From Escherichia coli (GTDB lineage: Bacteria > Pseudomonadota > Gammaproteobacteria > Enterobacterales > Enterobacteriaceae): a DNA stretch of 64,000 nt. Made by a program: the position numbers and the translations under genes. How positions within the stretch are numbered: the stretch's first letter is position 1; each line of letters opens with the position of its first letter. Where the stretch lies: the NCBI RefSeq assembly GCF_048403405.1, contig NZ_CP183129.1. One strand, 5' to 3'. Below the pieces are notes generated by a model. It was not told the origin of the DNA, ran no database searches, and saw only the letters and a list, made by a program, of their open reading frames with translations. Shown here one piece after another: positions 1 through 64,000 of the stretch.

Positions 1-96
<96 letters not shown>

Positions 97-170
97 ACTC
101 CAGGCAAGTTAGTTTTAAAAAATGACTCACAGGGACATCACGTCCTCAATTCAACTCGGGAAGAAAAGCA

Positions 171-758
171 ATGAAAAAAAAGGTTCTGGCAATAGCTCTG
201 GTAACGGTGTTTACCGGCATGGGTGTGGCGCAGGCTGCTGACGTAACAGCTCAGGCTGTAGCGACCTGGTCAGCAACAGCCAAAAAAGACACCACCAGTA
301 AGCTGGTTGTGACGCCACTCGGTAGCCTGGCGTTCCAGTATGCCGAAGGCATTAAAGGTTTTAACTCACAGAAAGGTCTATTTGACGTAGCTATCGAGGG
401 TGACTCAACGGCTACCGCCTTTAAACTGACCTCACGTCTTATCACCAACACCTTAACCCAGTTGGATACCTCAGGTTCCACACTGAATGTGGGCGTTGAT
501 TATAACGGCGCGGCAGTCGAAAAAACTGGCGATACCGTGATGATCGATACCGCCAACGGCGTACTGGGCGGCAACCTTAGCCCACTGGCTAACGGTTACA
601 ATGCCAGCAATCGTACCACCGCACAGGATGGTTTCACTTTCTCCATCATCAGCGGCACCACCAATGGTACCACCGCAGTAACCGATTACAGCACTCTACC
701 GGAAGGCATCTGGAGCGGCGACGTTAGCGTACAGTTCGACGCTACCTGGACCAGTTAA
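171..758 (+). CDS. ecpA: E. coli common pilus major subunit EcpA/MatB
   Basis: 195-aa ORF with signal peptide [22 protein letters not shown]; first gene of a pilin-chaperone-usher-adhesin-chaperone operon. Confidence 0.93.
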
Positions 759-814
759 TCTCTCTGATGTACCAGCAGGGGTACCCCCCTGCTTTATTCC
801 TGGACGGAATTGTT

Positions 815-1483
815 ATGAAAAAGCACCTTCTGCCTCTCGCTCTGCTGTTTTCCGGAATATCTCCGGCCCAGGCGCTGGATGTCGGCGATATATCATCGTT
901 TATGAACAGTGACAGCAGCACGCTGAGCAAAACGATCCAAAACAGTACCGACAGTGGCCGCCTCATCAATATCCGTCTCGAACGGCTCTCTTCACCGCTT
1001 GACGACGGGCAGGTTATCGCAATGGACAAGCCGGATGAGTTGCTACTCACTCCCGCTAGCTTGCTGCTACCCGCCCAAGCCAGCGAAGTGATCCGCTTCT
1101 TCTATAAGGGACCAGCAGATGAAAAAGAGCGCTACTACCGCATTGTCTGGTTTGATCAGGCCCTCAGTGATGCGCAGCGCGATAATGCCAACCGTAGCGC
1201 TGTGGCCACTGCTTCCGCCCGCATCGGCACCATTCTGGTCGTCGCCCCCCGCCAGGCGAACTACCACTTTCAGTACGCCAACGGCTCCCTGACAAATACA
1301 GGAAATGCGACGCTGCGGATCCTCGCCTACGGCCCCTGCCTGAAAGCCGCCAATGGTAAGGAGTGTAAAGAGAATTACTACCTGATGCCGGGCAAGTCGC
1401 GTCGTTTTACCCGCGTGGACACGGCGGATAACAAAGGACGGGTTGCACTTTGGCAGGGTGATAAGTTCATTCCCGTGAAATAG
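815..1483 (+). CDS. ecpB: Ecp pilus periplasmic chaperone
   Basis: Start placed at internal ATG giving [20 protein letters not shown] signal peptide; operon position. Confidence 0.88.
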
Positions 1484-1508
1484 ATAGCTGTGCAGATGGA
1501 TAACGACA

Positions 1509-4034
1509 ATGCCTTTACGACGGTTCTCCCCAGGACTGAAAGCCCAGTTTGCCTTCGGCATGGTCTTTTTGTTCGTTCAGCCCGATGCCAGCGCTGCTGA
1601 CATAAGTGCGCAGCAAATCGGTGGGGTGATTATTCCGCAGGCCTTCAGTCAGGCGCTTCAGGACGGCATGAGCGTCCCGCTCTATATTCATCTTGCCGGT
1701 AGCCAGGGTCGCCAGGACGATCAGCGAATCGGCAGCGCTTTTATCTGGTTGGATGATGGACAGCTACGCATCCGGAAAATACAGCTGGAAGAGAGTGAAG
1801 ATAACGCCAGTGTCAGCGAACAAACTCGACAGCAGCTGATGGCTCTGGCCAACGCCCCGTTCAATGAGGCCCTTACCATCCCCCTGACTGACAACGCGCA
1901 GCTGGATCTCAGCTTGCGCCAACTGCTGCTGCAGCTGGTGGTCAAGCGCGAAGCGCTGGGCACCGTACTACGCTCACGTAGCGAAGACATCGGGCAGTCC
2001 AGTGTTAACACCCTCAGCAGTAATCTGAGCTATAACTTCGGCGTCTATAACAACCAGTTGCGTAACGGCGGGAGCAACACATCCAGCTATCTGTCGCTGA
2101 ATAACGTTACTGCGCTGCGCGAACATCACGTGGTGCTCGACGGCTCACTGTACGGGATTGGTAGCGGTCAACAGGACAGTGAATTATATAAAGCGATGTA
2201 TGAACGCGATTTTGCTGGTCACCGATTTGCCGGTGGAATGCTCGACACCTGGAACTTGCAGTCCTTAGGGCCGATGACCGCCATTTCAGCAGGGAAGATT
2301 TACGGCCTTTCCTGGGGAAACCAGGCCAGCTCCACCATCTTCGACAGCAGCCAGTCAGCCACGCCAGTGATCGCCTTTTTACCGGCGGCGGGCGAAGTAC
2401 ATCTCACCCGTGATGGGCGGCTACTAAGCGTTCAGAACTTCACCATGGGCAATCATGAAGTGGATACCCGGGGTCTACCGTACGGTATTTACGATGTGGA
2501 AGTTGAGGTGATCGTTAACGGTCGCGTGATCAGCAAACGCACTCAACGGGTCAATAAGCTGTTTAGCCGGGGGCGCGGCGTCGGTGCACCACTGGCGTGG
2601 CAGATATGGGGTGGTAGCTTTCATATGGATCGCTGGTCGGAAAACGGGAAAAAGACGCGACCAGCTAAAGAGAGTTGGCTGGCAGGTGCCTCGACCTCCG
2701 GCTCACTGAGTACGCTTAGCTGGGCGGCAACGGGATATGGATACGATAATCAGGCGGTGGGTGAAACCCGTCTGACGCTGCCGCTTGGGGGAGCGATCAA
2801 CGTTAACCTGCAAAATATGCTGGCCAGTGACAGCTCATGGAGCAACATCGCCAGCATCAGCGCCACTCTACCGGGAGGCTTTAGTTCGCTGTGGGTTAAC
2901 CAGGAAAAAACCCGCATTGGCAATCAATTGCGACGTAGCGATGCCGACAACCGTGCAATCGGCGGCACACTCAACCTGAACTCACTGTGGTCGAAGCTGG
3001 GCACATTCAGCATCAGCTACAATGATGACCGCCGTTACAACAGCCATTATTACACGGCAGATTACTATCAAAATGTCTACAGCGGTCCCTTTGGTTCGCT
3101 TGGCCTGCGGGCCGGTATTCAGCGCTATAACAACGGCGACAGCAGCGCCAATACAGGGAAATATATCGCTCTCGATCTCTCGCTACCACTGGGCAACTGG
3201 TTTAGCGCAGGGATGACCCATCAAAACGGCTACACCATGGCAAACCTGTCAGCACGCAAACAGTTTGATGAAGGAACCATTCGCACTGTTGGTGCCAATC
3301 TGTCACGAGCCATCTCCGGCGATACCGGTGATGACAAAACCCTCAGCGGTGGGGCGTATGCACAGTTCGACGCTCGTTACGCCAGCGGAACGCTGAACGT
3401 CAATAGCGCGGCGGACGGCTACATCAATACCAATTTGACCGCCAACGGCAGCGTCGGCTGGCAAGGTAAAAACATCGCTGCCAGCGGGCGGACCGATGGC
3501 AATGCTGGGGTGATATTCGACACTGGCCTGGAGAACGATGGTCAGATCAGCGCCAAAATCAACGGGCGGATTTTCCCGCTTAACGGCAAGCGTAACTATC
3601 TCCCGCTCTCTCCCTATGGAAGATATGAGGTGGAGTTACAGAACAGCAAAAACTCACTCGACAGTTACGATATCGTCAGCGGTCGCAAAAGCCATCTGAC
3701 TCTCTATCCAGGCAATGTCGCTGTCATTGAGCCAGAGGTGAAGCAGATGGTTACCGTCTCCGGTCGTATCCGTGCGGAAGACGGCACACTGCTGGCTAAC
3801 GCACGGATTAACAACCATATCGGCCGAACCCGAACCGATGAAAACGGCGAGTTTGTCATGGACGTGGACAAGAAATACCCCACTATCGATTTTCGCTACA
3901 GTGGCAATAAAACCTGCGAAGTGGCACTGGAACTCAACCAGGCGCGCGGTGCCGTCTGGGTCGGTGATGTGGTCTGCAGCGGCCTCTCATCGTGGGCGGC
4001 GGTGACGCAGACAGGAGAAGAGAATGAGAGTTAA
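1509..4034 (+). CDS. ecpC: Ecp pilus outer-membrane usher
   Basis: 841-aa ORF with signal peptide; size and position typical of a fimbrial usher. Confidence 0.9.
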
Positions 4035-5667
4035 CCTACTGATAGCGATGATAATCGTTGCGCTAATCTGGCCTGCAACCGCGCTCAGAGCGGCAGTGAG
4101 CAAAACAACCTGGGCGGATGCACCGGCACGCGAGTTTGTGTTTGTCGAAAACAACTCAGACGACAACTTTTTCGTCACTCCTGGCGGGGCGCTGGATCCG
4201 CGCCTGACCGGTGCCAACCGCTGGACCGGTTTAAAATACAATGGTTCAGGAACCATCTATCAGCAAAGTCTCGGCTACATTGATAACGGTTACAACACCG
4301 GCCTTTATACCAACTGGAAGTTTGATATGTGGCTGGAAAATTCACCAGTTTCATCTCCTTTAACTGGCTTGCGCTGCATCAACTGGTACGCAGGGTGTAA
4401 TATGACCACCAGTCTTATCCTGCCGCAAACCACCGACGCCAGTGGATTTTATGGCGCGACGGTGACCAGCGGCGGCGCGAAGTGGATGCACGGCATGTTG
4501 TCAGACGCGTTTTACCAGTATCTGCAACAAATGCCCGTCGGCAGCAGCTTTACAATGACCATCAATGCCTGCCAGACCTCTGTGAACTATGACGCCAGTA
4601 GCGGCGCACGCTGTAAGGATCAGGCCTCCGGCAACTGGTATGTTCGCAACGTCACCCATACGAAAGCAGCAAATCTGCGGTTGATAAATACCCACTCGCT
4701 GGCGGAAGTATTTATCAACAGCGACGGAGTACCGACTCTGGGCGAAGGGAACGCCGACTGCCGGACGCAAACCATCGGCAGCCGTTCAGGATTAAGTTGT
4801 AAGATGGTTAACTATACCCTGCAAACAAACGGACTCAGCAACACCTCAATCCATATATTCCCGGCGATCGCCAACTCGTCGTTAGCCTCGGCCGTCGGGG
4901 CGTACGATATGCAGTTCAGTCTGAATGGCAGTTCATGGAAACCGGTGAGCAATACTGCCTATTACTACACCTTCAACGAGATGAAGAGCGCAGACTCGAT
5001 CTATGTTTTCTTCTCGAGCAACTTCTTTAAACAGATGGTGAACCTCGGGATCAGCGATATCAACACCAAAGATCTATTCAACTTTCGCTTTCAGAACACC
5101 ACATCACCGGAGTCTGGCTGGTATGAATTTTCTACCTCCAACACGCTGATTATCAAACCCCGTGATTTCAGCATCAGTATTATCTCCGATGAATATACTC
5201 AGACACCGTCGCGGGAGGGATATGTCGGCAGCGGCGAGTCGGCACTCGATTTCGGCTATATCGTAACCACCAGCGGTAAAACAGCTGCCGACGAAGTGCT
5301 GATCAAGGTGACCGGACCCGCGCAGGTGATTGGCGGGCGCTCCTATTGTGTCTTCAGCTCCGATGACGGTAAGGCGAAAGTACCGTTCCCGGCGACGCTT
5401 TCCTTTATTACCCGCAACGGAGCTACAAAAACCTACGATGCCGGGTGCGATGATAGCTGGCGGGATATGACCGATGCGCTGTGGCTGACCACACCGTGGA
5501 CTGATATCTCTGGCGAAGTGGGGCAGATGGATAAGACCACAGTCAAATTTTCGATTCCAATGGATAACGCCATTTCGCTGCGTACGGTAGATGATAACGG
5601 CTGGTTTGGCGAAGTCAGCGCTTCAGGAGAAATTCATGTTCAGGCGACGTGGCGTAACATTAACTAA
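4024..5667 (+). CDS. ecpD: Ecp pilus tip adhesin subunit
   Basis: 547-aa secreted protein, overlaps ecpC end; operon position. Confidence 0.88.
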
Positions 5668-6346
5668 GGCCCTGCTGACAGCGGTCTGTATGCTGGCGGC
5701 ACCTTTGACACAGGCGATTTCGGTCGGCAATCTGACATTTTCGCTGCCGTCCGAGACTGACTTTGTCAGCAAACGTGTAGTGAATAACAACAAAAGCGCA
5801 CGGATATACCGTATTGCCATCAGTGCTATCGATAGCCCGGGCAGCAGTGAATTGCGCACCCGACCGGTGGATGGTGAACTGCTTTTCGCCCCCCGCCAGC
5901 TGGCGTTGCAGGCTGGTGAGAGCGAGTATTTTAAATTTTACTATCATGGTCCACGGGATAACCGCGAGCGCTACTACCGGGTCTCATTTCGCGAGGTCCC
6001 CACTCGCAACCAGACAAGACGCAGCCCAACCGGCGGCGAGGTTAGCACGGAGCCGGTGGTGGTGATGGTTACCATTCTGGTAGTACGACCACGTCAGGTT
6101 CAATTTAAATGGTCCTTCGACCAGGTGACAGGAACGGTAAGTAACACTGGCAACACATGGTTTAAGCTACTGATTAAGCCAGGATGTGATTCGACCGAAG
6201 AGGAAGGCGATGCCTGGTACCTACGTCCGGGAGACGTTGTTCATCAGCCTGAGTTACGTCAGCCGGGGAATCATTATCTGGTCTATAACGACAAATTCAT
6301 TAAGATTAGCGATTCCTGTCCGGCTAAGCCCCCTTCGGCGGACTAA
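5636..6346 (+). CDS. ecpE: Ecp pilus second chaperone
   Basis: Start at [14 protein letters not shown]; 236 aa; shares motifs with EcpB ([19 protein letters not shown] vs [20 protein letters not shown]). Confidence 0.85.
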
Positions 6347-6658
6347 GACTTATCCATCGGTCAAGGGAAGAACTCCACCTCAGAGACTCAAAAATCGTTT
6401 AAATAATGTGGAAGCGATCGTCAATGTCACCTGTAACGATGGGCTTTCTCATATGTACACCATAGTGTTCAGGAGACGCGGAAAGGTACCAGGCAGCCTG
6501 CTAACGAGTGGTTTATTCACGAATTAGTACGTAAAATCGGTAACGGCTGGAAATCATTCAATACTCACACTATCGAAAGTTCCCCAGCCAACCGCGGTAC
6601 GTTCTTACATACGATGTACCGCTGTTCTCTTTACGATTTATAGCTGTACTGGTGAATT

Positions 6659-6988
6659 ATGAGCAATCTGAATCCATGCATGACGTGTGGTGCCTGTTGT
6701 GCATTTTTCCGCGTCTCTTTTTACTGGGCCGAAGCCGACGATGCTGGCGGTACCATTCCCGCCAGGCTCACTGAACAAATATCCCCTTTTCACCGATGCA
6801 TGAGCGGTACCAATCAGAAAAACCCCCGATGTATTGCCCTTGCAGGAACACCGGGCAAAAATGCCTGCTGCACGATATATAAAAATCGATCGTCCACGTG
6901 CAGAGAATTCGCCATGTCTGGTGAGAACGGAGTCGTCAATGAGGCTTGCAATCGTGCAAGAGCTAAATACGGGCTGACACCGTTATAA
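6659..6988 (+). CDS. ykgJ: YkgJ-family putative zinc/iron-sulfur cluster protein (UPF0153)
   Basis: 109-aa ORF with [11 protein letters not shown] and further Cys motifs. Confidence 0.85.
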
Positions 6989-7011
6989 ATATGCAATAAT
7001 TAATTGCACTG

Positions 7012-7044
7012 CCCCGCCAGCTATAATCGCGGGGCTTCGTTTTT
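7012..7044 (+). terminator. Putative rho-independent terminator downstream of ykgJ
   Basis: ccccgc ... gcgggg stem followed by cttcgttttt. Confidence 0.4.
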
Positions 7045-7195
7045 CAGGGATAACAAAACCCGAAACTTCTTCCATCTGCCAGCAACAATGCCTCTTCCTC
7101 TATAGTGTTCTCCGGATCTACAGCATCCTGAAGTAGCGCGATGTACTCACGGGCTATCTGCTTCAGAAAGTAAAAAGCAATGTTTTTAACCTATA

Positions 7196-7223
7196 AAAAT
7201 GGCGCTGCATTTGCGCCATTTTT
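7196..7223. terminator. Putative bidirectional terminator between ykgJ and yagU
   Basis: aaaatggcgc-tgcattt-gcgccatttt perfect hairpin flanked by A and T runs on both sides. Confidence 0.5.
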
Positions 7224-7236
7224 ATTATTCAATGCA

Positions 7237-7851
7237 TTATCTGTTTGAGCCTAAAGGGATCTCAGGGTCTGGCTCATGAGTAATTCTGTTTCGTAAATCT
7301 CTGCGAATAATTTCAATGGACCAGAACCAGACTAAATGTCCAAAAATTTCAGAAACATTCTCATACCACGGGAGATCAAACAGAGGTGGCGTCAGTCCCA
7401 TGAGAGGGAATGAAATCATATGAACAAAAAGTTGGGCTAAAGCACCTGCCAGTAAGCCCTGCCAGAGTTTAATTTTTGGAAATACTTCAGCGACCACACA
7501 ATAACCGACAGCAAACACTATCGAAAAGATAATGTGCGTAACACCAACCCAGTTAAAGACATGCCCGGCAAAGGTATAAACAGCCGCATTGGGATCTGTC
7601 AGCCCCAACCAGTCTCGAAGAAAAATATACGGAGGATTGAGAAAATTACGGGAGCAATCAATTTGCCCAGCAGCCCTGATTAATGATTCCGGGCCACACG
7701 CTGCATTAAACATATCCACCGGGCTACGTGGCGGCAATGGAACTTCAGCCCCCCACTTCACAAATGCGGAAACAACGCCAGCAATCAGCCCAATGAATGC
7801 AGCAAGACCATAACGTCTGCGGTTCGGTGGAGTTTGTTCAAATATATTCAT
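7237..7851 (-). CDS. yagU: Inner membrane protein YagU (DUF1440)
   Basis: 204-aa [33 protein letters not shown], multi-TM. Confidence 0.9.
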
Positions 7852-8257
7852 ATCTACCCTGCTTGTACCATTATGTTATACACCTCTTCAGGAGTATTCA
7901 TAAAATAAGACAAATGTAAAGAACTGTATTGTTTTGTATAACAAGATAGTTTCCTAATCGCCAATGAATATAAGCACCATCATTTCTCCCTATTTTTATG
8001 TTAGAAGTGACAAAGATTTGTAGGGTGATGCAGAGCTGACAATCACAGGTTTCCTTATCGGTTTTTGCATCGTACAACTAAAGCAATAAACGAGCTCCCG
8101 TCATCGGCGAATATGAATTAATTAGCCGGGCTCATAGCTGCATTCGCGTTTTAAGAATAATCCTCCTGCTCTCACCGACTATGCTTAACGTTTAAAAAAG
8201 CATCAGCACTCTCGCAACGCTCTCTTATTTTCCCCTTTAGAATACCGGAGGCCTGGT

Positions 8258-8947
8258 ATGAGCAACCAAGGCGAATACCCCGAAGATAATCGGGTTGGGA
8301 AGCACGAGCCGCACGATTTTAGTTTGACCCGTCGCGATCTGATTAAAGTCAGCGCCGCAACGGCGGCGACCGCCGTGGTTTATCCTCATTCTACGCTTGC
8401 AGCAAGCGTTCCGGCAGCTACACCCGCGCCAGAGATAATGCCCCTGACACTTAAGGTGAACGGCAAAACCGAGCAGTTGGACGTTGATACCCGAACCACG
8501 CTACTGGACGCTTTGCGTGAAAATCTGCATCTGATCGGTACCAAGAAAGGTTGCGATCACGGGCAGTGCGGAGCCTGTACCGTGCTGGTCAATGGTCGCA
8601 GGCTTAATGCCTGCCTGACGCTTGCAGTCATGCATCAGGGGGCCGAGATCACCACCATTGAAGGCCTGGGTTCACCAGAGAATCTTCACCCCATGCAGGC
8701 GGCCTTTATCAAGCATGATGGCTTCCAGTGCGGCTACTGCACCTCCGGGCAAATTTGCTCATCAGTAGCGGTGCTAAAAGAGATTCAGGACGGCATTCCC
8801 AGTCACGTCACGGTCGATTTGGTTTCCCCTCCAGAAAGAACGGCCGATGAGATCCGTGAACGTATGAGCGGCAACATCTGTCGCTGTGGAGCATACGCTA
8901 ACATCCTTGCCGCCATTGAAGACGCTGCGGGGGAGATAAAATCATGA
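8258..8947 (+). CDS. paoA: Periplasmic aldehyde oxidoreductase, 2Fe-2S subunit PaoA (Tat signal)
   Basis: Twin-arginine motif LTRRDLIKV; two Cys clusters ([11 protein letters not shown] and CRCGAY) typical of 2Fe-2S ferredoxin subunits. Confidence 0.95.
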
Positions 8948-9900
8948 AGGCGTTTACCTATGAACGAGTGAACACCCCGGCCGAGGCGGCACTTAGCGCT
9001 CAGCGCGTACCCGGCGCAAAATTTATCGCTGGCGGGACCAATCTGCTGGACCTGATGAAGCTGGAAATTGAAACGCCAACCCACCTTATCGATGTGAACG
9101 GGCTCGGGCTCGATAAGATTGAAGTGACCGACGCGGGTGGGCTGCGCATCGGCGCACTGGTACGGAACACCGACCTGGCAGCTCACGAGCGCGTGCGTCG
9201 TGATTACGCGGTACTCTCCCGCGCCCTGCTCGCTGGCGCGTCTGGTCAGTTACGTAATCAGGCAACCACCGCAGGTAATCTGCTCCAGCGCACGCGCTGC
9301 CCCTATTTTTACGACACCAATCAGCCCTGCAATAAGCGCCTGCCCGGGAGCGGCTGCGCGGCACTTGAAGGCTTTAGCCGTCAGCACGCGGTGGTAGGCG
9401 TAAGCGAAGCCTGCATTGCCACCCATCCGAGCGATATGGCGGTCGCAATGCGGTTGCTGGATGCGGTGGTGGAAACCATCACGCCGGAGGGAAAGACTCG
9501 CAGTATCACACTGGCTGATTTTTATCACCCTCCAGGAAAAACGCCGCACATTGAAACCGCCCTGCTTCCCGGTGAGCTTATCGTTGCGGTGACGTTACCT
9601 CCGCCGCTCGGCGGAAAACATATTTACCGTAAGGTGCGCGATCGCGCCTCCTACGCCTTTGCCCTGGTATCGGTCGCAGCGATTATTCAGCCTAACGGCA
9701 GCGGGCGCGTCGCGCTGGGCGGAGTAGCACATAAGCCCTGGCGCATTGAGGCTGCGGATGCTCAGCTATCCCAGGGGGCGCAGGCCGTGTATGACGCGCT
9801 GTTCGCCAGCGCCCATCCCACCACTGAAAACACCTTTAAACTCCTGTTGGCGAAGCGAACGCTTGCCTCCGTACTGGCTGAAGCGAGGGCACAGGCATGA
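8944..9900 (+). CDS. paoB: Aldehyde oxidoreductase FAD-binding subunit PaoB
   Basis: 318-aa ORF overlapping paoA stop; CO-dehydrogenase flavoprotein-like. Confidence 0.93.
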
Positions 9901-12095
9901 AATTTGATAAACCCGCAGGGGAAAACCCGATTGATCAGCTGAAGGTTGTCGGTCGTCCCCATGACCGTATCGACGGACCGCTGAAAACTACCGGCACGGC
10001 ACGCTACGCCTACGAATGGCATGAAGAAGCCCCCAACGCCGCCTATGGTTATATCGTCGGTTCCGCCATTGCCAAAGGATGCCTCACCGCCCTCGATACG
10101 GACGCCGCGCAAAAAGCGCCGGGCGTACTGGCTGTCATTACCGCCAGTAACGCCGGGGCACTCGGCAAAGGCGACAAAAACACCGCCAGGCTGTTAGGCG
10201 GCCCCACTATTGAGCACTATCATCAGGCCATTGCGCTGGTAGTGGCCGAGACCTTCGAACAGGCACGAGCGGCGGCCTCGCTGGTGCAGGCGCACTATCG
10301 CCGTAATAAAGGAGCTTACTCCCTGGCGGACGAGAAACAGGCCGTCAGTCAGCCGCCGGAAGACACGCCCGATAAAAATGTTGGTGACTTTGACGGGGCT
10401 TTCACCTCCGCTGCGGTGAAGATTGATGCTACCTACACGACCCCGGACCAGAGCCATATGGCGATGGAACCGCATGCCTCGATGGCCGTCTGGGATGGAA
10501 ATAAGCTTACCCTCTGGACCTCAAATCAGATGATTGACTGGTGCCGCACCGATCTGGCAAAAACGCTGAAAGTGCCCGTGGAGAATGTGCGTATTATCTC
10601 CCCGTATATCGGTGGAGGGTTTGGCGGCAAGCTGTTCCTGAGAAGCGATGCGCTGCTGGCGGCCCTCGCCGCCCGTGCGGTGAAACGTCCGGTTAAAGTG
10701 ATGCTCCCCCGCCCCACTATTCCCAATAACACCACGCACCGCCCCGCCACCCTTCAGCACCTGCGTATCGGTGCCGACCAGAGCGGGAAAATCACTGCTA
10801 TCTCACATGAAAGCTGGTCCGGAAACCTGCCCGGCGGCACGCCGGAAACGGCGGTACAGCAAAGCGAATTTCTTTACGCAGGGGCGAATCGTCATACAGG
10901 CCTGCGGCTCGCCACGCTTGATTTGCCGGAAGGGAACGCCATGCGTGCGCCCGGCGAAGCCCCCGGTCTGATGGCGCTCGAAATCGCGATCGACGAACTG
11001 GCGGAAAAAGCGGGCATCGATCCCGTCGAGTTTCGCATCCTGAATGACACTCAGGTTGACCCCGCCGACCCGACGCGCCGCTTCTCTCGCCGTCAGCTTA
11101 TTGAGTGCTTGCGCACCGGAGCGGATAAATTTGGCTGGAAGCAGCGAAACGCCACCCCCGGACAGGTACGCGACGGGGAGTGGCTAGTCGGCCACGGTGT
11201 TGCGGCGGGCTTTCGCAATAATCTGCTGGAAAAATCGGGTGCGCGGGTTCACCTGGAGCAAAACGGCACCGTTACCGTGGAAACGGACATGACCGATATT
11301 GGCACTGGCAGCTACACCATTCTGGCCCAGACGGCAGCGGAAATGCTTGGCGTACCGCTGGAGCAGGTTGCGGTTCACCTCGGCGATTCCAGTTTCCCGG
11401 TTTCTGCGGGTTCTGGTGGACAATGGGGCGCGAATACCTCCACCTCCGGCGTTTACGCCGCCTGTGTGAAACTTCGCGAAATGATTGCCTCGGCAGTCGG
11501 GTTTGATCCTGAGCAGTCGCAGTTTGCCGACGGCAAGATTACCAACGATACCCGAAGCGCCACGCTACATGAGGCCACCGCAGGCGGCAGACTGACAGCG
11601 GAAGAGAGCATTGAATTCGGAACAATGAGCAAGGAGTACCAGCAATCGACCTTTGCCGGGCATTTTGTGGAGGTCGGCGTGCATAGCGCGACGGGAGAAG
11701 TTCGGGTCCGGCGTATGCTCGCCGTGTGCGCAGCGGGGCGCATTCTGAATCCGAAAACTGCACGCAGCCAGGTCATTGGCGCAATGACTATGGGCATGGG
11801 CGCGGCACTGATGGAGGAGCTGGCGGTAGATGACCGTTTGGGCTACTTCGTTAATCACGATATGGCGGGGTATGAGGTGCCGGTCCATGCGGATATCCCA
11901 AAACAGGAGGTGATTTTCCTGGATGATACCGACCCCATCTCCTCCCCGATGAAGGCCAAAGGTGTCGGTGAGCTGGGCCTGTGCGGCGTGAGCGCGGCTA
12001 TCGCCAACGCGGTGTATAACGCCACCGGTATTCGGGTACGGGATTATCCCATCACTCTGGATAAGCTGCTCGATAAACTGCCGGATGTGGTTTAA
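9897..12095 (+). CDS. paoC: Aldehyde oxidoreductase molybdopterin-binding subunit PaoC
   Basis: 732-aa ORF; xanthine dehydrogenase large-subunit-like. Confidence 0.95.
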
Positions 12096-12104
12096 GGAGG
12101 AACA

Positions 12105-13061
12105 ATGTCATACTCGCTTTTTGACAAAGACGAGCACTGGCATAAGCCAGAGCAGGCGTTTCTCACCGATGACCACCGGACCATTCTGCGCTTCGCCGTA
12201 GAGGCGCTAATGTCCGGTAAAGGAGCGGTGCTGGTGACGCTGGTGGAGATACGCGGCGGCGCGGCGCGCCCGCTCGGGGCGCAGATGGTGGTGCGCGAAG
12301 ATGGTCGTTACTGCGGTTTTGTCTCTGGCGGCTGCGTGGAGGCCGCTGCCGCTTTTGAAGCGCTGGAGATGATGGGCTCAGGCCGCGATCGCGAAATTCG
12401 CTATGGTGAAGGTTCGCCGTGGTTTGACATCGTTCTGCCCTGCGGCGGTGGGATCACGCTGACGCTCCATAAACTACGCTCGGCACAGCCTCTGCTCGCC
12501 GTGCTGAACCGCCTGGAACAGAGAAAACCGGCGGGTCTGCGCTACGATCCGCAAGCTCAATCGCTGGTGTGCCTGCCCACGCAAACCCGGACGGGCTGGA
12601 ATCTCAATGGCTTTGAGGTGGGGTTCAGACCATGCGTCAGTCTGATGATTTACGGACGTTCTCTTGAGGCGCAGGCAACCGCGAGTCTTGCAGCAGCCAC
12701 AGGCTATGACAGCCATATCTTCGATCTTTTTCCGGCCTCAGCCAGCGCTCAGATCGATACCGATACGGCGGTCATTTTGCTGTGCCATGATCTCAACCGG
12801 GAGCTGCCAGTGTTGCAGGCCGCGCGAGAGGCAAAACCCTTTTATCTCGGCGCATTGGGCAGCTATCGAACCCACACTTTACGTCTGCAAAAGCTCCACG
12901 AGCTGGGATGGTCCAGGGAGGAGACAGCGCAAATCCGGGCACCCGTCGGGATATTCCCCAAAGCCCGGGATGCGCATACTCTGGCACTCTCCGTGCTGGC
13001 AGAAGTCGCCTCTGTACGTCTCCATCAGGAGGAGGATTCATGCCTGCCCCCGTCGTCCTGA
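12105..13061 (+). CDS. paoD: XdhC-like molybdenum cofactor insertion chaperone PaoD
   Basis: 318-aa ORF immediately after paoC. Confidence 0.9.
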   Translation: MSYSLFDKDEHWHKPEQAFLTDDHRTILRFAVEALMSGKGAVLVTLVEIRGGAARPLGAQMVVREDGRYCGFVSGGCVEAAAAFEALEMMGSGRDREIRYGEGSPWFDIVLPCGGGITLTLHKLRSAQPLLAVLNRLEQRKPAGLRYDPQAQSLVCLPTQTRTGWNLNGFEVGFRPCVSLMIYGRSLEAQATASLAAATGYDSHIFDLFPASASAQIDTDTAVILLCHDLNRELPVLQAAREAKPFYLGALGSYRTHTLRLQKLHELGWSREETAQIRAPVGIFPKARDAHTLALSVLAEVASVRLHQEEDSCLPPSS

Positions 13062-13125
13062 TCCTTGCGGCCGGGCGTGGAGAGCGCTTTCTCGCCTCCG
13101 GGGGAAATACCCATAAATTAAGAGA
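13040..13125 (+). pseudogene. Possible 5' remnant of a MobA/MocA-like nucleotidyltransferase gene
   Basis: ATG overlapping paoD stop encodes MPAPVVLILAAGRGERFLASGGNTHKL, resembling the N-terminal NTP-transferase motif; similarity is lost after about 28 codons. Confidence 0.3.
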
Positions 13126-13240
13126 AAAATCTGCAGTAGCCGTTTTAGAAAATCACCTAAATCGTTTAAAAGAGCACCCAACCCATAGTGGGCGCTCATC
13201 GCCTTGTGTAACTTATTCAGCAACGCGCGCCCTCGCCGGA

Positions 13241-14434
13241 CTAAAGCGCACCGGCCTTCTGGCGTGCGGTAACAAAGGTCAGTACGCCAGCGCAAAGGAG
13301 CAGCACGCTACTCATAGCAAACGTGCTCTGCCAGCCAAGGCGGTCAAATACGATGCCTCCTGCTGTTGATCCAAGGGCGATGGAGAGCTGAATCACCGCG
13401 ACCATGAGCCCGCCTCCGGCTTCGGCGTTGTCAGGCAACGTACGCGCAATCCATGTCCACCATCCGGTTGGCGCGGCGGTGGCCAGCATGCCCCAGAGTC
13501 CTAACAGCAGCGAGACCGTCCAGACGTGATGCCCGGTCAGCATCAGACCGATAGCAATGACGGCCATCAGTCCGGGTATGGCCATCAGCGTGGGGTAGAA
13601 TTTTCTGTTGAGAAATGCCGAAACAACCAGCGTGCCAATAAAACCGGCCACGCCGATAATCAGCAAAATCAACGACAAGCCTAAGGAATTAACCCGTGTC
13701 ACCGACTCCAGAAACGGGCGCACATAGGTGAATAGTGCAAACTGCCCCATGAAAAACAGGCAGCAGGCTATCATGCCGACCACAACCATGCGGCGGCTAA
13801 ATAAGCGGAATACCGCGCCACATGAAGTGTGGCTTTTATTCGCATCCATGCTTGGCAGGCTGATGCACTGCCAGATAAAGGCGACAACCGCGATGGGCAC
13901 CAGGCACAAGAAAGCGCCTCGCCATCCGACCGTAGCCCCCAGATAGCTTCCCAGCGGTGCGGCCACGACCGTCGCCAGCGCATTACCGGCGTTGAAAATT
14001 GCCAGCGCACGCGTGACCTGATGCTGCGGCACCAGACGAATCGCCGTTGCCGCTGACATCGACCAGAATCCGCCAATAGCCACACCAATCATCGCACGAC
14101 CGACCATATACATCAGATAACTGGAAGCCAGCGCAATAATAAGCCCCGATACGGCCATCAGAACCGTCATCCCCAGCAGCAGGAACTTACGATTCATCTT
14201 TCCAGCTAGCGTTGAAAGCGTCAGGCTGGTCAGAACCGCCAGCGCGCCGGAGATAGCAATCCCCTGCCCTGCCAGCCCCTCCGTCACGCCTAAATCGCGG
14301 GTAATCGGCGTGAGCAGGCTGACGGGCATAAATTCAGAAGCAATCAGCACAAACACGCACAGGGTCATGGCAAAAATACCGCCCCAGTATGCGCGCTGAT
14401 GATGAGGTGATAGTGTTTGGCTTAGTGTCGACAT
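13241..14434 (-). CDS. Major facilitator superfamily transporter (12-TM)
   Basis: 397-aa hydrophobic ORF with MFS-like loop motifs. Confidence 0.85.
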   Translation of the reverse strand: MSTLSQTLSPHHQRAYWGGIFAMTLCVFVLIASEFMPVSLLTPITRDLGVTEGLAGQGIAISGALAVLTSLTLSTLAGKMNRKFLLLGMTVLMAVSGLIIALASSYLMYMVGRAMIGVAIGGFWSMSAATAIRLVPQHQVTRALAIFNAGNALATVVAAPLGSYLGATVGWRGAFLCLVPIAVVAFIWQCISLPSMDANKSHTSCGAVFRLFSRRMVVVGMIACCLFFMGQFALFTYVRPFLESVTRVNSLGLSLILLIIGVAGFIGTLVVSAFLNRKFYPTLMAIPGLMAVIAIGLMLTGHHVWTVSLLLGLWGMLATAAPTGWWTWIARTLPDNAEAGGGLMVAVIQLSIALGSTAGGIVFDRLGWQSTFAMSSVLLLCAGVLTFVTARQKAGAL

Positions 14435-14509
14435 AGTGAAATTTCACAAAGATCAGGATAAAAGCCACCAGCCTATGGCCGGTGGCTTTGCATCAATTCA
14501 GGAGAGGTT

Positions 14510-15646
14510 TTATTTCAGTTTGGTCTGGAAAAATTGTTCGAACTTCGCGAAAGGTATTTTTCCGGCCACGTTATCGTACAGGTCCACGTGATTTGCCCCT
14601 GGTACCACCACCAACTCTTTGTCTTTACTGCCAACCGCCTTGTAAGCATCTTCAGCAAAATAGCGTGAATGTGCTTTCTCACCGGTCACAATCAGCGTCG
14701 GAATGGTGATTTCACTGGCGTAGCTCAACAGCGGCATATTCATAAATGACAGCGGCATCGTTGCCGTCCACGCCCCGGTAGAGTTAACGGAACGTTCGTG
14801 GAAGCCGCGCGGCATGCGATAGTAGTCAAAGAACTCTTTCAGTACCGGATGAGGATTTGCCGGCAGCGTTTCTGGCAGAATGCGCTCGCCCGCACTGACC
14901 TTGCCGTTGCTGTCGACATTAATATCATGACCACCGTGAGCGAACGTTCCGCTCTGCGCATCCTTCCAGCGCTGTTCATTCAGATATTGCAGAACGGCAC
15001 GACGGTCGGCGGTAGAATAACGGTCTTTGCCATCCCCCACACCATGACCCATCGCCCGGCTCATGTCATACATCACGCTGGTAGCTACCGCTTTAACGCG
15101 GGTATCCATCGCCACGTCGTTCAGCGCCATGCCGCCCCAGCCACAAATACCGAGCAGCCCGATACGGTTGCGATCTACCTCTTTTTGCAGCCCTAAGAAA
15201 TCCACCGCCGCGCTGAAATCTTCAGTGTTGATATCCGGTGAGGCGACGTTTCGCGGATAGCCGCCGCTTTCCCCGGTGTAAGAAGGATCGAACGCCAGGG
15301 TAACAAACCCTCGTTCCGCCAGCGTCTGCGCATACAAGCCGCTGGATTGCTCTTTCACCGCGCCAAATGGCCCACTGACCGCAATCGCCGCCAGCTTGCG
15401 ATCGCCACGGTCTTTAGGCAGGTAAAGATCGCCCACTAAGGTGATGCCATATCGGTTCGGGAACGAGACTTTACGGTGATCGACTTTCTGGCTCTCGGCG
15501 AACGTTTTATCCCATTTATCTGTCATGGACACAGGGGCATTAGGATTGGTTGAATCAGCATAACTCATTGTCGTGACTCCACTTAATGATGCGAAAAGCA
15601 GCATGGTCGGCATCGCGGTTTTTAGCGTGCGGGTGAAGGCTTTCAT
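14510..15646 (-). CDS. Secreted alpha/beta-hydrolase-fold protein (putative Cys/Ser hydrolase)
   Basis: N-terminal signal peptide; nucleophile-elbow-like GICGWGG motif; ends VVVPGANHVDLYD. Confidence 0.7.
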   Translation of the reverse strand: MKAFTRTLKTAMPTMLLFASLSGVTTMSYADSTNPNAPVSMTDKWDKTFAESQKVDHRKVSFPNRYGITLVGDLYLPKDRGDRKLAAIAVSGPFGAVKEQSSGLYAQTLAERGFVTLAFDPSYTGESGGYPRNVASPDINTEDFSAAVDFLGLQKEVDRNRIGLLGICGWGGMALNDVAMDTRVKAVATSVMYDMSRAMGHGVGDGKDRYSTADRRAVLQYLNEQRWKDAQSGTFAHGGHDINVDSNGKVSAGERILPETLPANPHPVLKEFFDYYRMPRGFHERSVNSTGAWTATMPLSFMNMPLLSYASEITIPTLIVTGEKAHSRYFAEDAYKAVGSKDKELVVVPGANHVDLYDNVAGKIPFAKFEQFFQTKLK

Positions 15647-15832
15647 AAAAATCCCCATAAAAAACAACAGAGAGATACAGGTTTCCGACGGACAACGCTG
15701 CGGTGCTTTACTTTGATGGGGTCATTATAGTGAGCAGAATTAGTGCTGATTAGGGGGCGATTAATGCTAAGATTAATACCATATTGTTATAAATTAATGT
15801 GGAGATTGCCGGCATGAAGGGGGGATGTTTCA

Positions 15833-16717
15833 ATGGCGAAAAGGGAGAACTACAACGAGCTGTACCTGTTTATGCAGGTGGTGCGAGAAGGCAGCTTTAC
15901 CGCAGCGGCTCAGCGGCTGGGTCTTGCTCAGTCAGGAGTCAGCCGTTCTGTTCGCGAGCTTGAAGAAAGGCTGGGTGTCCAGCTGCTAGTGCGCACCACG
16001 CGTAAACTGTCGCTGACACAAGCAGGCGAGCAGCTCTACCAGAAGACGGCATCTGGATTTGAAATGTTAGATCTTGGGCTTGCCACACTGGCGCACTATC
16101 GAGAGACGCCCTCCGGCACGGTGCGTATCAATGCCAGCCAGCACGCGATTGATAAATGCCTGCTGCCAAAGCTGGCGGTATTTAAACAGCGATATCCTGA
16201 TATCCGGCTTGAACTGATAAATGAGAGCCGGTTCGTCGATATCATCGAGGAAAGATTCGATGCAGGTGTCCGCCTGGGGCCTGAAGTCGGCCAGGGTATG
16301 GTCGCGGTACGCATCACGCCCGATATGGAGATGGCAATTGTGGGGACTCCGGAACATTTTCGTCGCTATGGTTTTCCGCAAACCCCGGCGGATTTAAAGG
16401 CGCATCCCTGTATCGCCTATCAGTTTGCCGACGGCAGCGTATACCAGTGGGAACTCAATCAGGATGATAAAAAAATCACTCATCGCCCTGAAGGGCAATG
16501 GGCCTTATCCGACAGCTATATGGAAGCAGAAGCCGCCCGGCTGGGCCTCGGATTGGCCTATGTTCCTGTTGAACTGGTCGCGGATGATTTAGAACACGGT
16601 AAGCTTATCAGGGTGTTGCAGCGTTACAGCCTGCGAATGGAGGGATTGTTTCTCTATTACCCTCATCGCAACGTCTCCCCCGCCCTGCGGATGGTCATTG
16701 ATACATTGAAAATCTGA
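15833..16717 (+). CDS. LysR-family transcriptional regulator
   Basis: 294 aa; N-terminal HTH FTAAAQRLGLAQSGVSRSVRELEERLGVQLLVRTTRKLSLTQAG; divergent from the hydrolase-MFS pair. Confidence 0.88.
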   Translation: MAKRENYNELYLFMQVVREGSFTAAAQRLGLAQSGVSRSVRELEERLGVQLLVRTTRKLSLTQAGEQLYQKTASGFEMLDLGLATLAHYRETPSGTVRINASQHAIDKCLLPKLAVFKQRYPDIRLELINESRFVDIIEERFDAGVRLGPEVGQGMVAVRITPDMEMAIVGTPEHFRRYGFPQTPADLKAHPCIAYQFADGSVYQWELNQDDKKITHRPEGQWALSDSYMEAEAARLGLGLAYVPVELVADDLEHGKLIRVLQRYSLRMEGLFLYYPHRNVSPALRMVIDTLKI

Positions 16718-16789
16718 ACGTTAACAACGACCGACTCTTTACTGTGCAATATTGTGTCAGGTAGTCCCTCTGCGTTCAATTCCAGGGTT

Positions 16790-17210
16790 TGTACTGACCC
16801 CAAAAAGTTGGACAGTTAAACACGAGGCATATAGGTCTGATTCCGATATTCAATTGGAGTCAGACCTTTTAATTTCAGGCTAATTCTTCTGCTGTTGTAG
16901 TATTCAATATATTCCGTAACAGCATCCTTCAGTTCGCTTATATTACTGAACTCATCAAGATAAAAACACTCCGACTTTAAGGTTCCAAAGAAACACTCCA
17001 CCACAGCATTATCCAGACAATTGCCTTTTCTGGACATGCTTTGTTTAATACCATGTTCTTTAAGGATATTTTGATATCTTCTCATACGATACTGCCATCC
17101 CTGGTCAGAGTGCAGAACAGGATGCTCGTGAGGATTAAGCTTTTTGAATGCCTGATCGAGCATATTCTCAACCATGTTCATCACTGGTCTTTCCGAAAGG
17201 CTGTAAGAAA
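16790..17210 (-). mobile_element. IS3-family (IS150-group-like) element, right part: orfB C-terminal fragment plus terminal repeat
   Basis: Minus-strand translation ...[47 protein letters not shown]...; end sequence tgtactgaccccaaaaagttggac; abuts IS26 at 17211. Confidence 0.8.
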
Positions 17211-18030
17211 GGCACTGTTGCAAATAGTCGGTGGTGATAAACTTATCATCCCCTTTTGCTGATGGAGCTGCACATGAACCCATTCAAAGGCCGGCATTTT
17301 CAGCGTGACATCATTCTGTGGGCCGTACGCTGGTACTGCAAATACGGCATCAGTTACCGTGAGCTGCAGGAGATGCTGGCTGAACGCGGAGTGAATGTCG
17401 ATCACTCCACGATTTACCGCTGGGTTCAGCGTTATGCGCCTGAAATGGAAAAACGGCTGCGCTGGTACTGGCGTAACCCTTCCGATCTTTGCCCGTGGCA
17501 CATGGATGAAACCTACGTGAAGGTCAATGGCCGCTGGGCGTATCTGTACCGGGCCGTCGACAGCCGGGGCCGCACTGTCGATTTTTATCTCTCCTCCCGT
17601 CGTAACAGCAAAGCTGCATACCGGTTTCTGGGTAAAATCCTCAACAACGTGAAGAAGTGGCAGATCCCACGATTCATCAACACGGATAAAGCGCCCGCCT
17701 ATGGTCGCGCGCTTGCTCTGCTCAAACGCGAAGGCCGGTGCCCGTCTGACGTTGAACACCGACAGATTAAGTACCGGAACAACGTGATTGAATGCGATCA
17801 TGGCAAACTGAAACGGATAATCAACGCCACGCTGGGATTTAAATCCATGAAGACGGCTTACGCCACCATCAAAGGTATTGAGGTGATGCGTGCACTACGC
17901 AAAGGCCAGGCCTCAGCATTTTATTATGGTGATCCCCTGGGCGAAATGCGCCTGGTAAGCAGAGTTTTTGAAATGTAAGGCCTTTGAATAAGACAAAAGG
18001 CTGCCTCATCGCTAACTTTGCAACAGTGCC
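17211..18030 (+). mobile_element. IS26 copy 1 (820 bp, complete)
   Basis: Terminal inverted repeats ggcactgttgcaaa at 17211 and its reverse complement ending at 18030; internal Tnp26 ORF. Confidence 0.95.
17271..17978 (+). CDS. tnpA: IS26 transposase Tnp26 (IS6 family)
   Basis: [57 protein letters not shown]... Confidence 0.95.
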   Translation, partial: HMNPFKGRHFQRDIILWAVRWYCKYGISYRELQEMLAERGVNVDHSTIYRWVQRYAPEMEKRLRWYWRNPSDLCPWHMDETYVKVNGRWAYLYRAVDSRGRTVDFYLSSRRNSKAAYRFLGKILNNVKKWQIPRFINTDKAPAYGRALALLKREGRCPSDVEHRQIKYRNNVIECDHGKLKRIINATLGFKSMKTAYATIKGIEVMRALRKGQASAFYYGDPLGEMRLVSRVFEM

Positions 18031-18743
18031 CTTGCTGGTAGTGGTTCTGTAGCCAGGTGGCTGAAGGTCTATGAAGAGCGCGGAGAAGCTGGTTTACGCG
18101 CGCTCAAGATTGGCACCAAAAGAAACATTGCAATATCAGTTGATCCAGAAAAAGCGGCATCAGCATTGGAGCTGTCAAAAGACCGACGCATTGAGGATCT
18201 TGAAAGGCAAGTTCGATTTCTTGAAACGCGGCTTATGTATCTAAAAAAGCTGAAAGCCTTAGCTCATCCCACGAAAAAGTAAAAGTACTCAACGAGCTAA
18301 GGCAGTTTTATCCTCTTGATGAGCTTCTCAGGGCTGCGGAGATACCGCGCAGTACGTTTTATTACCATCTAAAGGCTCTCAGCAAGCCTGACAAGTATGC
18401 GGACGTTAAAAAGCGTATTGGTGAGATTTATCACGAGAATAGAGGCCGATACGGATACCGTAGGGTAACGCTGTCTCTTCATCGAGAAGGGAAACAGATT
18501 AACCATAAAGCTGTTCAGCGCCTGATGGGAACCCTCTCACTTAAAGCAGCGATTAAGGTCAAGCGATACCGCTCTTACAGAGGAGAGGTAGGGCAAACCG
18601 CCCCTAATGTTCTCCAAAGAGATTTCAAGGCTACGCGGCCAAACGAGAAGTGGGTTACCGATGTTACTGAATTTGCAGTCAATGGGCGCAAGCTGTATTT
18701 GTCTCCAGTAATAGATCTCTTCAACAACGAAGTTATTTCTTAC
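18031..18743 (+). mobile_element. IS3-family element, internal part: orfA 3' region, A6G slippery site, orfB N-terminal fragment
   Basis: A-AAA-AAG frameshift heptamer at 18243-18249; orfB N-terminus ...[36 protein letters not shown], which continues in frame with the minus-strand fragment at 16816-17210. Confidence 0.8.
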
Positions 18744-19563
18744 GGCACTGTTGCAAAGTTAGCGATGAGGCAGCCTTTTGTCTTATTCAAAGGCCTTACA
18801 TTTCAAAAACTCTGCTTACCAGGCGCATTTCGCCCAGGGGATCACCATAATAAAATGCTGAGGCCTGGCCTTTGCGTAGTGCACGCATCACCTCAATACC
18901 TTTGATGGTGGCGTAAGCCGTCTTCATGGATTTAAATCCCAGCGTGGCGTTGATTATCCGTTTCAGTTTGCCATGATCGCATTCAATCACGTTGTTCCGG
19001 TACTTAATCTGTCGGTGTTCAACGTCAGACGGGCACCGGCCTTCGCGTTTGAGCAGAGCAAGCGCGCGACCATAGGCGGGCGCTTTATCCGTGTTGATGA
19101 ATCGTGGGATCTGCCACTTCTTCACGTTGTTGAGGATTTTACCCAGAAACCGGTATGCAGCTTTGCTGTTACGACGGGAGGAGAGATAAAAATCGACAGT
19201 GCGGCCCCGGCTGTCGACGGCCCGGTACAGATACGCCCAGCGGCCATTGACCTTCACGTAGGTTTCATCCATGTGCCACGGGCAAAGATCGGAAGGGTTA
19301 CGCCAGTACCAGCGCAGCCGTTTTTCCATTTCAGGCGCATAACGCTGAACCCAGCGGTAAATCGTGGAGTGATCGACATTCACTCCGCGTTCAGCCAGCA
19401 TCTCCTGCAGCTCACGGTAACTGATGCCGTATTTGCAGTACCAGCGTACGGCCCACAGAATGATGTCACGCTGAAAATGCCGGCCTTTGAATGGGTTCAT
19501 GTGCAGCTCCATCAGCAAAAGGGGATGATAAGTTTATCACCACCGACTATTTGCAACAGTGCC
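18744..19563 (-). mobile_element. IS26 copy 2 (820 bp, complete, inverted relative to copy 1)
   Basis: Identical Tnp26 ORF on minus strand; inverted repeats at 18744 and 19563. Confidence 0.95.
18796..19503 (-). CDS. tnpA: IS26 transposase Tnp26
   Basis: Protein identical to the copy at 17271-17978. Confidence 0.95.
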
Positions 19564-19803
19564 GATGATTTCAGATTTCATGACTTGAGACACACCTGGG
19601 CAAGTTGGCTGGTTCAAGCCGGTGTCCCGTTGTCAGTGTTACAGGAAATGGGAGGCTGGGAGTCTATCGAAATGGTTCGTCGATATGCTCACCTCGCACC
19701 TAATCACCTTACCGAACACGCACGGCAAATAGACTCGATCCTGAACCCATCGGTCCCAAATTTGTCCCAGTCAAAAAATAAGGAAGGTACTAATGATGTG
19801 TAA
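19564..19803 (+). pseudogene. P4-like tyrosine integrase, C-terminal about 80 codons (5' part replaced by IS26)
   Basis: ...[47 protein letters not shown]... carries the catalytic H-x-x-R and Y region; stop lies 14 bp from the tRNA-Thr 3' end. Confidence 0.8.
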
Positions 19804-19817
19804 CTTATTGATTTAAA

Positions 19818-19893
19818 TGGTGCCGATAATAGGAGTCGAACCTACGACCTTCGCATTACGAATGCGCTGCTCTACCAACTGAGCTATATCGGC
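19818..19893 (-). tRNA. thrW: tRNA-Thr (anticodon CGU)
   Basis: Reverse complement reads GCCGATATAGCTCAGTTGGTAGAGCAGCGCATTCGTAATGCGAAGGTCGTAGGTTCGACTCCTATTATCGGCACCA. Confidence 0.95.
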
Positions 19894-20007
19894 CCTGAAA
19901 GGACATGTTCACGAACGTGAATCACGGTGGACAAGGTTAAAACTAACCGGGCGATGCGTCAATGGCCTTGTGAATCAAATGGCTACTTTTGCATCACCCG
20001 GTTTTAT

Positions 20008-21261
20008 TTACGCACGAATGGTGTAATCACCAATGCCGATCCACTTGTAAGTGGTCAGTGCTTCCAGCCCCATTGGGCCACGCGCGTGGAGTTTTTGTGT
20101 GCTTACCGCCACTTCCGCACCCAGACCAAACTGGCCGCCGTCGGTAAAACGCGTAGAGGCGTTAACGTAAACAGCGGACGAATCCACTTCGTTAACAAAA
20201 CGCTGGGCGTTGCGCATATCGCGGGTCAGGATCGCATCGGAGTGTTGTGTGCCGTGTTCACGAATATGGGCGATGGCATCGTCAAGATCGCTGACGATTT
20301 TGACGTTCAAATCTAATGACAGAAACTCATCGTCATACTCTTCGGCTTTAACAGCAACCACCTTCGCAGGGCCTGCCTGCAACTGCGCCAGTGCAGCTGC
20401 ATCTGCGTGTAATGTCACGCCGCTTTCCGCCATTTGTTTGCTTAATGCGGGCAGGAAGCTATCGGCGATGTTTTTATTCACCAGCAACGTTTCAACCGTA
20501 TTACATGTGCTCGGTCGCTGAGTTTTCGCGTTGACGATCACTTTTAATGCTTCAGCGATCTCTACACTTTCATCAACGTAAATATGGCATACGCCTATAC
20601 CACCTGTGATCACCGGGATCGTTGACTGTTCGCGGCACAGTTTATGCAGGCCAGCGCCACCACGCGGGATCAGCATGTCGATGTATTTATCCATACGCAG
20701 CATTTCACTGACCAGCGCACGGTCAGGATTATCAATCGCCTGCACGGCACCCGCCGGTAAGCCGCAGGATTTCAGGGCGTCCTGAATCACCGCCACCGTT
20801 GCAGCGTTAGTGCGGCAGGTTTCTTTACCGCCACGCAGGACCACCGCGTTACCCGTTTTCAGGCACAGCGAAGCGACATCAACCGTCACGTTCGGCCGCG
20901 CTTCATAAATCACGCCAATCACGCCCAGCGGTACGCGACGACGCTCAAGACGCAGGCCGCTGTCCAGTACGCCGCCATCGATTACCTGCCCCACCGGATC
21001 GGCAAGGTTACACACCTGGCGCACATCGTCAGCAATGCCTTTCAGCCGTGCGGGCGTCAGTGCCAGACGGTCAAGCATCGCTTCGCTAAGGCCATTGGCA
21101 CGCGCGTCAGCAACATCCTGGGCGTTAGCGTTGAGGATGATTTCGCTTTGTGCTTCCAGTTCATCGGCGATTTTTTCCAGCACACGATTTTTTTCGCGGC
21201 TGGAGAGTTGCGCTAATTTATACGAGGCTTGCTTTGCGGCAATGCCCATTTGTTCCAGCAT
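20008..21261 (-). CDS. proA: Gamma-glutamyl phosphate reductase
   Basis: 417-aa [41 protein letters not shown]... Confidence 0.97.
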
Positions 21262-21272
21262 CGGCCAGCTCC

Positions 21273-22376
21273 TTAACGGGTAATCATGTCATCACGGTGA
21301 ACGGCAACCGGGCCATATTCATATCCCAGTATTGCATCAATTTCTTGCGAGTGGTGTCCGGCAATACGGCGTAATGCATCGCTGTTGTAACGACTGACGC
21401 CGTGGGCGATATCGCGACCTTCGAGGTTGCAAATGCGGATGACTTCACCACGCGAGAAATTGCCAGTCACGCTTTTAATACCTTTCGGCAACAGGGAGCT
21501 GCCGCGTTCAAGAATGGCGGCGGTTGCCCCTTCATCTACCGTGATTTCACCCGCCGGCGGCGCACCGAAAATCCAGCGTTTACGGTTTTCAAGCGGAGTC
21601 GCCTGGGCATGGAACAGCGTACCCACGGAAATGCCTTCCATCACATCACCAATAACGCCCGGCTTGCTGCCCGCGGCAATAATGGTGTCGATACCCGCAC
21701 GGCAAGCCACGTCCGCGGCCTGCAATTTGGTACTCATGCCGCCAGTTCCGAGGCCTGAAACACTGTCACCGGCAATCGCGCGCAGTGCGTCATCAATGCC
21801 GTAAACATCTTTAATCAGTTCTGCCTGCGGATTGCTGCGCGGGTCAGCGGTGTACAAACCTTTTTGATCGGTCAGCAGCAACAGTTTATCGGCACCCGCC
21901 AGAATCGCCGCCAGCGCAGAAAGGTTATCGTTATCGCCGACCTTAATCTCTGCAGTAGCGACAGCATCGTTCTCATTGATTACCGGAACGATATTGTTAT
22001 CGAGCAACGCTCGCAGGGTGTCGCGGGCGTTCAGGAAGCGTTCACGGTCTTCCATATCAGCACGGGTCAGCAGCATTTGCCCGACGTGAATGCCATAAAT
22101 CGAAAACAGCTGTTCCCACAGTTGAATCAGTCGACTCTGCCCTACCGCCGCCAGCAGTTGTTTCGAGGCGATAGTCGCTGGCAGTTCCGGGTAACCCAGG
22201 TGCTCACGTCCGGCGGCGATCGCGCCCGACGTCACAATAACAATCCGATGCCCGGCGGCATGTAACTGCGCGCACTGGCGAACAAGTTCAACGATATGGG
22301 CACGGTTCAGACGGCGCGATCCGCCTGTTAGCACACTGGTGCCGAGTTTTACCACCAGCGTCTGGCTGTCACTCAT
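21273..22376 (-). CDS. proB: Glutamate 5-kinase
   Basis: Start at [19 protein letters not shown]; 367 aa. Confidence 0.97.
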
Positions 22377-22663
22377 GATTCTCTGCCATTCAATTTTAGG
22401 AAAAATGATATCAAACGAACGTTTTAGCAGGACTGTCGTCGGTTGCCAACCATCTGCGAGCAAAGCATGGTGTTTTGTTGCGCGGGATCAGCAAGCGTAG
22501 CGGCAGTTGTTTACGCTTTTATTACAGATTTAATAAATTACCACATTTTAAGAATATTATTAATCTGTAATATATCTTTAACAATCTCAGGTTAAAAACT
22601 TTCCTGTTTTCAACGGGACTCTCCCGCTGAATATTCGCGCGTTAATTAAAATCAGGAATGAAA

Positions 22664-23719
22664 ATGAAAAAGAGCACTCTGGCATTAGTGGTGATGGGCA
22701 TTGTGGCATCTGCATCCGTACAGGCCGCAGAAATATATAACAAAGACGGTAATAAACTGGATGTCTATGGCAAAGTTAAAGCCATGCATTATATGAGTGA
22801 TAACGACAGTAAAGATGGCGACCAGAGTTATATCCGTTTTGGTTTTAAAGGCGAAACACAAATTAACGATCAACTGACGGGTTATGGTCGTTGGGAAGCA
22901 GAGTTTGCCGGTAATAAAGCGGAGAGTGATACTGCACAGCAAAAAACACGTCTCGCTTTTGCCGGGTTGAAATATAAAGATTTGGGTTCTTTCGATTATG
23001 GTCGTAACCTGGGCGCGCTGTATGACGTGGAAGCCTGGACCGATATGTTCCCGGAATTTGGTGGCGACTCCTCCGCACAGACCGACAACTTTATGACCAA
23101 ACGTGCCAGCGGTCTGGCTACTTACCGTAACACTGACTTTTTCGGCGTTATCGATGGTCTGAACTTAACCCTGCAATATCAAGGGAAAAACGAAAACCGC
23201 GACGTTAAAAAGCAAAACGGCGATGGCTTCGGTACGTCATTGACATATGACTTTGGTGGCAGCGATTTCGCCATCAGTGGGGCCTATACCAACTCCGATC
23301 GCACTAACGAGCAGAACCTGCAAAGCCGTGGCACAGGCAAGCGTGCAGAAGCATGGGCAACAGGTCTGAAATACGATGCCAATAATATTTATCTGGCAAC
23401 TTTCTATTCTGAAACACGCAAAATGACGCCAATCTCTGGCGGCTTTGCCAATAAGACACAGAACTTTGAAGCGGTCGCCCAATACCAGTTTGACTTTGGT
23501 CTGCGTCCATCGCTGGGTTATGTCTTATCGAAAGGGAAAGATATTGAAGGCATCGGTGATGAAGATCTGGTCAATTATATCGACGTCGGTGCTACATATT
23601 ATTTCAACAAAAATATGTCAGCGTTTGTTGATTATAAAATCAACCAACTGGATAGCGATAATAAGCTGAACATCAATAATGATGATATTGTCGCGGTTGG
23701 CATGACCTATCAGTTTTAA
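22664..23719 (+). CDS. phoE: Outer membrane phosphoporin PhoE
   Basis: [38 protein letters not shown]...; porin C-terminal ...GMTYQF. Confidence 0.95.
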
Positions 23720-23757
23720 TGGATATTGCCGGATGTGATGCATCCGGCACATTTCAC

Positions 23758-24216
<459 letters not shown>

Positions 24217-25461
24217 TTAACACAATCGTTTTTCAATCCAGTCTGTGATTTCCTGAAGGCCTTTGTCAAAATTCCGATACACCGGGTTAAATGGGATCTC
24301 TAATAATTTACCGTCAGCAGATGATGAGGTGATTAAGCGTGAGTCCTCTTCCGGGCTGAACGGATCGTTCTTCCAGTAGCCTGATAACATTGGCGTTGGG
24401 CAACGACGTCCCAGCAATCCTTGCACTTTTAATGAATAGCGATTCAACTCCACGCGTAACGCTTCGTCGGAAGCATCATGCATACCCAAACGACTCGCCA
24501 GAACGTCAAGATACATTTCCGGCACCTGTTGCTGGCACTTAAAATCACTCAACAGGGTATGAACTACCGGACCAAGACAGGCAACCGCTTTCAGACGCGG
24601 CGATTCAAGGTATGCCAGACGTACGGCAACGTTAGCGCCGAAACGGAAACCAAAGGCCGCGACGCGAGTGTGATCTACCCACGGTACGTTAGGCAGCGCC
24701 TTTAAGACGTGCTGATGCAACAGGCTGGAGTCCTGGGTGAGCTTCCATTTTGAAGAAAAGCCCACCGACGGCATATCAATAGTCAGCATCGCAATGCCGC
24801 GCGGCGCAAAATAACGTTCATACAGGCTGTAATAGTCCGTCTGCATCGCATCCAGACCACCACACATTAATACTGTCGGGAACGGGCCATCACCTTTCGG
24901 CATATGCAAAAAGCCGGTGATGGGCGCACCGCCGGGTACGGTAAACTCCATCTGCCGCATCGTGCCCGGCAGACGCTGAGCGGCCTCTTCATAGGCGCGG
25001 TTTGACAAAGCCTGCGCTTGCTCGGCCAGGTCATCTCCTTTCAGATGAGGATAGGCGGCAATGTTGTACAACGTAGCCGCATGCAGCCAGTGACGACCAC
25101 TGAGTTGCGGATCTTCTTCCGCACAGGCTTTTTGTTGCCACACCATCGCCTGGGTGGCCCACTCATAAATCCAGTTGCCACCACGGTAGCCAATCACCGT
25201 ATCGTATAAATCATCGTCGGTACGTTCGGCATCGCTCATCACAATACGCGCCTGGACGTCGAGGATTTCACGTGGGTCAATGCCGCGCCAGATCCACATC
25301 AGACGGTTAATCATGCGATACCAGTGAGGGATGGTTTTACCATCAAGGGCCGACTGCACAGGCGGTTGTGCGCCGTGATTAAAGCGGCGGACTAGCGTCG
25401 AGGTTTCAGGATGTTTAAAGCGGGGTTTGAACAGGGTTTCGCTCAGGTTTGCCTGTGTCAT
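24217..25461 (-). CDS. frsA: Esterase FrsA (fermentation/respiration switch protein)
   Basis: 414-aa [35 protein letters not shown]... Confidence 0.95.
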
Positions 25462-25552
25462 GGATGCAGCCTCCAGAATACTTACTGGAAACTATTGTAA
25501 CCCGCCTGAAGTTAAAAAGAACAACGCCCGGCAGTGCCAGGCGTTGAAAAGA

Positions 25553-26011
25553 TTAGCGACCGGAGATTGGCGGGACGAATACGACGCCCATATCCCACGG
25601 TTGTTCGATCCAGGTATCTTGCGGGATATCAACAACATAATCATCAACCAGCGGACGACCAGCCGGTTTTGCGAAGATGGTGACAAAGTGCGCTTTTGGA
25701 TACATTTCGCGGATTGCCACTGCAGTACCACCGGTATCCACCAGGTCATCAATAACAATGAAGCCTTCGCCATCGCCTTCTGCGCGTTTCAGCACTTTAA
25801 GCTCGCGCTGGTTGTCGTGATCGTAGCTGGAAATACAAACGGTATCGACATGACGAATACCCAGTTCACGCGCCAGTAACGCACTCGGTACCAGACCGCC
25901 ACGGCTTACGGCAATAATGCCTTTCCATTGTTCAGAAGGCATCAGTCGGCTTGCGAGTTTACGTGCATGGATCTGCAACATGTCCCAGGTGACGATGTAT
26001 TTTTCGCTCAT
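25553..26011 (-). CDS. gpt: Xanthine-guanine phosphoribosyltransferase
   Basis: 152-aa [54 protein letters not shown]... Confidence 0.97.
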
Positions 26012-26271
26012 GTGAAGTGTCCCAGCCTGTTTATCTACGGCTTAAAAAGTGTTCGAGGGGAAAATAGGTTGCGCGAGATTATAGAGATCTGGCGCACTAA
26101 AAACCAGTATTTCACATGAGTCCGCGTCTTTTTACGCACTGCCTCTCCCTGACGCGGGATAAAGTGGTATTCTCAAACATATCTCGCAAGCCTGTCTTGT
26201 GTTGACAACATTTTCTGCTAACCCTGTGACCTGCAATACTGTTTTGCGGGTGATCGACAAGGAGACTTAAC

Positions 26272-27729
26272 GTGTCTGAACTGTCTCAATTATCTCCACA
26301 GCCGCTGTGGGATATTTTTGCCAAAATCTGTTCTATTCCTCACCCGTCCTATCATGAAGAGCAACTCGCTGAATACATTGTTGGTTGGGCAAAAGAGAAA
26401 GGTTTCCATGTCGAACGCGATCAGGTAGGTAATATCCTGATTCGTAAACCTGCTACCGCAGGTATGGAAAATCGTAAACCGGTCGTCTTGCAGGCCCACC
26501 TCGATATGGTGCCGCAGAAAAATAACGACACCGTGCATGACTTCACGAAAGATCCTATCCAGCCTTATATTGATGGCGAATGGGTTAAAGCGCGCGGCAC
26601 CACGCTGGGTGCGGATAACGGTATTGGTATGGCCTCTGCACTGGCGGTTCTGGCTGACGAAAACGTGGTTCACGGCCCGCTGGAAGTGCTGCTGACCATG
26701 ACCGAAGAAGCCGGTATGGATGGTGCTTTTGGCTTACAGAGCAACTGGTTGCAGGCTGATATTCTGATTAACACCGACTCCGAAGAAGAAGGTGAAATCT
26801 ACATGGGTTGCGCGGGGGGTATCGACTTTACCTCCAACCTGCATTTAGATCGTGAAGCGGTTCCAGCTGGCTTTGAAACCTTCAAGTTAACCTTAAAAGG
26901 CCTGAAAGGCGGTCACTCCGGCGGTGAAATCCACGTTGGCCTGGGTAATGCCAACAAACTGCTGGTGCGCTTCCTGGCGGGTCATGCAGAAGAACTGGAC
27001 CTGCGCCTTATCGATTTCAACGGCGGCACACTGCGTAACGCCATCCCGCGTGAAGCCTTTGCGACCATTGCTGTCGCAGCTGATAAAGTCGACGCACTGA
27101 AATCTCTGGTGAATACCTATCAGGAGATCCTGAAAAACGAGCTGGCAGAGAAAGAGAAAAATCTGGCATTGCTGCTGGACTCTGTTGCGAACGATAAAGC
27201 TGCCCTGATTGCGAATTCTCGCGATACCTTTATTCGTCTGCTGAACGCCACCCCGAACGGTGTGATCCGCAACTCCGACGTGGCAAAAGGTGTGGTCGAA
27301 ACCTCCCTGAACGTCGGTGTGGTGACCATGACTGACAATAACGTAGAAATTCACTGCCTGATCCGTTCTCTGATCGACAGCGGTAAAGACTACGTGGTAA
27401 GCATGCTGGATTCGCTGGGTAAACTGGCTGGCGCGAAAACCGAAGCGAAAGGCGCATATCCTGGCTGGCAGCCGGACGCTAATTCTCCGGTGATGCATCT
27501 GGTACGTGAAACTTATCAGCGTCTGTTCAACAAGACGCCGAACATCCAGATTATCCACGCGGGCCTGGAATGTGGTCTGTTCAAAAAACCGTATCCGGAA
27601 ATGGACATGGTTTCTATCGGGCCAACAATCACCGGTCCACACTCTCCGGATGAGCAAGTTCACATCGAAAGCGTAGGTCATTACTGGACACTGCTGACTG
27701 AACTGCTGAAAGAAATTCCGGCGAAGTAA
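26272..27729 (+). CDS. pepD: Cytosol nonspecific dipeptidase (aminoacyl-histidine dipeptidase) PepD
   Basis: 485-aa ORF from a GTG start: SELSQLSPQPLWDIFAKICSIPHPSYHEEQ... Confidence 0.96.
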   Translation: MSELSQLSPQPLWDIFAKICSIPHPSYHEEQLAEYIVGWAKEKGFHVERDQVGNILIRKPATAGMENRKPVVLQAHLDMVPQKNNDTVHDFTKDPIQPYIDGEWVKARGTTLGADNGIGMASALAVLADENVVHGPLEVLLTMTEEAGMDGAFGLQSNWLQADILINTDSEEEGEIYMGCAGGIDFTSNLHLDREAVPAGFETFKLTLKGLKGGHSGGEIHVGLGNANKLLVRFLAGHAEELDLRLIDFNGGTLRNAIPREAFATIAVAADKVDALKSLVNTYQEILKNELAEKEKNLALLLDSVANDKAALIANSRDTFIRLLNATPNGVIRNSDVAKGVVETSLNVGVVTMTDNNVEIHCLIRSLIDSGKDYVVSMLDSLGKLAGAKTEAKGAYPGWQPDANSPVMHLVRETYQRLFNKTPNIQIIHAGLECGLFKKPYPEMDMVSIGPTITGPHSPDEQVHIESVGHYWTLLTELLKEIPAK

Positions 27730-27740
27730 TTACAATAATG

Positions 27741-27760
27741 TCCACGCCTGCGGGCGTGGA
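27741..27760 (+). terminator. Putative pepD terminator hairpin
   Basis: Perfect inverted repeat tccacgcc-tgcg-ggcgtgga 12 bp after the pepD stop. Confidence 0.5.
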
Positions 27761-27776
27761 CTACTGTTTGAAGCCA

Positions 27777-28019
27777 ATGGCTATCTATATCGAAATAACA
27801 AAACATTATGAAACTCATGAAAAGGTCGCATATTTATATAGCTGCGACCATATTTCATGGGGAGAATTTCTGATCACCAAAGAAGGTTTTGCGCTGGAAT
27901 CCGTGAAAGAACTTAAGGGTGAAAAGCAGAAATTTTATATGTTCAGAGCCTGGGGCAAAGTCAGGAGAGCATACTTAACCACGGGAGAATTCCCCCAGGA
28001 AACATGTTACGCCGCTTAA
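27777..28019 (+). CDS. Hypothetical small protein (80 aa)
   Basis: ORF MAIYIEITKHYETHEKVAYLYSCDHISWGEF... starting just after the pepD terminator; no family recognised. Confidence 0.35.
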   Translation: MAIYIEITKHYETHEKVAYLYSCDHISWGEFLITKEGFALESVKELKGEKQKFYMFRAWGKVRRAYLTTGEFPQETCYAA

Positions 28020-28035
28020 AGTCAGAGTTATTTTT

Positions 28036-28545
28036 TCATGCATTTACCATTTTGGCATTACGCCTGCGCCACATGGCAATGGCGGCAGCCACTAATGCCA
28101 GTTCCAGTAAAAACGACCAGTGTAATAAAAAATTGAGCCACCACGGATGATGTACCGCCGTAATATGAAAGAGTGCAAAGGGTTGGTTAACGAAAGGCAT
28201 CAACCACCAGATATCACCGACCAGCGTATCGAGTAATAAATGCACGATACCATTCAGGCAAAACACCACGCCCAACCACGCCGGAAGTTTATTCTTCGCA
28301 ATTGCGGCCCAGACTAATGTCGCCGCCAGCAGAGCAAACCATAATAATGGCCAATGAGACGGGTAAAGATGATGATGTCGTTGCCCGTTATCAACCAGAT
28401 AGCACCAAAAAAGATCAAAATCGGGCGCAACGGACCCAACTAAGCCAATAACCATCGCCCAGCGCGCATGACGAGCAATCAGTGGCAAGCGTTTCATTAA
28501 AGTACAAGTTATTAAATAACCAGCCGGAAGATGACCGATAAACAT
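28036..28545 (-). CDS. DUF457/YdjM-like membrane-bound metal-dependent hydrolase
   Basis: MFIGHLPAGYL... and PDFDLF motifs resembling E. coli YdjM; multiple TM segments; His-rich. Confidence 0.55.
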   Translation of the reverse strand: MFIGHLPAGYLITCTLMKRLPLIARHARWAMVIGLVGSVAPDFDLFWCYLVDNGQRHHHLYPSHWPLLWFALLAATLVWAAIAKNKLPAWLGVVFCLNGIVHLLLDTLVGDIWWLMPFVNQPFALFHITAVHHPWWLNFLLHWSFLLELALVAAAIAMWRRRNAKMVNA

Positions 28546-28606
28546 GACTATTCCTTTCGTTTTTCCCGCCGCTTTCACATAGAAAACGGCGGGAGACATT
28601 CCTCAA

Positions 28607-29221
28607 TTACACAGCGACAAAAGCCATCCCTGTAAACGTTCGTCGCGGGTTGCCACGTTCAATCTGGTGATGGAACATTCGCCGCTGCGATTTCAGCGCC
28701 GCGCTATTTTTCTGTTGCTGCTGCTCCAGCTTCCAGGCAATCAGCAATCGCGCCAGCCGTTTGTTAGCATGCTGGCTGCGCTCTGACTGAACCTTCACGC
28801 TAATCCCGGATGCCAAATGCGTGGCGCGTACCGCCGAGTCGGTTTTATTGACATGTTGACCGCCCGGCCCCGACGAACGCAGCGTCTCATACCGGATCGC
28901 ATCGGATTGCTCCTGCTCATCAGCGGTAAAACGCCCAATGCCCAGAAACCAGTTTTTGCGCCCATGATGAGGCCGATACGGACTCGGACAAATCCACTGA
29001 ATAGTGCCGCACCAACTTTCGCTTAATGCCCATGCATTATCGCCATCCAGAGAAACCAGCGCTGAACGCAGCGTGTCAGAGTAGCGGCCCGTTTCTGTTT
29101 CCAGCACCGTTACCGCGACGTCTTGTCGGGTAGCTTCTTTAATCAGCCTGTCCAGTGCCTTTTTCACTGCGAGACAACATTCTTCCGGCCCCTGCGCTGA
29201 GGAGAGTTGTAGCAAGATCAT
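28607..29221 (-). CDS. prfH: Peptide chain release factor homolog PrfH
   Basis: GGQ motif ([28 protein letters not shown]); start at [11 protein letters not shown]; overlaps rtcB2 stop. Confidence 0.85.
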
Positions 29222-30369
29222 CCTTTTTTCCCTCCACTGTTTTTGAGCGTTAGCACCGGACGCAGTCGCGCGACAGGAATAATTAAACCGGCTTGCACCA
29301 GACATTGCACCACACTTTCAGCCGATTTATAGGCTTGTGGCGCTTCTTCGAAGATGAGTTGTTTATCGCGACAAATCACCCGGCTGCCAAGTTCAGTACG
29401 CGAGAGTTGCGTCGCCGTGTAATTCGCTGCCAGACGCCCTTTACACTCGGTGCGCCCCCATTTACGCCCTGCCCCATGCGCCAGCGAGTGGAGCGTTTTT
29501 TCGTTCGCAACAGGTTTAACCAGCCAGGAGTAATCACCGCGTGAACCGGGAATAATCACCAGACCGTTGTCATCCGGCGTGGCACCTTTACGATGCAACC
29601 AGCCCTGTTGATCGCCGATTTGGCACGCGCTAACAAAGTTATGCGCCACATCCAGAACCGGACTTCCGGTGGCCTTAACTTGTTGCATTATGCGCAAAGC
29701 GATCATCTGGCGATTAATACGCGCAAACGCCAGCGCATCGTCATGTTCCGCAATATACCGTAGCGCGTCGTCACTGCCTTCAGGCAAACCATGATGCGAA
29801 AACGAGGCAATATGCCGCTGTAAAATAGACTGCCCCAACCCCCTCGAGCCGCTATGAACCAGCAGTTGCAGATGCTGCGCATCCAGACCTGCCAGTGCAA
29901 ACAGTTCAGCGTCGATGATTTCATCAACTTGTTGCAGTTCTGCAAAGTGGTTTCCGCCACCGATAGAGCCAAGCGAGCTGCGCCACGAATGCTGTGCAAA
30001 TGCTGACGGCAGGTTTTCCTCCAGCCAGCTTTCTTCAGCAACGTCATCCAAAGCTGATAATCGCTTTTCAAACTTATCGGCGTTGTATTTACGAGCGAGA
30101 ATATCTGTTTGCCATAGCGCCATGCCGCAGCCGATATCATTGCCGACCAGTGCCGGGTAAAAACGGCCTGCGGAGAAGAACGCTGCGCCAATCGGGTAGC
30201 CGCGTCCGGGATGTAAATCTGGCATCCCTACTACGCGCTGCATGTTGGGTAAATTTGCCGTGGTGTGTAATTGTTGGATCGCTAAACTCTCGATCCACAG
30301 GTCATCAGATGCGATGGTAAATACCGCATCGGATAAGGGACGAATATATTTGCCCATGTACCATTCCAT
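29218..30369 (-). CDS. rtcB: RtcB-family RNA ligase (RtcB2, PrfH-associated)
   Basis: 383-aa ORF with RtcB-type metal-binding His/Cys residues ([31 protein letters not shown]). Confidence 0.85.
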
Positions 30370-30675
30370 TTATACTCGTCATACTTCAAGTTGCATGTAC
30401 TGCGGCTGCGTTCGTTCACCCCAGTCACTTACTTATGTAAGCTCCTGGGGATTCACTCGCTTGTCGCCTTCCTGCAACTCGAATTATTTAGAGTATATAA
30501 ATATTAAAAATCAGGAAATGGCAGACGAATCCAGGGCAAGAAAAAAAGAATTAATCCTGGAAAGGTCTGCAAAGAGTCATTGATAAAGGATTTGTCATGA
30601 TTTACCTCCTTGCAGTTTGTGGAATAAGAAAACGCGCACATACTAGGCGGGTGTTATTTTCATTGCAAGCTGGAT

Positions 30676-31128
30676 TTAATGTTGCGGTTTATATCGCATA
30701 GAAAAATTAGTAAACCACGCTCCCCTGCATTCAACGCGCTGCTGCTTAACTGTCTGAAAACCATAACGTTCAAAAAAGGGTTTTGCGGTTATGCTGGCAT
30801 CTACCGTTAGTTCGGATTCAGACTTAATCAATGGTTTTAACAAAGCGCTGGCAACCCCACAGCGGGTGTATTCAGGGTCAACAAATAACATATCGATATA
30901 GTGTTCAACGCGGGAAATAAAACCAACCGGTTGTGCATTAATGATCGCAACCCACACTTGTGATTTCGCGAGTTTCTCCTTCCAGCGAGATTCGTCAATC
31001 TGCGCCCAGGCGGCAATTTGTTGTGGTGAATAATGCTGACTGGCGGTCATCGTAACCGCTCTAAGGAAAATAGCGCATAGTTGCTGAAAATCGCCAGGCT
31101 GATAGTTTCTTATTTGTATGTTATTCAT
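30676..31128 (-). CDS. yafP: GNAT family acetyltransferase YafP
   Basis: 150-aa ORF MNNIQIRNYQPGDFQQLCAIFLRAV... Confidence 0.9.
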   Translation of the reverse strand: MNNIQIRNYQPGDFQQLCAIFLRAVTMTASQHYSPQQIAAWAQIDESRWKEKLAKSQVWVAIINAQPVGFISRVEHYIDMLFVDPEYTRCGVASALLKPLIKSESELTVDASITAKPFFERYGFQTVKQQRVECRGAWFTNFSMRYKPQH

Positions 31129-31137
31129 AATATAAAT

Positions 31138-31536
31138 TCAAAAACGCATGCGAAACGCTTCTGCCATTTTTCCAATTTTATGCATTTGGTTGTTATCTCG
31201 AGCCAGTTTATGAGGTTCAGGCTTCAGAATGGCAATGAGCAACCATGCTTGCTCATCAAACGCACCCTGACAATATACCAAATGCGCTTCGTCATTCGTT
31301 CTGCTGAATTGGCACAACTGTGGCGGAAATGGATTATTCACATTTGCCAGATGAATATGAGCAACTCGCTCAAATTTGATTAATGGCCAGGTAAACGAGT
31401 CGTCGTAGAGTGCATCGCGACCAAATATATCTGGCAAAATACCGTCACGCTTATAGGAAATAAAATCCGCCGTTAACGCATCAAGTTCCTCTGCTGTAAG
31501 TTGCAGGCGAATAAGTTTTGTTTTGAATACCCGCAT
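31138..31536 (-). CDS. yafO: Ribosome-dependent mRNA interferase toxin YafO
   Basis: 132-aa ORF MRVFKTKLIRLQLTAEELDALTADFISYKRDG... Confidence 0.9.
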   Translation of the reverse strand: MRVFKTKLIRLQLTAEELDALTADFISYKRDGILPDIFGRDALYDDSFTWPLIKFERVAHIHLANVNNPFPPQLCQFSRTNDEAHLVYCQGAFDEQAWLLIAILKPEPHKLARDNNQMHKIGKMAEAFRMRF

Positions 31537-31538
31537 CC

Positions 31539-31832
31539 TTATTCCTTAAAGTCATTGAAATCATCATCCGTCATATCATTAAGATATTGTTCAGCGCGGC
31601 GTGTAATTTCCTCTAATCTTGCAGCACTCGGACGGAAGCGCGCCTTTATGGGCTTTTTCTCCTCTTGTTCAGCAAGCATGTCCATTAACGCTTCGAATGC
31701 GCTGGCACTTAAGAGATATCCTGCGGGGCGATTATTAGAAAGAACCGCAACCGGTTGATCAATAAAGTATTTAGCTGGGTTTTTACGTAACTCAGTGATA
31801 TTGACCGATTTTTCAGCGAGAATTCGATGCAT
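31539..31832 (-). CDS. yafN: Antitoxin YafN
   Basis: 97-aa ORF MHRILAEKSVNITELRKNPAKYF...; 2-bp gap to yafO. Confidence 0.9.
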   Translation of the reverse strand: MHRILAEKSVNITELRKNPAKYFIDQPVAVLSNNRPAGYLLSASAFEALMDMLAEQEEKKPIKARFRPSAARLEEITRRAEQYLNDMTDDDFNDFKE

Positions 31833-31883
31833 ACAGTGATCCCCTCATAATAATGCACACCAGAATAGACATAATAGTATACA

Positions 31884-32939
31884 TCATAATCCCAGCACCA
31901 GTTGTCTTTCCATTTGCGGGTCAAGCAACGTCACATGCAGCCCCACCAGTCGCACACCGCGCCCGCCGCGGCGTTCATCCCAGGTTTTACGCGCGGTGGC
32001 GATTAGATCAGCTTTATTCAGCCGCGGCCAGACGTGCTCCTGAGTAGTTTGCTGAAAATCGTCGAACTTTAATTTCACCCCCTGGCGAGCAATCAGTAAA
32101 TCAGGTTTTACTTTTGCCAGACGACGTTCAAGTTCCGGATACAGCCGCTCGATAATCGCTTCACATTCAGACCAGTGATGAATATCTTCCGCCATCGTGC
32201 GTTCCACGCCGACAGATTTTCGCAACCGTTCGCTGTTAACGTCGCGCTCGTCAATCCCCTGACTACGCTCCCACAAAATGCGGCCAAATTTGCCAAAACG
32301 TTTGAGCAGAGTCACCAGATCACACTTTTGCACATCACCGCAGGTCCGCAGCCCCATCGCTTCCAGTTTTGCCGCCGAGACTTTGCCGACGCCGGGGATT
32401 TTTGCCAGCGGTAAGGTTTGTAAAAATGTCGGAACTTCTGCCGGCGTAATCACAAACTGGCCGTTGGGTTTATTCATGTCGGAGGCGATTTTGGCGAGAA
32501 ACTTTACTGGTGCCACGCCCGCAGACGCCGTCAGTTGCAGCTCGTTGAAGATTGTCTGGCGGATTTCCTGGGCGATGAGGGTCGCAGAACCGTGGCAATG
32601 GACGCTATCAGTGACATCGAGATAGGCTTCATCCAGTGACAACGGTTCAATACGCGAGGTGTAGCGCGAGAAGATTTCACGGATATGATTTGAGGCTTCT
32701 TTGTAGGCGTCAAAGCGCCCCGGAAGCAAGGTGAGATGTGGGCATAATTTGAGCGCCATCCCTGTCGGCATAGCGCTACGTACGCCAAATTTACGCGCGG
32801 GATAATTGGCGGTGCTGATCACTCCCCGACGTTCGCGGCTGCCGCCAATAGCAATAGGGATATCGCGCAGGGCGGGATTGTCGCGCATCTCCACCGCTGC
32901 GAAAAAGCAGTCCATATCCACATGAATGATTTTACGCAT
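31884..32939 (-). CDS. dinB: DNA polymerase IV (Y-family translesion polymerase)
   Basis: 351-aa [36 protein letters not shown]... Confidence 0.97.
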
Positions 32940-32955
32940 TGCTCACCTCTCAACA

Positions 32956-32971
32956 CTGGTAAAGTATACAG
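32956..32971 (-). promoter_or_regulatory. LexA (SOS) box upstream of dinB
   Basis: cactggtaaagtatacagtg; contains CTG-N10-CAG palindrome 17 bp upstream of the dinB start. Confidence 0.8.
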
Positions 32972-33009
32972 TGATTTCAGGGTTTGAGAAATGCGTAAAG
33001 ATTCAGCAT

Positions 33010-33740
33010 CTAGCGCGTTCGCTGCGAATGCACCTGCTGCTTATCCAGCTTTTGCACCAGCGGCTGCACCACTTTATCCCCATGCTGACCAAAGTATTGA
33101 TACAGCGTATCGGACGCACTTTTGGTCAGCACCATAATCTCAATGCGTCGGTTGCCCGCGCTTTGCGGATTTTTCGCGTCCAGCAGCATCTGGTCCGCCA
33201 TCGCGCTCACCTGCATCACTTTATCTTCCGGCATTCCGGCCTCTTCCAGCACCCGACGAGCCGAAAGCGCGCGATCGCCCGAAAGGTTCCAGTTGTTGTA
33301 GATATTGTTTTTGTAGGCCATCGCATCGGTATGCCCGGTAATAATAATTTTGTTATCGAGCGAGTCGAACACTGGCGCGAGCTCCACCAGCAAAGTTTTA
33401 AAGAACGGCATAATCTGTGCGCTGCCGCGTTCAAACATATTGCGGTTCTGGTCATCTTTAATCAGCACGCGCAGTCCCTGGGGAACAATCTCCATCTCCA
33501 GATTCGCTTCCATATGTGCATCACGGGCAATGGTGTTGATACTGGTCGCCAGCTCGCCAAGCTCAGTAGCGGATTTCTTCTTCAGCAGCGCCGTTTTCTC
33601 ATTGACGTCACGCGCTTTTTTCTCCGTCTCTTCCGGCACCGCCACGGTGGCAGGTTTTGGCGGATGAGACAGGCTGATTTTATTTAACGGCGACAACCCG
33701 CCGCCATTGAAAATCGACTGCCCGTGCAGCGCGGCGATAA
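33010..33740 (-). pseudogene. lafU: Lateral flagellar motor protein LafU (MotB-like), N-terminally truncated: Flag-2 remnant
   Basis: C-terminal OmpA-like domain present (...IIITGHTDAMAYKNNIYNNWNLSGDRALSARRVLEEAGMPEDKV...NRRIEIMVL); no N-terminal TM anchor. Confidence 0.7.
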
Positions 33741-35479
33741 TGCTTTCACGCTCGGATTTACTGACGCTGTTGACAATCAACTTTATCGTCGTCACCAAAG
33801 GGGCCGAGCGTATTTCCGAGGTTTCTGCCCGCTTTACCCTGGACGCGATGCCCGGCAAACAGATGGCGATTGACGCCGATCTTAACGCCGGGTTGATCAA
33901 CCAGGCGCAGGCGCAAACCCGGCGTAAAGATGTTGCCAGCGAGGCCGATTTCTACGGCGCAATGGACGGGGCATCGAAGTTTGTGCGCGGGGATGCCATC
34001 GCCGGGATGATGATTCTGGCGATCAACCTGATCGGCGGCGTCTGTATCGGGATCTTCAAATACAACCTGAGCGCCGATGCCGCCTTCCAGCAATATGTGC
34101 TGATGACCATCGGCGACGGACTGGTGGCGCAGATCCCGTCCCTGCTGCTTTCCACCGCGGCGGCGATTATCGTCACCCGCGTCAGCGACAACGGCGATAT
34201 TGCCCATGACGTGCGTAACCAGTTGCTGGCAAGCCCGTCGGTGCTCTACACCGCCACCGGGATCATGTTTGTGCTGGCGGTTGTGCCGGGGATGCCGCAT
34301 CTGCCGTTTTTGCTGTTCAGCGCCCTGCTTGGTTTTACCGGCTGGCGGATGAGCAAACGCCCGCAGGCGGCGGAGGCGGAAGAGAAAAGCCTCGAAACAC
34401 TGACCCGAACCATCACCGAAACCAGCGAGCAACAGGTCAGTTGGGAAACTATTCCGCTGATCGAGCCCATCAGCTTAAGCCTCGGCTACAAGCTGGTGGC
34501 GCTGGTGGACAAAGTACAGGGTAACCCGCTCACCCAGCGGATTCGCGGCGTGCGGCAGGTGATTTCTGACGGTAACGGCGTGCTGCTGCCGGAGATCCGC
34601 ATTCGGGAAAACTTCCGCCTCAAGCCCAGCCAGTACGCCATTTTCATCAATGGCATTAAGGCTGATGAAGCGGATATTCCGGCGGATAAACTGATGGCCC
34701 TGCCCTCCAGCGAAACCTACGGCGAGATTGACGGCGTGCTGGGGAACGACCCGGCGTACGGGATGCCGGTGACCTGGATCCAGCCCGCGCAGAAAGCGAA
34801 AGCGCTGAATATGGGGTATCAGGTGATCGACAGCGCCAGCGTGATTGCCACCCATGTGAACAAGATTGTCCGCAGCTATATTCCTGATTTGTTTAACTAT
34901 GATGACATCACGCAGTTGCATAACCGTTTGTCGTCGATGGCACCGCGCCTGGCGGAAGATTTGAGCGCGGCGCTCAATTACAGCCAATTGCTGAAAGTGT
35001 ACCGGGCGCTGCTGACCGAAGGCGTTTCCCTGCGCGATATTGTCACCATCGCCACCGTGCTGGTCGCCAGTAGCACAGTGACCAAAGATCATATCCTGCT
35101 GGCGGCCGATGTGCGCCTGGCATTGCGGCGCAGCATTACCCATCCGTTCGTTCGCAAGCAGGAGCTGACGGTGTATACGCTGAATAATGAGCTGGAAAAT
35201 CTGCTCACCAACGTGGTGAATCAGGCGCAACAGGGCGGGAAAGTGATGCTCGACAGCGTGCCGGTCGATCCGAATATGCTCAACCAGTTCCAGAGTACGA
35301 TGCCGCAGGTAAAAGAGCAGATGAAAGCGGCGGGGAAAGACCCGGTGCTGCTGGTGCCGCCGCAGTTGCGTCCTTTGCTGGCGCGTTATGCAAGGTTGTT
35401 TGCGCCGGGGCTGCATGTGCTGTCGTATAACGAAGTGCCGGACGAGCTGGAGTTGAAGATTATGGGGGAGTTGAGTTGA
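33707..35479 (+). pseudogene. lfhA: Lateral flagellar export protein LfhA (FlhA-like), N-terminally truncated: Flag-2 remnant
   Basis: FlhA-like from ...NFIVVTKGAERISEVSARFTLDAMPGKQMAIDADLNAG onward; lacks the first roughly 100 residues. Confidence 0.7.
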
Positions 35480-35576
35480 TGGGGGAGACTATATAAGGTC
35501 TCGGACTGTCCCCTCGCCCCTTTGGGGAGAGGGAGAAAAACGTGTACGACTTTAACTTTTTCGCAGTATTGCCGTC

Positions 35577-36335
35577 CTACAAAATCGTCTCTTCCGTCAA
35601 AATCCTGCGCGCGCCTAAAAAATGATCCTGCCAGAAAGGTTCAGCTAACCGACTTACCCGAATGGTTTCCCCGGTGCGCGGCGACTCAATAAACTGTCCA
35701 TCGCCCAGATACACGCCCATATGGTCGGCAATCTCGCGGCTGTGGATATGAAAAAACAGCAAATCTCCCCGGCGCAGGTCGTTATTCGCCACAATGGTTG
35801 CCCGGCGAAAGTGATACATCTCATTAGCCGTGCGTGGGAGCTTCGCCTCGAGGATCTTGTTGTAGGCATAAAAAACCAACCCGCTACAGTCGAAGCCTTG
35901 ATCGGGCCGCGTGCCGCCCCAGACGTAAGGCTTGCCAAGCTGCTGCTCCAGGCGGTGAATCGCCACTTCGGTGATGTTGTGTAGATGGTCGCTGCTTAAG
36001 AAATGGTTGTTCTCCGCCAGCGCCTGCCAGCGTCTGTCACTTGCCTTGAGCGGCGCAGGAAACCATTCTGGATGCTGTTTTATCTGTTCGCGGTTGTGCT
36101 GGCGCAGCGCCTTTCTGCTTTCGGCATTGCCTTCCACAATATAGCTGGCCTGTTTTTTCAGATGGGTTTGGTACTGTTTTAATAAACGCGCACGGTTTTG
36201 CATCCGCTGGCGGGCGGCGTAGCTGAAAGAGATATGTGATGTGGTGGCGCTGGCGAGTAAAGGGAGCAAAACGCATAACGAAAACACGCCTGGATGCAGA
36301 AATCTGCCGAGCAAGAACGAAGACATGAAGGACAT
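35577..36335 (-). CDS. yafL: NlpC/P60-family putative peptidoglycan endopeptidase lipoprotein YafL
   Basis: C-terminal NlpC/P60 motifs (GFDCSGLVFYAY, ...DHMGVYLGDGQFIESP). Confidence 0.85.
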   Translation of the reverse strand: MSFMSSFLLGRFLHPGVFSLCVLLPLLASATTSHISFSYAARQRMQNRARLLKQYQTHLKKQASYIVEGNAESRKALRQHNREQIKQHPEWFPAPLKASDRRWQALAENNHFLSSDHLHNITEVAIHRLEQQLGKPYVWGGTRPDQGFDCSGLVFYAYNKILEAKLPRTANEMYHFRRATIVANNDLRRGDLLFFHIHSREIADHMGVYLGDGQFIESPRTGETIRVSRLAEPFWQDHFLGARRILTEETIL

Positions 36336-36626
36336 AAACCGGCTGAATGAAGGTGAGAATTTTAAAAGACCAGAGGAGTAAACGGGATTATTAATTGCTT
36401 ATTTGCATATTACTATTGAGGTTTCATAATCTTAGGAAATAAATGATACATGCGCTTTTCGGACTATTGAAAACTGCCCCTGTGCTAAATTTGTAAACCC
36501 TGCGCCGACAGGCTTGCGTAAAACTCTTTTGGTGATAATGTGAGCCTTCCCAATCCAGACTATTCCGATTTGGGATCCATTTTGCCGTCCTGGCGTGTGT
36601 AACCGTTTTATCAAGGAATAAGCAGT

Positions 36627-37367
36627 ATGCGTAAAATCGCATTAATTCTTGCGATGTTGTTGATCCCGTGCGTTTCGTTTGCCGGTTTGCTGGGCAGCAG
36701 TAGCTCGACCACGCCAGTGAGCAAAGAGTATAAGCAGCAGTTGATGGGATCCCCTGTCTACATCCAGATCTTCAAGGAAGAACGTACACTCGATCTCTAC
36801 GTCAAAATGGGCGAGCAATATCAACTGCTCGACAGCTATAAAATCTGTAAATATTCCGGCGGCTTAGGGCCAAAACAGCGTCAGGGCGATTTCAAAAGCC
36901 CGGAAGGGTTTTATAGCGTCCAGCGTAATCAGTTAAAACCAGACAGCCGTTACTACAAAGCGATTAATATTGGATTCCCCAATGCCTATGACCGTGCGCA
37001 TGGTTATGAAGGGAAATATCTGATGATCCACGGCGATTGTGTTTCCATCGGCTGCTACGCGATGACCAATCAGGGTATTGATGAGATCTTCCAGTTCGTT
37101 ACTGGTGCGCTGGTTTTTGGTCAGCCGAGCGTGCAAGTGAGTATTTACCCGTTCCGCATGACCGACGCCAATATGAAGCGCCATAAATATTCCAACTTTA
37201 AGGACTTCTGGGAGCAACTGAAGCCGGGCTACGACTACTTTGAGCAAACCCGTAAGCCACCGACCGTTTCTGTGGTCAATGGCCGTTACGTGGTCAGCAA
37301 GCCGTTAAGCCACGAAGTTGTGCAACCACAGCTGGCATCAAACTACACGCTCCCCGAGGCAAAATAA
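36627..37367 (+). CDS. yafK: L,D-transpeptidase-like protein YafK (LdtF/DpaA)
   Basis: 246-aa secreted protein with YkuD-like [12 protein letters not shown] motif. Confidence 0.9.
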
Positions 37368-38105
37368 GCGCCATTCGCCTGGCATAATCTTTTGCCAGGT
37401 TTCATTGCCCGTCAGCGGCTGTGTCGCAATCACCGTGACCACATCATTCGGTGTGGTCTGCGAGCTGAAGTCGATTTCCACATCCTGATCCAGCAACGTT
37501 GCCACGCCAAACGGCGCGCGGCGGGTGATCCAGTGTAAATTAGTCGAGCAATACGCCATTACATAGCGCCCGTCAGAAAGCAGCATGTTGAAAACGCCCT
37601 TCTGCCGCAGTTCATCCGCCAGTGAGGCGATATATTTAAACACTGCCGCCATGTTGCCCGGTGTGCGCGGGTAACGCTGCGTTAATTTATGCAGGAGCCA
37701 GCAGAAGGCTTTTTCGCTGTCGGTTTCACCGACCGGGCGGAAGTTGCCGGTTTCCAGTGATTTATAGCCCGTCAGTTGCCCATTATGGGCATAAGTCCAG
37801 TTACGCCCCCATAACTCGCGGGTAAACGGGTGAGTATTTTCCAGCGCCACCTCGCCCCGATTCGCCTGGCGAATATGAGCCACCACCGAACAGGATTTTA
37901 TCGGGTAGTCCTGGACAAGTTTGGCGATGGGGGAATTAAAGCTGGGTTGCGGATCTTTAAATGTGCGACAGCCTTTACCTTCGTAAAAGGTAATGCCCCA
38001 GCCATCTTTATGTGGCCCGGTTCCACCACCACGCTGTACAAGTCCGGTGAAACTAAAGCAGATATCGGTAGGGACGTTGGCGCTCATCCCGAGCAATTCG
38101 CACAT
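37338..38105 (-). CDS. yafJ: Class II glutamine amidotransferase YafJ
   Basis: Start [19 protein letters not shown] (N-terminal Cys nucleophile after Met). Confidence 0.9.
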
Positions 38106-38209
38106 AGGTAACCTCCACAACAGCGGGAGCGCATGGCCCCCGGCGAAGATTGATTTAAGTATTTTCAGGTCGGATGCGGCGTAAACGCATTATTCGGCCT
38201 ACGCCAGAC

Positions 38210-38788
38210 TTACTTAACCATCTCTTTTTCAATTAACTGGATCAGGATATGGATCACTTTAATGTGGATCTCCTGAATGCGGTCGGCATAACCAAAGTGC
38301 GGTACGCGAATTTCGATATCCGCTGTGCCAGCCATTTTACCGCCGTCTTTACCGGTCAGGGTGATCACTTTCATCCCCTTCTCACGCGCCGCCGCGATCG
38401 CTTTGATCACGTTTGCAGAGTTACCGGAGGTGGAGATCCCCAGTAGTACATCGCCTTCGCGACCTACCGCTTCAACGTAACGGGAGAAAATATCGTTGAA
38501 ACCAAAATCGTTACCGACGCAGGAAATATGACTAACGTCAGAAATGGCAATCGCCGGATAGCCCGGACGGTTTTCACGGTAGCGCCCCGTCAACTCTTCG
38601 GCAAAGTGCATAGCGTCGCAATGGGAGCCGCCGTTGCCACAGGAAAGCACTTTGCCACCAGCTTTAAAACTGTCTGCTAACAGGACCGCCGCGCGCTGAA
38701 TGGCGTGAATATTGGCGTCATCTTTTAAAAAGTTAGCCAGCGTTTCCGCCGCTTCGTTCAGTTCGTTACGAATAAGATCCTGGTACAT
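38210..38788 (-). CDS. gmhA: Sedoheptulose-7-phosphate isomerase (phosphoheptose isomerase)
   Basis: Start [21 protein letters not shown]; 192 aa; SIS domain. Confidence 0.95.
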
Positions 38789-39027
38789 GAGGATATCCTT
38801 CAGCATAAATGTAATAGACAAAATGCAGTGTACCGGATACCGCCAAAAGCGAGAAGTACGGGCAGGTGCTATGACCAGGACTTTTTGACCTGAAGTGCGG
38901 ATAAAAACAGCAACAATGTGAGCTTTGTTGTAATTATATTGTAAACACATTGCTAAATATTTTTACATCCACTACAACCATATCATCACAAGTGGTCAGA
39001 CCTCCTACAAGTAAGGGGCTTTTCGTT

Positions 39028-41472
39028 ATGATGATTTTGAGTATTCTCGCTACGGTTGTCCTGCTCGGCGCGTTGTTCTATCACCGCGTGAGCTTATTTA
39101 TCAGCAGTCTGATTTTGCTCGCCTGGACAGCCGCCCTCGGCGTTGCTGGTCTGTGGTCGGCGTGGGTACTGGTGCCGCTGGCCATTATCCTCGTGCCGTT
39201 TAACTTTGCACCTATGCGTAAGTCGATGATTTCCGCGCCGGTATTTCGCGGTTTCCGTAAGGTGATGCCGCCGATGTCGCGCACTGAGAAAGAAGCGATT
39301 GATGCGGGCACCACCTGGTGGGAGGGCGACTTGTTCCAGGGCAAGCCGGACTGGAAAAAGCTGCATAACTATCCGCAGCCGCGCCTGACCGCCGAAGAGC
39401 AAGCGTTTCTCGACGGCCCGGTAGAAGAAGCCTGCCGGATGGCGAATGATTTCCAGATCACCCATGAGCTGGCGGATCTGCCGCCGGAGTTGTGGGCGTA
39501 CCTTAAAGAGCATCGTTTCTTCGCGATGATTATCAAAAAAGAGTACGGCGGGCTGGAGTTCTCGGCTTATGCCCAGTCTCGCGTGCTGCAAAAACTCTCC
39601 GGCGTGAGCGGGATCCTGGCGATTACCGTCGGCGTGCCAAACTCATTAGGCCCGGGCGAGCTGCTGCAACATTACGGCACTGACGAGCAGAAAAATCACT
39701 ATCTGCCGCGTCTGGCGCGTGGTCAGGAGATCCCTTGCTTTGCACTGACAAGCCCCGAAGCGGGTTCCGATGCGGGCGCGATTCCGGACACCGGGATTGT
39801 CTGCATGGGCGAATGGCAGGGCCAGCAGGTGCTGGGCATGCGTCTGACCTGGAACAAGCGTTACATTACGCTGGCACCGATTGCGACTGTGCTTGGCCTG
39901 GCGTTTAAACTCTCCGACCCGGAAAAACTGCTGGGTGGCGCAGAAGATTTAGGTATTACCTGTGCGCTGATCCCGACCACCACGCCGGGCGTGGAAATTG
40001 GTCGTCGCCATTTCCCGCTGAACGTACCGTTCCAGAACGGACCGACGCGCGGTAAAGATGTCTTCGTACCGATCGATTACATTATCGGCGGACCAAAAAT
40101 GGCCGGGCAAGGCTGGCGGATGCTGGTGGAGTGCCTCTCGGTAGGCCGCGGCATCACCCTGCCTTCCAACTCAACCGGCGGTGTGAAATCGGTAGCGCTG
40201 GCAACGGGCGCGTATGCGCACATTCGCCGTCAGTTCAAAATTTCTATTGGTAAGATGGAAGGGATTGAAGAGCCGCTGGCGCGTATTGCCGGTAATGCCT
40301 ATGTGATGGATGCTGCGGCATCGCTGATTACCTACGGCATTATGCTCGGTGAAAAACCTGCCGTGCTGTCGGCTATCGTTAAGTATCACTGTACCCACCG
40401 CGGGCAGCAGTCGATTATTGATGCGATGGATATTACCGGCGGTAAAGGCATTATGCTCGGGCAAAGCAACTTCCTGGCGCGTGCTTACCAGGGCGCACCG
40501 ATTGCCATCACCGTTGAAGGGGCTAACATTCTGACCCGCAGCATGATGATCTTCGGACAAGGAGCGATTCGTTGCCATCCGTACGTGCTGGAAGAGATGG
40601 AAGCGGCGAAGAACAATGACGTTAACGCGTTCGATAAACTGCTGTTCAAACATATCGGTCACGTCGGCAGTAACAAAGTTCGCAGCTTCTGGCTGGGCCT
40701 GACGCGCGGTTTAACCAGCAGCACGCCAACCGGCGATGCCACTAAACGCTACTATCAGCACCTGAACCGCCTGAGCGCCAACCTCGCCCTGCTTTCTGAT
40801 GTCTCGATGGCTGTGCTGGGCGGCAGCCTGAAACGTCGTGAGCGTATCTCGGCCCGCCTGGGGGATATTTTAAGCCAGCTTTACCTCGCCTCTGCCGTTC
40901 TGAAGCGTTATGACGACGAAGGCCGTAATGAAGCCGATCTGCCGCTGGTGCACTGGGGCGTACAGGATGCGCTGTATAAGGCTGAACAGGCGATGGACGA
41001 TTTACTGCAAAACTTCCCGAACCGCGTGGTTGCCGGGCTGCTGAATGTAGTGATCTTCCCGACCGGACGTCATTATCTGGCACCGTCTGACAAGCTGGAT
41101 CATAAAGTGGCGAAGATTTTACAAGTGCCGAACGCCACCCGTTCCCGCATTGGTCGCGGTCAGTACCTGACGCCGAGCGAGCATAATCCGGTTGGCTTGC
41201 TGGAAGAGGCGCTGGTGGATGTGATTGCCGCCGACCCAATTCATCAGCGGATCTGTAAAGAGCTGGGTAAAAACCTGCCGTTTACCCGTCTGGATGAACT
41301 GGCGCATAACGCGCTGGCGAAGGGGCTGATTGATAAAGATGAAGCCGCTATTCTGGTGAAAGCTGAAGAAAGCCGTCTGCGCAGTATTAACGTTGATGAC
41401 TTTGATCCGGAAGAGCTGGCGACGAAGCCGGTAAAGTTGCCGGATAAAGTGCGGAAAGTTGAAGCCGCGTAA
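39028..41472 (+). CDS. fadE: Acyl-CoA dehydrogenase FadE
   Basis: 814 aa from [24 protein letters not shown]... Confidence 0.95.
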
Positions 41473-41480
41473 TTGAATAA

Positions 41481-41505
41481 CGGAGCCGAAAGGCTCCGTT
41501 TCTTT
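41481..41505. terminator. Putative bidirectional terminator between fadE and ivy
   Basis: cggagcc-gaaa-ggctccg hairpin followed by tttcttt, preceded by an A-rich run. Confidence 0.5.
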
Positions 41506-41514
41506 ATCCGCTAA

Positions 41515-41988
41515 TTATTTAAAATTAAAGCCATCCGGATGGTTTTCCAGGCTGCCGGTCAACGCCGCGAACAGCACCGTTTTACCATCAATCGAAAGCG
41601 CATCGTTCACATTCAGCCAGGTGAGTTTCTCTTGCGACGTTTTCTCATCAATAGTCGAGAACAGCCCCGTCATCTGATTAGATTTCTCGGACCACATCAC
41701 AGCGATACGTTGCGAGCCACAGTCATGCGGTTTGCACGCGCTCATCACCTGATACGTCTCATCTCCCAACGTTACGGTTTGTGCGGGAGTATAAGTACCG
41801 CCTTTCATCACCCATGCAGGTAGCTTATGCCCTTGCACCATCTGATTAAACGCAGCTTTGGTGGTTTCGCCCTTTGCAAGGCTGCTAATGGTTAAATCAT
41901 CCTGCGCCATTGCACTGGTGGCGATGACCAGAGCGGCGACTGTCGTTATTGCCTTAAACATCATTCCTCCCGAGCTTATCCTGCCCAT
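41515..41988 (-). CDS. ivy: Inhibitor of vertebrate lysozyme Ivy
   Basis: 157-aa secreted protein with CKPHDCG motif. Confidence 0.9.
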   Translation of the reverse strand: MGRISSGGMMFKAITTVAALVIATSAMAQDDLTISSLAKGETTKAAFNQMVQGHKLPAWVMKGGTYTPAQTVTLGDETYQVMSACKPHDCGSQRIAVMWSEKSNQMTGLFSTIDEKTSQEKLTWLNVNDALSIDGKTVLFAALTGSLENHPDGFNFK

Positions 41989-42141
41989 GTTATTAACCTC
42001 CTAAAGCCTGGCGATAACACGATAATTTGCAAATCAGATATTTCCAATATCAGCATTTGTTATCAATTTATTCTGCGCTAAGGCAACTGCCTGATAAGGT
42101 GTTAGAGTTATAAAACCCTTCGCATAAAGGAGTTGTACACC

Positions 42142-42912
42142 GTGTCTGGTTTGAAGATTACGCTTTTACAGCAACCACTGGTGTGGATGGATGGTCCTGC
42201 CAACCTGCGTCATTTTGATCGTCAACTGGAAGGTATTACCGGACGCGATGTGATCGTTCTACCGGAGATGTTTACCAGCGGCTTTGCCATGGAAGCGGCA
42301 GCTTCGTCGCTAGCACAAGATGACGTAGTGAACTGGATGACAGCCAAAGTGCAGCAGTGCAATGCGCTGATTGCAGGCAGTGTTGCATTACAAACGGAGT
42401 CTGGTTCGGTTAACCGCTTTTTGCTGGTTGAGCCGGGCGGCACGGTACATTTTTATGATAAGCGTCATCTGTTCCGCATGGCAGATGAGCATCTACATTA
42501 TAAAGCGGGCAATGCGCGAGTGATTGTGGAATGGCGCGGCTGGCGTATTTTGCCGCTGGTGTGCTACGACTTACGTTTTCCTGTGTGGTCGCGCAATCTC
42601 AACGATTATGACCTCGCCCTATACGTCGCCAACTGGCCTGCTCCGCGCTCTCTGCACTGGCAGGCATTGCTGACGGCCCGCGCGATTGAGAATCAGGCGT
42701 ATGTGGCGGGATGCAATCGCGTCGGCAGCGATGGCAACGGCTGCCATTATCGCGGTGACAGCCGGGTGATTAATCCACAGGGCGAGATTATCGCTACTGC
42801 CGACGCGCATCAGGCAACGCGCATTGATGCGGAGCTGTCGATGGTGGCGTTGCGGGAATATAGAGAAAAGTTTCCGGCATGGCGGGATGCGGATGAGTTT
42901 AGGTTGTGGTGA
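42142..42912 (+). CDS. yafV: Nitrilase-superfamily omega-amidase YafV
   Basis: GTG start giving VSGLKITLLQQPLVWMDGPANLRHF...; catalytic Cys region LPLVCYDLRFP. Confidence 0.88.
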   Translation: MSGLKITLLQQPLVWMDGPANLRHFDRQLEGITGRDVIVLPEMFTSGFAMEAAASSLAQDDVVNWMTAKVQQCNALIAGSVALQTESGSVNRFLLVEPGGTVHFYDKRHLFRMADEHLHYKAGNARVIVEWRGWRILPLVCYDLRFPVWSRNLNDYDLALYVANWPAPRSLHWQALLTARAIENQAYVAGCNRVGSDGNGCHYRGDSRVINPQGEIIATADAHQATRIDAELSMVALREYREKFPAWRDADEFRLW

Positions 42913-42950
42913 GTGGGTGTTGTGTTTAGGGGCGGGGTAAGACTACGGGT

Positions 42951-42973
42951 CAGGGCAAGATTACGAAAGCCCG
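42951..42973 (+). repeat. 23-bp direct repeat, copy 1 (cagggcaagattacgaaagcccg)
   Basis: Matches 43327-43349 with one mismatch. Confidence 0.6.
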
Positions 42974-42974
42974 G

Positions 42975-43326
42975 AGCCTGTCCATCATTCTGTGTAAATG
43001 CCTTTCTCAGAAGTGACCGTCAAGGCGGTCACCGAACTCGATAATAAAGCGACTCATCCCTATCCGCCAGTCCTGAAGTGGCATCGTCCATTTTTGCGAC
43101 GCTGACTGGAAAGCCAGCCACACCACTTTTTTCACCGACTCATCTGTCGGGAACACTTTCCGTTTCTTTATCGCATGTGTGATGATGCTATTCAGCGATT
43201 CGATTGCGTTAGTGGTGTAGATAACCTTGCGGATCGCCTCCGGGTACACGAAGAATGTGGCAACATTCGGCCAGTTTGCCCGCCAGCTGCGACTTATCTG
43301 CGGGTACCGTGCATCCCATTCCTTCC
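42975..43326 (-). mobile_element. IS256-family transposase gene fragment (3' end only)
   Basis: Minus-strand translation ...YPEAIRKVIYTTNAIESLNSIITHAIKKRKVFPTDESVKKVVWLAFQSASQKWTMPLQDWRIGMSRFIIEFGDRL, a typical IS256-family C-terminus. Confidence 0.6.
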
Positions 43327-43349
43327 CAGGGAAAGATTACGAAAGCCCG
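43327..43349 (+). repeat. 23-bp direct repeat, copy 2 (cagggaaagattacgaaagcccg)
   Basis: Overlaps the 3' end of the ISAs1 transposase gene. Confidence 0.6.
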
Positions 43350-44458
43350 CTCCCCGCAAGGACTGACGCCAGATAGTTTCTGTCCATGGCTGCTTTTCGC
43401 ATCTTACGTCTTAACCCTGCCTTGAATACCTTATCATTCGTCAAAATATTAATAGCGATGTGCCGTATCCCTGAAAATAATTCTGCTGCGTTTCCTCTTC
43501 TTATTTTGCAGTCGTCTTCATTCATTACCACGTCCAGACGCCAGTGCAGCTTATTCTCCACGTGCCAGTGGTTTCGGATTGCTGTGGCGAACTTCTCTGC
43601 GGTTAAATCAGCAGAACTAATATAATATCTGACCGTCATTTCTGGCTCTTTCTTTTGTTCTGCTATTATTGACCGAAAGGAGACTGCCACGCATAATTTC
43701 TTCAGACCTTTCCATTCAAACGTGAAATCAATAAGTTCATCAGGGACATCGCAAACAATGTGAAGACGGATTTCTTCTCTGCCGTGACTCTTTTCACTCA
43801 TTGCGTAACTGTCATGCTCTGGATTATTTAATTCTTTCAGCGGAAATTTTTCCTCGAAGGCTTTATTTAGCCGCCCCTGGTTTCCTTTTACAGCGAATAA
43901 ATAATCACCTCCCTGTTTTTGTATCTTCTCTGCAATATCTTTCTGGCAACCCATCGCATCAGTTGTGATGATTTTTCCTTTAATATCCAGCATGTTAAGA
44001 AGTTCTGGGATAGCTGTAATTTCATTGGATTTCTCATCCGTCCTGATCTGTCCGATGACCAGACTGTGCATTGTTGAGAACGCACTAATGACATGAATCG
44101 CTCCCTTGCGGCGACTCTTGTCATAAGAATGCCGGAGTGTTTTTCCATCAATTGCGATGACGTCTTTATCATCTGAAGTATGGCAATCTCGCATCCAGTT
44201 AATAAAGCACTCGTGAAATTTTGCAGGACTGATACAGGATACAACTCTGGCGATGGTATCGTGAACAGGAATACCATTTTCAAAATCACCGTATTGTTTT
44301 AAAAAATCGAGATGTGTTTCCCCAAAATCCTCTATATCTTCCCAACCTTCCGCACCCGAAATAACGGCACAAATAGTCAACAGTAGAATATCCGATAATT
44401 TATGTTCCACTTTCCAGGCTTGTCTGTAATCGGGGATAATAGAAATATGCCCCATCAA
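43337..44458 (-). CDS. ISAs1-family transposase (Rhs-associated H-repeat protein)
   Basis: 373-aa [49 protein letters not shown]..., DDE-type; positioned downstream of the Rhs element. Confidence 0.85.
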
Positions 44459-44693
44459 TTTTTTAAGTTCTATTTTGTTCTCCTTAATTATGTAAGGAGT
44501 ATTTGATCATGTATAAGCAATAAAAAACAGCTTTAGGTAATGAGGAATATCTCAATTTTTAAACATAAAATGCGAATTATTTAGTACAAAAAAGCAGCGT
44601 TACGTGATCTTTCCCTGCACTTCACCCTAACTTTAATTTAACTTCAAGAAGTATTAAGGCCTCAATAGCGAACTTAATACTTCTTAAAGAATA

Positions 44694-45071
44694 TCACTCC
44701 TGACCAAAATCTTTCCACACTAATGCATGAGACTTTGATTTATCACCCAAAAATTTACTTACATCTTTCCAAAGTAAAGAATTGCTATCGGTCGCAGTGA
44801 CTATTGCCTCTATAAGCCCTGTAGCTACAACTGTGGCCAATTCATCATCAATCGAGACCATACCATCTTCGACATGTTTAAATATTTTTTCTCTTTCAAT
44901 ATCACCCATTTCATAAAAATTTTTTACAATCGTTTTTCCAATCTGAGAGAACAACATAACCACCGGTGGAGTTTCTGGATGCCAGTATTCATTAGCTAAT
45001 GAGACTGTCTCAGACAAAACAGTGGAAAACGATGCCATTTTTTCTATATAATTAGCAATATATTGGTTCAT
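44694..45071 (-). CDS. Putative Rhs toxin immunity protein (125 aa)
   Basis: Start codon overlaps the Rhs stop (TAATG on the minus strand); small cytoplasmic protein; AT-rich by eye like the toxin tip. Confidence 0.6.
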   Translation of the reverse strand: MNQYIANYIEKMASFSTVLSETVSLANEYWHPETPPVVMLFSQIGKTIVKNFYEMGDIEREKIFKHVEDGMVSIDDELATVVATGLIEAIVTATDSNSLLWKDVSKFLGDKSKSHALVWKDFGQE

Positions 45072-45802
45072 TACTTGCCTCCCAAAGCATTCTGTAAATC
45101 CTGAAGAACGTTTTCTGCTGCTGCTCGATCCCCTGGAGATGCTGTTGGATTCTTATCCAACCAATCCTGTAAAGCCCTTGTATAATCCTGTGCTTTCAAT
45201 ACATGTCCTCTACCACCAACTTTTTCACCTGTGGCCAATTCATAACGAACAGCATCTGCTGTGCTTCCACTTCCTACTTTTGCATTTGGCCGATAAAGAT
45301 CGTCTATAATATTTTTCAAATTTGAATCTGTAACGTCAGGTTTTCCCATCTTCTGTCGCAATTCATCTTTATACCGTTCATGCTGCATACGATCTCTTGC
45401 GCTATTCTCATCTTCTGGTCCCCATCCTCCCGGGCTTCCCGTACTGCCACCACCCAGGCAGTTCTTCTCTTCCTCCGTCAAATCCTTCCCGACATTTGGA
45501 TTCTCTTTTGATGAATCATCATTTCCAAACACGCTGGAAAAAGCACCATAGGGATCTCGCCAGAATTCCATTTGACTTTGTGCATTTAATAATTCGGCTT
45601 CACCCTGCATCTCCATACTTTTCTCAATCGCGTCCCCAACAGCCTCGCGATTGTTGTATATTATTATACCACCACCAATAACCACCGTACCGACTGCCGC
45701 ACCGACTAACATCCCCGGAGGGCCTCCTACCGAACCGATCTCTGTACCTACTTCAGAACCAGTTCCCATGGCAGTTAATGCTCCTGCGCCCAACGCCGCA
45801 CT
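45071..45802 (-). other. Rhs variable C-terminal toxin tip (about 243 aa after the DPLGL motif), family not assigned
   Basis: Begins with a Gly-rich hydrophobic stretch ([23 protein letters not shown]), then a charged domain (...[52 protein letters not shown]...). Confidence 0.55.
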
Positions 45803-48800
45803 TAATCCCAGCGGATCCAGCCGTTGCACCGGGTTCAGTGGATACGCATACAGGTTCCATCCCCCCTTCAGCCCAATCGGATCCTGGGTGATATACCTCC
45901 CCTGTAGCGGGTCATAGTACCGGTGACGGTTGTAGTACAGCCCCGACTCCTCATCATACTGCTGCCCCGGCAGACGGAGTGACTGTTGAAGGTGCTGCGC
46001 GCTGGTTTCGCCCAGCAGGTTTCCCCACTCGTCATACTCCCCGCGCCACGCCGTTTCCCCTTCCGGGCTGATAAGCGCCTGCGGCAGCCCACGGTGGTCA
46101 CAGTGGTAAAGATGAAGTTTCCTCTCCGGGATGTATTCCGCCTCCAGTTGCGCCGCCATCTGTTCCGCCGTCAACCCACACTGTGCAAGCCACTGCTGGC
46201 TTTCTTCACTCACGCTGCCCTGCCGCAGTTCCCGCTCCAGCCTCCCCAGCATCACCGCCAGCTCCGCCGGTAGCGTCACACCCGTGTCCTCCTGCAACAC
46301 CTCCGCCAGGCTACGGTGCCGCGCCTTCGCCTGTTCGCCATTCTCTGTTTCGATTCTCAGGAGCGGCGTGAAGCTCCCCGGCTGGTATACCGTCTGGATA
46401 CGCGTGGTGTCGGTCTGTACCGTCGTCAGCCTGTCGCCGTCCCACCCGTACCAGGTCACCTCCGGTTTACGCGACAGCGACATCCACCCCGTCAGGTCAC
46501 GCTCCCGCCGCCACACCCGTTTTCCCGTCCGGCGGCCCAGCGGGTCATAGAGGTAGCGGCTCTCCACCTGTGGCTCGCCGTGCTGTATCCGCGTGTAGAA
46601 CACCAGGCGGTGCTGGCTGTCGTAATGGTAGTGGTGCGTCCGCTCGTCGTGCATCCGTATCACCCCTTCCGGGATACGGTCCGTCTTCTCCGCCAGCCTG
46701 CCGTATTCATCGTAGCGGTAGACATAGTGCGCATCTTCCGTGATGCGGTTATCCGGCCACGCCGTGAAGGTGCTGTCCGGGTGCAGTTCCGGGTCCGGCA
46801 GCCGGTTTCCTGCCGGGTCCGTCGCATACGGGATATCAATGTCCAGGTTCGCTGCCGTGGTGTGGACGCCCGTCAGCCTTCCCGTGTCGCTGTAACGGTA
46901 CTCCCGGCTCTCCTGCGGGCCGCTGATGCGAATTAGCTGTCCGTTGTCGTTCCAGTCGTAGTCACGGTCAAGCTGCGGAAGGTTCAGGTGCCTGCTCCGG
47001 AGCTGGCCGCTGGTATTCCAGGCGGTGGCAAGCTCATATGCCTCCCCGCCGAAGCTGCGGGCCGTCTCACGGTGCAGCCGGTCCCGCGTGTACTCGACCA
47101 GTGGCGTACCACCCAGCTTCATTCCCGCAAGATAACCGCTGCCATACGTCAGCCACTCCACCGGCGGCAGACCGTCCGGCTCCTGACGGGTCGCCAGCCC
47201 CTGTTCGCTGTACGCGTGCTTCATCTCATGCTCCCACAGCATCTCCCCCGTCTCCGGGTTCTCCACCGTCTGCCGTTCGCCGGTCAGGCGGCCTTTATCG
47301 TCGTGGCCGTAGTGGACCGCCACACGGTGGCCTTCGCTGATATGGCTGATTTCTGTCAGCCAGCCGTGCTCATCATACTGCCACTGCTCCGCCGGGTCGC
47401 CGTTCACCGTCCGGTGCGTGATGCGGTCCGACGCATCGTAATGCCAGAGGGTGATAAGTCCCTCGTCTTCACTGTGGACAAGCTGCCCTGTGGCGCTGTA
47501 CCGGTAACGCTGCGTCCTGCCGTCAAAGCCGCGCTGCTCCGTCAGCCTGTCCACCGGGTCATACCGGAACGTGGACTGGCTGCCGTTCTCGTTGGTCAGC
47601 ACGGTGATGCGCCCGGCAGCGTCATACCCCATGCTGCGCGTCAGACCGCCTTCCGTCACACTCACCGGACGCCCGCGTTTATCATATTCGATGGTGCTGC
47701 GTTTACCGTCCGGTGATATCGTTGCTGTCAGGTCGCCTGCGGCGCTGTACTCATAACGGGTTTCACGCCCCTGCGCATCCTTCTGACTGACCAGTTGGCC
47801 TCGCGGGTTATAACTGCTGTAAGTGCTGATGCCTTCCTCCCGGTGAACGGCGATTTGTTGACCGTACCGGTCATACTCATACCGCGTCATGTACCCCGAG
47901 CAGTCCGTGAAGGCCCGAAGCTGACCGTACCGGTTTCGCGTTATTCTCCGCGTCACCCCGATTCCGTCTTCCACCGCGCCGGGCAGGCTACTGCGGGGGG
48001 AGTCATAAAACCAGCGCGTAATGTTACCGTTGCGCGAGATCTCTTCTGCCAGTCGGCCCTGACGGTCATATTTCCGGCTGCTGCGTAAACCATCCGGATA
48101 TGTCACTGAAGTCAGTTGCAACTGGCTGTTGTAACCATACCGTACCGTCCTGCCGTCCGGCAGTATCACTGAAGTCAGCTTTCCAGACGCCATATGCAGC
48201 CGGTACTCCGTCCGCCGTCCTGCCGCATCCGTCTGCGCCTTCAGCCTCCCCGCCTCATCATACTCGCTGCGGGTGATGCTCCCGTCGGCATGCTCCTTCT
48301 TCACCACACGCTTCAGGCCACCCCCGCCTTCCGTGTACAGCACCTCCCGCCGGTTCAGGCTGTCCGTGATGGTCACACGGTCCTGCCCGTACTCAAAGCG
48401 GTAGTCCAGCCCCTCCGGGTTGACCTGCTCCGTCACCCGCCCGGTATCATCATACCGGTAGCGGCTCTCCGGCCTCCCTGCATAATGGTGCGCCACCATC
48501 CGCCCGGCGTGCTCCGCATCATAAGTAAACCCGCGCACCTGCGTCCCGCTGCGGTCATACACCGCCCGCAGTTCTCCGCTGGCCGTGTACGTATAGCGCG
48601 CCAGCGGCGCAGTCGGCTGTTCATCCGGGTATGCCGGGTCGTGTGTCAGCCACACCGCCTCCAGCCGGATACCGTTATCGGCACCGTATTCTGTACCGGC
48701 GGGCAGCGTATCGGGGAAAACCTGAGAAGAGGAAACAGAACGGGGACCGGCTGGAGAAGATAAAGAAGAGGCGCGCTGTTTACGGAAGGCTTCCGCCCGC

Positions 48801-49573
48801 TGCGCCTGCGTGCTCAGCGCCAGGTGAAAACAGCGGCCCGCGCCGTCCGTCACCCCCGTCACCGCACCCGCCACGTCACCCTCTGCCGCCCGGTGGAAGG
48901 CCAGCGTCCGCCCGAAGCCGTCCACCACGCCCGTCAGCACCCGGTATGCGGGCGGCTCCGGCGGCAGCACCTCGTCCGCCCCCGGCACCCGCTCCGGCCA
49001 GCCGAGCACCAGCCACTGCCCGGTTGTGCTGGCAGCCATCATATAGATGTGTGGACTCAGACGGACCGCTTCCGGCAACGCCCGCCAGAGCCGCGCAAGC
49101 GGGTGGCCTTTGTGCTGCTGTTTCAGCACCCCGCACCGCGCCAGCCAGAACGACTCGCTGCGGCTGTAGCTTATCTCGCCGGGAAACAGGGGTTCAAAGT
49201 GAATGCTCCTGCCGCCGCTGTCGTTGAGTATCAGGCCTTCATCGCGTATCTGTAAGCGGATATCGAAGGGGGCTTTCCAGCCGGGACCAAACACCCCCAC
49301 CGGCGCGGGCGTCCTGGTCCGGTAGCTGCTGTAGGCGCGGAAAAGAACAAACGGCAGCGGGCCGGACAGTGCCAGGTCGGTTTCAGCAGGCAGCACCTTC
49401 GCTCCCAGCAGCGGGTTTACCGGATTGCCATATTTCGGCGTGGCTTCCCCTGTGGGACACACCGAGCAGGCCACACCGGTTGGCGCACCTATCAGCACCC
49501 CTGCTGAACCCTGCACAATATCCAGTCCCTTGCGGGTCATGTCACCCTGCCGCGCCGCCGGTTTTCCACCCAT
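45071..49573 (-). CDS. rhs: PAAR-domain Rhs-family T6SS effector (RhsA-like core with variable C-terminal toxin)
   Basis: 1500 aa; N-terminal PAAR-like [13 protein letters not shown]...[18 protein letters not shown]; YD repeats; core end ...[42 protein letters not shown]. Confidence 0.9.
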
Positions 49574-49648
49574 GAATCAATTCCTTCTGCTTTTAATATG
49601 GTTTATCTGGTCACTGCACCAGTTCCGTTTTAATTTTTTGCACCTGAC

Positions 49649-51790
49649 TCAAAATTGCCGCATATCCGGCATTCCGGGGGGTAAATCTTTCGGCACAGGC
49701 GCATCCGGTACAGGTTGTGTGGCACCACAGTTCCAGTTAATCACCGGCGCATCACCGTTCACATCCGACTCTCCTTCCAGATGAATGTGCGTACCATTGA
49801 GAAATATGCTTCCGTCCTTCGTCAGCACCAACCTTGCCTTACCGCAGCAGAGTTCCAGATGCTCACCGGCAGAATAAACTGCTGTTTGTCCGGTGTTTTC
49901 CTTCATCGTCTTGCCCACCGAGAAGGTGACGTTATTCCCTACATTGACGCTGTAGCCCATTCCCACCATCAGTGATTTATGCAGCCCTACCTGTGAGGAC
50001 TGCAACAACGCCACCGAGGTATTCATGATGCCGCCTACCGTCGTCTGGTAAGCCACGCCCACCGTCAGCGCACGAATGATCCCCACCTTTTCAACCTGGT
50101 TTGAACCCACTTTGACAATCTGGTTGCTGCCTACCGTTTCCACCTGGTTGACACCAACCGTCTGTATCTGATTAACGCCAATGTTCTGGATCTGGTTATT
50201 GGTAACGGTGATCGCCTGGTTGTTACCTATTTTTTCGGCATGGTTGTTTATCACATCAGTGGTGCGGTTATTCAGCACCTCGGTGTTCATGTTCTTCTGC
50301 GCGTGGATGTAGACCTGTTCTTTCCCTGTCGCATCGTCAAACTTCAGTTCATTAAACCCGCTGCCCTTATAGGTTTTTGAACGAATGGTCATCTGCGTCT
50401 TTGTTCCCGGCAGGCTGCCGGGGGTGCGGTTTTCCTGGTGGTAGGTGCGCCCCATAATAATCGGCTGGTCCGGATCGCCGTTGAGGAAGTCCACAATGAC
50501 TTCCTGACCCACACGCGGTATCGCCAGGTTGCCAAAGCCGGTGCCTGCCCACGCCTGTGCCACACGGATCCAGCATGAACTGTCCTGGTTTGACGGGTTA
50601 TAGCGGTCCCAGTTAAATTTCACCCGCACGCGGCCATGTTCATCACAGAAGATTTCTTCTCCTGCCGGTCCCGTCACGACGGCGCTCTGCGGGCCGTCCA
50701 CCAGCGGTTTCAGCAACGGCTGTGGCCGCCATGTTCTGTCTGCCGGTATTACCGCAAAGTGGTTATTCAGCGTGGTACCTGAACCCCTGCGTCCCGGCAC
50801 CGCCTGCGGCTGCTCGCCGTGCAGTTCACTTGCCACCACCTGCCATTCCCGGTTCAGGTTCGCCTGCGGATGCCCCGTCAGCGCAATTCGCCGTCCCGGC
50901 CATATCTCCGGCGAACGGCTTGTTCCGCGCGCCACTTCTGCGTTGTTTCGCCAGCCATCCATCTGCCAGCAGGCAAAGTTCTGCCCGTGGGCACCCTTGA
51001 AACGTCCGGGGTAGTCATACACTTCATACTGTGTGCGCTGGTAATCCTGGTGCTGGCCTTCCTGATCAAAACGCCCTGCCCAGCCGGGTCGTTTAAAGGT
51101 GTAGTCTTTGGTCACCACGGAAGATGGGCGGATTTGTGCGCTGTAGAGGAACTGGCTGATGCATAGGGTGCTCACCTCGGTACGGGTGTTCGGATTCCAG
51201 GGGATCTCAAAGGACTCCGGCAGATAACGCACGGTGTCGCACAGGACCAGGCTCTGGTCGGTACTTTTTTGCGCGTGCTCCTCATAAAAGAAGATGCCTT
51301 CCTCCGCCGCCATCCGGCACAGGAAATCGTAATCGGTTTCGCCGTACTGGACACAAAACTCACGGGAAGGATGCGGCTCGCTGAACAGCGGACTCCACTC
51401 GGTCACCCCGTTTTCTTTCAGGATCGTCGCGAGTATGCTTTCGATGTCCTCATTCTGGAAGATACGGAAGTTCTGGCGCAGCCCTGTGCGCCACAGCGGT
51501 GGGCACACCTTCATGCTGTACAGCATCTGGTTTTTGTCGTTCTCCCCCAGTTCAAACCAGGTCACCACACCTTTCACCCGGCGCTGTACGTCATCGCCCT
51601 GCCATACCGTCAGGTAGGCCATTTTGTCCAGCACCTGCGCAAATTCAAGGGAGAGAAACTGCTGGCTGACCAGAGAGAGATCGAGGGAAAAGAGCGAAGA
51701 GAGTGACTGGTTCAGATGAAAGGAGACCACCGCAAACGCGTCCGGTGGCAGGCCGTCCACTTCCAGCGTGAAACGTAATCCGGTTGACAT
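49649..51790 (-). CDS. vgrG: T6SS spike protein VgrG (TssI)
   Basis: 713 aa; gp27/gp5-like; beta-helical repeats (...NNQIQNIGVNQIQTVGVNQVETVGSNQIVKVGSNQVEKVG...). Confidence 0.9.
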   Translation of the reverse strand: MSTGLRFTLEVDGLPPDAFAVVSFHLNQSLSSLFSLDLSLVSQQFLSLEFAQVLDKMAYLTVWQGDDVQRRVKGVVTWFELGENDKNQMLYSMKVCPPLWRTGLRQNFRIFQNEDIESILATILKENGVTEWSPLFSEPHPSREFCVQYGETDYDFLCRMAAEEGIFFYEEHAQKSTDQSLVLCDTVRYLPESFEIPWNPNTRTEVSTLCISQFLYSAQIRPSSVVTKDYTFKRPGWAGRFDQEGQHQDYQRTQYEVYDYPGRFKGAHGQNFACWQMDGWRNNAEVARGTSRSPEIWPGRRIALTGHPQANLNREWQVVASELHGEQPQAVPGRRGSGTTLNNHFAVIPADRTWRPQPLLKPLVDGPQSAVVTGPAGEEIFCDEHGRVRVKFNWDRYNPSNQDSSCWIRVAQAWAGTGFGNLAIPRVGQEVIVDFLNGDPDQPIIMGRTYHQENRTPGSLPGTKTQMTIRSKTYKGSGFNELKFDDATGKEQVYIHAQKNMNTEVLNNRTTDVINNHAEKIGNNQAITVTNNQIQNIGVNQIQTVGVNQVETVGSNQIVKVGSNQVEKVGIIRALTVGVAYQTTVGGIMNTSVALLQSSQVGLHKSLMVGMGYSVNVGNNVTFSVGKTMKENTGQTAVYSAGEHLELCCGKARLVLTKDGSIFLNGTHIHLEGESDVNGDAPVINWNCGATQPVPDAPVPKDLPPGMPDMRQF

Positions 51791-51999
51791 AGCAACCTCC
51801 GGGTTTAAGGAAAAACAGACAGTTCGCTGTTAAAGCGGCTGTAACAGTACAGTGTTACGCTTGCGTTCAGGCACGCTACCGCCGAAGTTTCCGGCATCCG
51901 CCATCTCCCGTGAACGTAACCCCTTACTGACAACCTTTCTTTTTACGGCGTAATACAAAAACAGCATCCGGCCTAATAGCCGGATGCTGTTGGCTTAAC

Positions 52000-52518
52000 T
52001 TATGCTTCCAGCGGTGCGCGCCAGTCGTCGGCACCGGAGGTGCCAGACTTGACGTGTTCCCACTCTATTTTGCGGTAGGCCAGTGAAACTTCGAGCAACT
52101 GGGTGAACTCGCGTTTCGCCGGATCCTGGCAATGCGGCATATGCAGTTTCATATCGACAATCGTCGAATCGGTCAGGCGGGTGGTGAAATAATGCTCCTG
52201 TTTGCCTTCCACAGAGGTACGCCACCAGTGAAGTTCAGTGGTTGGCAGCATTTCGCCGGAGGCCAGTGCGTTGTACATCAGCGGAACAGCTTTGTTCAGC
52301 GCCACGGTAAAAATGAACGGCTTGTGAGCACGCTGACCCGCAGGCTGGCCGGACTGAGGATCGGTCGGGACAGTAACGTTATGCAGGAATTCCTGCACCA
52401 GCATCTCGTCTTCGTGCCCCTGCACATAGATGTTGCCGACAGAATCAGCGGTAAATGCACCTGCAGTAATATTTCCCTGGGTCTGACCAGTGATGGAGAT
52501 ATAACACGGTGTTGGCAT
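52000..52518 (-). CDS. hcp: T6SS tube protein Hcp (TssD)
   Basis: 172-aa ORF MPTPCYISITGQTQGNITAGAF... Confidence 0.9.
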   Translation of the reverse strand: MPTPCYISITGQTQGNITAGAFTADSVGNIYVQGHEDEMLVQEFLHNVTVPTDPQSGQPAGQRAHKPFIFTVALNKAVPLMYNALASGEMLPTTELHWWRTSVEGKQEHYFTTRLTDSTIVDMKLHMPHCQDPAKREFTQLLEVSLAYRKIEWEHVKSGTSGADDWRAPLEA

Positions 52519-53214
52519 TTGTAAACTCCTTGTTAACGTGGTTAATTACTACTTACAATGACCTGCCGTTAATCCCAGACAGGCAGATGCAACTCACTTC
52601 ACGGAACCGCATCATTTTTCAGTATTTTTTACATACAAACCGAGCTAGAATTTACGGTTGTCGTAAAAACTATTTTTAAAATCATTAAATCTCTTATTCA
52701 GCAATAAGTTAATAATATATATCTGGATAACCATACCCAACTGTTCAAAGTCCGTATTGCCTCCATAAAATGGCCAAAGCTGAATCATGAATAAATATTG
52801 TATTTATCCTTTCTGAATTATCATTTTGATAATTTTTGAGATATTCCTTAAAAATACCCACTTAATCAATCACAAAACAAATATATAAACAAGCAATCAT
52901 CAGATTAGCTTATGTTTAATGAAATTATTATATAATTCAATAAGTTACATAAAAACTCTATATTTAAATTATTGCCATAATACACCTGACGCGAATTTCG
53001 AAGGTTCACACAATCTATTTAACGCTTGCAGAATACCTCTCTTTACGATCGATAAAAAGTCCTTTTCTTATTTATTTTGAAGCGTAGAATGCGGGGTGAT
53101 GAAGGAGTGGTGATTTTATTTTCACCGCCATTAAGGCGGCATTGCCGATATTTTTTTGCGGTACAAATATGCCGTGTTCATGGCCTGTACGAGATAACAT
53201 GACGGATCACTTTT
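52519..53214. promoter_or_regulatory. AT-rich divergent intergenic control region between hcp-vgrG-rhs (-) and tssB operon (+)
   Basis: About 700 bp non-coding, very AT-rich with A/T tracts; flanked by divergent operon starts. Confidence 0.5.
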
Positions 53215-53715
53215 ATGAGCAAAAAATTTGAAGGCAGCGTCGCGCCTCGCGAGCGTATAAATATATCCTATGTCCCGAAGACGGACGGCCAGACGGCTGA
53301 AGTGGAGCTTCCGCTTAACATGCTCGTTGTCGGCGATACCGGAAATACGCAGGAGACATCCCCACTGGATGAACGTCAGGCAGTTTCCGTTAACAAGCAC
53401 AATTTCGGTGCGGTGATGGCTGAAGCAGCCATTGGCCTCAATTTTACCGTCCCCGCCACGCTGAAGGGAAGCACAACGGACGATGAACTGAATGTGGCGC
53501 TGAATATCAAGTCACTGGATGATTTTTCACCGGACAGCGTGGCCCGGCAGGTTCCGGAAGTTAATAAATTGCTGGAATTGCGTGAAGCACTGACTGCGCT
53601 GAAGGGGCCGATGGGCAACCTTCCGGCATTCCGTACCCAGCTCCAGGCATTGCTGGAAAATGAGGAGTCCCGCGAGCAGTTGCTCAAAGAAATCGGCCAA
53701 GTGAGTGGGAAATAA
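53215..53715 (+). CDS. tssB: T6SS contractile sheath small subunit TssB
   Basis: 166 aa; motif RERINISYVPKTDGQTAEVELPLNMLVVGD. Confidence 0.88.
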   Translation: MSKKFEGSVAPRERINISYVPKTDGQTAEVELPLNMLVVGDTGNTQETSPLDERQAVSVNKHNFGAVMAEAAIGLNFTVPATLKGSTTDDELNVALNIKSLDDFSPDSVARQVPEVNKLLELREALTALKGPMGNLPAFRTQLQALLENEESREQLLKEIGQVSGK

Positions 53716-53749
53716 CCACCACTATTTCATTAAACAGGGTTATCCAGAC

Positions 53750-53974
53750 ATGGCGGCACACAAAAATATCTCCGGGAAAAACCCCCTCTCTGACGAAGAC
53801 ATTTTGCAGGCGGTTTACCGGGTATGTTTCAGCCCGTCCGGTGAAATCAACCGGGATGGCGTGGATGCGCTGATTACAACACTGGATCGCCGTATCAGTG
53901 ATCTATTGGATGAGATTATCCATTTTTGTGAGTTTCAGCAGAGCGCGTCGCACTGGCAGCGCGTACTTCACTGA
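53750..53974 (+). CDS. Hypothetical small protein between tssB and tssC
   Basis: ORF MAAHKNISGKNPLSDEDILQAVYRVCFSPSGEINRDGVDALITTLDRRISDLLDEIIHF...; conserved-looking operon position but no family recognised. Confidence 0.35.
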   Translation: MAAHKNISGKNPLSDEDILQAVYRVCFSPSGEINRDGVDALITTLDRRISDLLDEIIHFCEFQQSASHWQRVLH

Positions 53975-54024
53975 TGGCGAAAAGCCGGTTTCAGAAACAC
54001 AGCTAAAACAGAAGGATTTTCAGT

Positions 54025-55500
54025 ATGTCTTTACAGGAAGAGGAACTCGTTTCCAGTCATGCCGGGCAGCCTGAGCAGGCATCGTCGCTGCTTGATCAAA
54101 TCATGGCACAGACCCGTATTCAGCCCGGTTCGGAAGGTTATGACGTTGCCCGCCAGGGTGTGACAGCCTTTATTGCCAGCATCCTGCAATCCACTGCATC
54201 TGCCGAACCGGTCAATAAACTGGCCGTGGACAGCATGATTGCAGATATTGATGAACGCATCAGCCGCCAGATGGATGTCATCATCCATGCGCCTGCCTTT
54301 CAGCAGGTCGAGTCGTTCTGGCGCTCACTGAAAACCATGGTGGATCGCGTTGATTTCCGTGAAAACATCAAGGTCAACGTGCTTCATGTCACCAAGCAGG
54401 AACTTCTGGAAGACTTTGAGTTTGCGCCAGAAATTATTCAGTCCGGATTTTATAAGCACGTTTATTCGTCCGGTTTCGGACAGTTTGGCGGTGAACCCAT
54501 CGCTGCCGTGCTGGGCGCTTATGAGTTCAAAAATACCGCGCCTGACATGAAACTGCTGCAATACGTCAGTGCCGTGGGCGCAATGGCGCACGCACCGTTC
54601 CTGTCCTCCGTTTCCCCGGAGTTTATGGGGCTGAACTCGTGGACCGAACTGCCTAATATCAAAGATCTTTATGCCATCTTTGAAGGTCCGGCCTACACCA
54701 AATGGCGCGCCCTGCGAGACTCGGAAGATTCGCGCTATATAGGGCTTACGGCACCCCGCTTCCTGCTTCGCCAGCCTTATTCACCAACAGATAACCCTGT
54801 TAAGAACTTTAACTATCACGAAGATGTCAGCCGGAACCACGAAGATTATCTGTGGGGTAATACGGCCTGGATGCTGGCGTGCAATGTCGCAGACAGTTTT
54901 GCCAAATACCGCTGGTGTCCAAATATCATCGGTCCGCAAAGCGGCGGCGCAGTGAAAGATCTGCCGGTGCATCTGTTCGAAACGATGGGTCAGATTCAGG
55001 CCAAAATCCCAACCGAGGTGCTGGTCACCGATCGCCGCGAATTTGAACTGGCTGAAGAGGGTTTTATCACCCTTACCATGCGTAAAGACTCTGATAATGC
55101 AGCCTTTTTCTCTGCAAACTCGGTACAAAAACCGAAGCACTTTCCGGGCAAAGACGCAGAAACCAACTATAAGTTGGGTACGCAGCTTCCTTATCTCTTC
55201 ATCATCAATCGGTTAGCGCACTACATCAAGGTGTTGCAGCGTGAACAACTGGGGTCATGGAAAGAAAGGAGCGACTTAGAGAGGGAGCTTAATACCTGGA
55301 TCCGTCAGTATGTTGCCGACCAGGAAAACCCGCCTGCGGACGTGCGCAGCCGCAAGCCTCTGCGTGCTGCCAGAGTTGAGGTTATGGATGTGGAAGGCGA
55401 ACCCGGCTGGTACCAGGTCGCGCTGAGCGTGCGGCCCCATTTTAAATTTATGGGGGCAAACTTTGAGCTTTCCCTGGTTGGCCGGTTAGACAGGGAGTAA
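54025..55500 (+). CDS. tssC: T6SS contractile sheath large subunit TssC
   Basis: 491-aa ORF following tssB. Confidence 0.9.
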   Translation: MSLQEEELVSSHAGQPEQASSLLDQIMAQTRIQPGSEGYDVARQGVTAFIASILQSTASAEPVNKLAVDSMIADIDERISRQMDVIIHAPAFQQVESFWRSLKTMVDRVDFRENIKVNVLHVTKQELLEDFEFAPEIIQSGFYKHVYSSGFGQFGGEPIAAVLGAYEFKNTAPDMKLLQYVSAVGAMAHAPFLSSVSPEFMGLNSWTELPNIKDLYAIFEGPAYTKWRALRDSEDSRYIGLTAPRFLLRQPYSPTDNPVKNFNYHEDVSRNHEDYLWGNTAWMLACNVADSFAKYRWCPNIIGPQSGGAVKDLPVHLFETMGQIQAKIPTEVLVTDRREFELAEEGFITLTMRKDSDNAAFFSANSVQKPKHFPGKDAETNYKLGTQLPYLFIINRLAHYIKVLQREQLGSWKERSDLERELNTWIRQYVADQENPPADVRSRKPLRAARVEVMDVEGEPGWYQVALSVRPHFKFMGANFELSLVGRLDRE

Positions 55501-55506
55501 CACGCC

Positions 55507-55920
55507 ATGATACCGGATCGGGAAAGAACCACAGGTTCTCTTTTTGAGCGTATGGAAGCCTCACCGGCCAGAAACTGGCAAGGAAGCAGTATTCATGCGC
55601 TCAGGCAGTCCATTCGCCAGAACCTGCGAAACATTCTTAATACCCGATCCGGTAGTTGCCGGGGTGCGCCTGAACTGGGCATTGATGAACCTGAAGGGGC
55701 TGAAAACTTCCGCGAATCAATGAGTCTGGCCATCGCGCAATGTATAGAACGCTATGAACCCCGGATCTCACACGCTGAAGTGCAGGCTGTGGTTTCATCC
55801 GCCGCCAGCCCGCTGGATATGACGTTTCGTATTACAGCCTGGGTGACATTTAACGAAACGCATGAGGTGCTTGAATTTGATATGGCACCGAATGGCAGCC
55901 AGCATTACCGGGTGGACTGA
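55507..55920 (+). CDS. tssE: T6SS baseplate protein TssE (gp25-like)
   Basis: 137 aa; SLFERM and ...RQNLRNILNTRSGS motifs. Confidence 0.75.
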   Translation: MIPDRERTTGSLFERMEASPARNWQGSSIHALRQSIRQNLRNILNTRSGSCRGAPELGIDEPEGAENFRESMSLAIAQCIERYEPRISHAEVQAVVSSAASPLDMTFRITAWVTFNETHEVLEFDMAPNGSQHYRVD

Positions 55921-55923
55921 CAA

Positions 55924-57774
55924 ATGGAATTTGAAGAACGCTATTTCCGGGAAGAACTCGATTACCTGCGCCAGCTTAGCAAGCTGCTGGCAACGGAAAA
56001 ACCCCATCTGGCCCGCTTCCTGGCCGAAAAAGATGCAGATCCGGATATTGAACGCCTGCTGGAAGGGGTGGCTTTTCTTACCGGCAATCTCCGCCAGAAA
56101 ATTGAGGATGAATTCCCAGAACTGACGCACGGGCTTATTAAGATGCTATGGCCTAATTACCTGCGTCCGGTTCCGGCAATGACCCTTATTGAATATACGC
56201 CGGATATGGATAAGTCTTCTGTACCGGTGTTAATCCCCCGTAATGAGCAGTTTACAACCAACGCCGGGGAAATCAGAGTTGATGAAGTGCTGCCCTCTGA
56301 TGCTAAAAAGGAGGAGCCTCCTCCCTGTACCTTCACCCTCTGCCGGGATATCTGGCTGCTGCCCGTTCGCCTGGAGCAGATTGAAAACCGCAGTACGACC
56401 CGTAATGGTGTTATCAACATCACCTTTTCGGTCGCACCGGGAACGGACTTCCGCACGCTGGATCTGAACAAACTTCGCTTCTGGCTCGGCAATGACGACA
56501 ACTATACCCGTGACCAGCTTTATTTATGGTTCTGTGAATACTTGCAGGGTGCCGACCTGACTGTGGGTGAACAGCATATTCGCCTGCCTGAGTTTATGCT
56601 GAAAGCTGTCGGTTTTGAGCCGCAGGATGCCATGCTGCCCTGGCCGAAAAACGTCCACAGCGGCTACCGGATCCTTCAGGAGTATTTCTGTTACCCCGAT
56701 GCGTTTCTCTTTTTTGATCTTTGTGGTTGTCCGGCTTTGCCTGACGGATTGCAGGCGGAATTCTTTACCCTGCAACTGCGTTTTTCGCGCCCTTTGCCCG
56801 TGGACATCCGGCTGCGCCGCGATTCCCTGCGCCTGTATTGCGCACCTGCCATTAATTTATTTATCCACCATGCAGAAGCCATCACGCTGGACAACCGGCG
56901 GGCAGACTATCCGCTGGTTCCCAGCCGCCATTACCCACAACATTACGATGTATTTTCCGTTAACAGTGTGGTGAGCCAGGTCCAGGATATGTTCAGGAAA
57001 AAAGATCTGGGGCGTCCTGTTTCGACGCAGGCCGCGCGCCAGTGGCCAGCCTTTGAAAGTTTCAGCCATCAGATGGAATACAGCCGGAAGCGGGAAGTGG
57101 TGTACTGGCATCACCGGACCAAAACATCCCTGTTCCATCGCGGCTTTGATCATACTCTTGCCTTTATACATGCTGATGGCAGTTATCCGTCAGATGAATC
57201 TCTGCTCAGTAATGAAGTGGTTTCGGTATCGCTGACCTGTACCAACCGTGAGCTTCCGTCACAAATTCGTTCCGGCGATATCACCGGCACAACCGGTAAA
57301 AATGCGGCTGTTGCTTCATTTCGCAACATTACCCGCCCGACGCAACCACTCTGGCCGGTCATTGATGGCAGCCTGCACTGGTCCCTACTCTCCGCCATGA
57401 ACCTGAATTATCTGTCATTACTGGATACGGACGCGCTGAAGCAGGTCATCGCCAACTTTGATCGCCACGCAATCCATCATCCGCAGACGGCGCGGCTGTC
57501 ACAACAAAAGCTGGATGCCATTGAGCGTCTGGAGACTCGCCCTGTCGACCGCCTGTTTACGGGCATTCCCGTCCGGGGGCTGGCCTCCACGCTGTATCTG
57601 CACCCGGAGCCGTTTGTCTGTGAAGGGGAAATGTATCTGCTCGGTACGGTGCTTTCGCATTTTCTGTCGCTGTACGCCAGCGTTAACTCATTCCACATGC
57701 TGACCGTTGTGAACACAGAAAGCCAGGAGACATGGAAATGGACGGAAAGAACCGGGCAGCATCCTCTTATCTGA
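55924..57774 (+). CDS. tssF: T6SS baseplate protein TssF
   Basis: 616 aa; YFREELDYLRQL... DPDIERLLEGVAFLTG. Confidence 0.85.
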   Translation: MEFEERYFREELDYLRQLSKLLATEKPHLARFLAEKDADPDIERLLEGVAFLTGNLRQKIEDEFPELTHGLIKMLWPNYLRPVPAMTLIEYTPDMDKSSVPVLIPRNEQFTTNAGEIRVDEVLPSDAKKEEPPPCTFTLCRDIWLLPVRLEQIENRSTTRNGVINITFSVAPGTDFRTLDLNKLRFWLGNDDNYTRDQLYLWFCEYLQGADLTVGEQHIRLPEFMLKAVGFEPQDAMLPWPKNVHSGYRILQEYFCYPDAFLFFDLCGCPALPDGLQAEFFTLQLRFSRPLPVDIRLRRDSLRLYCAPAINLFIHHAEAITLDNRRADYPLVPSRHYPQHYDVFSVNSVVSQVQDMFRKKDLGRPVSTQAARQWPAFESFSHQMEYSRKREVVYWHHRTKTSLFHRGFDHTLAFIHADGSYPSDESLLSNEVVSVSLTCTNRELPSQIRSGDITGTTGKNAAVASFRNITRPTQPLWPVIDGSLHWSLLSAMNLNYLSLLDTDALKQVIANFDRHAIHHPQTARLSQQKLDAIERLETRPVDRLFTGIPVRGLASTLYLHPEPFVCEGEMYLLGTVLSHFLSLYASVNSFHMLTVVNTESQETWKWTERTGQHPLI

Positions 57775-58820
57775 GTCCGGGAAATCCCCCGGCAGATAAA
57801 GAGCAGAATGATCCGCTGGCACAGGTTTTTCATAACGCCTGCTCTTACAATTTTTTTGCGATGGCGGAGCTGTTGCACCGCCTGGCACAGGGTGAAAAGG
57901 GGACGCCGGAATTATCCCTGCGCGACGATCCGGCACAGGAAACCCTGCGTTTCAGCGCCGATGCCAGCCTTGCGTTTCCCCTGAGTGATATCAGTGCGCT
58001 GAAACGGGATACGTCAGGGGCATTCAGGATGACCACTACCTTTATGGGGTTACAGGGGAGCCAGTCGCCTCTCCCCGGTTATTACCTCGATCACCTGGCC
58101 TGGAAAGCGGTACATGAACAAAGTCCGGTAGGTGATTTTCTGGATATGTTCAGCCACCGCCTGACCCAGTTTGTCTGGCATATCTGGCGTAAGTACCGCT
58201 ATCACATCAGTTTTCGTAACGGCGGTGTGGATGCGTTCTCGCAGCGCATGTACTCCCTTGTTGGGCTGGGCCACCGCCAGCTTCGCGATAAGCTGGCGAT
58301 TAATCACAGCAAAATGCTGGCGTATTCCGGGATCCTGGCAAATCCGGGACGATCCCCGGAAATAATCTGCGGTCTGGTGTCCCACTGTTTTGATTTGTCA
58401 GACGTGACGCTGCAAAACTGGCAACGTCGCAAGGTGGATATTGAACCGGATCAGCAAAATAGCCTGGGGAGTTATTCACTTAAAAATGGCGAAAAACTGG
58501 CAGGAAGATCGGTACTGGGCAACTTTGTTCTGGGTACACGGGTGCCCGATCTCAGCGGAAAATTCCAGCTCAGTATTACCAGCCTGACCCGAAAACAGTT
58601 CCTCTCTTTTCTGCCGTCCGGCGAAAACTTCCTGCCACTGACGATGTTTGTGTCCTTCATCCTGCGCGATCAGCTTGCCTGGGACTTACATCTGGGGCTG
58701 GCGCCGGAGCAGGTGGGCGCAATGCGCCTGGGCGATAACAAAAGTGCGCTGCTGGGCTGGACCAGCTTCCTCGGCACACCGGAAGAACGACCTTCAGTCA
58801 CCATCAGGGTACGGTCGTAA
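57732..58820 (+). CDS. tssG: T6SS baseplate protein TssG
   Basis: 362 aa, overlaps tssF end. Confidence 0.8.
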   Translation: MEMDGKNRAASSYLSPGNPPADKEQNDPLAQVFHNACSYNFFAMAELLHRLAQGEKGTPELSLRDDPAQETLRFSADASLAFPLSDISALKRDTSGAFRMTTTFMGLQGSQSPLPGYYLDHLAWKAVHEQSPVGDFLDMFSHRLTQFVWHIWRKYRYHISFRNGGVDAFSQRMYSLVGLGHRQLRDKLAINHSKMLAYSGILANPGRSPEIICGLVSHCFDLSDVTLQNWQRRKVDIEPDQQNSLGSYSLKNGEKLAGRSVLGNFVLGTRVPDLSGKFQLSITSLTRKQFLSFLPSGENFLPLTMFVSFILRDQLAWDLHLGLAPEQVGAMRLGDNKSALLGWTSFLGTPEERPSVTIRVRS

Positions 58821-58823
58821 ATT

Positions 58824-60125
58824 ATGATAATCACGGAGCAGAATATGCCGGAAGAGAAACTACAGACGCTTTCATTGCAGGTCATTAACGGCAGTGAGCT
58901 GGAAAGCGGGCGGGCGGCGCGCTGTCTGTTCACACAGCAGGGAAATGTCGGCCATGGCCCCGAATGCCACTGGTCGGTACAGGATCGTCAGCAGAGCATT
59001 CCGGCTCAGGCTTTTACCGTTATCCTGCACGATGGCACATTTTGTCTGCGCCCGCAGACGGCACAACTGTGGCTGAACCAAGCAAAAGTCACAGCAACAT
59101 CAGACCTGATACAGCTGCGCCAGGGCGATGAGATCCAGATAGGGCGTCTGATGGTGAGGGTTCATCTGAACCGGGGAGATATCCCCCATTACGATGAGGA
59201 AATGGCCACTCCCGAAACCATCGTCACCAATCGCGATATGCTCACGGATACCCTGCTGTCAACGGAGGGTGCGCCACACTATCCGGGAATGACTCACCGG
59301 CATCAGCTTGCAGACACCGTGGTAAACGGTTTTTCTGCCGATCCACTCCAGGCTCTTCAGTCCGAAAGCCTGATTACCACGGGCGATCCGCTTTCAGGCA
59401 TTGCGGCTGTCCGGCCATCGGCACCGCTGTCCGATCCGGCAAGTAATGGGGGGATCAATACGCCGTTTATGGATCTGCCGCCCATTTATGCCAGCCCCGG
59501 CGATCGTAATGATGACGTCTCTGTGGCAGAAATGGCGCAACGCCACCTTGCGGTCACCCCCTTACTGCGCGGTCTCGGCGGTTCGCTTACCGTGAGCAAT
59601 TCCGACGATGCGGATGATTTTCTGGAAGAGGCCGGACGAACGTTACAGGCCGCAATAAAAGGTCTGCTCGATTTGCAGCAACAGCGTAACAGCCTCTCAG
59701 ACAAACATTTGCGCCCGCTGGAAGATAACCCGCTGCGCCTGAACATGGATTACGCCACCGCGCTCGACGTGATGTTTGCCGAAGGTAAAAGTCCGGTACA
59801 TCTGGCGGCTCCCGCCGCTGTCAGTGAAAGCCTGCGCAATGTCCGCCACCACGAAGAAGCTAACCGGGCAGCGATTGTGGAGTCGCTTCGTGTCCTGCTG
59901 GATGCTTTCTCACCACAAAATCTGCTGCGCCGCTTTGTGCAGTACCGCCGCAGCCATGAACTGCGCCAGCCGCTGGATGATGCCGGAGCATGGCAAATGT
60001 ACAGCCATTATTACGAAGAACTGGCCTCCGATCGCCAGCAGGGGTTTGAGATGCTGTTTAACGAGGTCTACGCCCAGGTCTATGACCGGGTGCTTCGTGA
60101 AAAACAGCGGGAGCCGGAAGCATGA
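58824..60125 (+). CDS. tagH: FHA-domain T6SS-associated protein (TagH/Fha-like)
   Basis: N-terminal FHA-like fold region (...QGNVGHGPECHWSVQDRQ...LRQGDEIQIGRLMVRVH). Confidence 0.7.
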   Translation: MIITEQNMPEEKLQTLSLQVINGSELESGRAARCLFTQQGNVGHGPECHWSVQDRQQSIPAQAFTVILHDGTFCLRPQTAQLWLNQAKVTATSDLIQLRQGDEIQIGRLMVRVHLNRGDIPHYDEEMATPETIVTNRDMLTDTLLSTEGAPHYPGMTHRHQLADTVVNGFSADPLQALQSESLITTGDPLSGIAAVRPSAPLSDPASNGGINTPFMDLPPIYASPGDRNDDVSVAEMAQRHLAVTPLLRGLGGSLTVSNSDDADDFLEEAGRTLQAAIKGLLDLQQQRNSLSDKHLRPLEDNPLRLNMDYATALDVMFAEGKSPVHLAAPAAVSESLRNVRHHEEANRAAIVESLRVLLDAFSPQNLLRRFVQYRRSHELRQPLDDAGAWQMYSHYYEELASDRQQGFEMLFNEVYAQVYDRVLREKQREPEA

Positions 60126-60646
60126 ACAGGAAGGCGTTTCTGGCCTGCGTGCTGATGTGCGTCATATTAACCGGCTGCGAAACGGCGAAAAAAATCAGCG
60201 AGGTGATCAAAAACCCGGATATCCAGGTCGGGAGCCTGAAGGAGCAACCTTCGGAAATAACCGTCACCCTGCTGACCGAACCGGACACCAATACCAATGC
60301 GGAGGGTGAATCAGCCGCCGTGGATGTGCAACTGGTGTACCTGACTGACGACTCAAAATTGCTGGCAGCCGACTATGACCAGATAGCCAGTACGCCGCTA
60401 CCGGATGTGCTGGGTAAAAACTATATCGACCACCAGGATTTCAACCTGTTGCCGGACACCATCAAAACCCTGCCGCCGGTAAAGCTGGATGAGAAAACGC
60501 AGTTTATTGGTGTCGTGGCCTATTTCTCCGATGACCAGGCCACTGAATGGAAACAAATCGAGACGGTGGAAGGAACCGGCCACCATTACCGCCTGCTGGT
60601 GCATGTACGTCAAAGCAGCATCGAAATGAAAAAAGAGGATGAATAA
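60122..60646 (+). CDS. tssJ: T6SS outer-membrane lipoprotein TssJ
   Basis: Lipobox ILTGC after signal peptide MNRKAFLACVLMCV; 174 aa. Confidence 0.75.
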   Translation: MNRKAFLACVLMCVILTGCETAKKISEVIKNPDIQVGSLKEQPSEITVTLLTEPDTNTNAEGESAAVDVQLVYLTDDSKLLAADYDQIASTPLPDVLGKNYIDHQDFNLLPDTIKTLPPVKLDEKTQFIGVVAYFSDDQATEWKQIETVEGTGHHYRLLVHVRQSSIEMKKEDE

Positions 60647-60648
60647 TT

Positions 60649-61980
60649 ATGGCAACCACCCGCAACAAGGTGATGTGGCAGGAAGGGATGCTGATGCGCC
60701 CACACCATTTCCAGCAACAGCAGCGTTACAACGACTACCTGGATAACCAGCGTTTCCGGGCCATGAATGATTTATCCTGGGGATTTACCGAACTCACCCT
60801 CAACAATGAACTGCTGGCGCAGGGTAAGATCATGATTGACAGCGCGTCAGGCACACTGCCCGACGGCACCGTCTTTTCTATCCCCGACCAGGACGCACTG
60901 CCCGATCCGCTGCACCCGCAACATTTTCCGGACGAAAGAAGCCGCAATATTTACCTCGCTCTGCCGGTCGCCAGTGATGTGAGAAATGAAATCAGCGACG
61001 GGCGGCGAATCGGGCGTTACCGGCTGAATTATGCCGATGTCCGGGATCTGCATTCAGAAGAAGGTGACGCGCGAACACTGACGCTGGGTCAACTGACGCC
61101 GCGCATTATGAGCGGTGCAGAAGATATGAGCGCCTATATTACGCTCCCGCTTTGCCGTATCAGCGATCGCCATGCCGACGGCTCCCTGACGCTGGATGAC
61201 GATTTTATCCCCTCCTGCCAGAATATTCAGGTCAGTAAGAAACTGCGTGTTTATCTCAAAGAGGTACAGGGGGCCATTGGCGGACGGGCAAGCGATCTGG
61301 CAAACCGCATTGGCTCTCCGGCGCAGAGCGGCATCGCGGATGTGGCGGAATTTATGATGTTGCAGTTACTTAACCGTAACCAGACCCGGTTTACCCATCG
61401 CGCTCGTCGATCCCAGCTCCACCCGGAAGATTTCTACCTTGATCTTGCCGGGTTGCTGGGTGAACTGATGACCTTTACCGAGCCGTCGCGCCTGCCCTGC
61501 CCGCTTGATGTGTATGATCATCATGACCTGACCAAAACATTTAAAACGCTGTTACCGGAAGTCAAACGGGCGCTGCATACCGTACTGTCGCCAAGAGCCG
61601 TTAATCTGCCGCTGCATCTGCGTGACGGTATCTGGCAGGCCGATATCCATGACACAGAACTGCTGCAATCTGCCACCTTTGTGCTGGCCGTGGCGGCAAA
61701 CATGCCGGTCGATCAGATCCAGCGCCAGTTTATCCAGCAGTCGAAAATTTCCTCGCCGGAAAAAATCCGCAATATGGTCAGTGTGCAGATACCCGGCATT
61801 CCATTGCGTGCCCTGATGGTGGCTCCCCGCCAGCTTCCTTACCATTCCGGGTTCAGCTATTTCGAACTCGACAAGAGCGGCCAGGCCTGGACAGAAATGG
61901 CTGCCGCCGGGGCCGTTGCACTGCATGTATCCGGCAGTTTCCCGGATCTGAACATGCAACTGTGGGCGATAAGAGGGTAA
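60649..61980 (+). CDS. tssK: T6SS baseplate protein TssK
   Basis: 443 aa; N-terminal VMWQEGMLMRPHHFQQQ motif. Confidence 0.85.
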   Translation: MATTRNKVMWQEGMLMRPHHFQQQQRYNDYLDNQRFRAMNDLSWGFTELTLNNELLAQGKIMIDSASGTLPDGTVFSIPDQDALPDPLHPQHFPDERSRNIYLALPVASDVRNEISDGRRIGRYRLNYADVRDLHSEEGDARTLTLGQLTPRIMSGAEDMSAYITLPLCRISDRHADGSLTLDDDFIPSCQNIQVSKKLRVYLKEVQGAIGGRASDLANRIGSPAQSGIADVAEFMMLQLLNRNQTRFTHRARRSQLHPEDFYLDLAGLLGELMTFTEPSRLPCPLDVYDHHDLTKTFKTLLPEVKRALHTVLSPRAVNLPLHLRDGIWQADIHDTELLQSATFVLAVAANMPVDQIQRQFIQQSKISSPEKIRNMVSVQIPGIPLRALMVAPRQLPYHSGFSYFELDKSGQAWTEMAAAGAVALHVSGSFPDLNMQLWAIRG

Positions 61981-61984
61981 GACG

Positions 61985-62746
61985 ATGGATGAGGGGTCAC
62001 TGTCTCTGCCACCATTTACCGGACACCACGAAAAAAGCCAGCGCGACTATCATCTCGCGCTTCGTGGCAACAGCCTGAATCCGATGATCGACGCAGCCAC
62101 GCCGCTCCTCGGTATGGTGATGCGCCTTTCAACCATGAACAGTCAGACGATGCCGGAGCATCTTTTTGCTCAGGTGGTGACGGATGTTCAGGCCGTGGAG
62201 CAACTGCTTCAGGAGCAGGGCTACGAACCGGGCGTGATTATCTCGTTTCGCTACATCCTCTGCACGTTTATTGATGAAGCGGCGCTCGGTAACGGCTGGT
62301 CGAACAAGAACGAGTGGATCAAGCAGTCATTGCTGGTCCATTTCCACAACGAAGCCTGGGGTGGAGAGAAAGTTTTCATCCTGCTGGAGCGCCTGATCCG
62401 TGAACCCAAACGTTACCAGGATCTGCTGGAATTTCTCTGGCTCTGTTTTTCTCTGGGATTTCGCGGGCGCTACAAAGTGGCAGCACAGGATCAGGGGGAA
62501 TTTGAGCAGATCTACCGCCGCCTGTACCACGTCCTGCATAAACTACGCGGCGATGCCCCTTTCCCGCTGTTACACCAGGACAAAAAAACCCAGGGCGGGC
62601 GTTATCAGCTCATCAGTCGCCTGACCATTAAACATATTTTTTGTGGTGGCGTTGTCGTGCTGGCGTTGTTTTACCTGTTCTATCTGTTGCGGTTGGACAG
62701 CCAGACGCAGGACATCCTGCACCAGCTAAACAAATTACTTCGATAA
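61985..62746 (+). CDS. tssL: T6SS membrane protein TssL (DotU/IcmH-like)
   Basis: 253 aa with a single C-terminal TM (VVVLALFYLFYLL). Confidence 0.8.
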   Translation: MDEGSLSLPPFTGHHEKSQRDYHLALRGNSLNPMIDAATPLLGMVMRLSTMNSQTMPEHLFAQVVTDVQAVEQLLQEQGYEPGVIISFRYILCTFIDEAALGNGWSNKNEWIKQSLLVHFHNEAWGGEKVFILLERLIREPKRYQDLLEFLWLCFSLGFRGRYKVAAQDQGEFEQIYRRLYHVLHKLRGDAPFPLLHQDKKTQGGRYQLISRLTIKHIFCGGVVVLALFYLFYLLRLDSQTQDILHQLNKLLR

Positions 62747-62754
62747 GGACGTTT

Positions 62755-64000
62755 ATGATCCAGATTGATCTTCCCACGCTGGTAAAACGGCTTAACCTGT
62801 TCTCCCGCCAGGCGCTGGAGATGGCCGCCTCTGAATGTATGAGCCAGCAGGCAGCGGAAATTACCGTCAGCCATGTGCTTATTCAGATGCTCGCCATGCC
62901 ACGCAGCGACCTGCGGGTTATTACCCGCCAGGGCGATATTGGCATGGAAGAGTTGCGCCAGGCGCTGACGGTGGAGAACTACACAACTGCCCGTTCTGCG
63001 GACAGCTACCCGGCATTTTCCCCGATGCTGGTTGAGTGGCTGAAAGAGGGCTGGCTGCTGGCGTCGGCTGAGATGCAGCACAGCGAATTGCGTGGCGGCG
63101 TGTTGCTGCTGGCCCTGCTGCATTCGCCGCTGCGTTATATACCGCCTGCTGCCGCCCGGTTGTTGACCGGCATTAACCGTGACCGTCTGCAACAGGACTT
63201 TGTACAGTGGACACAGGAGTCGGCGGAATCAGTCGTGCCGGATGCAGACGGTAAAGTCGCAGGCACACTGACGGACGCTGCTGACACCCTGCTTGCCCGC
63301 TACGCCAAAAACATGACCGCAGACGCCCGTAACGGCAGGCTTGACCCGGTACTGTGCCGCGACCACGAAATCGACCTGATGATCGACATTCTCTGCCGCC
63401 GCCGCAAGAACAACCCGGTGGTGGTGGGCGAAGCAGGCGTGGGTAAAAGTGCCTTAATCGAAGGGCTGGCGCTGCGCATCGTGGCAGGCCAGGTGCCGGA
63501 CAAACTGAAAAACACCGATATCATGACCCTTGACCTAGGCGCATTGCAGGCCGGGGCGTCGGTGAAGGGCGAATTCGAAAAACGCTTCAAGGGGCTGATG
63601 GCGGAGGTCATTTCCTCTCCGGTGCCGGTCATTCTGTTTATTGACGAAGCACATACCCTGATTGGCGCGGGCAACCAGCAGGGCGGGCTGGATATCTCCA
63701 ACCTGCTCAAACCGGCGCTGGCGCGCGGCGAACTGAAAACCATCGCCGCCACCACCTGGAGCGAATACAAAAAATACTTCGAGAAAGATGCCGCCCTGTC
63801 GCGCCGCTTCCAGCTGGTGAAGGTCAGCGAACCCAACGCCGCCGAAGCCACCATTATTCTGCGTGGTCTGTCGGCGGTCTATGAACAGTCTCACGGCGTG
63901 CTGATTGATGATGACGCCTTGCAGGCCGCAGCAACGCTGAGCGAACGTTATCTCTCCGGGCGTCAGTTGCCGGACAAAGCCATTGATGTGCTGGATACCG
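62755..64000 (+). CDS. clpV: T6SS AAA+ ATPase ClpV (TssH), 5' part; continues beyond window
   Basis: Walker A GEAGVGKSAL; Clp N-domain; ORF open to the window end. Confidence 0.9.
   Translation, partial: MIQIDLPTLVKRLNLFSRQALEMAASECMSQQAAEITVSHVLIQMLAMPRSDLRVITRQGDIGMEELRQALTVENYTTARSADSYPAFSPMLVEWLKEGWLLASAEMQHSELRGGVLLLALLHSPLRYIPPAAARLLTGINRDRLQQDFVQWTQESAESVVPDADGKVAGTLTDAADTLLARYAKNMTADARNGRLDPVLCRDHEIDLMIDILCRRRKNNPVVVGEAGVGKSALIEGLALRIVAGQVPDKLKNTDIMTLDLGALQAGASVKGEFEKRFKGLMAEVISSPVPVILFIDEAHTLIGAGNQQGGLDISNLLKPALARGELKTIAATTWSEYKKYFEKDAALSRRFQLVKVSEPNAAEATIILRGLSAVYEQSHGVLIDDDALQAAATLSERYLSGRQLPDKAIDVLDT

Follow-up and report, generated by a model that had tools for sequence, protein, structure and literature searches.

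Positions 13040-13120 of a 64,000-nucleotide stretch of Escherichia coli DNA (henceforth the window) are very probably what is left of a MocA-like nucleotidyltransferase gene that used to be linked with the pao operon: its 5' end, comprising 27 of some 184 codons and no longer functional. This stub, which starts inside paoD and runs past its stop codon, had so far gone unannotated; it is an ordinary pseudogene fragment, derived from a gene of a known kind. The PaoABC enzyme carries the MCD cofactor, which MocA forms and passes to PaoD, and paoD has been described as the last gene of the E. coli pao operon (PMC3909100). Our comparisons suggest that it is only the loss of a fifth, MocA-like gene that makes this description true of E. 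coli. The consequences concern mainly annotation and evolution, and the known maturation of PaoABC in E. coli is unchanged; as by-products, K-12 yagP emerges as a chimera, and other enterobacteria are seen to have a candidate for a fifth pao gene. The relevant features of the window are as follows:

7237-7851, minus strand: yagU
8074-13120, plus strand: pao block, with 89-92% DNA identity to Pluralibacter, E. oligotrophicus and a metagenomic contig; it ends on the right with the stub
8258-8947, plus strand: paoA
8944-9900, plus strand: paoB
9897-12095, plus strand: paoC
12105-13061, plus strand: paoD, XdhC-type Moco insertion chaperone (ORF; called paoD by PGAP in a genome 99% identical); the final 22 nt are shared with the stub
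13027-13036, plus strand: Shine-Dalgarno-like run AGGAGGAGGA of the GGAGG type, 5' of the stub ATG (sequence)
13040-13120, plus strand: pseudogene stub, corresponding to codons 1-27 of the pao-linked MocA-like (NTP_transf_3) gene (tblastn, DNA collinearity)
13112-13116, plus strand: CATAA (His25-Lys26 codons), left copy of the deletion microhomology (comparison of O157, E. coli C and K-12)
13121-13240, no strand assigned: 120-bp spacer, probable 3' flank of the MFS gene; no homologue in relatives
13241-14368, minus strand: MFS transporter gene, convergent with the pao operon (ORF; PGAP; 84.7% DNA identity to Salmonella contig L091)
14510-15568, minus strand: alpha/beta hydrolase gene of the same module (ORF; PGAP; Salmonella contig L091)
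15833-16717, plus strand: LysR regulator gene of the MFS-hydrolase module, divergent from the hydrolase-MFS pair (ORF; PGAP)

Identity of the reading frame at the paoD stop

The stub ATG (13040-13042) precedes the paoD stop (13059-13061), giving a 22-nt overlap that can be read directly from the sequence. Translation from 13040 yields MPAPVVLILAAGRGERFLASGGNTHKL, continues as REKSAVAV... and stays open to 13369 (109 codons); PGAP calls nothing at this position. The ribosome-binding run AGGAGGAGGA is also kept in the Pluralibacter locus, where the gene is intact (alignment). In the window, the ATG, this run and the first 22 nt of the stub persist because they lie inside paoD, and the remainder is drifting.

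The first-pass annotation had proposed that the ATG overlapping the end of paoD encodes a MobA/MocA-like N-terminus, and homology searches bear this out. Specifically, tblastn with five intact orthologues matched exactly positions 13040-13120 (22/27 to 24/26 identities; E 5e-9 to 8e-11) and gave no other significant match in the 64-kb window. Over the 27 codons, identity between the stub and intact proteins at their N-termini is 81-93%; the nearest of these proteins (P0056, P0057 and P0060, of which P0056 comes from E. oligotrophicus) agree with it at 25 of the 27 positions. Its orthology is supported both by the same start relative to paoD (a 22-nt overlap in the window and in locus L003) and by DNA that is collinear from paoD into the gene. 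The stub also holds a nucleotide-binding loop of the form (L/T)A(A/G)G...R: its LAAGRGERF aligns with TAAGLSSRM of MocA and LAGGKARRM of MobA (motifs taken directly from the E. coli genes).

Support for this identity is comparative rather than motif-based because the peptide alone is not significant against Pfam or NCBIfam. Neither the 27-aa stub nor the 109-aa ORF matched NTP_transf_3 in Pfam, even at E <= 10, and the best NCBIfam hit of the 27-aa peptide (IspD N-terminal, E 0.2) was not significant; these profile searches are null because the peptide is too short. The stub spans about 15% of the NTP_transf_3 domain and is thus a fragment of a member of that family rather than a member. Null profile searches would also be expected of a chance resemblance, in which the Gly/Ala-rich, out-of-frame translation of GC-rich DNA mimics a nucleotide-binding loop. 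We give that explanation next to no credence: the stretch of identity coincides with codons 1-27 of genes that occupy the orthologous position, homologous DNA runs collinearly through the paoD stop into the stub, and E values go down to 8e-11. Judged by these comparisons, the resemblance of the stub to nucleotidyltransferases is true homology.

The intact gene in other enterobacteria

A PaoD scan covering one genome per species returned 80 loci, 28 of them enterobacterial. A gene of about 184 codons abuts or overlaps the paoD stop in 26 of these 28 loci (the two exceptions are Erwinia records). The first-pass annotation had regarded an ancestral pao-linked cofactor gene, since truncated, as plausible, and had pointed to the pao loci of relatives as the place to look for a MobA-like gene. 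The presence of an intact, MocA-like gene at that very position in these loci upholds the proposal.

Three intact orthologues matched Pfam family PF12804 (NTP_transf_3) with 91.3, 92.3 and 93.8 bits (E ~1e-26; gathering score 27 bits) over profile positions 1-156 of 160, and the same family is precomputed on all of the best 120 protein homologues listed. Their top NCBIfam family is MocA_YgfJ (TIGR03310; E ~1e-23) at 78.9-84.7 bits, below the equivalog cut-off of 186.45 bits, and they score 15.7-21 bits (E ~1e-4) against the MobA equivalog models TIGR02665 and NF001457, with cut-offs of 151.85 and 164 bits, respectively. These scores point to proteins that are MocA-like but not MocA equivalogs.

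MocA (YgfJ), the CTP:molybdopterin cytidylyltransferase of E. coli, shares NTP_transf_3 with the intact orthologues and represents their top NCBIfam match; its N-terminal loop is of the same type as that of the stub, xAAGxxxR(M/F), and it has the same functional partner in that it hands MCD to PaoD (PMC3909100). By contrast, the intact pao-linked proteins have a shorter central region and only 21% identity to MocA over 115 residues, the mocA gene lies in the unlinked yqeBC-ygfK cluster, and the window keeps 27 codons only. MobA, the GTP:molybdopterin guanylyltransferase, belongs to the same fold family and has its loop at the same N-terminal position as the stub, but carries LAGG instead of xAAG and matches the intact orthologues much more weakly (BLASTP E 0.002, over the N-terminal 40 residues only; 16-21 bits in NCBIfam). 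'MocA-like' would thus seem a better description of the stub than 'MobA-like'.

Gene pairs encoding an XdhC-type chaperone and a MocA homologue are known from B. subtilis (pucA-pucB), plasmid pAO1 (xdhC-mocA) and O. carboxidovorans (PMC2997495). In such pairs the chaperone gene is co-transcribed with that of the MocA homologue beside an MCD-type enzyme that belongs to the xanthine oxidase family (PMC2997495), a pattern which enterobacterial paoD and its downstream gene fit. The known pairs are intact and come from other phyla, whereas in E. coli the second member has been destroyed; PucB itself matches the pao-linked proteins with 45-57 bits only.

Linkage to paoD and PaoABC, together with the top family match, suggests that the intact family has cytidylyltransferase (i.e., MCD-forming) activity; its substrate is read from context because of the 21% identity to E. 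coli MocA and the score below the MocA equivalog cut-off. The family may be a dedicated cytidylyltransferase working with PaoD. A fuller version of this hypothesis, which we consider evenly balanced, is that the pao-linked NTP_transf_3 proteins of about 184 aa constitute a distinct, PaoD-dedicated MCD synthase ('PaoE'), that the native enterobacterial operon is paoABCDE, and that E. coli, the model species for studies of PaoABC maturation, is degenerate in this respect, with the unlinked MocA having taken over cofactor delivery to PaoD.

The breakpoint and the two junctions in E. coli

DNA homology to Pluralibacter, which has the intact gene, amounts to 91.4-91.7% and extends from window position 8074 to 13120, where it ends after CAT AAA TTA, at codon 27. 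Homology ends at the same position for the metagenomic contig (88.7%) and for the pao part of the Salmonella contig (92.8%), and at 13117 for E. oligotrophicus (89.5%). The breakpoint is 13120|13121, after codon 27. The first-pass annotation had placed the loss of similarity after about 28 codons, at 13125, and had island-type sequence begin there. Alignment to homologues, which it had suggested for locating the breakpoint, confirmed that homology is lost here and shifted the exact position to 13120|13121. The island-type sequence was not supported: what follows the break is a 120-bp spacer and a convergent module, and in the Salmonella contig that module is collinear with the intact gene.

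The remaining 157 codons were not recovered elsewhere. In the K-12, E. coli C, O157 and CFSAN loci, tblastn with the five intact orthologues found the stub only, and a blastn search of 5,426 complete E. coli genomes with the 3' 471 bp of the Pluralibacter gene came back empty. There was no Escherichia-named protein among the best 120 homologues listed, and no genome of E. coli or other Escherichia with an intact gene was found. We also considered an inversion or translocation of the 3' part, which was ruled out as only the stub was matched by tblastn in the window and the four E. coli loci. With 27 of about 184 codons left, the rest absent elsewhere and disabling mutations present in some lineages, the stub has the hallmarks of a pseudogene and is most likely non-functional.

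No homologue of the spacer (searched as 13121-13252) was found in four relatives by blastn-short. On its minus strand (about 13168-13197), a GC-rich hairpin of 9 bp precedes UUUU, plausibly the terminator of the MFS gene, although the signal is local only (overall fold z -0.8) and a simple terminator and promoter scan of 12800-13500 found none.

The pao region is present in 3,598 of the 5,426 complete E. coli genomes, and queries spanning the junction revealed only two junction types among these 3,598 (912 of the window type and 2,685 of the K-12 type). The window type, i.e., stub, 120-bp spacer and convergent MFS-hydrolase-LysR module, includes E. coli C and O157:H7. In K-12, homology to the window ends at 13116 and is followed by a LysR C-terminal fragment. 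Comparison with O157 and E. coli C showed this junction to be a 6,134-bp deletion between two CATAA pentamers, one in the stub (His25-Lys26) and the other at the His-Lys codons of a second LysR gene, which lies further right (K-12 L002 4241-4651; O157 L085 14317-20450; window 13112-13116). The MFS, hydrolase, first LysR and SDR genes were taken out by the deletion. The window type is the older state because the K-12 type derives from it by this CATAA deletion. A deletion into the window's own LysR gene turned out to be the wrong candidate for the K-12 junction: the gene at 15833-16717 is not the source of the LysR part of yagP, which comes from the second LysR gene, present in O157 and E. coli C and absent from the window.

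The product of the junction, YagP (136 aa), consists of 26 MocA-like residues fused in frame to 110 LysR C-terminal residues. This microhomology deletion explains the N-terminus of a protein which databases name only as a LysR fragment or a hypothetical protein, and whose gene PGAP treats as an incomplete pseudogene. K-12 yagP and the window stub have the same ATG and the same first 26 codons; they differ in that stub, spacer and MFS-hydrolase-LysR still stand in the window as they did before the deletion, whereas in K-12 the last 110 LysR codons are fused on. Two further changes are consistent with decay: the stub of O157:H7 (FRIK2069) has a 1-bp deletion (CCC to CC; L085 about 14312, window 13110-13112) that shifts the frame before codon 25, and the K-12 stub carries an R16C change.

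These observations also bear on whether the ORF from 13040 (109 aa in the window; the 136-aa YagP in K-12) could be a real translated gene with a function of its own, coupled to paoD via its ribosome-binding site and overlapping start. We regard this as very unlikely. The strong GGAGG run and the ATG overlapping the paoD stop have indeed been kept, but these signals are accounted for by the paoD overlap. Protein calls for each of the two ORFs come from many deposited genomes (clusters of 133 and 502 sequences), yet PGAP annotates nothing at the stub and only an incomplete pseudogene in K-12. The YagP fusion is in frame; against this, the O157 stub is frameshifted, and the window ORF past codon 27 has no homologue and runs antisense through the MFS gene. 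Finally, a 27-residue piece of a Rossmann-like domain would be unable to bind a nucleotide. A weaker addition to the 'PaoE' hypothesis is that junk or chimeric peptides (the 109-aa ORF and YagP) may still be made by coupled translation from the retained ribosome-binding site and ATG.

Origin of the pao block and of the truncation

The Salmonella enterica contig L091 (17.8 kb) carries a 5'-truncated paoD, the intact MocA-like gene, a 7.2-kb stretch with other genes (hydrolase, two-component system, cupin, CMD, flavodoxin-like, hydrolase) and then MFS-hydrolase-LysR, with gene order and orientation matching the window. The MFS-hydrolase-LysR module (window 13253-16533) is 84.7% identical to L091, compared with 92.8% for the pao part, and given this difference the two parts may have separate histories; the module is not obviously a separate island.

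We propose that the ancestral enterobacterial pao locus had the MocA-like gene after paoD, overlapping its stop, so that paoABCD was in effect followed by a fifth gene. The line of descent to E. coli would have lost the 3' 157 codons of this gene, most likely by a deletion of several kilobases (about 7 kb from a Salmonella-like layout), which would have joined codon 27 to the 3' flank of the downstream convergent MFS-hydrolase-LysR module. We infer a clean deletion from such a layout, with a right endpoint that is not placeable because the spacer is without homologue. The loss was probably tolerated since the unlinked MocA (ygfJ) makes MCD and hands it to PaoD. In most E. coli, the second deletion (6.1 kb, between the CATAA pentamers) joined the stub in frame to the C-terminus of the other LysR gene, giving rise to the YagP ORF.

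Alternatively, the pao block may have arrived by horizontal transfer as a fragment of roughly 5 kb whose right recombination endpoint fell inside the MocA-like gene, such that the gene was never complete in E. coli. Several properties of the block fit such an arrival: homology to Pluralibacter is confined to 8074-13120 with unrelated flanks, GC content is 59% vs 43% towards yagU, a gene is cut at the left edge as well (leaving an MFS remnant at 8012-8080), and an intact copy is absent from the 5,426 E. coli genomes. Furthermore, the block is 89.5% identical to E. oligotrophicus, vs 79% for thrW-proA on the same contig (pao block compared with L086, L089 and L093; window 19812-21222 compared with L089). 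The E. oligotrophicus pao locus also adjoins thrW-proA, however, which suggests an older shared location, and the collinearity of the downstream module with the intact gene in the Salmonella contig fits an internal deletion in one larger block. On balance, we think truncation on arrival possible but unlikely, and favour a later deletion. The two scenarios predict identical present-day sequence and are indistinguishable because no Escherichia genome with an intact gene was found.

At the two ends of the pao block (8074 and 13120), a search for bracketing terminal repeats of the transposon kind, direct or inverted, turned up nothing but short chance repeats. The comparisons suggest that the block has spread horizontally among enterobacterial genera and that the pao/thrW region may be a patchwork of imported blocks, trimmed by short-repeat deletions.

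Other observations concern the surroundings of the pao genes. With the MFS remnant on the left and the stub on the right, the pao block is bracketed by truncated genes on both sides. The remnant (window 8012-8080) comprises 23 codons, 87% identical to an MFS gene (398 aa) which E. oligotrophicus has in intact form immediately upstream of paoA (L089 3840-5036); in the E. coli copy, ~46 codons are gone from the start and an internal stretch of ~980 bp was deleted at an ACAACT microhomology. In the Salmonella enterica contigs L091 and L092, paoABC is missing and the truncated paoD adjoins an integrase-like gene, umuD, a UvrD-type helicase and a TraI_2 relaxase, and the context of the intact MocA-like gene and the module looks like that of an ICE-type element. 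In Xanthomonadales (Frateuria defendens L028 4958-8581; Pseudoxanthomonas L036 and L053 736-3848), genes for LysR, an alpha/beta hydrolase and an MFS transporter lie directly beside a PaoD homologue; there the MFS protein is 63% identical to the window's, the orientation is inverted and the MocA-like gene is missing. Linkage of such a module to pao-type genes is recurrent.

A recognisable island boundary (thrW, integrase fragment and IS26 copies) lies at 16.8-19.9 kb, 6.7 kb right of the break. This thrW-proximal side (16816-19893) is a scrambled island edge with IS3-family transposase fragments (16816-17283 and 18525-18905) and two IS26 transposase genes in opposite orientation (17256-17978, plus strand; 18796-19518, minus strand). 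A C-terminal fragment of a tyrosine integrase ends at 19803, 15 bp from tRNA-Thr (thrW; 19818-19893, minus strand), and proA-proB lies to the right of thrW. At the thrW-proximal site, K-12 has ptwF, intF and the CP4-6 prophage instead.

Follow-up and report, generated by a model that had tools for sequence, protein, structure and literature searches.

The window analysed is a 64,000-nucleotide stretch of Escherichia coli DNA (contig NZ_CP183129.1, RefSeq assembly GCF_048403405.1), in which positions 13,062 to 19,893 run from the end of paoD to the tRNA gene thrW. The conserved chromosomal gene paoD (12,105-13,061, plus strand; a 318-aa ORF) is annotated in every comparator genome and bounds the variable region on the left, and similarity to K-12 ends at 13,116. 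It is followed by a major facilitator superfamily (MFS) transporter gene, an exported alpha/beta hydrolase gene and a LysR-family regulator gene, a module described earlier from the sequence and confirmed here by gene calls and Pfam. The MFS gene (13,241-14,434, minus strand; RefSeq start 14,368) is the last of a hydrolase-MFS operon, is annotated intact in sister strains, and encodes a NepI-like, DHA1-type protein (Pfam MFS_1, E=1e-38) whose top NCBIfam model, NepI, scores under its cut-off. The LysR gene (15,833-16,717, plus strand; Pfam HTH_1 and LysR_substrate) is divergent from the operon, and its closest NCBIfam model, YafC, also scores under its cut-off.

The hydrolase (14,510-15,646, minus strand) belongs to the PA2218/YcjY family (PA2218, PDB 2HDW, E=8e-125; YcjY, PDB 5XB6, E=1e-43) and aligns with PA2218 along its whole length, including the GICGWGG elbow, which is also aligned with YcjY and places a cysteine at the nucleophile position (G-I-C-G-W-G). 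Both relatives are themselves uncharacterised alpha/beta hydrolases. The RefSeq start (15,568) omits the signal peptide predicted from the in-frame N-terminal extension, and a signal-peptide-like N-terminus is kept in homologues from Kluyvera, Hafnia, Psychrobacter, Aeromonas, Sphingomonas and Adhaeribacter, so that conservation across distant taxa supports the earlier description of the enzyme as secreted. A literature search on YcjY and PA2218 function returned nothing specific, the top-ranked papers mentioning only "dienelactone hydrolase". From family membership only, the LysR protein is predicted to control the divergent operon, whose products would be an exported ester/lactone hydrolase of the cysteine type and an MFS pump of the efflux type; a lactone or ester xenobiotic may be the substrate.

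Beyond the LysR gene, what was first taken for insertion sequence debris is, more precisely, two complete, identical IS26 copies and two pieces of a single IS150. IS150 fragment A (16,790-17,210, minus strand; nt 1023-1443, the right end and 3' part of orfB) keeps the original insertion orientation and aligns contiguously to the intact IS150 at the same site in FDAARGOS_1289. Its last 8 bp, GTAAGAAA (17,203-17,210), are one copy of an IS26 target and flank, on its left, IS26 copy 1 (17,211-18,030, 820 bp, transposase gene on the plus strand), which has perfect 14-bp terminal repeats at 17,211 and 18,030. IS150 fragment B (18,031-18,743, plus strand; nt 318-1030) is inverted relative to fragment A, as seen from its reverse alignment to the FDAARGOS_1289 element, and ends in the second 8-bp target copy, TTTCTTAC (18,736-18,743). 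IS26 copy 2 follows (18,744-19,563, 820 bp, transposase gene on the minus strand), its left end abutting an integrase remnant. The two IS26 copies are in opposite orientation, match at 820/820 positions and carry four perfect terminal repeats. GTAAGAAA and TTTCTTAC, one flanking each copy, are reverse complements, and the remaining two flanks, CTTGCTGG and GATGATTT, are unrelated.

The integrase remnant (19,564-19,803, plus strand) comprises residues 294-372 of 372, or 79 codons, plus the stop codon (Pfam Phage_integrase, E=1e-16). The sequence-only reading was right that about 80 C-terminal codons survive, that IS26 cut the gene (the IS26 terminal inverted repeat ends at 19,563, directly against the remnant) and that, judged by the stop codon, the gene ends 14 bp from the 3' end of the tRNA gene. 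That gene is an intact thrW, tRNA-Thr(CGU) (19,818-19,893, minus strand; ARAGORN; Rfam tRNA, 71.8 bits), 100% identical to thrW of K-12 and the sole match in an Rfam scan of 12-21 kb. Phages of the SfI, SfII, SfV, SfX and P22 type enter thrW next to proA via a 46-bp core (PMC3636060), and an exact-match scan with that core sequence placed it at the thrW 3' end (19,818-19,863, minus strand). The layout is that of attL, with the integrase stop ending at 19,803, then the core, and proA downstream.

A full lambdoid prophage occupies thrW in strain QEC11-421, and its full-length int is 100% identical in nucleotides to the remnant; the QEC11-421 Int protein is 99.7% identical to Int of phage SfII and 89.8% to that of P22. 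These identities assign the remnant to the SfII/P22-type lambdoid phage integrases, and it is non-functional because its N-terminal 293 residues are missing. SfII, SfV, SfI and SfX of Shigella flexneri and P22 of Salmonella share the orientation of int toward att, the 14-bp gap and the 46-bp core, whereas only the last 79 int codons are left here. No xis, phage body (immunity, replication, lysis and morphogenesis genes) or attR was found in the window, and all are present in the sister strain TUM1226; the window therefore holds a relic and not a prophage. No gtr O-antigen modification genes are annotated in the prophage gene tables of QEC11-421 and TUM1226.

An earlier assignment of the integrase as P4-like does not hold. 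K-12 does carry the CP4-6 prophage at thrW, and CP4-6 uses the same tRNA gene and an overlapping att, its far end repeating 49 bp of the 3' end of thrW. Its integrase, IntF (466 aa, P4-type), sits at that far end and contains the Pfam domain Arm-DNA-bind_3, which was not found in the 372-aa integrase, and the full-length counterpart of the remnant has no detectable similarity to IntF (BLASTP E=0.41). In an island of the CP4-6 type the far boundary is expected to carry a direct repeat of the 3' end of the tRNA gene, and the window has none. An origin of the remnant in CP4-6 was rejected, there being no CP4-6 content in the window and no similarity to IntF.

The att core occurs once in the window versus twice in K-12 (exact-match scan). 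Neither the exact 46-bp scan nor blastn-short at word size 7 found a second copy in the window, partial copies included, and the attR suggested near 13.1 kb does not exist. A single core fits an attR deleted along with the prophage.

TUM1226 provides the layout with which the window can be compared, and both its flanks are 99.95-99.99% identical to the window, with 1 mismatch in 1948 nt across int-thrW-proA and 2 in 12,928 nt across ecp-pao and the three-gene module. From thrW onward it carries an intact ~40-kb prophage, then attR, an older remnant with AbiE, the LysR/hydrolase/MFS trio and paoD. Between the two breakpoints TUM1226 holds 46,625 bp, an exact attR core included, that the window lacks, and in their place the window has the two inverted identical IS26 copies and the split IS150. 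O157:H7 had been considered as the model for attR and the trio and was dropped for TUM1226, its locus being a complex tandem array that spans the record start.

We read the region as the scar of a deletion at thrW, a hot spot for phage attachment, formed by IS26-mediated loss of ~47 kb that included a whole SfII/P22-type prophage beside thrW, and place the probability of this reading at roughly 85%. The ancestor would have resembled TUM1226, with proA, thrW/attL, an int-xis SfII/SfV-like prophage of ~40 kb, and attR, followed by an older 204-bp int remnant with an AbiE islet, a ykgR-like remnant, LysR, hydrolase, MFS and paoD. Insertion of IS150, 73 bp downstream of LysR, would have come first. 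A single IS26 would then have become joined to int codon 294 on one side and IS150 nt 318 on the other, with loss of ~47 kb that took in the greater part of int, the entire prophage, attR, the older islet and the leftmost 317 bp of IS150. For this second step intramolecular replicative transposition in cis is the likeliest route; the same product would come from recombination between two IS26 copies. Unrelated flanks on an IS26 copy are the mark of an adjacent deletion (PMC4471558). In the third step the same IS26 would have attacked IS150 nt 1023-1030, 705 bp away, in trans, duplicating itself and inverting the 713-bp segment between the copies.

According to PMC4471558, inverted 8-bp flanks are a diagnostic sign that IS26 has transposed intramolecularly in trans. 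When fragment B is re-inverted and joined to fragment A, less the duplicated 8 bp, IS150 nt 318-1443 is rebuilt with 3 mismatches in 1124. The locus thus shows inverted IS26 copies, inverted 8-bp flanks and a target restored by re-inversion, the same combination reported for IS26 cis deletion and trans inversion by He et al. (2015, mBio; PMC4471558), and we take the inverted 8-bp repeats as the mark of a later IS26-associated inversion. Those events took place on a resistance plasmid, whereas the present site is a chromosomal prophage site with no resistance gene involved within the window. The same scar could have arisen if a second IS26 inserted into IS150, making an ordinary direct 8-bp duplication, and homologous recombination between the two inverted copies then flipped the 713 bp, an alternative once proposed for similar plasmid structures (PMC4471558). 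Its product would be exactly the one seen here, with one of the 8-bp copies outside and the other inside and inverted. We consider it unlikely, as it needs two events against one, and simple IS26 insertions with direct duplications are reported to be rare and intramolecular events to be common (PMC4471558). One-step transposition and the two-step routes yield identical products, and the two kinds of inversion are indistinguishable from sequence alone.

The junctions themselves are specific to this strain. Neither the IS26/int junction (0/5,426) nor the IS26/IS150 fragment B junction occurs in any other of 5,426 complete E. coli genomes, and IS150 at this site is missing from the sister strains, its sole other occurrence being in an unrelated lineage. 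When searched against the same genomes, as had been proposed, the 6.8-kb segment found no place with at least 80% coverage; the arrangement is not a common one, and the view that thrW is remodelled here and highly variable between strains is borne out. Two IS26 junctions seen nowhere else, next to identical 820-bp repeats of the kind that classically cause short-read misjoins, might suggest that repeat-induced misassembly of a simpler locus produced the IS26 pair and the inverted IS150 piece. This is very improbable, since the breakpoints are base-exact, the 8-bp duplication is inverted as expected, the IS150 rebuild is exact and colinearity with sister strains otherwise holds across the flanks, and a misjoin would not generate a target-site duplication. 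The intermediate with one IS26 between truncated int and truncated IS150 is in no genome of the collection, and the order of events at the scar is therefore reconstructed and not observed; we infer both it and the exact route. Every component and the mechanism are already known.

It had been proposed that the whole interval is one decayed thrW island, with an eroded integrase and the LysR/hydrolase/MFS genes as its surviving cargo. The trio does sit between thrW and the conserved pao genes and varies between strains, 912 of 5,426 complete E. coli genomes having all of it. Pseudogene remnants (ykgR-like and yagP-like) flank it in other strains, and it is 91.6% identical in nucleotides to Kluyvera over 3.56 kb, which makes a horizontal origin plausible. 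The integrase, however, is part of a complete phage whose genome excludes the trio. In TUM1226 the trio lies past attR and past the second, older remnant; in K-12 and QEC11-421 attR is nearer to thrW than the yagP remnant is, and in that layout the trio is past this remnant as well. NRZ14408 has the trio beside an empty thrW with no integrase. No att copy is found near paoD, no direct or inverted repeats beyond chance flank the trio, and G+C is 0.50-0.58 over the trio against 0.57-0.61 over pao, with no sharp step at the trio edges. The island reading is largely refuted and retains very little probability: the features and positions it listed were confirmed, and the P4-like integrase, the trio as cargo and the attR near 13.1 kb were not.

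As judged from these comparisons, the trio is a separate accessory cassette in ordinary variable chromosome outside the att-bounded elements. The cassette with its PA2218-type hydrolase is widespread, and Kluyvera, Enterobacter and Hafnia have it in conserved form. LysR-hydrolase linkage was found in 9 of 11 homologous loci examined from other genera, and linkage of LysR and MFS was examined for the E. coli-type cassette only. In other genera, with loci of Enterobacter, Hafnia and Psychrobacter among them, the ~7 kb retrieved on either side of the cassette contained no pao or proA homologue. A tentative possibility is that the trio forms a cassette complete in itself, able to pass between Enterobacterales with no recognisable mobility gene, and that in E. 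coli it has settled in a recombination-prone interval from paoD to the attachment site in thrW. K-12 lacks the trio, and a simple trio deletion was rejected as the origin of its state: its paoD flank is separated from the yagP remnant by 103 bp that have no match in the trio-bearing comparators aligned. It therefore seems that the K-12 and trio states both go back to an older arrangement, which was not found.

IS26 is best known for reshaping resistance plasmids, and the locus offers a clean chromosomal case in which it deleted ~47 kb, a whole prophage and an abortive-infection islet among them. The scar matters little past strain-level bookkeeping. An integrase stub at thrW could pass for an ancient genomic island, and an integrase fragment beside a tRNA gene does not turn the neighbouring genes into cargo.

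The only tRNA gene in the region, found with ARAGORN and Rfam, is tRNA-Thr(CGU) (19818-19893, -), which is identical in sequence to K-12 thrW and is followed by proA and proB. A 14-bp spacer separates the tRNA 3' end from the stop codon of an integrase C-terminal fragment (19564-19803, +; 79 residues; C-terminal end of Pfam Phage_integrase, E=1e-16), which is bordered directly at 19563 by an IS26 terminal repeat. Further left are the genes for a LysR regulator (15833-16717, +), an alpha/beta hydrolase (14510-15646, -) and an MFS transporter (13241-14434, -), and beyond this trio lies paoD (12105-13061). A sequence-only reading of this DNA had described these features accurately, and all were re-found in the window; it had interpreted them as an island at thrW, a known P4-like integration site, with a decayed integrase and the trio as non-prophage cargo. 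The site is indeed variable and remodelled, but the integrase is not of the P4 type and the trio is not island cargo; the "island" is a deletion scar of about 2.8 kb.

Over the 254 bp at 19564-19817 the window matches, with 100% identity, the 3' end of an integrase gene that strain QEC11-421 carries at full length (372 aa); the remnant covers residues 294-372 of this protein and the integrase is therefore non-functional. In QEC11-421 the integrase gene opens a complete lambdoid prophage adjoining thrW that also has xis-like, exo/bet/gam, N, cI/cro/cII, O/P, nin, Q, lysis, terminase and contractile-tail genes. The full-length protein is 99.7% and 89.8% identical to the integrases of Shigella phage SfII and Salmonella phage P22, respectively. 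A single 46-bp att core, formed by the 3' end of thrW beside proA, is common to phages SfI, SfII, SfV, SfX and P22 (PMC3636060); in the window it is located at 19818-19863. "P4-like" suits CP4-6 of K-12, whose integrase IntF alone has the P4-type Arm-DNA-bind_3 domain, absent from the 372-aa integrase; kinship of the remnant to IntF was ruled out (BLASTP of the full-length protein, E=0.41), and what remains here is an SfII/P22-type phage relic. An open reading frame of 276 aa (18973-19803, +) is a chimera in which an antisense frame of the IS26 transposase gene is fused in frame to the integrase remnant; the same antisense frame is also open in the other IS26 copy (17181-17801, -), and the 276-aa frame probably does not correspond to a genuine gene.

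Six complete genomes share the 24 kb right of thrW at 100% identity; three of them (4621, TUM14771 and TUM1226) were examined. Strains 4621 and TUM14771 carry a different, 204-bp integrase relic beside thrW, followed by a small islet encoding a hypothetical protein, an ash-family protein, a 1069-aa protein and AbiEi/AbiEii; a ykgR-like remnant comes next, and then the LysR/hydrolase/MFS trio. TUM1226 keeps this order and has in addition an intact SfII/SfV-like prophage (~40 kb) between thrW and the older relic, with an exact core of the far att copy (attR) at the junction of prophage and relic. On one side, a stretch of 1948 nt that starts at int codon 294 and crosses thrW into proA differs from TUM1226 at a single position; on the other, 12,928 nt reaching from ecpD to a point 73 bp beyond the LysR gene differ at two. 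Between these breakpoints lie 46,625 bp in TUM1226 versus 2,773 bp of IS material in the window. The AbiE-bearing segment of the sister strains, which looks like a small anti-phage islet, has been lost from the window in company of the prophage.

The islet occupies 13090-19470 of the TUM14771 locus (L005), 23537-29917 of L089 and 10334-16714 of L091, and the 204-bp integrase relic has an internal stop. In other strains, the ykgR remnant that adjoins the LysR gene partially duplicates the ykgR-ykgL region in diverged form (74-91%; L001 7868-8133 vs L008 34833-35782), the region itself lying about 13 kb further left, past the ecp operon; the window has lost this partial second copy. A 2.7-kb ISCro1 (IS66-family) insertion, absent from the window, distinguishes strain 4621 at window position ~45201-45208 in the Rhs/type VI secretion region; elsewhere the strain is colinear with 20887-63183 at an identity of at least 99.98%. 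Colinearity with the 4621 annotation places lafU and then a truncated flhA-like pseudogene at ~33010-35480, a relic of the lateral-flagella (Flag-2) cluster present in many E. coli.

The 14-bp terminal repeat of IS26 occurs in exactly four perfect copies, which bound two 820-bp elements, copy 1 (17211-18030, +) and copy 2 (18744-19563, -), identical at 820/820 positions. A single IS150 in two pieces makes up 16790-17210 (fragment A) and 18031-18743 (fragment B). GTAAGAAA stands ahead of the left end of copy 1 and its reverse complement, TTTCTTAC, ahead of the right end of copy 2; fragment B joined to fragment A, less one 8-bp copy, restores IS150 nt 318-1443 with three mismatches in 1124. This pattern matches the inversion and IS duplication that are the signature of intramolecular replicative transposition of IS26 in trans (PMC4471558). 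Of the remaining IS26 flanks, one lies at IS150 nt 318 (CTTGCTGG) and the other at int codon 294 (GATGATTT), and they bear no relation to each other; unmatched flanks are the likely outcome of IS26 deletion in cis (PMC4471558).

We infer the exact route of the IS26 events as follows. Since CTTGCTGG and GATGATTT are unrelated, a lone IS26 without target duplication would have joined the truncated IS150 to the truncated int before the inversion. Deletion in cis may have removed the prophage-side DNA, although recombination between two IS26 copies would yield an identical product; inversion and IS26 duplication would then have come by intramolecular replicative transposition in trans. Deletion would have been first and inversion second because of which junctions bear the 8-bp repeat. 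Neither the IS26/int junction nor the junction of IS26 with IS150 fragment B occurs in any of 5,426 complete E. coli genomes, none of which matches the whole segment at 80% coverage or more, and the arrangement is confined to this strain or sub-lineage. The IS150 site at 16790 is also occupied among these genomes in FDAARGOS_1289 only, by an intact element in exactly the same position and orientation (L003 7730-9172), and is without IS150 in the sister strains. FDAARGOS_1289 is of a different lineage (flanks about 99.2% identical, vs 99.98% for the sister strains), and the shared site could reflect either a favoured target that was hit independently or a transfer through recombination.

The trio as cargo of the integrase's element was rejected on several grounds. 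In NRZ14408 the trio adjoins thrW entirely without integrase sequence, and in TUM1226 it lies past attR and past the older islet. The LysR-fragment pseudogene yagP directly follows the far att copy in K-12 and QEC11-421 and lies between thrW and the trio in empty-site strains, and the phage insertions are therefore on the thrW side of yagP. The duplicated thrW 3' end proposed near 13.1 kb did not materialize: the window holds a single att core, with nothing similar near paoD. No repeats flanking the trio and no sharp G+C step at its edges were found. The trio is thus neighbouring accessory chromosome. Immediately downstream of thrW, NRZ14408 also contains some 60 bp (L001 8506-8626) that are missing from FDAARGOS_1289, K-12 and QEC11-421 and, judged by alignment offsets, look like a tandem duplication.

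The trio is accessory, being complete in 912 of the 5,426 genomes, while about 2,350 others, K-12 included, keep only 55 bp after paoD. In K-12, the paoD flank is separated from the shared part of yagP by 103 bp (L004 38613-38715) that have no match in the aligned trio-bearing comparators, so K-12 did not arise by simple deletion from the trio-bearing state. The three genes are linked likewise in Kluyvera (91.6% nucleotide identity across 3,564 bp), Hafnia, Enterobacter cloacae and Psychrobacter, and the hydrolase-LysR pair in additional genera; no pao or proA homologues were detected in the ~7 kb fetched on each side of the non-E. coli cassettes. The trio behaves as a portable cassette, and no mobility function attached to it was found.

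The hydrolase belongs to the family of PA2218 (PDB 2HDW, E=8e-125) and YcjY (5XB6), both structures of uncharacterised proteins. Its nucleophile elbow, G-I-C-G-W-G, points to cysteine as the nucleophile, a trait of dienelactone-type hydrolases. RefSeq starts the protein at the ATG at 15568 (352 aa), which is probably too short: upstream, the open reading frame continues in frame to another ATG, at 15646 and with GGGGA ahead of it, and the N-terminal extension (15569-15646, -) encodes a signal peptide, MKAFTRTLKTAMPTMLLFASLSGVTTMSYA|D. Hydrolase homologues from distant taxa of many phyla begin with similar signal peptides of the Sec or twin-arginine type, and export is the most likely fate of the enzyme. 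For the MFS protein the nearest match is the NepI efflux pump, with a score below the NepI cut-off. Judging from family membership, the trio is likeliest a LysR-controlled divergent operon for periplasmic ester or lactone hydrolysis and efflux.

The components of this locus (thrW as the att site of P22/Sf phages, deletion and inversion by IS26, IS150, and CP4-6 in K-12) are already established, and a scar of this kind at thrW is an ordinary finding.

Follow-up and report, generated by a model that had tools for sequence, protein, structure and literature searches.

IS26 is an insertion sequence associated with resistance. For its inverting mode of transposition, He et al. 2015 (mBio; PMC4471558) published a criterion, namely inverted IS26 copies together with an inverted 8-mer that lies at the IRL of one copy and at the IRR of the other, and Li et al. 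2023 (PMC10501869) saw this trans signature experimentally on a chromosome. A review of the IS6 family (Varani et al. 2021, PMC7986276) describes both the inverted-8-mer signature and the IS26 adjacent deletion, which results from intramolecular transposition in cis. Next to AbGRI3 in Acinetobacter baumannii, Blackwell et al. 2017 (PMC5400096) described a chromosomal segment bracketed by inverted IS26 copies. Both the phenomenon and the elements treated below are already known, and the IS26 and IS150 sequences concerned match known copies. Here we analyze a locus in a 64-kb stretch of an Escherichia coli chromosome (the window, meaning the whole stretch analyzed), where two inverted IS26 copies divide an IS150 remnant at a site that lacks DNA present in near-identical genomes.

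RESULTS

Two identical IS26 copies in opposite orientation enclose a segment of IS150

The original prediction placed two complete 820-bp IS26 copies in opposite orientation 713 bp apart, and both the coordinates and the complementarity proved exact to the base (Table 1), the two 820-nt arms being 100% complementary. Each copy is identical at 820 of 820 positions to the annotated IS26 of plasmids pHK02-1 and pXH990_1. The 14-nt terminal repeat GGCACTGTTGCAAA occurs exactly four times in the window, against 0.04 occurrences expected, and all four lie at the IS ends. Both inner junctions bring an IRR against IS150, and both outer junctions an IRL against the flank. The encoded Tnp26, a single DDE transposase of 234 aa, scored 278 bits against the NCBIfam IS6 family model NF033587 (cut-off, 125). 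Codon 184 reads AAC, and the copies therefore represent the G184N variant, one residue off the standard Tnp26, for which enhanced activity has been reported.

TABLE 1 Features of the IS26-IS150 locus and its flanks (positions in the window)
Feature	Coordinates	Strand	Remarks
IS150 3' part, nt 1023-1443	16790..17210	-	C-terminal part of orfB and right terminal inverted repeat
8-bp target copy A, GTAAGAAA	17203..17210	.	Adjoins IRL of IS26 copy 1; IS150 nt 1023-1030, reverse-complemented
IS26 copy 1	17211..18030	+	820 bp; IRL 17211-17224, tnp26 17274-17978, IRR 18017-18030
Inverted segment, IS150 nt 318-1030	18031..18743	+	3' part of orfA, frameshift region, N-terminal part of orfB; IS26 IRR adjoins both ends
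8-bp target copy B, TTTCTTAC	18736..18743	.	Adjoins IRR of IS26 copy 2
IS26 copy 2	18744..19563	-	820 bp; exact reverse complement of copy 1; tnp26 18796-19500, minus strand
thrW-prophage tyrosine integrase, last 240 nt	19564..19803	+	79 codons and stop; cut by IRL of IS26 copy 2
tRNA-Thr(CGT), thrW	19818..19893	-	Intact; tRNA used for attachment by the lost prophage; proA and proB come next
Junction J2			IRR to IS150 nt 318; TTTGCAACAGTGCC / CTTGCTGGTAGTGG
Junction J4			IRL to integrase nt 880; TTTGCAACAGTGCC / GATGATTTCAGATT

As had been proposed, the 8-bp flanks at 17203-17210 and 18736-18743 are exact reverse complements; for one pair, such a match has a chance of 4^-8, or 1.5e-5. Coincidence was excluded when the complete IS150 (1443 bp) was aligned to the window. 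Its nt 318-1030 correspond to 18031-18743 on the plus strand and its nt 1023-1443 to 17210-16790 on the minus strand, so that exactly 8 nt, nt 1023-1030, are present twice, with one copy at each new junction. Since the two IS150 pieces overlap by precisely the 8-mer, the match is not due to chance. The remaining flank pair, CTTGCTGG at 18031-18038 and GATGATTT at 19564-19571, are not reverse complements. This mismatch was missing from the original prediction, as was the absence of IS150 nt 1-317 described below.

Re-inversion restores a contiguous but incomplete IS150

The 3' part of IS150 matches complete IS150 copies at all of its 421 nt and joins chromosomal DNA 73 nt downstream of the stop of a LysR-family gene (16717), the site that is occupied by IS150 in E. 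coli FDAARGOS_1289. The orfB frame is indeed split, one half ending on the plus strand at 18743 and the remainder lying on the minus strand from 17210. When 18031-18743 was inverted and one 8-mer removed, the rebuilt IS150 comprised 1126 nt and aligned gap-free to complete IS150 copies. It carries 3 mismatches relative to the IS150 at the matching chromosomal site in FDAARGOS_1289 and a single one, with both halves spanned, relative to a common chromosomal variant; many chromosomal IS150 matched it in a single piece at 99.9%, and 3,346 records covered at least 80% of the query. The rebuilt OrfB scored 349 bits against the NCBIfam IS3 transposase model NF033516 (cut-off, 160). Of the contiguous orfAB expected upon re-inversion, the contiguity was thus borne out but the completeness was not: full orfAB is not restorable because nt 1-317, with the left repeat and the beginning of orfA, are missing and were found nowhere in the 64-kb window. 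The IS150 is a truncated, split remnant and not a complete element with both terminal repeats, a full orfA, and a 3-bp target duplication.

We also considered the insertion of a ready-made IS26-bounded compound transposon at this site. It was rejected on the grounds that the inner fragment continues precisely into the outer part of IS150, the two overlapping by the 8 nt.

About 46.6 kb next to thrW is missing relative to a near-identical genome

The window is collinear with E. coli TUM1226, showing 5 mismatches and 1 gap in about 61 kb, except that the IS26 structure stands in place of 46,628 bp. The missing DNA consists of the thrW prophage and an island remnant, and the 5' end of IS150, the island, and the prophage were all absent when looked for elsewhere in the window. 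This loss of about 46.6 kb had not been part of the original prediction. The lost island remnant carried the defence system AbiE. On the thrW side, the integrase is broken at codon 294 of 372, and its remnant matches, with 100% identity, the 3' end of the integrase of TUM1226 (1119 nt, WP_001132557). The remnant gave weak tyrosine-recombinase C-terminal matches in NCBIfam and is only 72 to 75% identical to an older integrase remnant.

Searches for relatives, an ancestor, and the junctions

Across 5,426 complete E. coli genomes, every match to the present 4.6-kb structure fell short of 80% coverage, so that neither it nor its flipped form is represented there. A single-IS26 ancestor built in silico was found in none of these genomes either; its best match (67%) was FDAARGOS_1289, where IS150 lies at the matching site without IS26. 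The junctions were also searched separately. Neither J2 nor J4 was found outside the window, and the contiguous matches to J1 were near-misses only. J3 (161 nt, IS150 ending in TTTCTTAC and joined to IRR) is 100% identical in pXH990_1, p1_STEC384, and CP060110, which are IncHI2-type plasmids. Exact-sequence look-up of the four junction-spanning ORFs in public assemblies recorded no sister isolate or flipped form. Strain NN5, where this integrase is likewise interrupted by an IS26, was rejected as a relative: its junction lies elsewhere and its deletion, running from tauC to the integrase, is different, and NN5 therefore represents an independent event.

The identity of J3 raised the idea that the junction of IS150 with IS26 arrived ready-made from an IncHI2-type plasmid, by recombination within IS150. 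Mapping of SNPs led us to reject such an import, which we regard as highly improbable: the plasmid IS150 is another variant, distinguished by 8 SNPs in the N-part and by 3 in the C-part, and at the SNPs nearest to the junction, 131 bp and 33 bp from it, the window has the non-plasmid allele. Moreover, J1, the partner junction, is missing from those plasmids, in which the junction of the C-part lies 14 bp away, and the rebuilt IS150, taken over both halves, is one mismatch from a common chromosomal variant.

Among the matches listed, IS26 occupies exactly the same position in the same orientation in the IS150 of the window and in the IS150 variant of the IncHI2-type plasmids; in a related plasmid, IS26 has a separate 8-bp duplication at a distance of 4 bp, and a further IS26 junction is found 14 bp off. 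Tnp26 is generally regarded as having little target specificity. From these positions, the region around nt 1019-1037 of IS150 orfB might be a preferred IS26 target, a suggestion that we consider doubtful; if true, it would point to a sequence- or structure-directed target choice by Tnp26.

A proposed origin by deletion and inversion

The original prediction interpreted the locus as the footprint of an intramolecular replicative IS26 transposition in inverse orientation. Our data support this interpretation, as the geometry fits that described in PMC4471558 and PMC10501869 and re-inversion restores IS150. Identical inverted IS copies surround a segment, the inverted 8-mers lie at the IRL of copy 1 and the IRR of copy 2, and re-inversion minus one 8-mer yields an uninterrupted target, as in a trans footprint. 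In addition, each IS26 copy has one "new" junction, marked by the 8-mer, and one "old" junction, at IS150 nt 318 or at the integrase, matching a one-step model.

In the origin that we propose, the starting chromosome would have been nearly identical to that of TUM1226, with IS150 just downstream of the LysR-family gene and with a prophage of about 38 kb and an island remnant of about 8.5 kb between the IS150 site and thrW. A single IS26 (G184N) would have come to sit with IS150 nt 318 on one side and the final 240 nt of the prophage integrase on the other, and IS150 nt 1-317 and the approximately 46.6 kb of island and prophage would have been lost upon its arrival or later, most simply through an adjacent deletion by intramolecular transposition in cis. 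This IS26 would then have attacked the 8-bp GTAAGAAA on the opposite strand, 705 bp off in IS150 orfB, by intramolecular replicative transposition in trans. As the Shapiro intermediate was replicated, a second, inverted IS26 would have arisen and the 705-bp segment would have flipped, and the 8-bp target would have been doubled as an inverted pair, one at the IRL of copy 1 and the other at the IRR of copy 2. A single event suffices to convert the single-IS26 state into the present structure. That CTTGCTGG and GATGATTT are unrelated would be expected if this IS26 had produced a deletion beforehand. From the present anatomy we infer the cis deletion, the replicative route, and the sequence of events; this sequence of events has no direct witness, because no single-IS26 ancestor was found and J2 and J4 are unique to the window. 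We hold the whole scenario, a single IS26 after deletion followed by a trans inversion inside IS150, with moderate confidence.

The same sequence could have been reached in a different order, which we consider unlikely. IS26 would have entered IS150 orfB first, generating direct GTAAGAAA repeats, and would then have transposed in trans into orfA, with CTTGCTGG at nt 318-325; the segment would flip, and the first duplication would become the inverted pair. In the last step, the IRL of copy 2 would have deleted outward as far as the integrase, removing IS150 nt 1-325 together with the island and the prophage, either in a cis event or by recombination with another IS26, and the second CTTGCTGG would have been lost. 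This order produces the exact observed sequence in an equal number of events from an IS26-free ancestor, and GTAAGAAA or positions 4 to 14 bp off were hit by IS26 independently in plasmid IS150, making it a plausible primary entry site. However, a favoured site would be equally attractive for intramolecular attack, the partner of CTTGCTGG must have been lost, and no intermediate was found in the genome and junction searches.

The inversion signature is also not unique to the replicative route, as it is common to that route and to a RecA-mediated flip of IS150::IS26 beside a second inverted IS26. Because both IRR ends face inward, a RecA flip or an arbitrary orientation chosen in assembly would give the same sequence. 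In the former case, an IS150::IS26 with direct 8-bp repeats and a second, opposite IS26 705 bp off, present already or arriving later, would have recombined through their 820-bp inverted copies and flipped the 713-bp segment, and the population may hold both orientations. Perfect inverted repeats of 820 bp are good recombination substrates, and the un-flipped form is a legitimate one, an IS150::IS26 with a direct duplication. There is also a precedent, in which PCR revealed both orientations of a 3.1-kb piece of chromosome flanked by inverted IS26 copies, and homologous recombination or IS26 was considered as the cause (PMC5400096). Nevertheless, this route requires an independent intermolecular insertion (cointegrate and resolution) within 705 bp of an IS26 in a genome of about 5 Mb, hence more events than the one-step route, and the un-flipped form, which corresponds to about 84% of the 4.6-kb query, is absent from the 5,426 complete genomes, where no record reached 80%. 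To us it is about as improbable as the different order.

In the latter case, the true structure would be un-flipped, and the 713-bp segment would owe its orientation to an arbitrary choice by the assembler. Any junction sequence of less than about 820 bp reads the same either way, and the orientation of the segment rests on reads that span a whole IS26, as shorter reads cannot fix it. The unbroken course of the window over 64 kb, with both IS26 copies included, suggests that long reads supported it, and we consider such an artifact very unlikely. One-step replicative inversion by a single IS26 remains our preferred reading.

DISCUSSION

The locus is a clean but ordinary IS26 scar with little import beyond the strain. 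At one chromosomal site, it displays three standard IS26 outcomes: entry, adjacent deletion, and local inversion with self-duplication, the deletion and the replicative inversion being our reading of the anatomy. It documents an IS26-bounded loss of the thrW prophage and of the AbiE-carrying island remnant, and it shows that the more active G184N IS26 has gained a foothold in the chromosome, where two copies are now present. Inverted IS26 copies can mobilise the intervening DNA and seed further rearrangements. The unique J2 and J4 mark the lineage of this clone. Short reads do not set the orientation of short segments between inverted IS26 copies, and assemblies of such regions need care.

Compared with the adjacent deletions reviewed by Varani et al. 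(PMC7986276), an IS26 end here likewise adjoins truncated genes without a flanking duplication, and the intervening 46.6 kb is missing. The deletion is deduced here from relatives, and an identical scar would result if two direct IS26 copies had recombined. The IS26 inversion truncating mgrB in Klebsiella pneumoniae (PMC10501869) spanned 1.1 Mb, was selected, and was seen directly with a known parent, whereas here the inversion covers 0.7 kb and is deduced from its footprint; no phenotype is evident, because the target was already a transposase gene. The 3.1-kb segment next to AbGRI3 (PMC5400096) was found in both orientations by PCR, and one assembled orientation is seen here; the two loci are alike in having a short segment bracketed by inverted IS26 after a duplication, with adjacent deletions nearby. 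In the clinical plasmid pKPN-068 (PMC4471558), the inverted segment is about 30 kb long, whereas ours measures 705 bp, is chromosomal, lies beside a loss of about 46.6 kb, and has an origin that was reconstructed. In both cases, IS26 copies in opposite orientation split another mobile element, ISSwi1 in the plasmid and IS150 here, and re-inversion restores it.

RESULTS

Structure of the inverted IS26 pair

Direct reading and a repeat scan revealed two IS26 copies of 820 nt each, 100% complementary with 713 nt between them, and a script check showed that reverse-complementing copy 2 gives copy 1. Four matches to the 14-nt IS26 terminal repeat were found across the 64 kb of the window against 0.04 expected, all at these four ends, so the window holds no further IS26 copies. 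Of the outer 8-mers, L1 and L2 are mutually reverse-complementary; R1 and R2, compared as a flank pair, are not reverse complements. These data confirmed the arrangement described in the original prediction. The matching 8-mers lie inverted at opposite IS ends: the left terminal repeat (IRL) of copy 1 is beside GTAAGAAA and its right terminal repeat (IRR) beside IS150 nt 318, and the IRR of copy 2 is beside the complementary 8-mer and its IRL beside an integrase remnant. Thus, each IS26 meets the duplicated target at one end and has an unrelated junction at the other.

Features of the IS150/IS26 locus and plasmid positions of shared or nearby junctions
Feature	Position	Strand	Detail
LysR-family gene	15833-16717		before the structure
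IS150 nt 1023-1443	17210-16790	-	0 mismatches vs FDAARGOS_1289 IS150
L1, outer 8-mer of copy 1	17203-17210		GTAAGAAA
IS26 copy 1	17211-18030	+	
tnp26, copy 1	17274-17978		codon 184 = AAC
R1, outer 8-mer of copy 1	18031-18038		CTTGCTGG
IS150 nt 318-1030	18031-18743	+	3 mismatches vs FDAARGOS_1289 IS150
L2, outer 8-mer of copy 2	18736-18743		TTTCTTAC
IS26 copy 2	18744-19563	-	
tnp26, copy 2	18796-19500		codon 184 = AAC
R2, outer 8-mer of copy 2	19564-19571		GATGATTT
Integrase gene remnant	19564-19803		240 nt; after the structure
thrW, tRNA-Thr(CGT)	19818-19893	-	then proA, proB
Plasmid loci L006, L007	about 5000-5900		
pH212-1, locus L008	about 5076-5896		
Plasmid locus L009	about 2855		
pH212-1, locus L010	about 2675		

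The product of each copy is a 234-aa IS6-family transposase (278 bits in NCBIfam) with Asn at residue 184, the G184N variant; each copy differs from the standard IS26 of strain NN5 at 3 nt (459, 613, and 614). Enhanced activity and higher cointegration were reported for G184N IS26 (Pong et al. 2019, as cited in PMC9019673). An ORF antisense to tnp26 (18973-19803, + strand, 276 aa) exits the IRL end and joins the integrase remnant in frame. A similar ORF in NN5 (6751-7965 of locus L002), which starts inside IS26 and overlaps the tnp26 coding sequence, is annotated as an intact "tyrosine-type recombinase/integrase." Annotation of such fusion ORFs is likely an artefact at IS26 junctions.

The interrupted element is IS150

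When the complete 1443-bp IS150 of FDAARGOS_1289 was aligned to the window, the IS3-family element was identified as IS150, present in two pieces that share exactly nt 1023-1030, the 8-mer. When 18031-18743 was followed directly by reverse-complemented 16790-17202, the result was 1126 nt in which orfB is unbroken, with an OrfB scoring 349 bits against the IS3 transposase model and no gaps against complete IS150 copies. The rebuilt element gave single-piece 99.9% matches to many chromosomal copies (at least 80% covered in 3,346 records) and is 1 mismatch from a common chromosomal variant across both halves. One 8-mer pair would match at random with a probability of 4^-8 = 1.5e-5. Since the pieces overlap by exactly the 8-mer and the rebuilt sequence aligns gap-free, the match is a genuine target duplication rather than a coincidence. 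Re-inversion minus one 8-mer had been expected to restore a contiguous orfAB; this held for orfB, but the complete orfAB is not rebuildable because IS150 nt 1-317, by the IS150 alignment, is absent throughout the window.

At 18281 (IS150 nt 568), the window alone carries A, with G in all IS150 copies compared; the change converts the orfA stop from TGA to TAA directly after the A-rich frameshift site and is probably without consequence, the element being already broken.

The IS150 site is empty in near-identical relatives of the window. FDAARGOS_1289, a different lineage whose flank differs by 14 SNPs over 1.8 kb, carries a complete IS150 (4791-6233 of its locus, L001) in the identical site and orientation, without IS26 and with a 3-bp duplication, GTC (4788-4790 and 6234-6236). 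The shared site looks like an independent same-site insertion or recombinational transfer. Next to the right end of IS150 (window 16787-16790), the base is T (GGGTT|TGTACTG); it is C in the empty site of near-identical genomes and in the occupied site of FDAARGOS_1289. Either a single base changed right at the IS boundary or the insertion event was a slightly different one.

About 46.6 kb of chromosomal DNA is missing

The locus lies on the chromosome. Collinearity with E. coli TUM1226 extends over window positions 1-16791 (2 mismatches) and 19564-64000 (3 mismatches, 1 gap), and between these points TUM1226 has 46,628 bp, comprising a ~38-kb prophage, with a 1119-nt integrase adjoining thrW, and a ~8.5-kb island remnant (AraC-family gene, integrase fragments, 3.2-kb ORF, AbiEi/AbiEii, and ykgR fragment). 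Over its 240 nt, the remnant matches the 3′ end of the TUM1226 prophage integrase at 100% identity, versus only 72-75% for the older thrW-adjoining remnant of the prophage-free relatives GN02461 and TUM14771. Thus, the ancestor had the prophage, and ~46.6 kb together with IS150 nt 1-317 is missing here.

NN5 (NZ_CP126348.1, L002 5790-7965) has an independent IS26 elsewhere in this thrW integrase gene, the other end of that IS26 lying in tauC, which implies a separate large IS26-bounded deletion from thrW to the tau operon. IS26 appears to have remodelled the thrW island region repeatedly. Having no connection to IS26, MS 69-1 "plasmid unnamed3" (NZ_CP146678.1, 64,057 bp, circular) repeats the chromosomal ykgR-ecp-pao-LysR-island joined to the thrW prophage, as seen on comparison with the chromosome of that strain, and many of its genes are frameshifted. 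This record may have arisen as an assembly artefact, or from a prophage that was excised or packaged together with flanking DNA.

IS150 orfB junctions on plasmids

The junction of IS150 ending in TTTCTTAC with the IRR of copy 2 (window 18664-18824, 161 nt) is 100% identical on the large IncHI2-type plasmids pXH990_1, p1_STEC384, and CP060110. Import from such a plasmid was rejected: the IS150 on those plasmids belongs to a different variant (8 + 3 SNPs), the window has the non-plasmid allele at the variant positions nearest the junction (131 bp and 33 bp away), these plasmids are without the partner junction (the C-part junction is 14 bp off), and both rebuilt halves fit the chromosomal variant. 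A further IS26/IS150 junction in pXH990_1 lies 14 bp from this position, and 4 bp from it the related plasmid pH212-1 carries a separate IS26 duplication, GAAATAAC. In pH212-1 (NZ_AP038226.1, at about 84.6 kb and 226 kb), the IS150 halves lie ~140 kb apart, each beside a same-orientation IS26, and GAAATAAC is a direct 8-bp repeat at both copies, a hallmark of an unresolved IS26 cointegrate or of the insertion of a very large pseudo-compound transposon. The presence of several independent IS26 junctions inside about 20 bp suggests, as a lead only, that IS150 orfB may be a favoured IS26 target.

DISCUSSION

The original reading, an IS26-mediated inversion, is supported as the most economical. 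One IS26 would have had IS150 nt 318 on one side and the integrase remnant on the other, most easily through an IS26 adjacent deletion that removed about 47 kb; this IS26 would then have attacked GTAAGAAA, 705 bp off, in trans, generating the second copy and flipping the segment. An equally long order of events is possible, in which simple insertion at GTAAGAAA is followed by a trans event into orfA (CTTGCTGG) and an outward deletion removing the partner 8-mer. RecA recombination between the inverted 820-bp copies would also convert the present form into an IS150::IS26 form with direct repeats and back again, and Blackwell et al. 2017 (PMC5400096) detected a 3.1-kb segment between inverted IS26 copies in both orientations. 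Here the central segment lies between two inward-facing IRR ends, so junction sequences shorter than one IS26 are identical in either orientation; the orientation as assembled rests on the underlying reads. Neither the present structure, its flipped form, nor the reconstructed single-IS26 ancestor was found among 5,426 complete E. coli genomes. In junction searches, the copy 1 IRR/IS150 nt 318 and copy 2 IRL/integrase junctions were unique to the window, and exact look-ups of junction-spanning ORFs gave no match. The locus is useful mainly as a clone marker and as a warning for assembly.

For the trans inversion, the pattern of inverted duplicated 8-mers at opposite IS ends is the one described by He et al. 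(PMC4471558). The same outcomes, deletion in cis and inversion in trans, are given in an IS6-family review (PMC7986276), and Li et al. 2023 (PMC10501869) directly observed the trans event on a Klebsiella chromosome. The elements themselves are known and identical to catalogued copies, and this type of rearrangement is already well documented on plasmids and chromosomes.

Follow-up and report, generated by a model that had tools for sequence, protein, structure and literature searches.

Genes that lie side by side do not always act together, and the pepD-dinB interval of the Escherichia coli chromosome poses this question for four of them. There, an intact rtcB2-prfH pair adjoins two further genes, one coding for a DUF457 membrane protein and one for an 80-amino-acid protein (here, orf80). 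The window that we analyzed is a stretch of 64,000 nucleotides, in which the gene order is pepD, orf80, DUF457, prfH, rtcB2, and yafP-yafO-yafN-dinB. All four open reading frames are intact at the predicted coordinates, as evidenced by the window itself and by the PGAP calls for E. coli TUM14771, which is 100% identical across positions 27600 to 30800 and is annotated with the same four genes. The identities assigned in the original prediction also hold: a PrfH with its GGQ motif, an RtcB-family ligase, a YdjM-like, histidine-rich membrane protein, and an unassigned 80-amino-acid open reading frame. The strand layout was only partly right. DUF457 and orf80 do lie beside the pair, but orf80, described as convergent with pepD, is on the plus strand, codirectional with pepD and convergent with DUF457 on the minus strand. 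We consider it probable that the stretch is mosaic, with three independent units lying in a variable pepD-dinB interval of Escherichia, rather than one four-gene system.

The rtcB2-prfH pair

The rtcB2 gene (29218 to 30357, minus strand), also called by PGAP, codes for an intact RtcB-family RNA ligase of 379 amino acids. It matches the Pfam RtcB family (E value, 3e-75) and exceeds the cutoffs of the NCBIfam equivalog NF007153 (641 bits; cutoff, 407) and of TIGR03073, release_rtcB (621 bits; cutoff, 272). The end at 30369 given earlier corresponds to the ATG of the longest open reading frame; a start at 30357 is favored because the NCBIfam model alignment begins at residue 5 of that frame. The translation contains NDIGCGM, GGGNHF, HSGSRG, AHNF, and AHGAGR, which may correspond to the metal-binding and guanylylation motifs of RtcB.

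Downstream, prfH (28607 to 29221, minus strand) codes for peptide chain release factor H, a protein of 204 amino acids that matches the TIGR03072 equivalog over its full length (positions 1 to 200 of 200; 327.9 bits; cutoff, 166.65). It is approximately 98% identical over 202 amino acids to EcPrfH (PDB 7SA4, chain 8). PrfH retains the GGQ peptidyl-hydrolase motif and has no release factor domain 1, aligning only to residues ~115 to 307 of RF2. Reading the sequence directly reveals that the start of prfH overlaps the stop of rtcB2 in the tetranucleotide ATGA. The claim that both genes are full length with an overlapping stop and start is thus borne out by a true ATGA and by equivalog-level matches. 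Equally sound was the statement that the K-12 pair is a pseudogene pair: in J53, a K-12 derivative, prfH lacks its N terminus and rtcB its C terminus. K-12 also has neither orf80 nor DUF457.

The intact pair is an already known and characterized system. Published work revealed that rtcB2-prfH acts in the rescue and repair of ribosomes that colicin E3 has cut and that plasmid-borne rtcB2(-prfH) protects K-12 from this colicin (PMC9304027, PMC9223846). When a colicin E3-type ribotoxin cuts the 16S rRNA of a 70S ribosome at A1493/G1494, this two-gene, translationally coupled module acts in two steps: PrfH frees the peptide from the damaged ribosome, and RtcB2 then religates the rRNA. That the PrfH studied here likewise acts on colicin E3-cut ribosomes is suggested by its near identity to the EcPrfH of PMC9304027 and PDB 7SA4. 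Its C-terminal end reads MAFVAV, while the common allele and 7SA4 have MAFI; the last three residues differ because the junction of an extra 0.87-kb segment, which carries orf80 and DUF457, sits within the final prfH codons.

Between yafP and rtcB2 lies an ERIC/IRU-type repeat element (30375 to 30498, minus strand) that ends 17 nucleotides before the rtcB2 start. It includes both ERIC primer motifs, has a subthreshold Rfam match to V_AS5 (49 bits; E value, 1.6e-8), and is predicted to fold strongly (minimum free energy [MFE], −53.4 kcal/mol; z = −7.7). A scan of the minus strand of the yafP-rtcB2 interval for the sigma-70 consensus gave no match, and no sigma-54 (−24/−12) motif was found upstream of rtcB2, DUF457, or orf80. 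Likewise, the suggested search for LexA boxes (CTGT-N8-ACAG, at most one mismatch) returned none in 28546 to 28606 or 30358 to 30675; the sole nearby box is that of dinB, at 32956 to 32971.

The DUF457 membrane protein

The DUF457 gene (28036 to 28545, minus strand) codes for a polytopic membrane protein of 169 amino acids with a match to PF04307 (35.4 bits; cutoff, 29) that covers residues 20 to 172 of the long open reading frame. The protein has 11 histidines and at least three strongly hydrophobic segments (Kyte-Doolittle value, ≥1.6), and its gene has a dN/dS of 0.17. A conserved cluster, defined as the invariant H, D, and E columns in an alignment of 28 sequences, comprises H5, D42, D44, HHH57-59, H64, H102, D106, D111, H142, and E148. 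The search for a solved structural relative found none. We propose that DUF457 is a stand-alone inner-membrane protein whose His/Asp cluster resembles a metal site. PGAP names the product "metal-dependent hydrolase," which is an annotation label only.

The closest known relative is YdjM, an inner-membrane protein that is under LexA control in E. coli and Salmonella and that also belongs to PF04307. This SOS regulation is particular to the ydjM gene and does not define the Pfam family. Both proteins are polytopic and histidine rich, but the DUF457 protein represents a distinct subfamily, scoring only 35 bits on the family model and lacking an NCBIfam match, and unlike ydjM, its gene has no LexA box upstream here. 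Upstream of 80 homologous DUF457 loci there were no perfect LexA boxes and six with one mismatch, which is no enrichment over the background rate of 4.6%.

The 61-nucleotide spacer between prfH and DUF457 contains a 13-bp stem-loop (28564 to 28594, minus strand; MFE, −24.7 kcal/mol; z = −5.2) that is conserved throughout Escherichia; in locus L016, a compensatory change affects both sides of the stem. The stem-loop has no U-tract, and the terminator scan did not report it as a terminator. Next come a Shine-Dalgarno sequence, AAGGA, and the DUF457 ATG. Because the two genes share a strand and a structured spacer with no terminator, and because DUF457 has its own Shine-Dalgarno sequence, DUF457 is probably cotranscribed in Escherichia as the distal gene behind prfH.

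The orf80 family and its putative toxin partner

The start of orf80 (27777 to 28019, plus strand) required a correction to the automated annotation, in which PGAP calls a protein of 93 amino acids that begins at 27738. Homologs in Salmonella, E. albertii, and a divergent E. coli start at the Met of position 27777, and in locus L016 a stop codon immediately precedes this Met; the product is therefore assigned 80 amino acids. The 13-codon extension of the PGAP version also contains a perfect hairpin (27740 to 27761; 9-bp stem, 4-nucleotide loop) that lies 10 nucleotides past the pepD stop and is terminator-like on both strands (MFE, −19.7 kcal/mol; z = −3.1). This structure is probably a pepD 3′ hairpin or a weak terminator.

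Orf80 is a real gene under purifying selection. Its dN/dS is 0.15, its homologs form 369 representative clusters at an E value of ≤1e-3, and the AF2 model of this soluble protein is confident (pLDDT, 92; pTM, 0.80). Searches of Pfam, NCBIfam, and the PDB gave no match for the sequence, a comparison of the model with the PDB gave no fold match (best E value, 0.29), and PADLOC matched no gene of the locus.

Genomic context is more informative. In Salmonella, an orf80 homolog (56% identity) starts 10 nucleotides past the gene for a 1683-amino-acid Rhs protein (L009), and in three other Salmonella loci (L008, L010, and L011) the homolog follows 167-amino-acid orphan C-terminal open reading frames. 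Three further contexts, including metagenomic cassettes (L095-97, L100, and L103), have a toxin homolog followed directly by an orf80-family gene, and the L103 pair was reached blind from the immunity side. The pairing holds in five contexts, with the orf80 homologs immediately 3′ of, and co-oriented with, the toxin domain. An additional open reading frame that follows a toxin fragment in Bacillus (L098) was not counted, its homology to orf80 being nonsignificant (hhalign E value, 0.01).

In the full-length Salmonella Rhs protein, the sequence NPTQWVDPLGL, an instance of the Rhs core boundary motif PxxxxDPxGL, directly precedes a toxin domain of 141 amino acids, which is encoded at positions 5568 to 5990 of L009. 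This domain is small and all-helical, with the invariant pattern H...D...HEYFESxFE...H; it had no Pfam match, and neither its sequence nor its fold matched a PDB entry. The Rhs gene follows a DUF4123 gene, which suggests delivery by a type VI secretion system (T6SS). No trace of the toxin was detected when its profile was searched against all six frames of the window and the Escherichia loci. Also, a comparison of the Salmonella toxin-immunity pair with 5426 E. coli genomes matched the immunity part only, in a search by blastn alone that reaches down to ~65 to 70% identity and that a diverged toxin gene could escape.

Given these homologs 3′ of a toxin domain, and with no toxin gene detected in E. 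coli, we propose that orf80 is a putative orphan immunity gene of a polymorphic-toxin (Rhs C-terminal) family. Members of the family would normally sit directly behind a toxin-domain gene, with the toxin domain delivered as the C terminus of an Rhs protein in Salmonella and occurring in other polymorphic-toxin cassettes as well. E. coli would keep only the immunity half, presumably neutralizing a toxin injected by a competitor. A "hypothetical protein" of the WP_000106438 type, which ~6% of E. coli carry and which E. albertii and additional Escherichia species also have, is reassigned here to a widespread family, whose ~80-amino-acid members pair with a toxin domain not described before. If confirmed, the two would constitute a new toxin-immunity pair of the Rhs/polymorphic kind, and E. 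coli would be a case of retained immunity against a toxin whose gene we detected in Salmonella and not in E. coli.

Linkage to the repair pair and comparison with known systems

Among 5426 complete E. coli genomes, about half (2674) retain the part of rtcB2-prfH that is deleted in K-12, while the 0.87-kb segment is present in only 329 (~6%), so that ~88% of genomes with an intact pair have neither orf80 nor DUF457. Almost all segment-bearing genomes (327 of the 329) also carry the intact pair, a co-occurrence that is confounded by phylogeny, being restricted to a few related lineages. The E. coli carriers include 042 and ST648, which we assign ourselves to phylogroup D/F-type strains, and the four genes are kept together in E. 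albertii, E. whittamii, and one further Escherichia species. In strains without the segment, its remnants were sought in the 64-bp spacer, and only chance matches of 7 to 8 nucleotides were found; the event was an exchange of the segment for a REP-like palindrome rather than its clean removal. If the four-gene form is ancestral, decay may have been stepwise, with orf80 and DUF457 lost first, followed by the K-12-type deletion in rtcB2 and prfH; we infer this direction of loss. The states of the locus could serve as a lineage marker.

Whether the two extra genes are functionally linked to the pair had been left open in the original prediction, with co-occurrence across genomes as the proposed check. 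The outcome does not support a link and largely bears out the stated ground for refutation, a lack of conserved linkage in other genomes. In the DUF457 subfamily, neither rtcB nor prfH lies within 8 kb of the gene at 76 of 80 species loci; the remaining four represent one syntenic locus in Escherichia and Superficieibacter. No conserved neighbor emerged across the 80 loci, in which the largest clusters were antisense open reading frame artifacts or generic ABC ATPases. (A release factor-like match beside DUF457 in locus L085 was an ordinary prfB [RF2] and a coincidence, and a literature match for "DUF457" was to DUF4579 in a Cap1 paper, which is irrelevant.) Nevertheless, Superficieibacter and another enterobacterium share the order dinB-rtcB-prfH-DUF457-pepD, with 67 to 78% protein identity in Superficieibacter. 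Together with the common strand, the stem-loop spacer, the Shine-Dalgarno sequence, and the intact pair in nearly all segment-bearing E. coli, this order could reflect a lineage-specific three-gene operon, in which DUF457 was recruited in Escherichia and Superficieibacter as a coregulated RtcB2-PrfH accessory, for example, to aid survival of colicin or ribotoxin attack at the membrane. Acquisition of accessory genes is a known trait of counter-conflict systems, according to the text of one survey (PMC6514570). We regard recruitment as unlikely, however. In Klebsiella aerogenes, DUF457 occupies this slot although rtcB and prfH are missing (dinB-yafP-DUF457-pepD), most E. coli with an intact pair lack DUF457, the co-occurrence in E. 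coli is limited to a few related lineages, and rtcB2(-prfH) alone protects K-12, which has neither extra gene. These observations, with the unlinked species loci, argue that DUF457 is independent of the pair; it is probably the older resident of the pepD-proximal slot, not a dedicated partner in ribosome repair.

An even broader reading, in which all four genes are one anti-ribotoxin unit, supposes that the toxin countered by orf80 hits the translation apparatus, so that immunity and repair meet the same attack. Both rtcB2-prfH and an immunity gene defend against competitor-delivered toxins, and the four genes are retained jointly in the phylogroup D/F-type E. coli and the other Escherichia species named above. 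Yet orf80 is encoded on the other strand, Superficieibacter and K. aerogenes lack it, the toxin cassettes in which its homologs lie elsewhere have neither rtcB nor prfH close by, and the toxin fold gave no RNase or other assignment; we judge such a unit extremely improbable. Scarcely better are the prospects of a reading in which orf80 is a real small protein with another role, such as an antitoxin-like regulator or a remnant. The lack of any Pfam, NCBIfam, PADLOC, or PDB match would fit it, as would one sampled homolog (L101/L102) with no toxin gene on its short contig, but toxin-immunity pairs are typically recognized by just such an arrangement, a pairing with one toxin family that holds in five contexts, one of them a complete Rhs protein in which DPxGL immediately precedes the toxin domain. 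A looser and speculative idea, to which we give a small chance, is that the pepD-dinB interval is an "anti-competitor islet" in which ribosome repair against colicin E3-type ribotoxins, orphan immunity against an Rhs/T6SS toxin family, and a DUF457 role in toxin survival were co-selected and the HEYFES toxin, with its new fold, might target translation. If this toxin does target the translation machinery, immunity and repair would be two layers of defense against one class of attack. The mosaic of independent units remains our preferred account, and its negative answer on functional linkage guards against over-reading adjacency.

Each unit of this mosaic has a counterpart in the literature. 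The pair has the same genes, locus, and ATGA coupling as the RtcB2-PrfH module (Tian et al. 2022, PMC9304027; Maviza et al. 2022, PMC9223846; PDB 7SA4), with no difference expected in function. As for accessories, a survey of RFH-RtcB neighborhoods (Burroughs and Aravind 2019, PMC6514570) describes TPR, Pol-beta nucleotidyltransferase, zinc-finger, and charged-helix proteins; its text names neither DUF457 nor orf80. Extra genes beside the core pair in some genomes are a shared trait, but DUF457 and orf80 are unlinked to the pair outside one syntenic locus.

Orphan immunity genes, finally, are known from the Rhs NADase immunities of Serratia (PMC10539506), from gut Bacteroidales (PMC12247911), and from an immunity islet of S. 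Typhi (PMC7400221). Like them, orf80 codes for a small, cytoplasmic protein whose homologs lie directly after a toxin domain at the variable C terminus of Rhs proteins; here, purifying selection acts on the gene although no cognate toxin accompanies it. It differs from them in that its toxin and immunity families both fall outside Pfam and in that it is a single copy between the housekeeping gene pepD and rtcB2-prfH, rather than part of an rhs or T6SS locus or a multigene immunity array.

orf80 and its counterparts beside a toxin domain

The window is part of an E. coli chromosome. Over positions 27600-30800, it is 100% identical to E. coli TUM14771, in which PGAP annotates the order frsA, gpt, pepD (+), a 93-aa hypothetical protein (+), a "metal-dependent hydrolase" (-), prfH (-), and an RtcB-family ligase (-), followed by yafP, yafO, yafN, dinB, and lafU, all (-). 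An ORF listing confirmed that the four genes under study are open: orf80 (27777-28019, +, 80 aa; a longer PGAP call starts at 27738), DUF457 (28036-28545, -, 169 aa), prfH (28607-29221, -, 204 aa), and rtcB2 (29218-30357, -, 379 aa). The original prediction placed orf80 and DUF457 as convergent with pepD, which does not hold for orf80; it is codirectional with pepD, and the convergence is that of orf80 with DUF457.

No match to orf80 was found in Pfam, NCBIfam, PADLOC, or PDB sequences. It is a real gene because its dN/dS is 0.15 among six Escherichia alleles (compare 0.16 for yafP and 0.13 for rtcB2), its AlphaFold model is confident (pLDDT 92, pTM 0.80), and searching 1.84 billion representative proteins with its profile recovered 369 clusters (E <= 1e-3), almost exclusively stand-alone proteins of 78 to 84 aa that match end to end. 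The predicted beta4-alpha-beta fold has no PDB counterpart. Translation begins with the Met at 27777, because the Salmonella and E. albertii homologs start there and a stop codon lies just upstream in Escherichia locus L016; the 13-codon extension called by PGAP spans a perfect hairpin 3' of the pepD stop.

Genomic context is, in our reading, the decisive clue to the role of orf80. A Salmonella homolog (56% identity) starts 10 nt past the gene for a 1683-aa Rhs protein, itself located after a DUF4123 gene, and in other Salmonella strains the homolog lies 10 nt past 167-aa orphan Rhs C-terminal ORFs. A 141-aa C-terminal domain comes after the end of the Rhs core, which reads NPTQWVDPLGL. This putative toxin domain (L009 5568-5990, Salmonella enterica GCA_006736985.1) is ~140 aa long and all-helical, with the pattern H..D..R..D..HEYFESxFE..H; H72, D83, R94, D104, HEYFES110-115, E118, and H129 are invariant across its small family. 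It has no match in Pfam or, by sequence or fold, in the PDB and is apparently undescribed so far. The domain also occurs at loci L008, L010, L011, L095-L097, L100, and L103. Homologs sit in cassette arrays with Tox-SHH, Tox-MPTase4, Tox-ART-HYD1, SUKH, and Imm26 genes, and an orf80-family ORF comes directly after each (pairwise E to orf80, 4e-7 and 5e-10; hhalign, 1.2e-7). In a blind reverse test from a random orf80-family representative, P0162, the ORF directly upstream carried the toxin domain (E 7e-47). Together, this test and the recurrence of orf80-family ORFs right after the toxin domain across genomes give the pattern by which toxin-immunity pairs are normally recognized. At L010 (3-2666), the toxin profile also picks up, weakly (E 1.8e-9), the C-terminal region of a second Rhs protein of the array, which suggests diverged toxin paralogs within one Salmonella rhs locus.

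The toxin profile had zero matches in the six frames of the 64-kb window and the Escherichia loci. When Salmonella toxin and immunity DNA were compared with E. coli by blastn, the immunity part alone matched, in 310 genomes. Because the toxin partner was not found in E. coli, orf80 is best read as a putative orphan immunity gene, a well-supported assignment, and its toxin-immunity family is an undescribed one.

The rtcB2-prfH pair and the extra segment in Escherichia

RtcB2 passes two NCBIfam equivalogs, NF007153 with 641 bits and TIGR03073 "release_rtcB" with 621 bits, and PrfH passes TIGR03072 with 328 bits. PrfH matches chain 8 of PDB 7SA4, E. coli PrfH solved on a damaged ribosome, at ~98% identity across 202 residues, and that alignment bears out the predicted retention of the GGQ motif; the stop of rtcB2 likewise overlaps the start of prfH, as ATGA. 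The pair is described as a sequential rescue-and-repair system for colicin E3-cut ribosomes (PMC9304027, PMC9223846, PMC13166195). It is indeed pseudogenized in K-12, whose derivative J53 has prfH without its N terminus and rtcB without its C terminus. Of 5426 complete E. coli genomes, 2674 retain 80% or more of the stretch that K-12 has lost; the intact pair is already known, and it is common. Occasional copies are plasmid-borne (6 of 2757 matches to the rtcB2/prfH body). In E. albertii (L012 5839-7588), the gene caller gives an RtcB of 405 aa and a PrfH of 166 aa, tblastn aligns both at full length at 95-96%, and the rtcB stop and ATGA coupling may be altered.

The 871-bp stretch from pepD to prfH, with orf80 and DUF457, was found in 329 of the 5426 genomes (325 at >= 80% coverage), always on the chromosome and essentially once per genome. 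This segment goes with the intact pair, because 327 genomes cover the 3.2-kb region as a whole to 80% or more; ~88% of intact-pair genomes, LHM10-1 for example, are without it. In its place stands a 56-bp pepD-prfH spacer (1631-1686 in both L002 and L003) with a REP-like palindrome reading GCTGCCGGATGGCG...CGCCTTCCGGCAG, and the junction falls within the last three prfH codons (MAFIEG in segment-less strains versus MAFVAV). A similar motif, CTGCCGGAGGGCG, follows prfH in Superficieibacter (L019). Since the segment is also held by E. albertii, E. whittamii, and one further Escherichia species, the distribution points to an old state lost by most E. coli lineages, with the direction of loss inferred.

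Two further differences were seen in this interval. E. albertii (L012 4450-4965) has, between pepD and orf80, a 171-aa predicted membrane ORF without a family match, absent from the window and the remaining Escherichia loci; it may be a further small gene of the pepD slot with a protective or immunity-type role. The yafN-yafO toxin-antitoxin pair (31138-31832) is a second presence/absence polymorphism, missing from LHM10-1 and QA-1986 83, where yafP overlaps the dinB end directly (compare L002 and L004). Just past dinB, at 33010-35479, lie lafU and an FHIPEP/FlhA-like ORF, remnants of a Flag-2 lateral flagellar cluster with G+C up to ~0.59.

DUF457 and regulation of the locus

The DUF457 protein scores above the PF04307 (YdjM) threshold, contains three or more strongly hydrophobic segments, and evolves at a dN/dS of 0.17 among Escherichia; its subfamily is well conserved, with invariant His/Asp/Glu positions. 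A subfamily-alignment scan with one genome per species gave 80 DUF457 loci, whose neighbors were checked within 8 kb. Both rtcB2 and prfH were absent within that distance from 76, and clustering of the neighbors of these 76 revealed no conserved partner. The other four (three Escherichia and Superficieibacter electus) have both genes and represent one shared dinB...pepD locus. The order dinB-rtcB-prfH-DUF457-pepD occurs in Superficieibacter and one enterobacterium. In Klebsiella aerogenes the slot reads dinB-yafP-DUF457-pepD, with a DUF457 of 60% identity and neither rtcB nor prfH. A release factor-like neighbor in Sulfuricella is ordinary RF2. Co-occurrence of DUF457 with the pair is not conserved, and we read DUF457 as a positional neighbor rather than a conserved partner. 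Where a survey of RFH-RtcB neighborhoods names accessory genes, these are others than DUF457 (PMC6514570). In published work, a plasmid carrying either rtcB2-prfH or just rtcB2 protects K-12 from colicin E3, and K-12 (derivative J53) is without both extra genes.

Local cotranscription is a separate matter. A 13-bp stem-loop (-24.7 kcal/mol, z = -5.2) sits in the 61 nt between prfH and DUF457; it has no U-tract and is kept across Escherichia, where L016 shows a compensatory change. Just ahead of its ATG, DUF457 has a Shine-Dalgarno sequence. These features favor cotranscription, and DUF457 is probably transcribed by read-through from prfH in the Escherichia lineage.

LexA control near the pair had also been raised; no LexA box (CTGT-N8-ACAG, <= 1 mismatch) occurs in 28546-28606 or 30358-30675, and the sole such site near the locus is that upstream of dinB (32956-32971, CTGGTAAAGTATACAG, one mismatch). 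Upstream of rtcB2, neither a sigma-54 motif nor a consensus sigma-70 site was found. The yafP-rtcB2 spacer has no terminator-like site, and read-through into rtcB2 from the LexA-controlled dinB-yafNOP operon is possible. This spacer carries a repeat (30375-30498, -; -53.4 kcal/mol) that ends 17 nt ahead of the rtcB2 start, gives a sub-threshold Rfam match to Vibrio V_AS5, and accounts for the multiple megablast "places" per genome. It is strongly structured, contains both ERIC primer motifs, and is of the ERIC/IRU type; it may influence how rtcB2 is transcribed or how far read-through reaches it.

Comparison with known systems

A functional tie of the two extra genes to PrfH/RtcB was not borne out, as neither is a conserved partner: DUF457 stands without the pair in 76 of 80 loci, and the orf80 family pairs with a toxin domain. 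What changes is the standing of orf80, a formerly unassigned 80-aa ORF that gains a well-supported assignment as a putative orphan immunity gene of a family not described before. The DUF457 subfamily has no LexA-box enrichment and in this is unlike ydjM itself. Orphan immunity genes are a known category, thought to be protective against non-kin effectors (PMC10539506, PMC12247911). Both rtcB2-prfH and a gene for immunity would be defenses against competitors' toxins, a suggestive parallel in which joint action is at most a possibility.

Follow-up and report, generated by a model that had tools for sequence, protein, structure and literature searches.

The closest described counterpart of the site studied here is the operator of dinB (dinP; b0231) in Escherichia coli K-12 MG1655, where ATCACTGTATACTTTACCAGTGTTG has been listed as the LexA motif upstream of the UV-induced gene (PMC3009722). 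LexA binding at K-12 dinB is credited to Fernandez de Henestrosa 2000 and Wade 2005 in the citations given by PMC2814082. The operator mutation dinBo-21, located in the predicted LexA site, brought DinB to the level seen in lexA51(Def), 9-fold over the vector control (PMC4330395, PMC2877720). After ciprofloxacin, the log2 fold change was 3.13 for dinB and approximately 2 for yafN, yafO, and yafP (PMC11002266). The basal level of Pol IV was reported as approximately 250 molecules per cell, with approximately 10-fold more once induced (PMC6590174, PMC3105422).

The dinP gene of Salmonella enterica (STM14_0369) is likewise preceded by a single, similarly placed LexA box (15 bp from the ATG) and is damage inducible, with an 11.3-fold response to nalidixic acid that is LexA/RecA dependent (PMC8072944). 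The Salmonella box differs in being closer to consensus, with a heterology index (HI) of 6.8 on the matrix of PMC8072944, which is not the matrix used in the present work. For the scores reported below, a Berg-von Hippel HI matrix was derived from 17 E. coli LexA sites (PMC3009722, Table 4) with dinB excluded; this matrix differs from the published Lewis matrix, so that published HIs cannot be set directly beside its values. The operators of sulA, umuDC, recN, and sbmC resemble that of dinB in having a CTG-N10-CAG motif that overlaps the promoter and in being derepressed by RecA-stimulated LexA cleavage, but their HIs were 0.6 to 5.7 when each site was left out in turn, compared to 11.8 for dinB. 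From the higher HI of dinB, looser repression with a raised basal level would be expected, and a comparatively weak operator, as scored here, fits the high basal level of Pol IV that has been reported.

The DNA analyzed was a 64-kb stretch of E. coli sequence, referred to as the window. From −69 to +38, the dinB region of the window is identical to that of K-12 MG1655; the 20-mer operator, the Shine-Dalgarno sequence, and both predicted promoter hexamers (−35 and −10) are inside this interval, while the three substitutions found in the 180 nt compared all fall upstream of it, within the lafU 3′ end. Since no difference was found across this interval, the site was deduced to be the K-12 dinB operator. 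The earlier note on this DNA had described the site as known biology, and this description was apt given that the K-12 operator is identical base for base and already published. The two loci also share the four-gene operon and the lafU and lfhA remnants upstream. They differ in that lafU is annotated as intact in the window and rtcB-prfH is intact downstream of yafP, whereas these are pseudogenes in K-12. The 20-bp imperfect palindrome CACTGTATACTTTACCAGTG is therefore proposed to be the LexA operator of the dinB promoter, with a probability of approximately 0.97, its binding and regulation being known from the identical K-12 sequence. No evidence contradicting this assignment was met.

The dinB promoter and its operon

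Direct reading of the plus strand placed CTG at 32956-32958 and CAG at 32969-32971, so that both half-sites of the CTG-N10-CAG palindrome claimed previously at 32956-32971 are present. The full 20-mer occupies 32973..32954 on the minus strand, with the core 16-mer at 32956-32971, and reads cactggtaaagtatacagtg on the plus strand (32954-32973). On the dinB strand, CACTGTATACTTTACCAGTG is followed by TTGAGAGGTGAGCA and then by the ATG (32939). The outer arms, CACTG and CAGTG, form a perfect inverted repeat, and the spacing from CTG to CAG is exactly 10 bp. The gap to the dinB ATG is 16 nt from the 16-mer and 14 nt from the 20-mer; the distance of 17 bp given before is acceptable when counted from position 32956 to the A of the ATG.

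The promoter region is limited by lafU (33010..33795, minus strand), a Flag-2 remnant identified from the RefSeq annotation of identical DNA and from the open reading frame (ORF) list, the stop codon of which is 70 nt before the dinB ATG. A consensus scan of this lafU-dinB spacer gave a single promoter-like arrangement, TTCTCA-16-TATACT, with 9 of 12 consensus matches. The predicted −35 hexamer, TTCTCA (32990..32985, minus strand), is a poor element. The predicted −10 hexamer, TATACT (32968..32963, minus strand), falls within the LexA box, as is usual for a LexA-repressed promoter. Judging from the position of this predicted −10 hexamer, the dinB transcription start should be at approximately 32956-32960, also inside the box; no published start was found for dinB in the literature surveyed. 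A Shine-Dalgarno core, GAGG (32946..32949, minus strand), was read from the sequence 6 nt before the ATG.

Downstream of the box are four co-oriented genes on the minus strand, all encoding proteins that scored above the NCBIfam equivalog cutoffs. These are dinB (32939..31884), which is present in the ORF list and encodes DNA polymerase IV of 351 amino acids (NF002677, 546.6 bits against a cutoff of 256); yafN (31832..31539), encoding an antitoxin of 97 amino acids (NF007300, 196.7 bits); yafO (31536..31138), encoding an mRNA interferase toxin of 132 amino acids (NF007377, 243.3 bits); and yafP (31128..30676), the last gene of the operon, encoding a GNAT N-acetyltransferase of 150 amino acids (NF007338, 320 bits). 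The same genes, together with lafU, are given in the RefSeq annotation of identical DNA, and the reading of the locus as dinB-yafN-yafO-yafP was thus confirmed by the NCBIfam matches, by this annotation, and by the identity to K-12. The 3.35 kb around the box was 100% identical to E. coli TUM14771 and 96 to 98% identical to most other E. coli strains. Approximately 52% of complete E. coli genomes covered at least 80% of this 3.35-kb query, and most of the remaining genomes were without yafN-yafO (31138-31832), with dinB fused to yafP. This polymorphism between four-gene and two-gene operons has already been described, with about half of E. coli genomes wholly lacking yafNO (PMC3105422).

The absence of yafNO from so many genomes is one of the observations favoring the possibility that the box controls dinB alone, with yafN, yafO, and yafP induced from their own promoters rather than as part of one SOS unit. 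Two further observations point in the same direction, namely, that yafNO has its own mapped promoter, which is autoregulated by YafN (PMC2814082), and that a promoter-like match at 31912..31883 overlaps the dinB stop codon. However, this proximal promoter was found not to be SOS responsive, the putative LexA box reported there did not mediate induction, and the induction of yafNO mRNA by mitomycin C was abolished by deletion of the dinB promoter (PMC2814082). The second box was also not evident in our own scan, as no credible LexA-like site was found in the dinB-yafN spacer (best HI, 23.7). The spacers between the four genes are only 51, 2, and 9 nt in length, and no convincing terminator was found within the operon, where 4 terminator-like sites were counted compared to 3.2 in shuffled sequences. 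Moreover, the four messages rise together after ciprofloxacin (PMC11002266), and YafP-YFP was induced by mitomycin C in strain CFT073 (PMC3105422). Independent control of the three downstream genes is accordingly considered improbable. The earlier expectation that dinB-yafN-yafO-yafP is SOS induced from this box was upheld by the published responses of the identical K-12 sequence to UV, mitomycin C, and ciprofloxacin, with the qualification that the operon is not driven solely from the dinB promoter since yafNO has a promoter of its own. Induction of yafP via the dinB promoter is probable from the operon structure and the co-induction.

Conservation and score of the operator

Within E. coli, a 34-nt segment centered on the box was found essentially exactly in 4,454 of 5,426 complete genomes. 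Another 754 genomes (approximately 14%) carried a one-base variant, ...CAGTA, in which A replaces G at the last base of the 20-mer (window position 32954). This variant operator, found for example in ST131, shares the promoter, the position, and 19 of 20 bases with the ...CAGTG type of the window and K-12; it differs in that the final A restores the consensus ...CAGTA arm and gives an HI of 10.05 compared to 12.25. It was also carried by an O25:H4 genome together with the two-gene dinB-yafP operon. A different kind of change was observed in E. coli MS 21-1 (NZ_CP146670.1; locus 2524-4446), where the ISL3-family element ISEc53 interrupts the dinB LexA box and is flanked by an 8-bp target duplication, ATACTTTA. 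The element carries a gene of the ClbS/DfsB family, and its insertion separates dinB from the −35 element and from the left operator half.

For a comparison across species, one genome per species was taken and scanned for the conserved N-terminal codons of DinB, which gave 120 loci, of which 119 were usable. A box with an HI of 13 or less was present within 200 nt upstream of dinB in 105 of the 119 species (88%), mostly 8 to 40 nt from the start, whereas only 4 of 2,320 control windows of 200 nt from the same loci (0.17%) reached this score. The 14 loci without a box included the non-gammaproteobacterial Prevotellaceae, Verrucomicrobia, Lentisphaeria, Bacteriovorax, and Spartobacteria. In non-gammaproteobacterial genomes, the LexA motif, where present, is expected to differ. 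An ATG-anchored alignment of 35 upstream regions from Enterobacterales showed that no block other than CTGTATACTT..CAGT was conserved at 90% or more. The flanks were essentially unalignable apart from a G-rich ribosome-binding site and a weak −35-like element, which was moderately conserved at the same spacing as TTCTCA, TTGAAA, or TTGAGC. Among the Enterobacterales sampled, the K-12-type box of E. coli was the weakest-scoring dinB operator (HI of 12.25 compared to 3.7 to 11.4).

Theoretically, this block could be conserved only as a core promoter, comprising the −10 element and the start, with the SOS induction of dinB not proceeding via LexA at this site. In agreement with this, TATACT is within the box, CTGTATACTT is the most conserved part in the enterics, and dinB has also been reported to be under RpoS control (PMC3105422, PMC5999292). 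However, both palindromic arms (CTG...CAG[T]) are conserved, and these are needed by neither a sigma-70 nor a sigma-S promoter. Furthermore, boxes from Vibrio, Shewanella, Colwellia, and others retain the arms and the 10-nt spacing around a different inner sequence (e.g., TACTGTTTTTATATACAGTA), which argues that a repressor site, and not the −10 element alone, is under selection. The derepression to the lexA(Def) level by a mutation in the predicted LexA site (PMC4330395) makes a core promoter role alone very improbable.

The bare CTG-N10-CAG pattern was matched 34 times in the window, or approximately once per 1.9 kb. Dinucleotide shuffles predicted 15 matches, while 36.5 were expected from the observed frequencies of the CTG and CAG trinucleotides; the count reaches 34 because these trinucleotides are themselves overrepresented in E. 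coli. A match to the pattern alone is thus uninformative, and it is the position, the full-length score, and the conservation that make the case. The match at dinB has the most A+T-rich spacer (8 of 10) of the 34. A LexA motif scan, which had been suggested as a check, was run with the HI matrix and gave 11.8 for the dinB 20-mer by leave-one-out and 12.25 with the symmetrized matrix. These values are within the range of the 17 known sites, each left out in turn (0.6 to 12.9), and are also under the conventional threshold of approximately 15 for a LexA-repressed gene (PMC11002266), although the threshold was set on another matrix and this comparison is only indicative.

The dinB box ranked as the fourth-best distinct site among approximately 64,000 window positions and is, by sequence score alone, only moderately distinctive. 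The three higher-scoring 20-mers (HI, 9.6 to 10.4) are all within coding sequence and are probably chance matches, the dinB box being the only promoter site among the four. They are located at 18691-18710 in an IS150 transposase fragment between two IS26 copies, at 58920-58939 inside tagH, and at 25825-25844 inside gpt, the last being without the CAG. The first had been considered as an upstream site of an "ash family" gene, but this was rejected on the basis of its location in the transposase fragment. The proposal that the dinB box is itself just a common copy of CTG-N10-CAG without a regulatory role, which the pattern counts and the three better-scoring sites might favor, is effectively refuted already, as only approximately 0.003 sites this good are expected in the 70-nt spacer, the site is identical to the K-12 operator, a box is found at dinB far more often than in the control windows, the box is the only highly conserved upstream block in Enterobacterales, and an operator-constitutive mutation exists (PMC4330395).

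The rtcB-prfH leader and other features of the window

Beyond yafP, the minus strand carries rtcB (30357..29218) and prfH (29221..28607). Passages in PMC9223846 and PMC9304027 describe this pair as protecting E. coli from colicin E3 and as rescuing and repairing damaged ribosomes. The order dinB-(yafP)-rtcB-prfH-pepD-gpt-frsA is kept in Klebsiella, Salmonella, Kosakonia, Cronobacter, and the window (27000-33000), indicating that the SOS-controlled dinB unit has long had the ribosome-repair operon as a same-strand neighbor. The spacer between yafP and rtcB is 318 nt in length and contains a conserved leader plus an ERIC-type repeat.

The leader (30620-30500, minus strand) is possibly of more interest than the dinB box. 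It preceded rtcB at each of the 12 loci compared (E. coli, Klebsiella, Salmonella, Kosakonia, Cronobacter, Pragia, Entomomonas, Pseudomonas, and four further contigs) despite differing upstream neighbor genes. Its features, all on the minus strand, begin with a strong ribosome-binding site, CUGCAA(A)GGAGG (Shine-Dalgarno sequence at 30610..30605), followed by an ORF, MTNPLSMTLCRPFQD (30598..30551), which has 13 to 19 codons across the loci and a common end of Leu-Cys-Arg, four codons, and a stop (L-C-R-x-x-x-x-stop). A hairpin (30570..30521) has its 5′ arm within the last codons of this ORF. In the window, the pairing is between GCAGAC (30570-30565) and GTCTGC (30526-30521) and between CCAGG (30560-30556) and CCTGG (30535-30531). 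On the 3′ side of the hairpin is a conserved UGCCA and then, in most loci, a U-rich stretch (30510..30506 in the window).

In the 12-sequence alignment, the outer helix was 98.6% paired with one covarying pair (G-C in 7, A-U in 4, and G-U in 1), and three pairs of the inner helix were changed on both sides. The covariation score was 0.244 compared to 0.169 in shuffles, and none of 500 shuffles reached it; twelve sequences are, however, too few for firm covariation. Directly before the leader ribosome-binding site, CUGCAAAG has an exact complement, CUUUGCAG, within the ORF, but it is invariant and so uninformative on covariation. The hairpin is not a canonical intrinsic terminator because the U-run does not directly abut the stem. 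From its sequence, the leader looks like a leader-peptide cis-regulator and may be a translation-sensing attenuator. It is hypothesized that ribosome stalling at the leader stop codon or close to it would mask the 5′ arm of the hairpin and that rtcB-prfH would then be expressed. The PrfH-centered papers surveyed made no mention of the leader, and the full-text matches were reviews that touch on PrfH only in passing.

Between the leader and rtcB is a 124-nt repeat of the ERIC/IRU type (30498..30375, minus strand), which gave a subthreshold match to Rfam V_AS5 (49 bits against a gathering score of 96) and folds as a very stable hairpin (z = −6.85). It is dispersed (median, 5 copies per E. coli genome) and contains the ERIC primer sequences. 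The repeat was absent upstream of rtcB in seven other genera, and an Rfam scan of the seven rtcB-prfH loci from other genera gave no matches. A metagenome scan with the repeat motif yielded 1 true locus among 120, the others being chance matches. The repeat shares 13 nt with 16S rRNA (1481-1493), where A1493 is the base just before the colicin E3 cut; this alignment was not significant by itself (10 of 500 shuffles). The idea that the repeat is a mimic of the 16S damage site beside rtcB-prfH was rejected on the basis of its absence in the seven other genera, its dispersal, the ERIC primer sequences, and the nonsignificant alignment, and the 13-nt identity is most plausibly coincidental. Immediately ahead of the annotated rtcB ATG, 12 nt (30358-30369, minus strand) read ATGGAATGGTAC, with ATGGATTGGTAT in other genera, and are conserved, in frame, and translated as M-E/D-W-Y. 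RtcB2 may therefore begin four codons earlier than annotated.

Elsewhere, the window is colinear with strain TUM14771 only from 19800 onward. The region at 16789-19799 has two inverted copies of IS26 (transposase genes at 17256-17978, plus strand, and 18796-19518, minus strand) flanking IS150-type transposase fragments, and it adjoins a tRNA-Thr(CGU) gene (19818-19893) and an integrase remnant. Among the complete E. coli genomes of the collection, none had at least 80% of 15500-21000 in one place. Upstream of dinB, lfhA (33707-35479, plus strand), which is FlhA-like and N-terminally truncated, and lafU (33010-33795, minus strand) are remnants of the Flag-2 lateral flagellar cluster. Strain MS 21-1 and one other strain retain motA and a FliA-type sigma factor gene beside lafU.

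Damage control of Pol IV

For the LexA operator proposed here, the following sequence of events is envisaged. In the undamaged cell, a LexA dimer would occupy the two CTG/CAG half-sites. Since the box covers TATACT and the likely start, bound LexA would compete with RNA polymerase, and the transcription of dinB-yafN-yafO-yafP would be lowered but not abolished. The exact transcription start is inferred, as is the view that LexA represses by occluding RNA polymerase, which is taken from the geometry. Upon DNA damage, RecA filaments on single-stranded DNA would promote the self-cleavage of LexA, the operator would be emptied, and Pol IV and the cotranscribed yafN, yafO, and yafP messages would rise several-fold.

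The link between damage and Pol IV has been established in E. coli K-12 for decades, and its confirmation here mainly validates the reading of the locus. What is added is the finding that a CTG-N10-CAG match is by itself uninformative in E. coli DNA, together with a quantified cross-species footprint of the operator, the allele frequencies of a natural variant of it, and an example of its disruption by an insertion sequence. The site is the switch from DNA damage to the error-prone polymerase IV and, via cotranscription, to the YafN-YafO toxin-antitoxin pair and YafP, and this link is relevant to stress-induced mutagenesis and the evolution of antibiotic resistance. A tentative suggestion, which we regard as possible rather than probable, is that the variants of the dinB operator (the weak ...CAGTG form, the ...CAGTA form, and the box split by an insertion sequence) are a tuning point for the supply of mutations between lineages. 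If these variants alter the occupancy by LexA, then E. coli lineages would differ heritably in their basal and induced levels of Pol IV and likewise in stress-induced mutagenesis.

Follow-up and report, generated by a model that had tools for sequence, protein, structure and literature searches.

The locus between dinB and yafL

The window analysed here is a stretch of 64,000 nucleotides of Escherichia coli DNA (GCF_048403405.1, NZ_CP183129.1). Between dinB and yafL it holds two long open reading frames (ORFs) on opposite strands, one of 296 aa on the minus strand (33010-33900) and one of 590 aa on the plus strand (33707-35479), which overlap at 33707-33900. The minus-strand ORF carries an OmpA-like domain (Pfam PF00691) and scores 475 bits against the NCBIfam LafU equivalog NF005273 (cut-off 383), with a match that begins only at position 42 of the 297 profile positions. 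The plus-strand ORF belongs to the FHIPEP/FlhA family. Its match to Pfam PF00771 runs from profile position 99 of 657 and that to TIGR01398 from position 114 of 678, and the TIGR01398 score of 594 bits is under the 772-bit cut-off, as expected for a truncated protein. Since the profile matches start internally, the N-termini of both the lafU and the lfhA products are absent. Sequence comparison confirms the identification of 33010-35479 as the deletion scar of Flag-2, the lateral-type second flagellar system of E. coli. The scar is already known as a non-functional pseudogene pair, named lafU/mbhA and lfhA/fhiA in K-12, and has been described in K-12, B, O157 and E. albertii (PMC6993521, PMC3032704, PMC11420993, PMC5369007). 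The features of the locus are collected in Table 1.

Table 1. Features of the Flag-2 scar and its immediate neighbours in the window.
Feature	Coordinates	Strand	Description
lafU (mbhA) remnant	33010..33778	-	1 nt of codon 52, codons 53-307 of 307 and stop; from domains and alignment to intact lafU (L003:1867-2790)
lfhA (fhiA) remnant	33776..35479	+	codons 131-697 of 697 and stop; FlhA-type export-gate protein
Deletion junction	33776..33778	.	ATC, single copy here, present at both breakpoints of intact clusters
Spurious 5' extension of lafU ORF	33779..33900	-	antisense lfhA DNA; holds TTG at 33900 and GTG at 33795
Spurious 5' extension of lfhA ORF	33707..33775	+	antisense lafU DNA; TTG at 33707
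dinB	31884..32939	-	left neighbour of scar and of intact clusters; fixes the chromosomal position
yafL (C40 peptidase)	35577..36335	-	right neighbour

The original prediction, made from the sequence alone, had read the locus as the C-terminal parts of a MotB-like lafU on the minus strand and an FlhA-like lfhA on the plus strand, both deprived of their N-termini when the cluster between two outward-facing end genes was deleted. Profile matches and alignment to intact clusters agree on the two pieces, the alignment shows codons 1-52 of lafU and codons 1-130 of lfhA to be absent, and five intact clusters place lafU and lfhA at the ends of a core that is gone from the window. The predicted outer bounds are exact, for in plus-strand numbering the lafU stop codon starts at 33010 and the lfhA stop codon ends at 35479. 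The two fragments do meet, but the predicted position of about 33.7 kb was slightly off, the actual junction lying a little to the right at 33,776-33,778. The caution that longest-ORF calls create a misleading overlap was well placed, for each ORF runs into antisense DNA of the other gene. The alignment to an intact Flag-2 cluster that had been proposed as a check pinned the junction base, and neither gene is full length.

The lafU remnant has an open frame of 255 codons, in which the OmpA-like peptidoglycan-binding domain and the periplasmic plug/linker region are preserved. The deleted part comprises the cytoplasmic N-terminus together with the transmembrane helix that bears the conserved Asp (intact LafU reads AFADFTLAMMALFMTLW here); a functional MotB/LafU stator possesses this N-terminal helix with its Asp. 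The lfhA remnant is without the first 130 codons, which encode the N-terminal membrane segments, and without the upstream operon lfiMNPQR-lfhB and its promoter; neither the complete N-terminal membrane domain nor the fliPQR-flhBA-type operon of a functional FlhA/LfhA is present. The locus shows all the marks of a Flag-2 scar, namely truncated LafU and LfhA, divergent and directly joined, at the dinB-yafL site, with colinear flanks and a short repeat. The same fragment layout is found in K-12, CFT073 and O157. The lfhA (fhiA)/lafU (mbhA) pair of K-12, the Flag-2 scar of Ren et al. 2005, has the same fragments with the same lengths at the same dinB-yafL/rayT site, and its junction agrees base for base; the window differs from K-12 in having neither rayT nor dinJ-yafQ beside the scar. 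The queried 2.7 kb are 100% identical to the RefSeq chromosome of E. coli TUM14771 and about 96% identical to K-12. The exact match in a RefSeq chromosome, together with the unbroken copies of the scar in 4,072 (75%) of 5,426 complete E. coli genomes, means that the locus is not a chance resemblance.

Breakpoints in intact Flag-2 clusters

Five intact Flag-2 clusters served as references, SM107 (L003), PEC1009, O111:H8 99.1145, AR_0055 and NRZ14408, all located between dinB and yafL/rayT and in the orientation of the window. Some 40 genes make up the intact locus between dinB and yafL. The last genes of its two terminal operons, both facing outwards, are lafU, which encodes a MotB-like stator protein, and lfhA, which encodes an FlhA-like export-gate protein. 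In comparison with an intact locus of the E. coli 042 type, the flanks of the window are colinear up to both ATC sites and its remnants are the 3' ends of the terminal genes, while the 35-39 kb core of the intact locus (lafT...lfhB, about 40 genes) is missing. Some intact copies carry disabling mutations of their own, in flgL in SM107 and in flgK in O111.

By blastn against SM107, homology on the lafU side stops at 33778 and homology on the lfhA side begins at 33776, so that ATC is common to both. In every one of the five references ATC is found at both breakpoints, which read ...CTGTTGACAATC/CACAGCG... on the left and ...CTGATGATCATC/AACTTTAT... on the right (the slash marks the break), and the 12 bases preceding each break match at 9 positions. 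The scar junction is ...ACAATCAACTTTAT.... The absent segment, from lafU codon 52 to lfhA codon 131, measures 35,058-38,808 bp depending on the reference. A core of this size, 35-39 kb, was probably lost between the ATC at lafU codons 52/53 and the ATC at lfhA codon 131, and two promoterless 3' fragments are left, lying tail to tail at 33776-33778. In a passage of De Maayer et al. that refers to Ren et al. 2005, the deletion is said to lie inside lfhA and lafU and to be bordered by direct repeats (PMC6993521).

Frequency and diversity of scar and intact alleles

The intact 5' boundary of lfhA was found in 1,290 of the 5,426 complete E. coli genomes (24%) and the core-side breakpoint sequence in 1,320. 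A scar-to-intact ratio of 75:25 holds in both E. coli and E. albertii. The allele of the window is rarer, as only 11 of 5,430 matching records are at least 99% identical to it.

We compared eight scar alleles (the window, K-12, CFT073, O157:H7 and four others) with four intact alleles. Scar alleles differ from one another with dS values of 0.03-0.32, and their pooled pN/pS is 0.051 for lafU and 0.030 for lfhA. The corresponding values for the intact alleles, 0.025 and 0.035, are the same as those among scar alleles. The frame is open in all eight lfhA remnants and in seven of the eight lafU remnants, and a nonsense codon is present in lafU of strain KY174. By calculation, neutral DNA of the length of the remnants is expected to be disrupted after about 1% divergence. 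Not one fixed difference separates the eight scar alleles from the four intact ones, and 170 polymorphisms are common to both classes.

The vicinity of the junction gave the same picture. No trough of diversity, as expected of a swept or single-origin allele, was found at the junction, and the identity that surrounds it in pairs of scar alleles extends over a median of only 69 bp to the left and 20 bp to the right. Scar and intact alleles alike segregate C and T at 33787, 8 bp to the right of the junction, and E. coli scars vary 6 bp to the left of it (33770). In most comparisons at least 66 bp to the left of the junction are devoid of polymorphism. When the five intact clusters were checked for a haplotype discontinuity that would point to site-specific integration, all pairs among them were diverged on both sides of the ATC sites, so that the comparison was uninformative. 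These population data do not fit a single old deletion that has decayed neutrally, and the textbook picture of a single ancestral deletion is at least incomplete.

Scar and intact twins

To compare the two states of the locus directly, the flanks of intact strains were joined at ATC into virtual scars, which were compared over 2,780 bp. The virtual scar of PEC1009 is identical to K-12 over this length. Database searches returned a best real scar at 100.0% for SM107 (GF66.1 and 3CM), a best real scar at 99.9% for O111:H8, and many real scars at 100.0% for AR_0055, among them the ST131 clade A strain SE15. All four intact haplotypes tested thus have a scar twin at 99.9-100%; the pairs were chosen as best matches among thousands of genomes, a choice that enriches for rare events.

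The similarity continues far beyond the virtual scars. K-12 (scar) and PEC1009 (intact) show 3 mismatches in 11,742 bp on the left and 0 in 10,736 bp on the right. GF66.1 (scar) and SM107 (intact) show 2 mismatches in 11,372 bp on the left and 1 in 13,704 bp on the right, and SE15 (scar) and AR_0055 (intact) show none in 9,142 bp on the left and none in 13,704 bp on the right. Since the three pairs are nearly identical over 22-25 kb of flank, three haplotypes that are 3-5% apart each exist in a scar and an intact form. The switch between the two forms has no imported tract around it in the 22-25 kb of flank of these three clonal pairs; for SE15 and AR_0055, 22.8 kb of flank are untouched, whichever way the switch went. 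The window itself has a near twin on one side only. Over 1,704 positions its lfhA remnant shows 3 differences from the intact allele of NRZ14408 (2 non-synonymous and 1 synonymous), and its lafU side is of a different haplotype from NRZ14408. The comparisons suggest that each scar is young, that of the window probably being young relative to the diversity of the surrounding sequence.

Scars in other species and genera

Species-representative genomes were scanned with the LafU fragment, and 21 loci were found, 17 with lafT-lafU intact (including two distant matches in Legionella at 35-40% identity) and four with scars. The four representative scars are those of E. coli, E. albertii NBRC 107761, Citrobacter sp. 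MGH106 and Kluyvera ascorbata ATCC 33433, and all four have the same junction, ...CTGACGCTGTTNACAATC/AACTTYATYGT.... With the eight E. coli scar loci included, the junction is identical throughout, and no alternative junction was seen in the scars compared. The flanks of the Citrobacter and Kluyvera scars are typical of their genera, with LafU about 78% identical to that of E. coli and DNA 74-85% identical to other Citrobacter. Both remnants are unbroken in Citrobacter and Kluyvera by tblastn, and an ORF listing of the Citrobacter locus shows both open; the lfhA remnant of E. albertii has a frameshift. No close intact twin of the Citrobacter scar was found among the species representatives, the best match of 85% being what is expected for different species.

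Origin of the junction

We consider it highly probable (about 0.88) that the locus is a Flag-2 scar with inert remnants, that in E. coli and in related genera the junction was installed many times over in different backgrounds, or the core as often taken out or put back with precision, and that the scar is young. Repeated installation of one junction across backgrounds may have come about in two ways, through a precise event that recurs or through the movement of a junction that arose once.

In the first case a precise event directed by the sequence, through DNA structure or an enzyme, would remove or restore the core independently in many Escherichia, Citrobacter and Kluyvera lineages, each time at one conserved site in lafU and one in lfhA; we find this account possible, at somewhat less than even odds. 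The scar would then be the convergent product of a hot-spot or of an unrecognised site-specific mechanism, and the intact form would be the long-lived reservoir from which short-lived scar lineages arise. A single event each would cover the clonal pairs and the cross-genus identity, though by no known mechanism. What is expected of site-specific excision, a constant junction with unaltered flanks in independent backgrounds, is what we found. Recognisable paired recombination sites are absent, as the two breakpoint sites share only 9 of 12 bases and ATC. No recombinase gene is annotated in the five intact clusters; a hidden or trans-acting enzyme may exist. The reciprocal junction ...GATGATCATCCACAGCG... 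of a circle or tandem copy (attP-like) occurs in none of the 5,426 genomes, which is weak evidence, since a transient circle would not appear in assemblies. Comparison by eye with dif/cer, hix/gix, integron core and REP/RayT sites and with restriction-site overhangs gave no convincing match at the breakpoints.

The secondary structure at the two breakpoints is unequal. The left breakpoint lies in the loop of a DNA hairpin with a 9-bp stem (TGACGCTGT...ACAGCGTCA; -10.5 kcal/mol, z -4.7); hairpins with a stem of at least 8 bp number 15 in 46.5 kb, this one included. At the right breakpoint there is a 12-bp palindrome, the stability of which is not significant (z 0.04). A model in which hairpins at both breakpoints direct the event, framed post hoc, is only half supported. 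Generic microhomology-mediated deletion was also considered as the cause of recurrence and rejected, for lafU and lfhA share an 11-bp and many 9-bp exact repeats elsewhere. As the breakpoint pair is not the best microhomology available, recurrence of an ordinary illegitimate deletion by chance is not credible.

In the second case the junction arose once and has been moved ever since by homologous recombination, with flank conversions that stop exactly where heterology begins, or with exchanges inside the conserved blocks beside the junction, so that every scar acquires locally native flanks. This account, which we rate as probable as the first and short of an even chance, explains one universal junction without a special enzyme, and the high conservation of the sequence beside the junction, above all the largely polymorphism-free stretch to its left, agrees with it. 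Chi sites in the correct orientation point towards the junction from the left (33384) and from the right (34492/34501), and RecBCD exchanges would be concentrated by them in the adjoining 0.4 and 0.7 kb; ordinary exchanges would still leave donor markers, of which the three clonal pairs have none. The locus does cross genera, as lafT-lafU of Pseudocitrobacter is 97-99% identical to that of E. coli, and the literature ties flag-2 to recombination in ST131. The twins are difficult to reconcile with it, however. Several rare events would be needed for each clean pair, yet every intact haplotype tested had its scar twin, and the three clonal pairs show no foreign tract. The variants at 33787 and 33770 are at distances from the junction that are under any known minimal exchange segment. 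The movement of one junction would further require that the polymorphism predates the genera, or that sequences 20-25% diverged recombined and the flanks were afterwards completely "naturalised" in Citrobacter and Kluyvera.

A single ancient deletion in an E. coli ancestor, passed on by vertical descent apart from some ordinary recombination and decaying neutrally since, is very unlikely, and in its simple form the data contradict it. It would readily account for the one junction in all 4,072 scar genomes, and a 3-bp microhomology that is not the best direct repeat makes independent recurrence by chance very improbable. Against it stand the divergence and pN/pS of the scar alleles, which equal those of intact alleles, and the frames that are open far beyond the roughly 1% divergence at which disruption is expected. 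Scar and intact alleles are moreover undifferentiated, with shared polymorphisms within 8 bp of the junction, three scar/intact pairs differ at 0-3 positions over 22-25 kb of flank, and the same junction sits in genus-typical flanks with open remnants in Citrobacter and Kluyvera.

The choice between these accounts has practical consequences. If the core has been removed or restored repeatedly at the same bases, whether a strain has Flag-2 cannot be treated as a rare event informative for phylogeny, a use to which it has been put in defining ST131 subclades. The ST131 literature reads this polymorphism as a Flag-2 "insertion" (PMC11420993). If recurrence is true, a base-pair-precise deletion mechanism on 3 bp of homology needs explaining, and the scar-to-intact ratio shared by E. 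coli and E. albertii would be a dynamic balance, not history. The alternative to a single ancestral deletion is directly testable by PCR in existing strains.

Comparison with known systems

ETT2 and other clusters undergoing attrition are likewise large ancestral secretion or motility clusters that some members of a species have and others lack. ETT2 has been eroded by several distinct deletions, whereas the Flag-2 scar has a single universal junction, also across genera. Precisely excising elements, such as the XerCD/dif-flanked gonococcal genetic island, skin and nifD, resemble Flag-2 only in clean presence or absence, a constant junction and untouched flanks. Unlike elements of the skin and nifD type, the loss of Flag-2 destroys two genes instead of restoring one, and neither an annotated recombinase nor a circle junction accompanies it. 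In the human mtDNA "common deletion", a recurrent short-repeat deletion, the same junction also arises, or seems to arise, repeatedly. Deletions of this type use a perfect repeat of at least 13 bp, in contrast to the 3 bp of Flag-2 (9 of 12 with imperfections), for which better repeats exist elsewhere in lafU and lfhA.

Functional status of the remnants

The anatomy and the substitution pattern suggest that both fragments are inert and that the remnants are not expressed. The LafU remnant would be inert because the membrane anchor and the proton-binding Asp are lost, and the LfhA remnant because the first 130 residues and the operon are lost. The low pN/pS of the scar alleles raised the question of purifying selection on the remnants, which we rejected since the differences between twins are mostly non-synonymous. 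Between 2013C-3342 (scar) and O111 (intact) there are 3 non-synonymous and 1 synonymous differences, and the changes between scar and intact twins amount to 5 non-synonymous and 2 synonymous, in a sample of only 7. The standing polymorphism is 33 non-synonymous to 286 synonymous, from which at least 5 of 7 has a probability of 2e-4. The proportion of 5 in 7 fits neutrality and not the standing ratio, and the remnants therefore behave as pseudogenes. The low pN/pS among scar alleles follows from a synonymous-biased diversity that was inherited from intact ancestors, as the polymorphisms shared by the two classes indicate.

That the truncated genes are alive, as a selected arrangement in which a soluble C-terminal domain of LafU and/or a truncated LfhA is made and useful, is extremely unlikely: the open frames of most strains and of the Citrobacter and Kluyvera scars, the pN/pS of 0.03-0.05, a predicted LafU protein and a weak sigma-70-like match on the plus strand just upstream of the lfhA remnant (33714-33741) speak for it, but the changes since the twins split are mostly non-synonymous, the low pN/pS is accounted for by the diversity of intact alleles, nonsense (KY174 lafU) and frameshift (E. 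albertii lfhA) variants exist, a LafU remnant without membrane anchor or export signal would leave its peptidoglycan-binding domain in the cytoplasm, and no ribosome-binding site is recognisable at the putative starts, which fall within antisense DNA of the other gene.

The predicted protein is a product of annotation. RefSeq/PGAP calls a 261-aa "LafU" from the GTG at 33795, inside lfhA-derived DNA, and tags the lfhA remnant as an FlhA pseudogene, "incomplete; missing N-terminus". The practical value of the locus is as a caution to annotators, since longest-ORF callers yield overlapping ORFs here and PGAP presents the LafU stump of thousands of genomes as an intact protein.

Annotation and decay of the remnants

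RefSeq (PGAP) calls the lafU stump an intact 261-aa protein, repeatedly across strains. The GTG start and the first six codons (VTTIKL) of this call derive from antisense lfhA DNA. The 261-aa LafU is an annotation artefact, and it propagates a chimeric protein family. Two lesions exemplify real decay of the remnants, namely a frameshift in the lfhA stump of Escherichia albertii NBRC 107761 and a nonsense codon at codon 102 of the lafU remnant in the E. coli scar strain KY174.

Chi sites and the LexA-type site

The scar carries Chi octamers on both sides, all directed at the junction. Lying 0.4 and 0.7 kb from it, they would be the places at which RecBCD arriving from either side switched to recombination mode. 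On the dinB side, 70 bp separate the lafU stop from the start of dinB, and this gap contains a site of the LexA-box type (CTG-N10-CAG). The site corresponds to the SOS operator of dinB and was unaffected by the Flag-2 deletion.

Features of the scar region and of related loci
Feature	Sequence	Location	Strand or orientation
Second interval compared with K-12		window 29218-30369	
LexA-box-type site	CTGGTAAAGTATACAG	window 32956-32971	
LafU stump as annotated		window 33010-33795	-
Chi octamer	CCACCAGC	window 33384-33391	+, toward junction
lfhA segment used for divergence		window 33776-35479	
Chi octamers, two copies	GCTGGTGG	window 34492-34499 and 34501-34508	toward junction
Interval compared with K-12		window 35480-36640	
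Imperfect palindrome	CCCCTCGCCCCTTTGGGGAGAGGG	window 35500-35540	
Palindrome-like hairpins, SM107 cluster	CCCTCTCCC...GGGAGAGGG	L003:24226-24308	
lafT-lafU, Pseudocitrobacter		L020, L021, L032: 4979-6760	
lfhA frameshift, E. albertii		L022: about 5055-5073	
Methyltransferase and restriction endonuclease, NRZ14408		L037: 26916-29633	

Diversity and probable transfer of the Flag-2 region

The lfhA gene of the window was compared with the same gene in SM107 (L003) and in loci L011-L013. Synonymous divergence among E. coli strains was very high (dS of 0.15-0.32), for scar and intact alleles alike, and nucleotide diversity reached 0.03-0.08 in lfhA versus 0.01-0.02 at the adjoining dinB end. Since this synonymous divergence is several-fold over that of typical E. 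coli core genes, it suggests that the lfhA alleles are old or imported. The lafT-lafU proteins of three Pseudocitrobacter loci are 97-99% identical to those of E. coli, whereas LafU of Citrobacter and Kluyvera is about 78-82% identical, a difference in sequence identity that points to a recent intergenus transfer of the Flag-2 region. In the collection of 5,426 complete E. coli genomes, matches to the scar region were located on plasmids rather than chromosomes in 15-19 places.

In the intact cluster of strain NRZ14408, two genes are inserted between flgA and flgM; one encodes a DNA cytosine methyltransferase, the other a type II restriction endonuclease. Flag-2 clusters vary in other cargo too. 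Internal stops are present in flgL of the SM107 cluster and in flgK of the O111:H8 cluster.

Neighbouring gene content

Compared with K-12, the window is without rayT between lfhA and yafL and without dinJ-yafQ between yafL and dpaA; rtcB-prfH, intact in the window, exists as pseudogene fragments in K-12. The toxin-antitoxin pairs near the locus (yafNO, dinJ-yafQ and hicAB) are strain-variable. When a query covering the scar region was searched against E. coli genomes, the final ~125 bp of that query were matched by few of them. Directly past the lfhA stop lies a G+C-rich, imperfect palindrome; it is similar to hairpins within the SM107 cluster, with which it probably forms a small intergenic repeat family.
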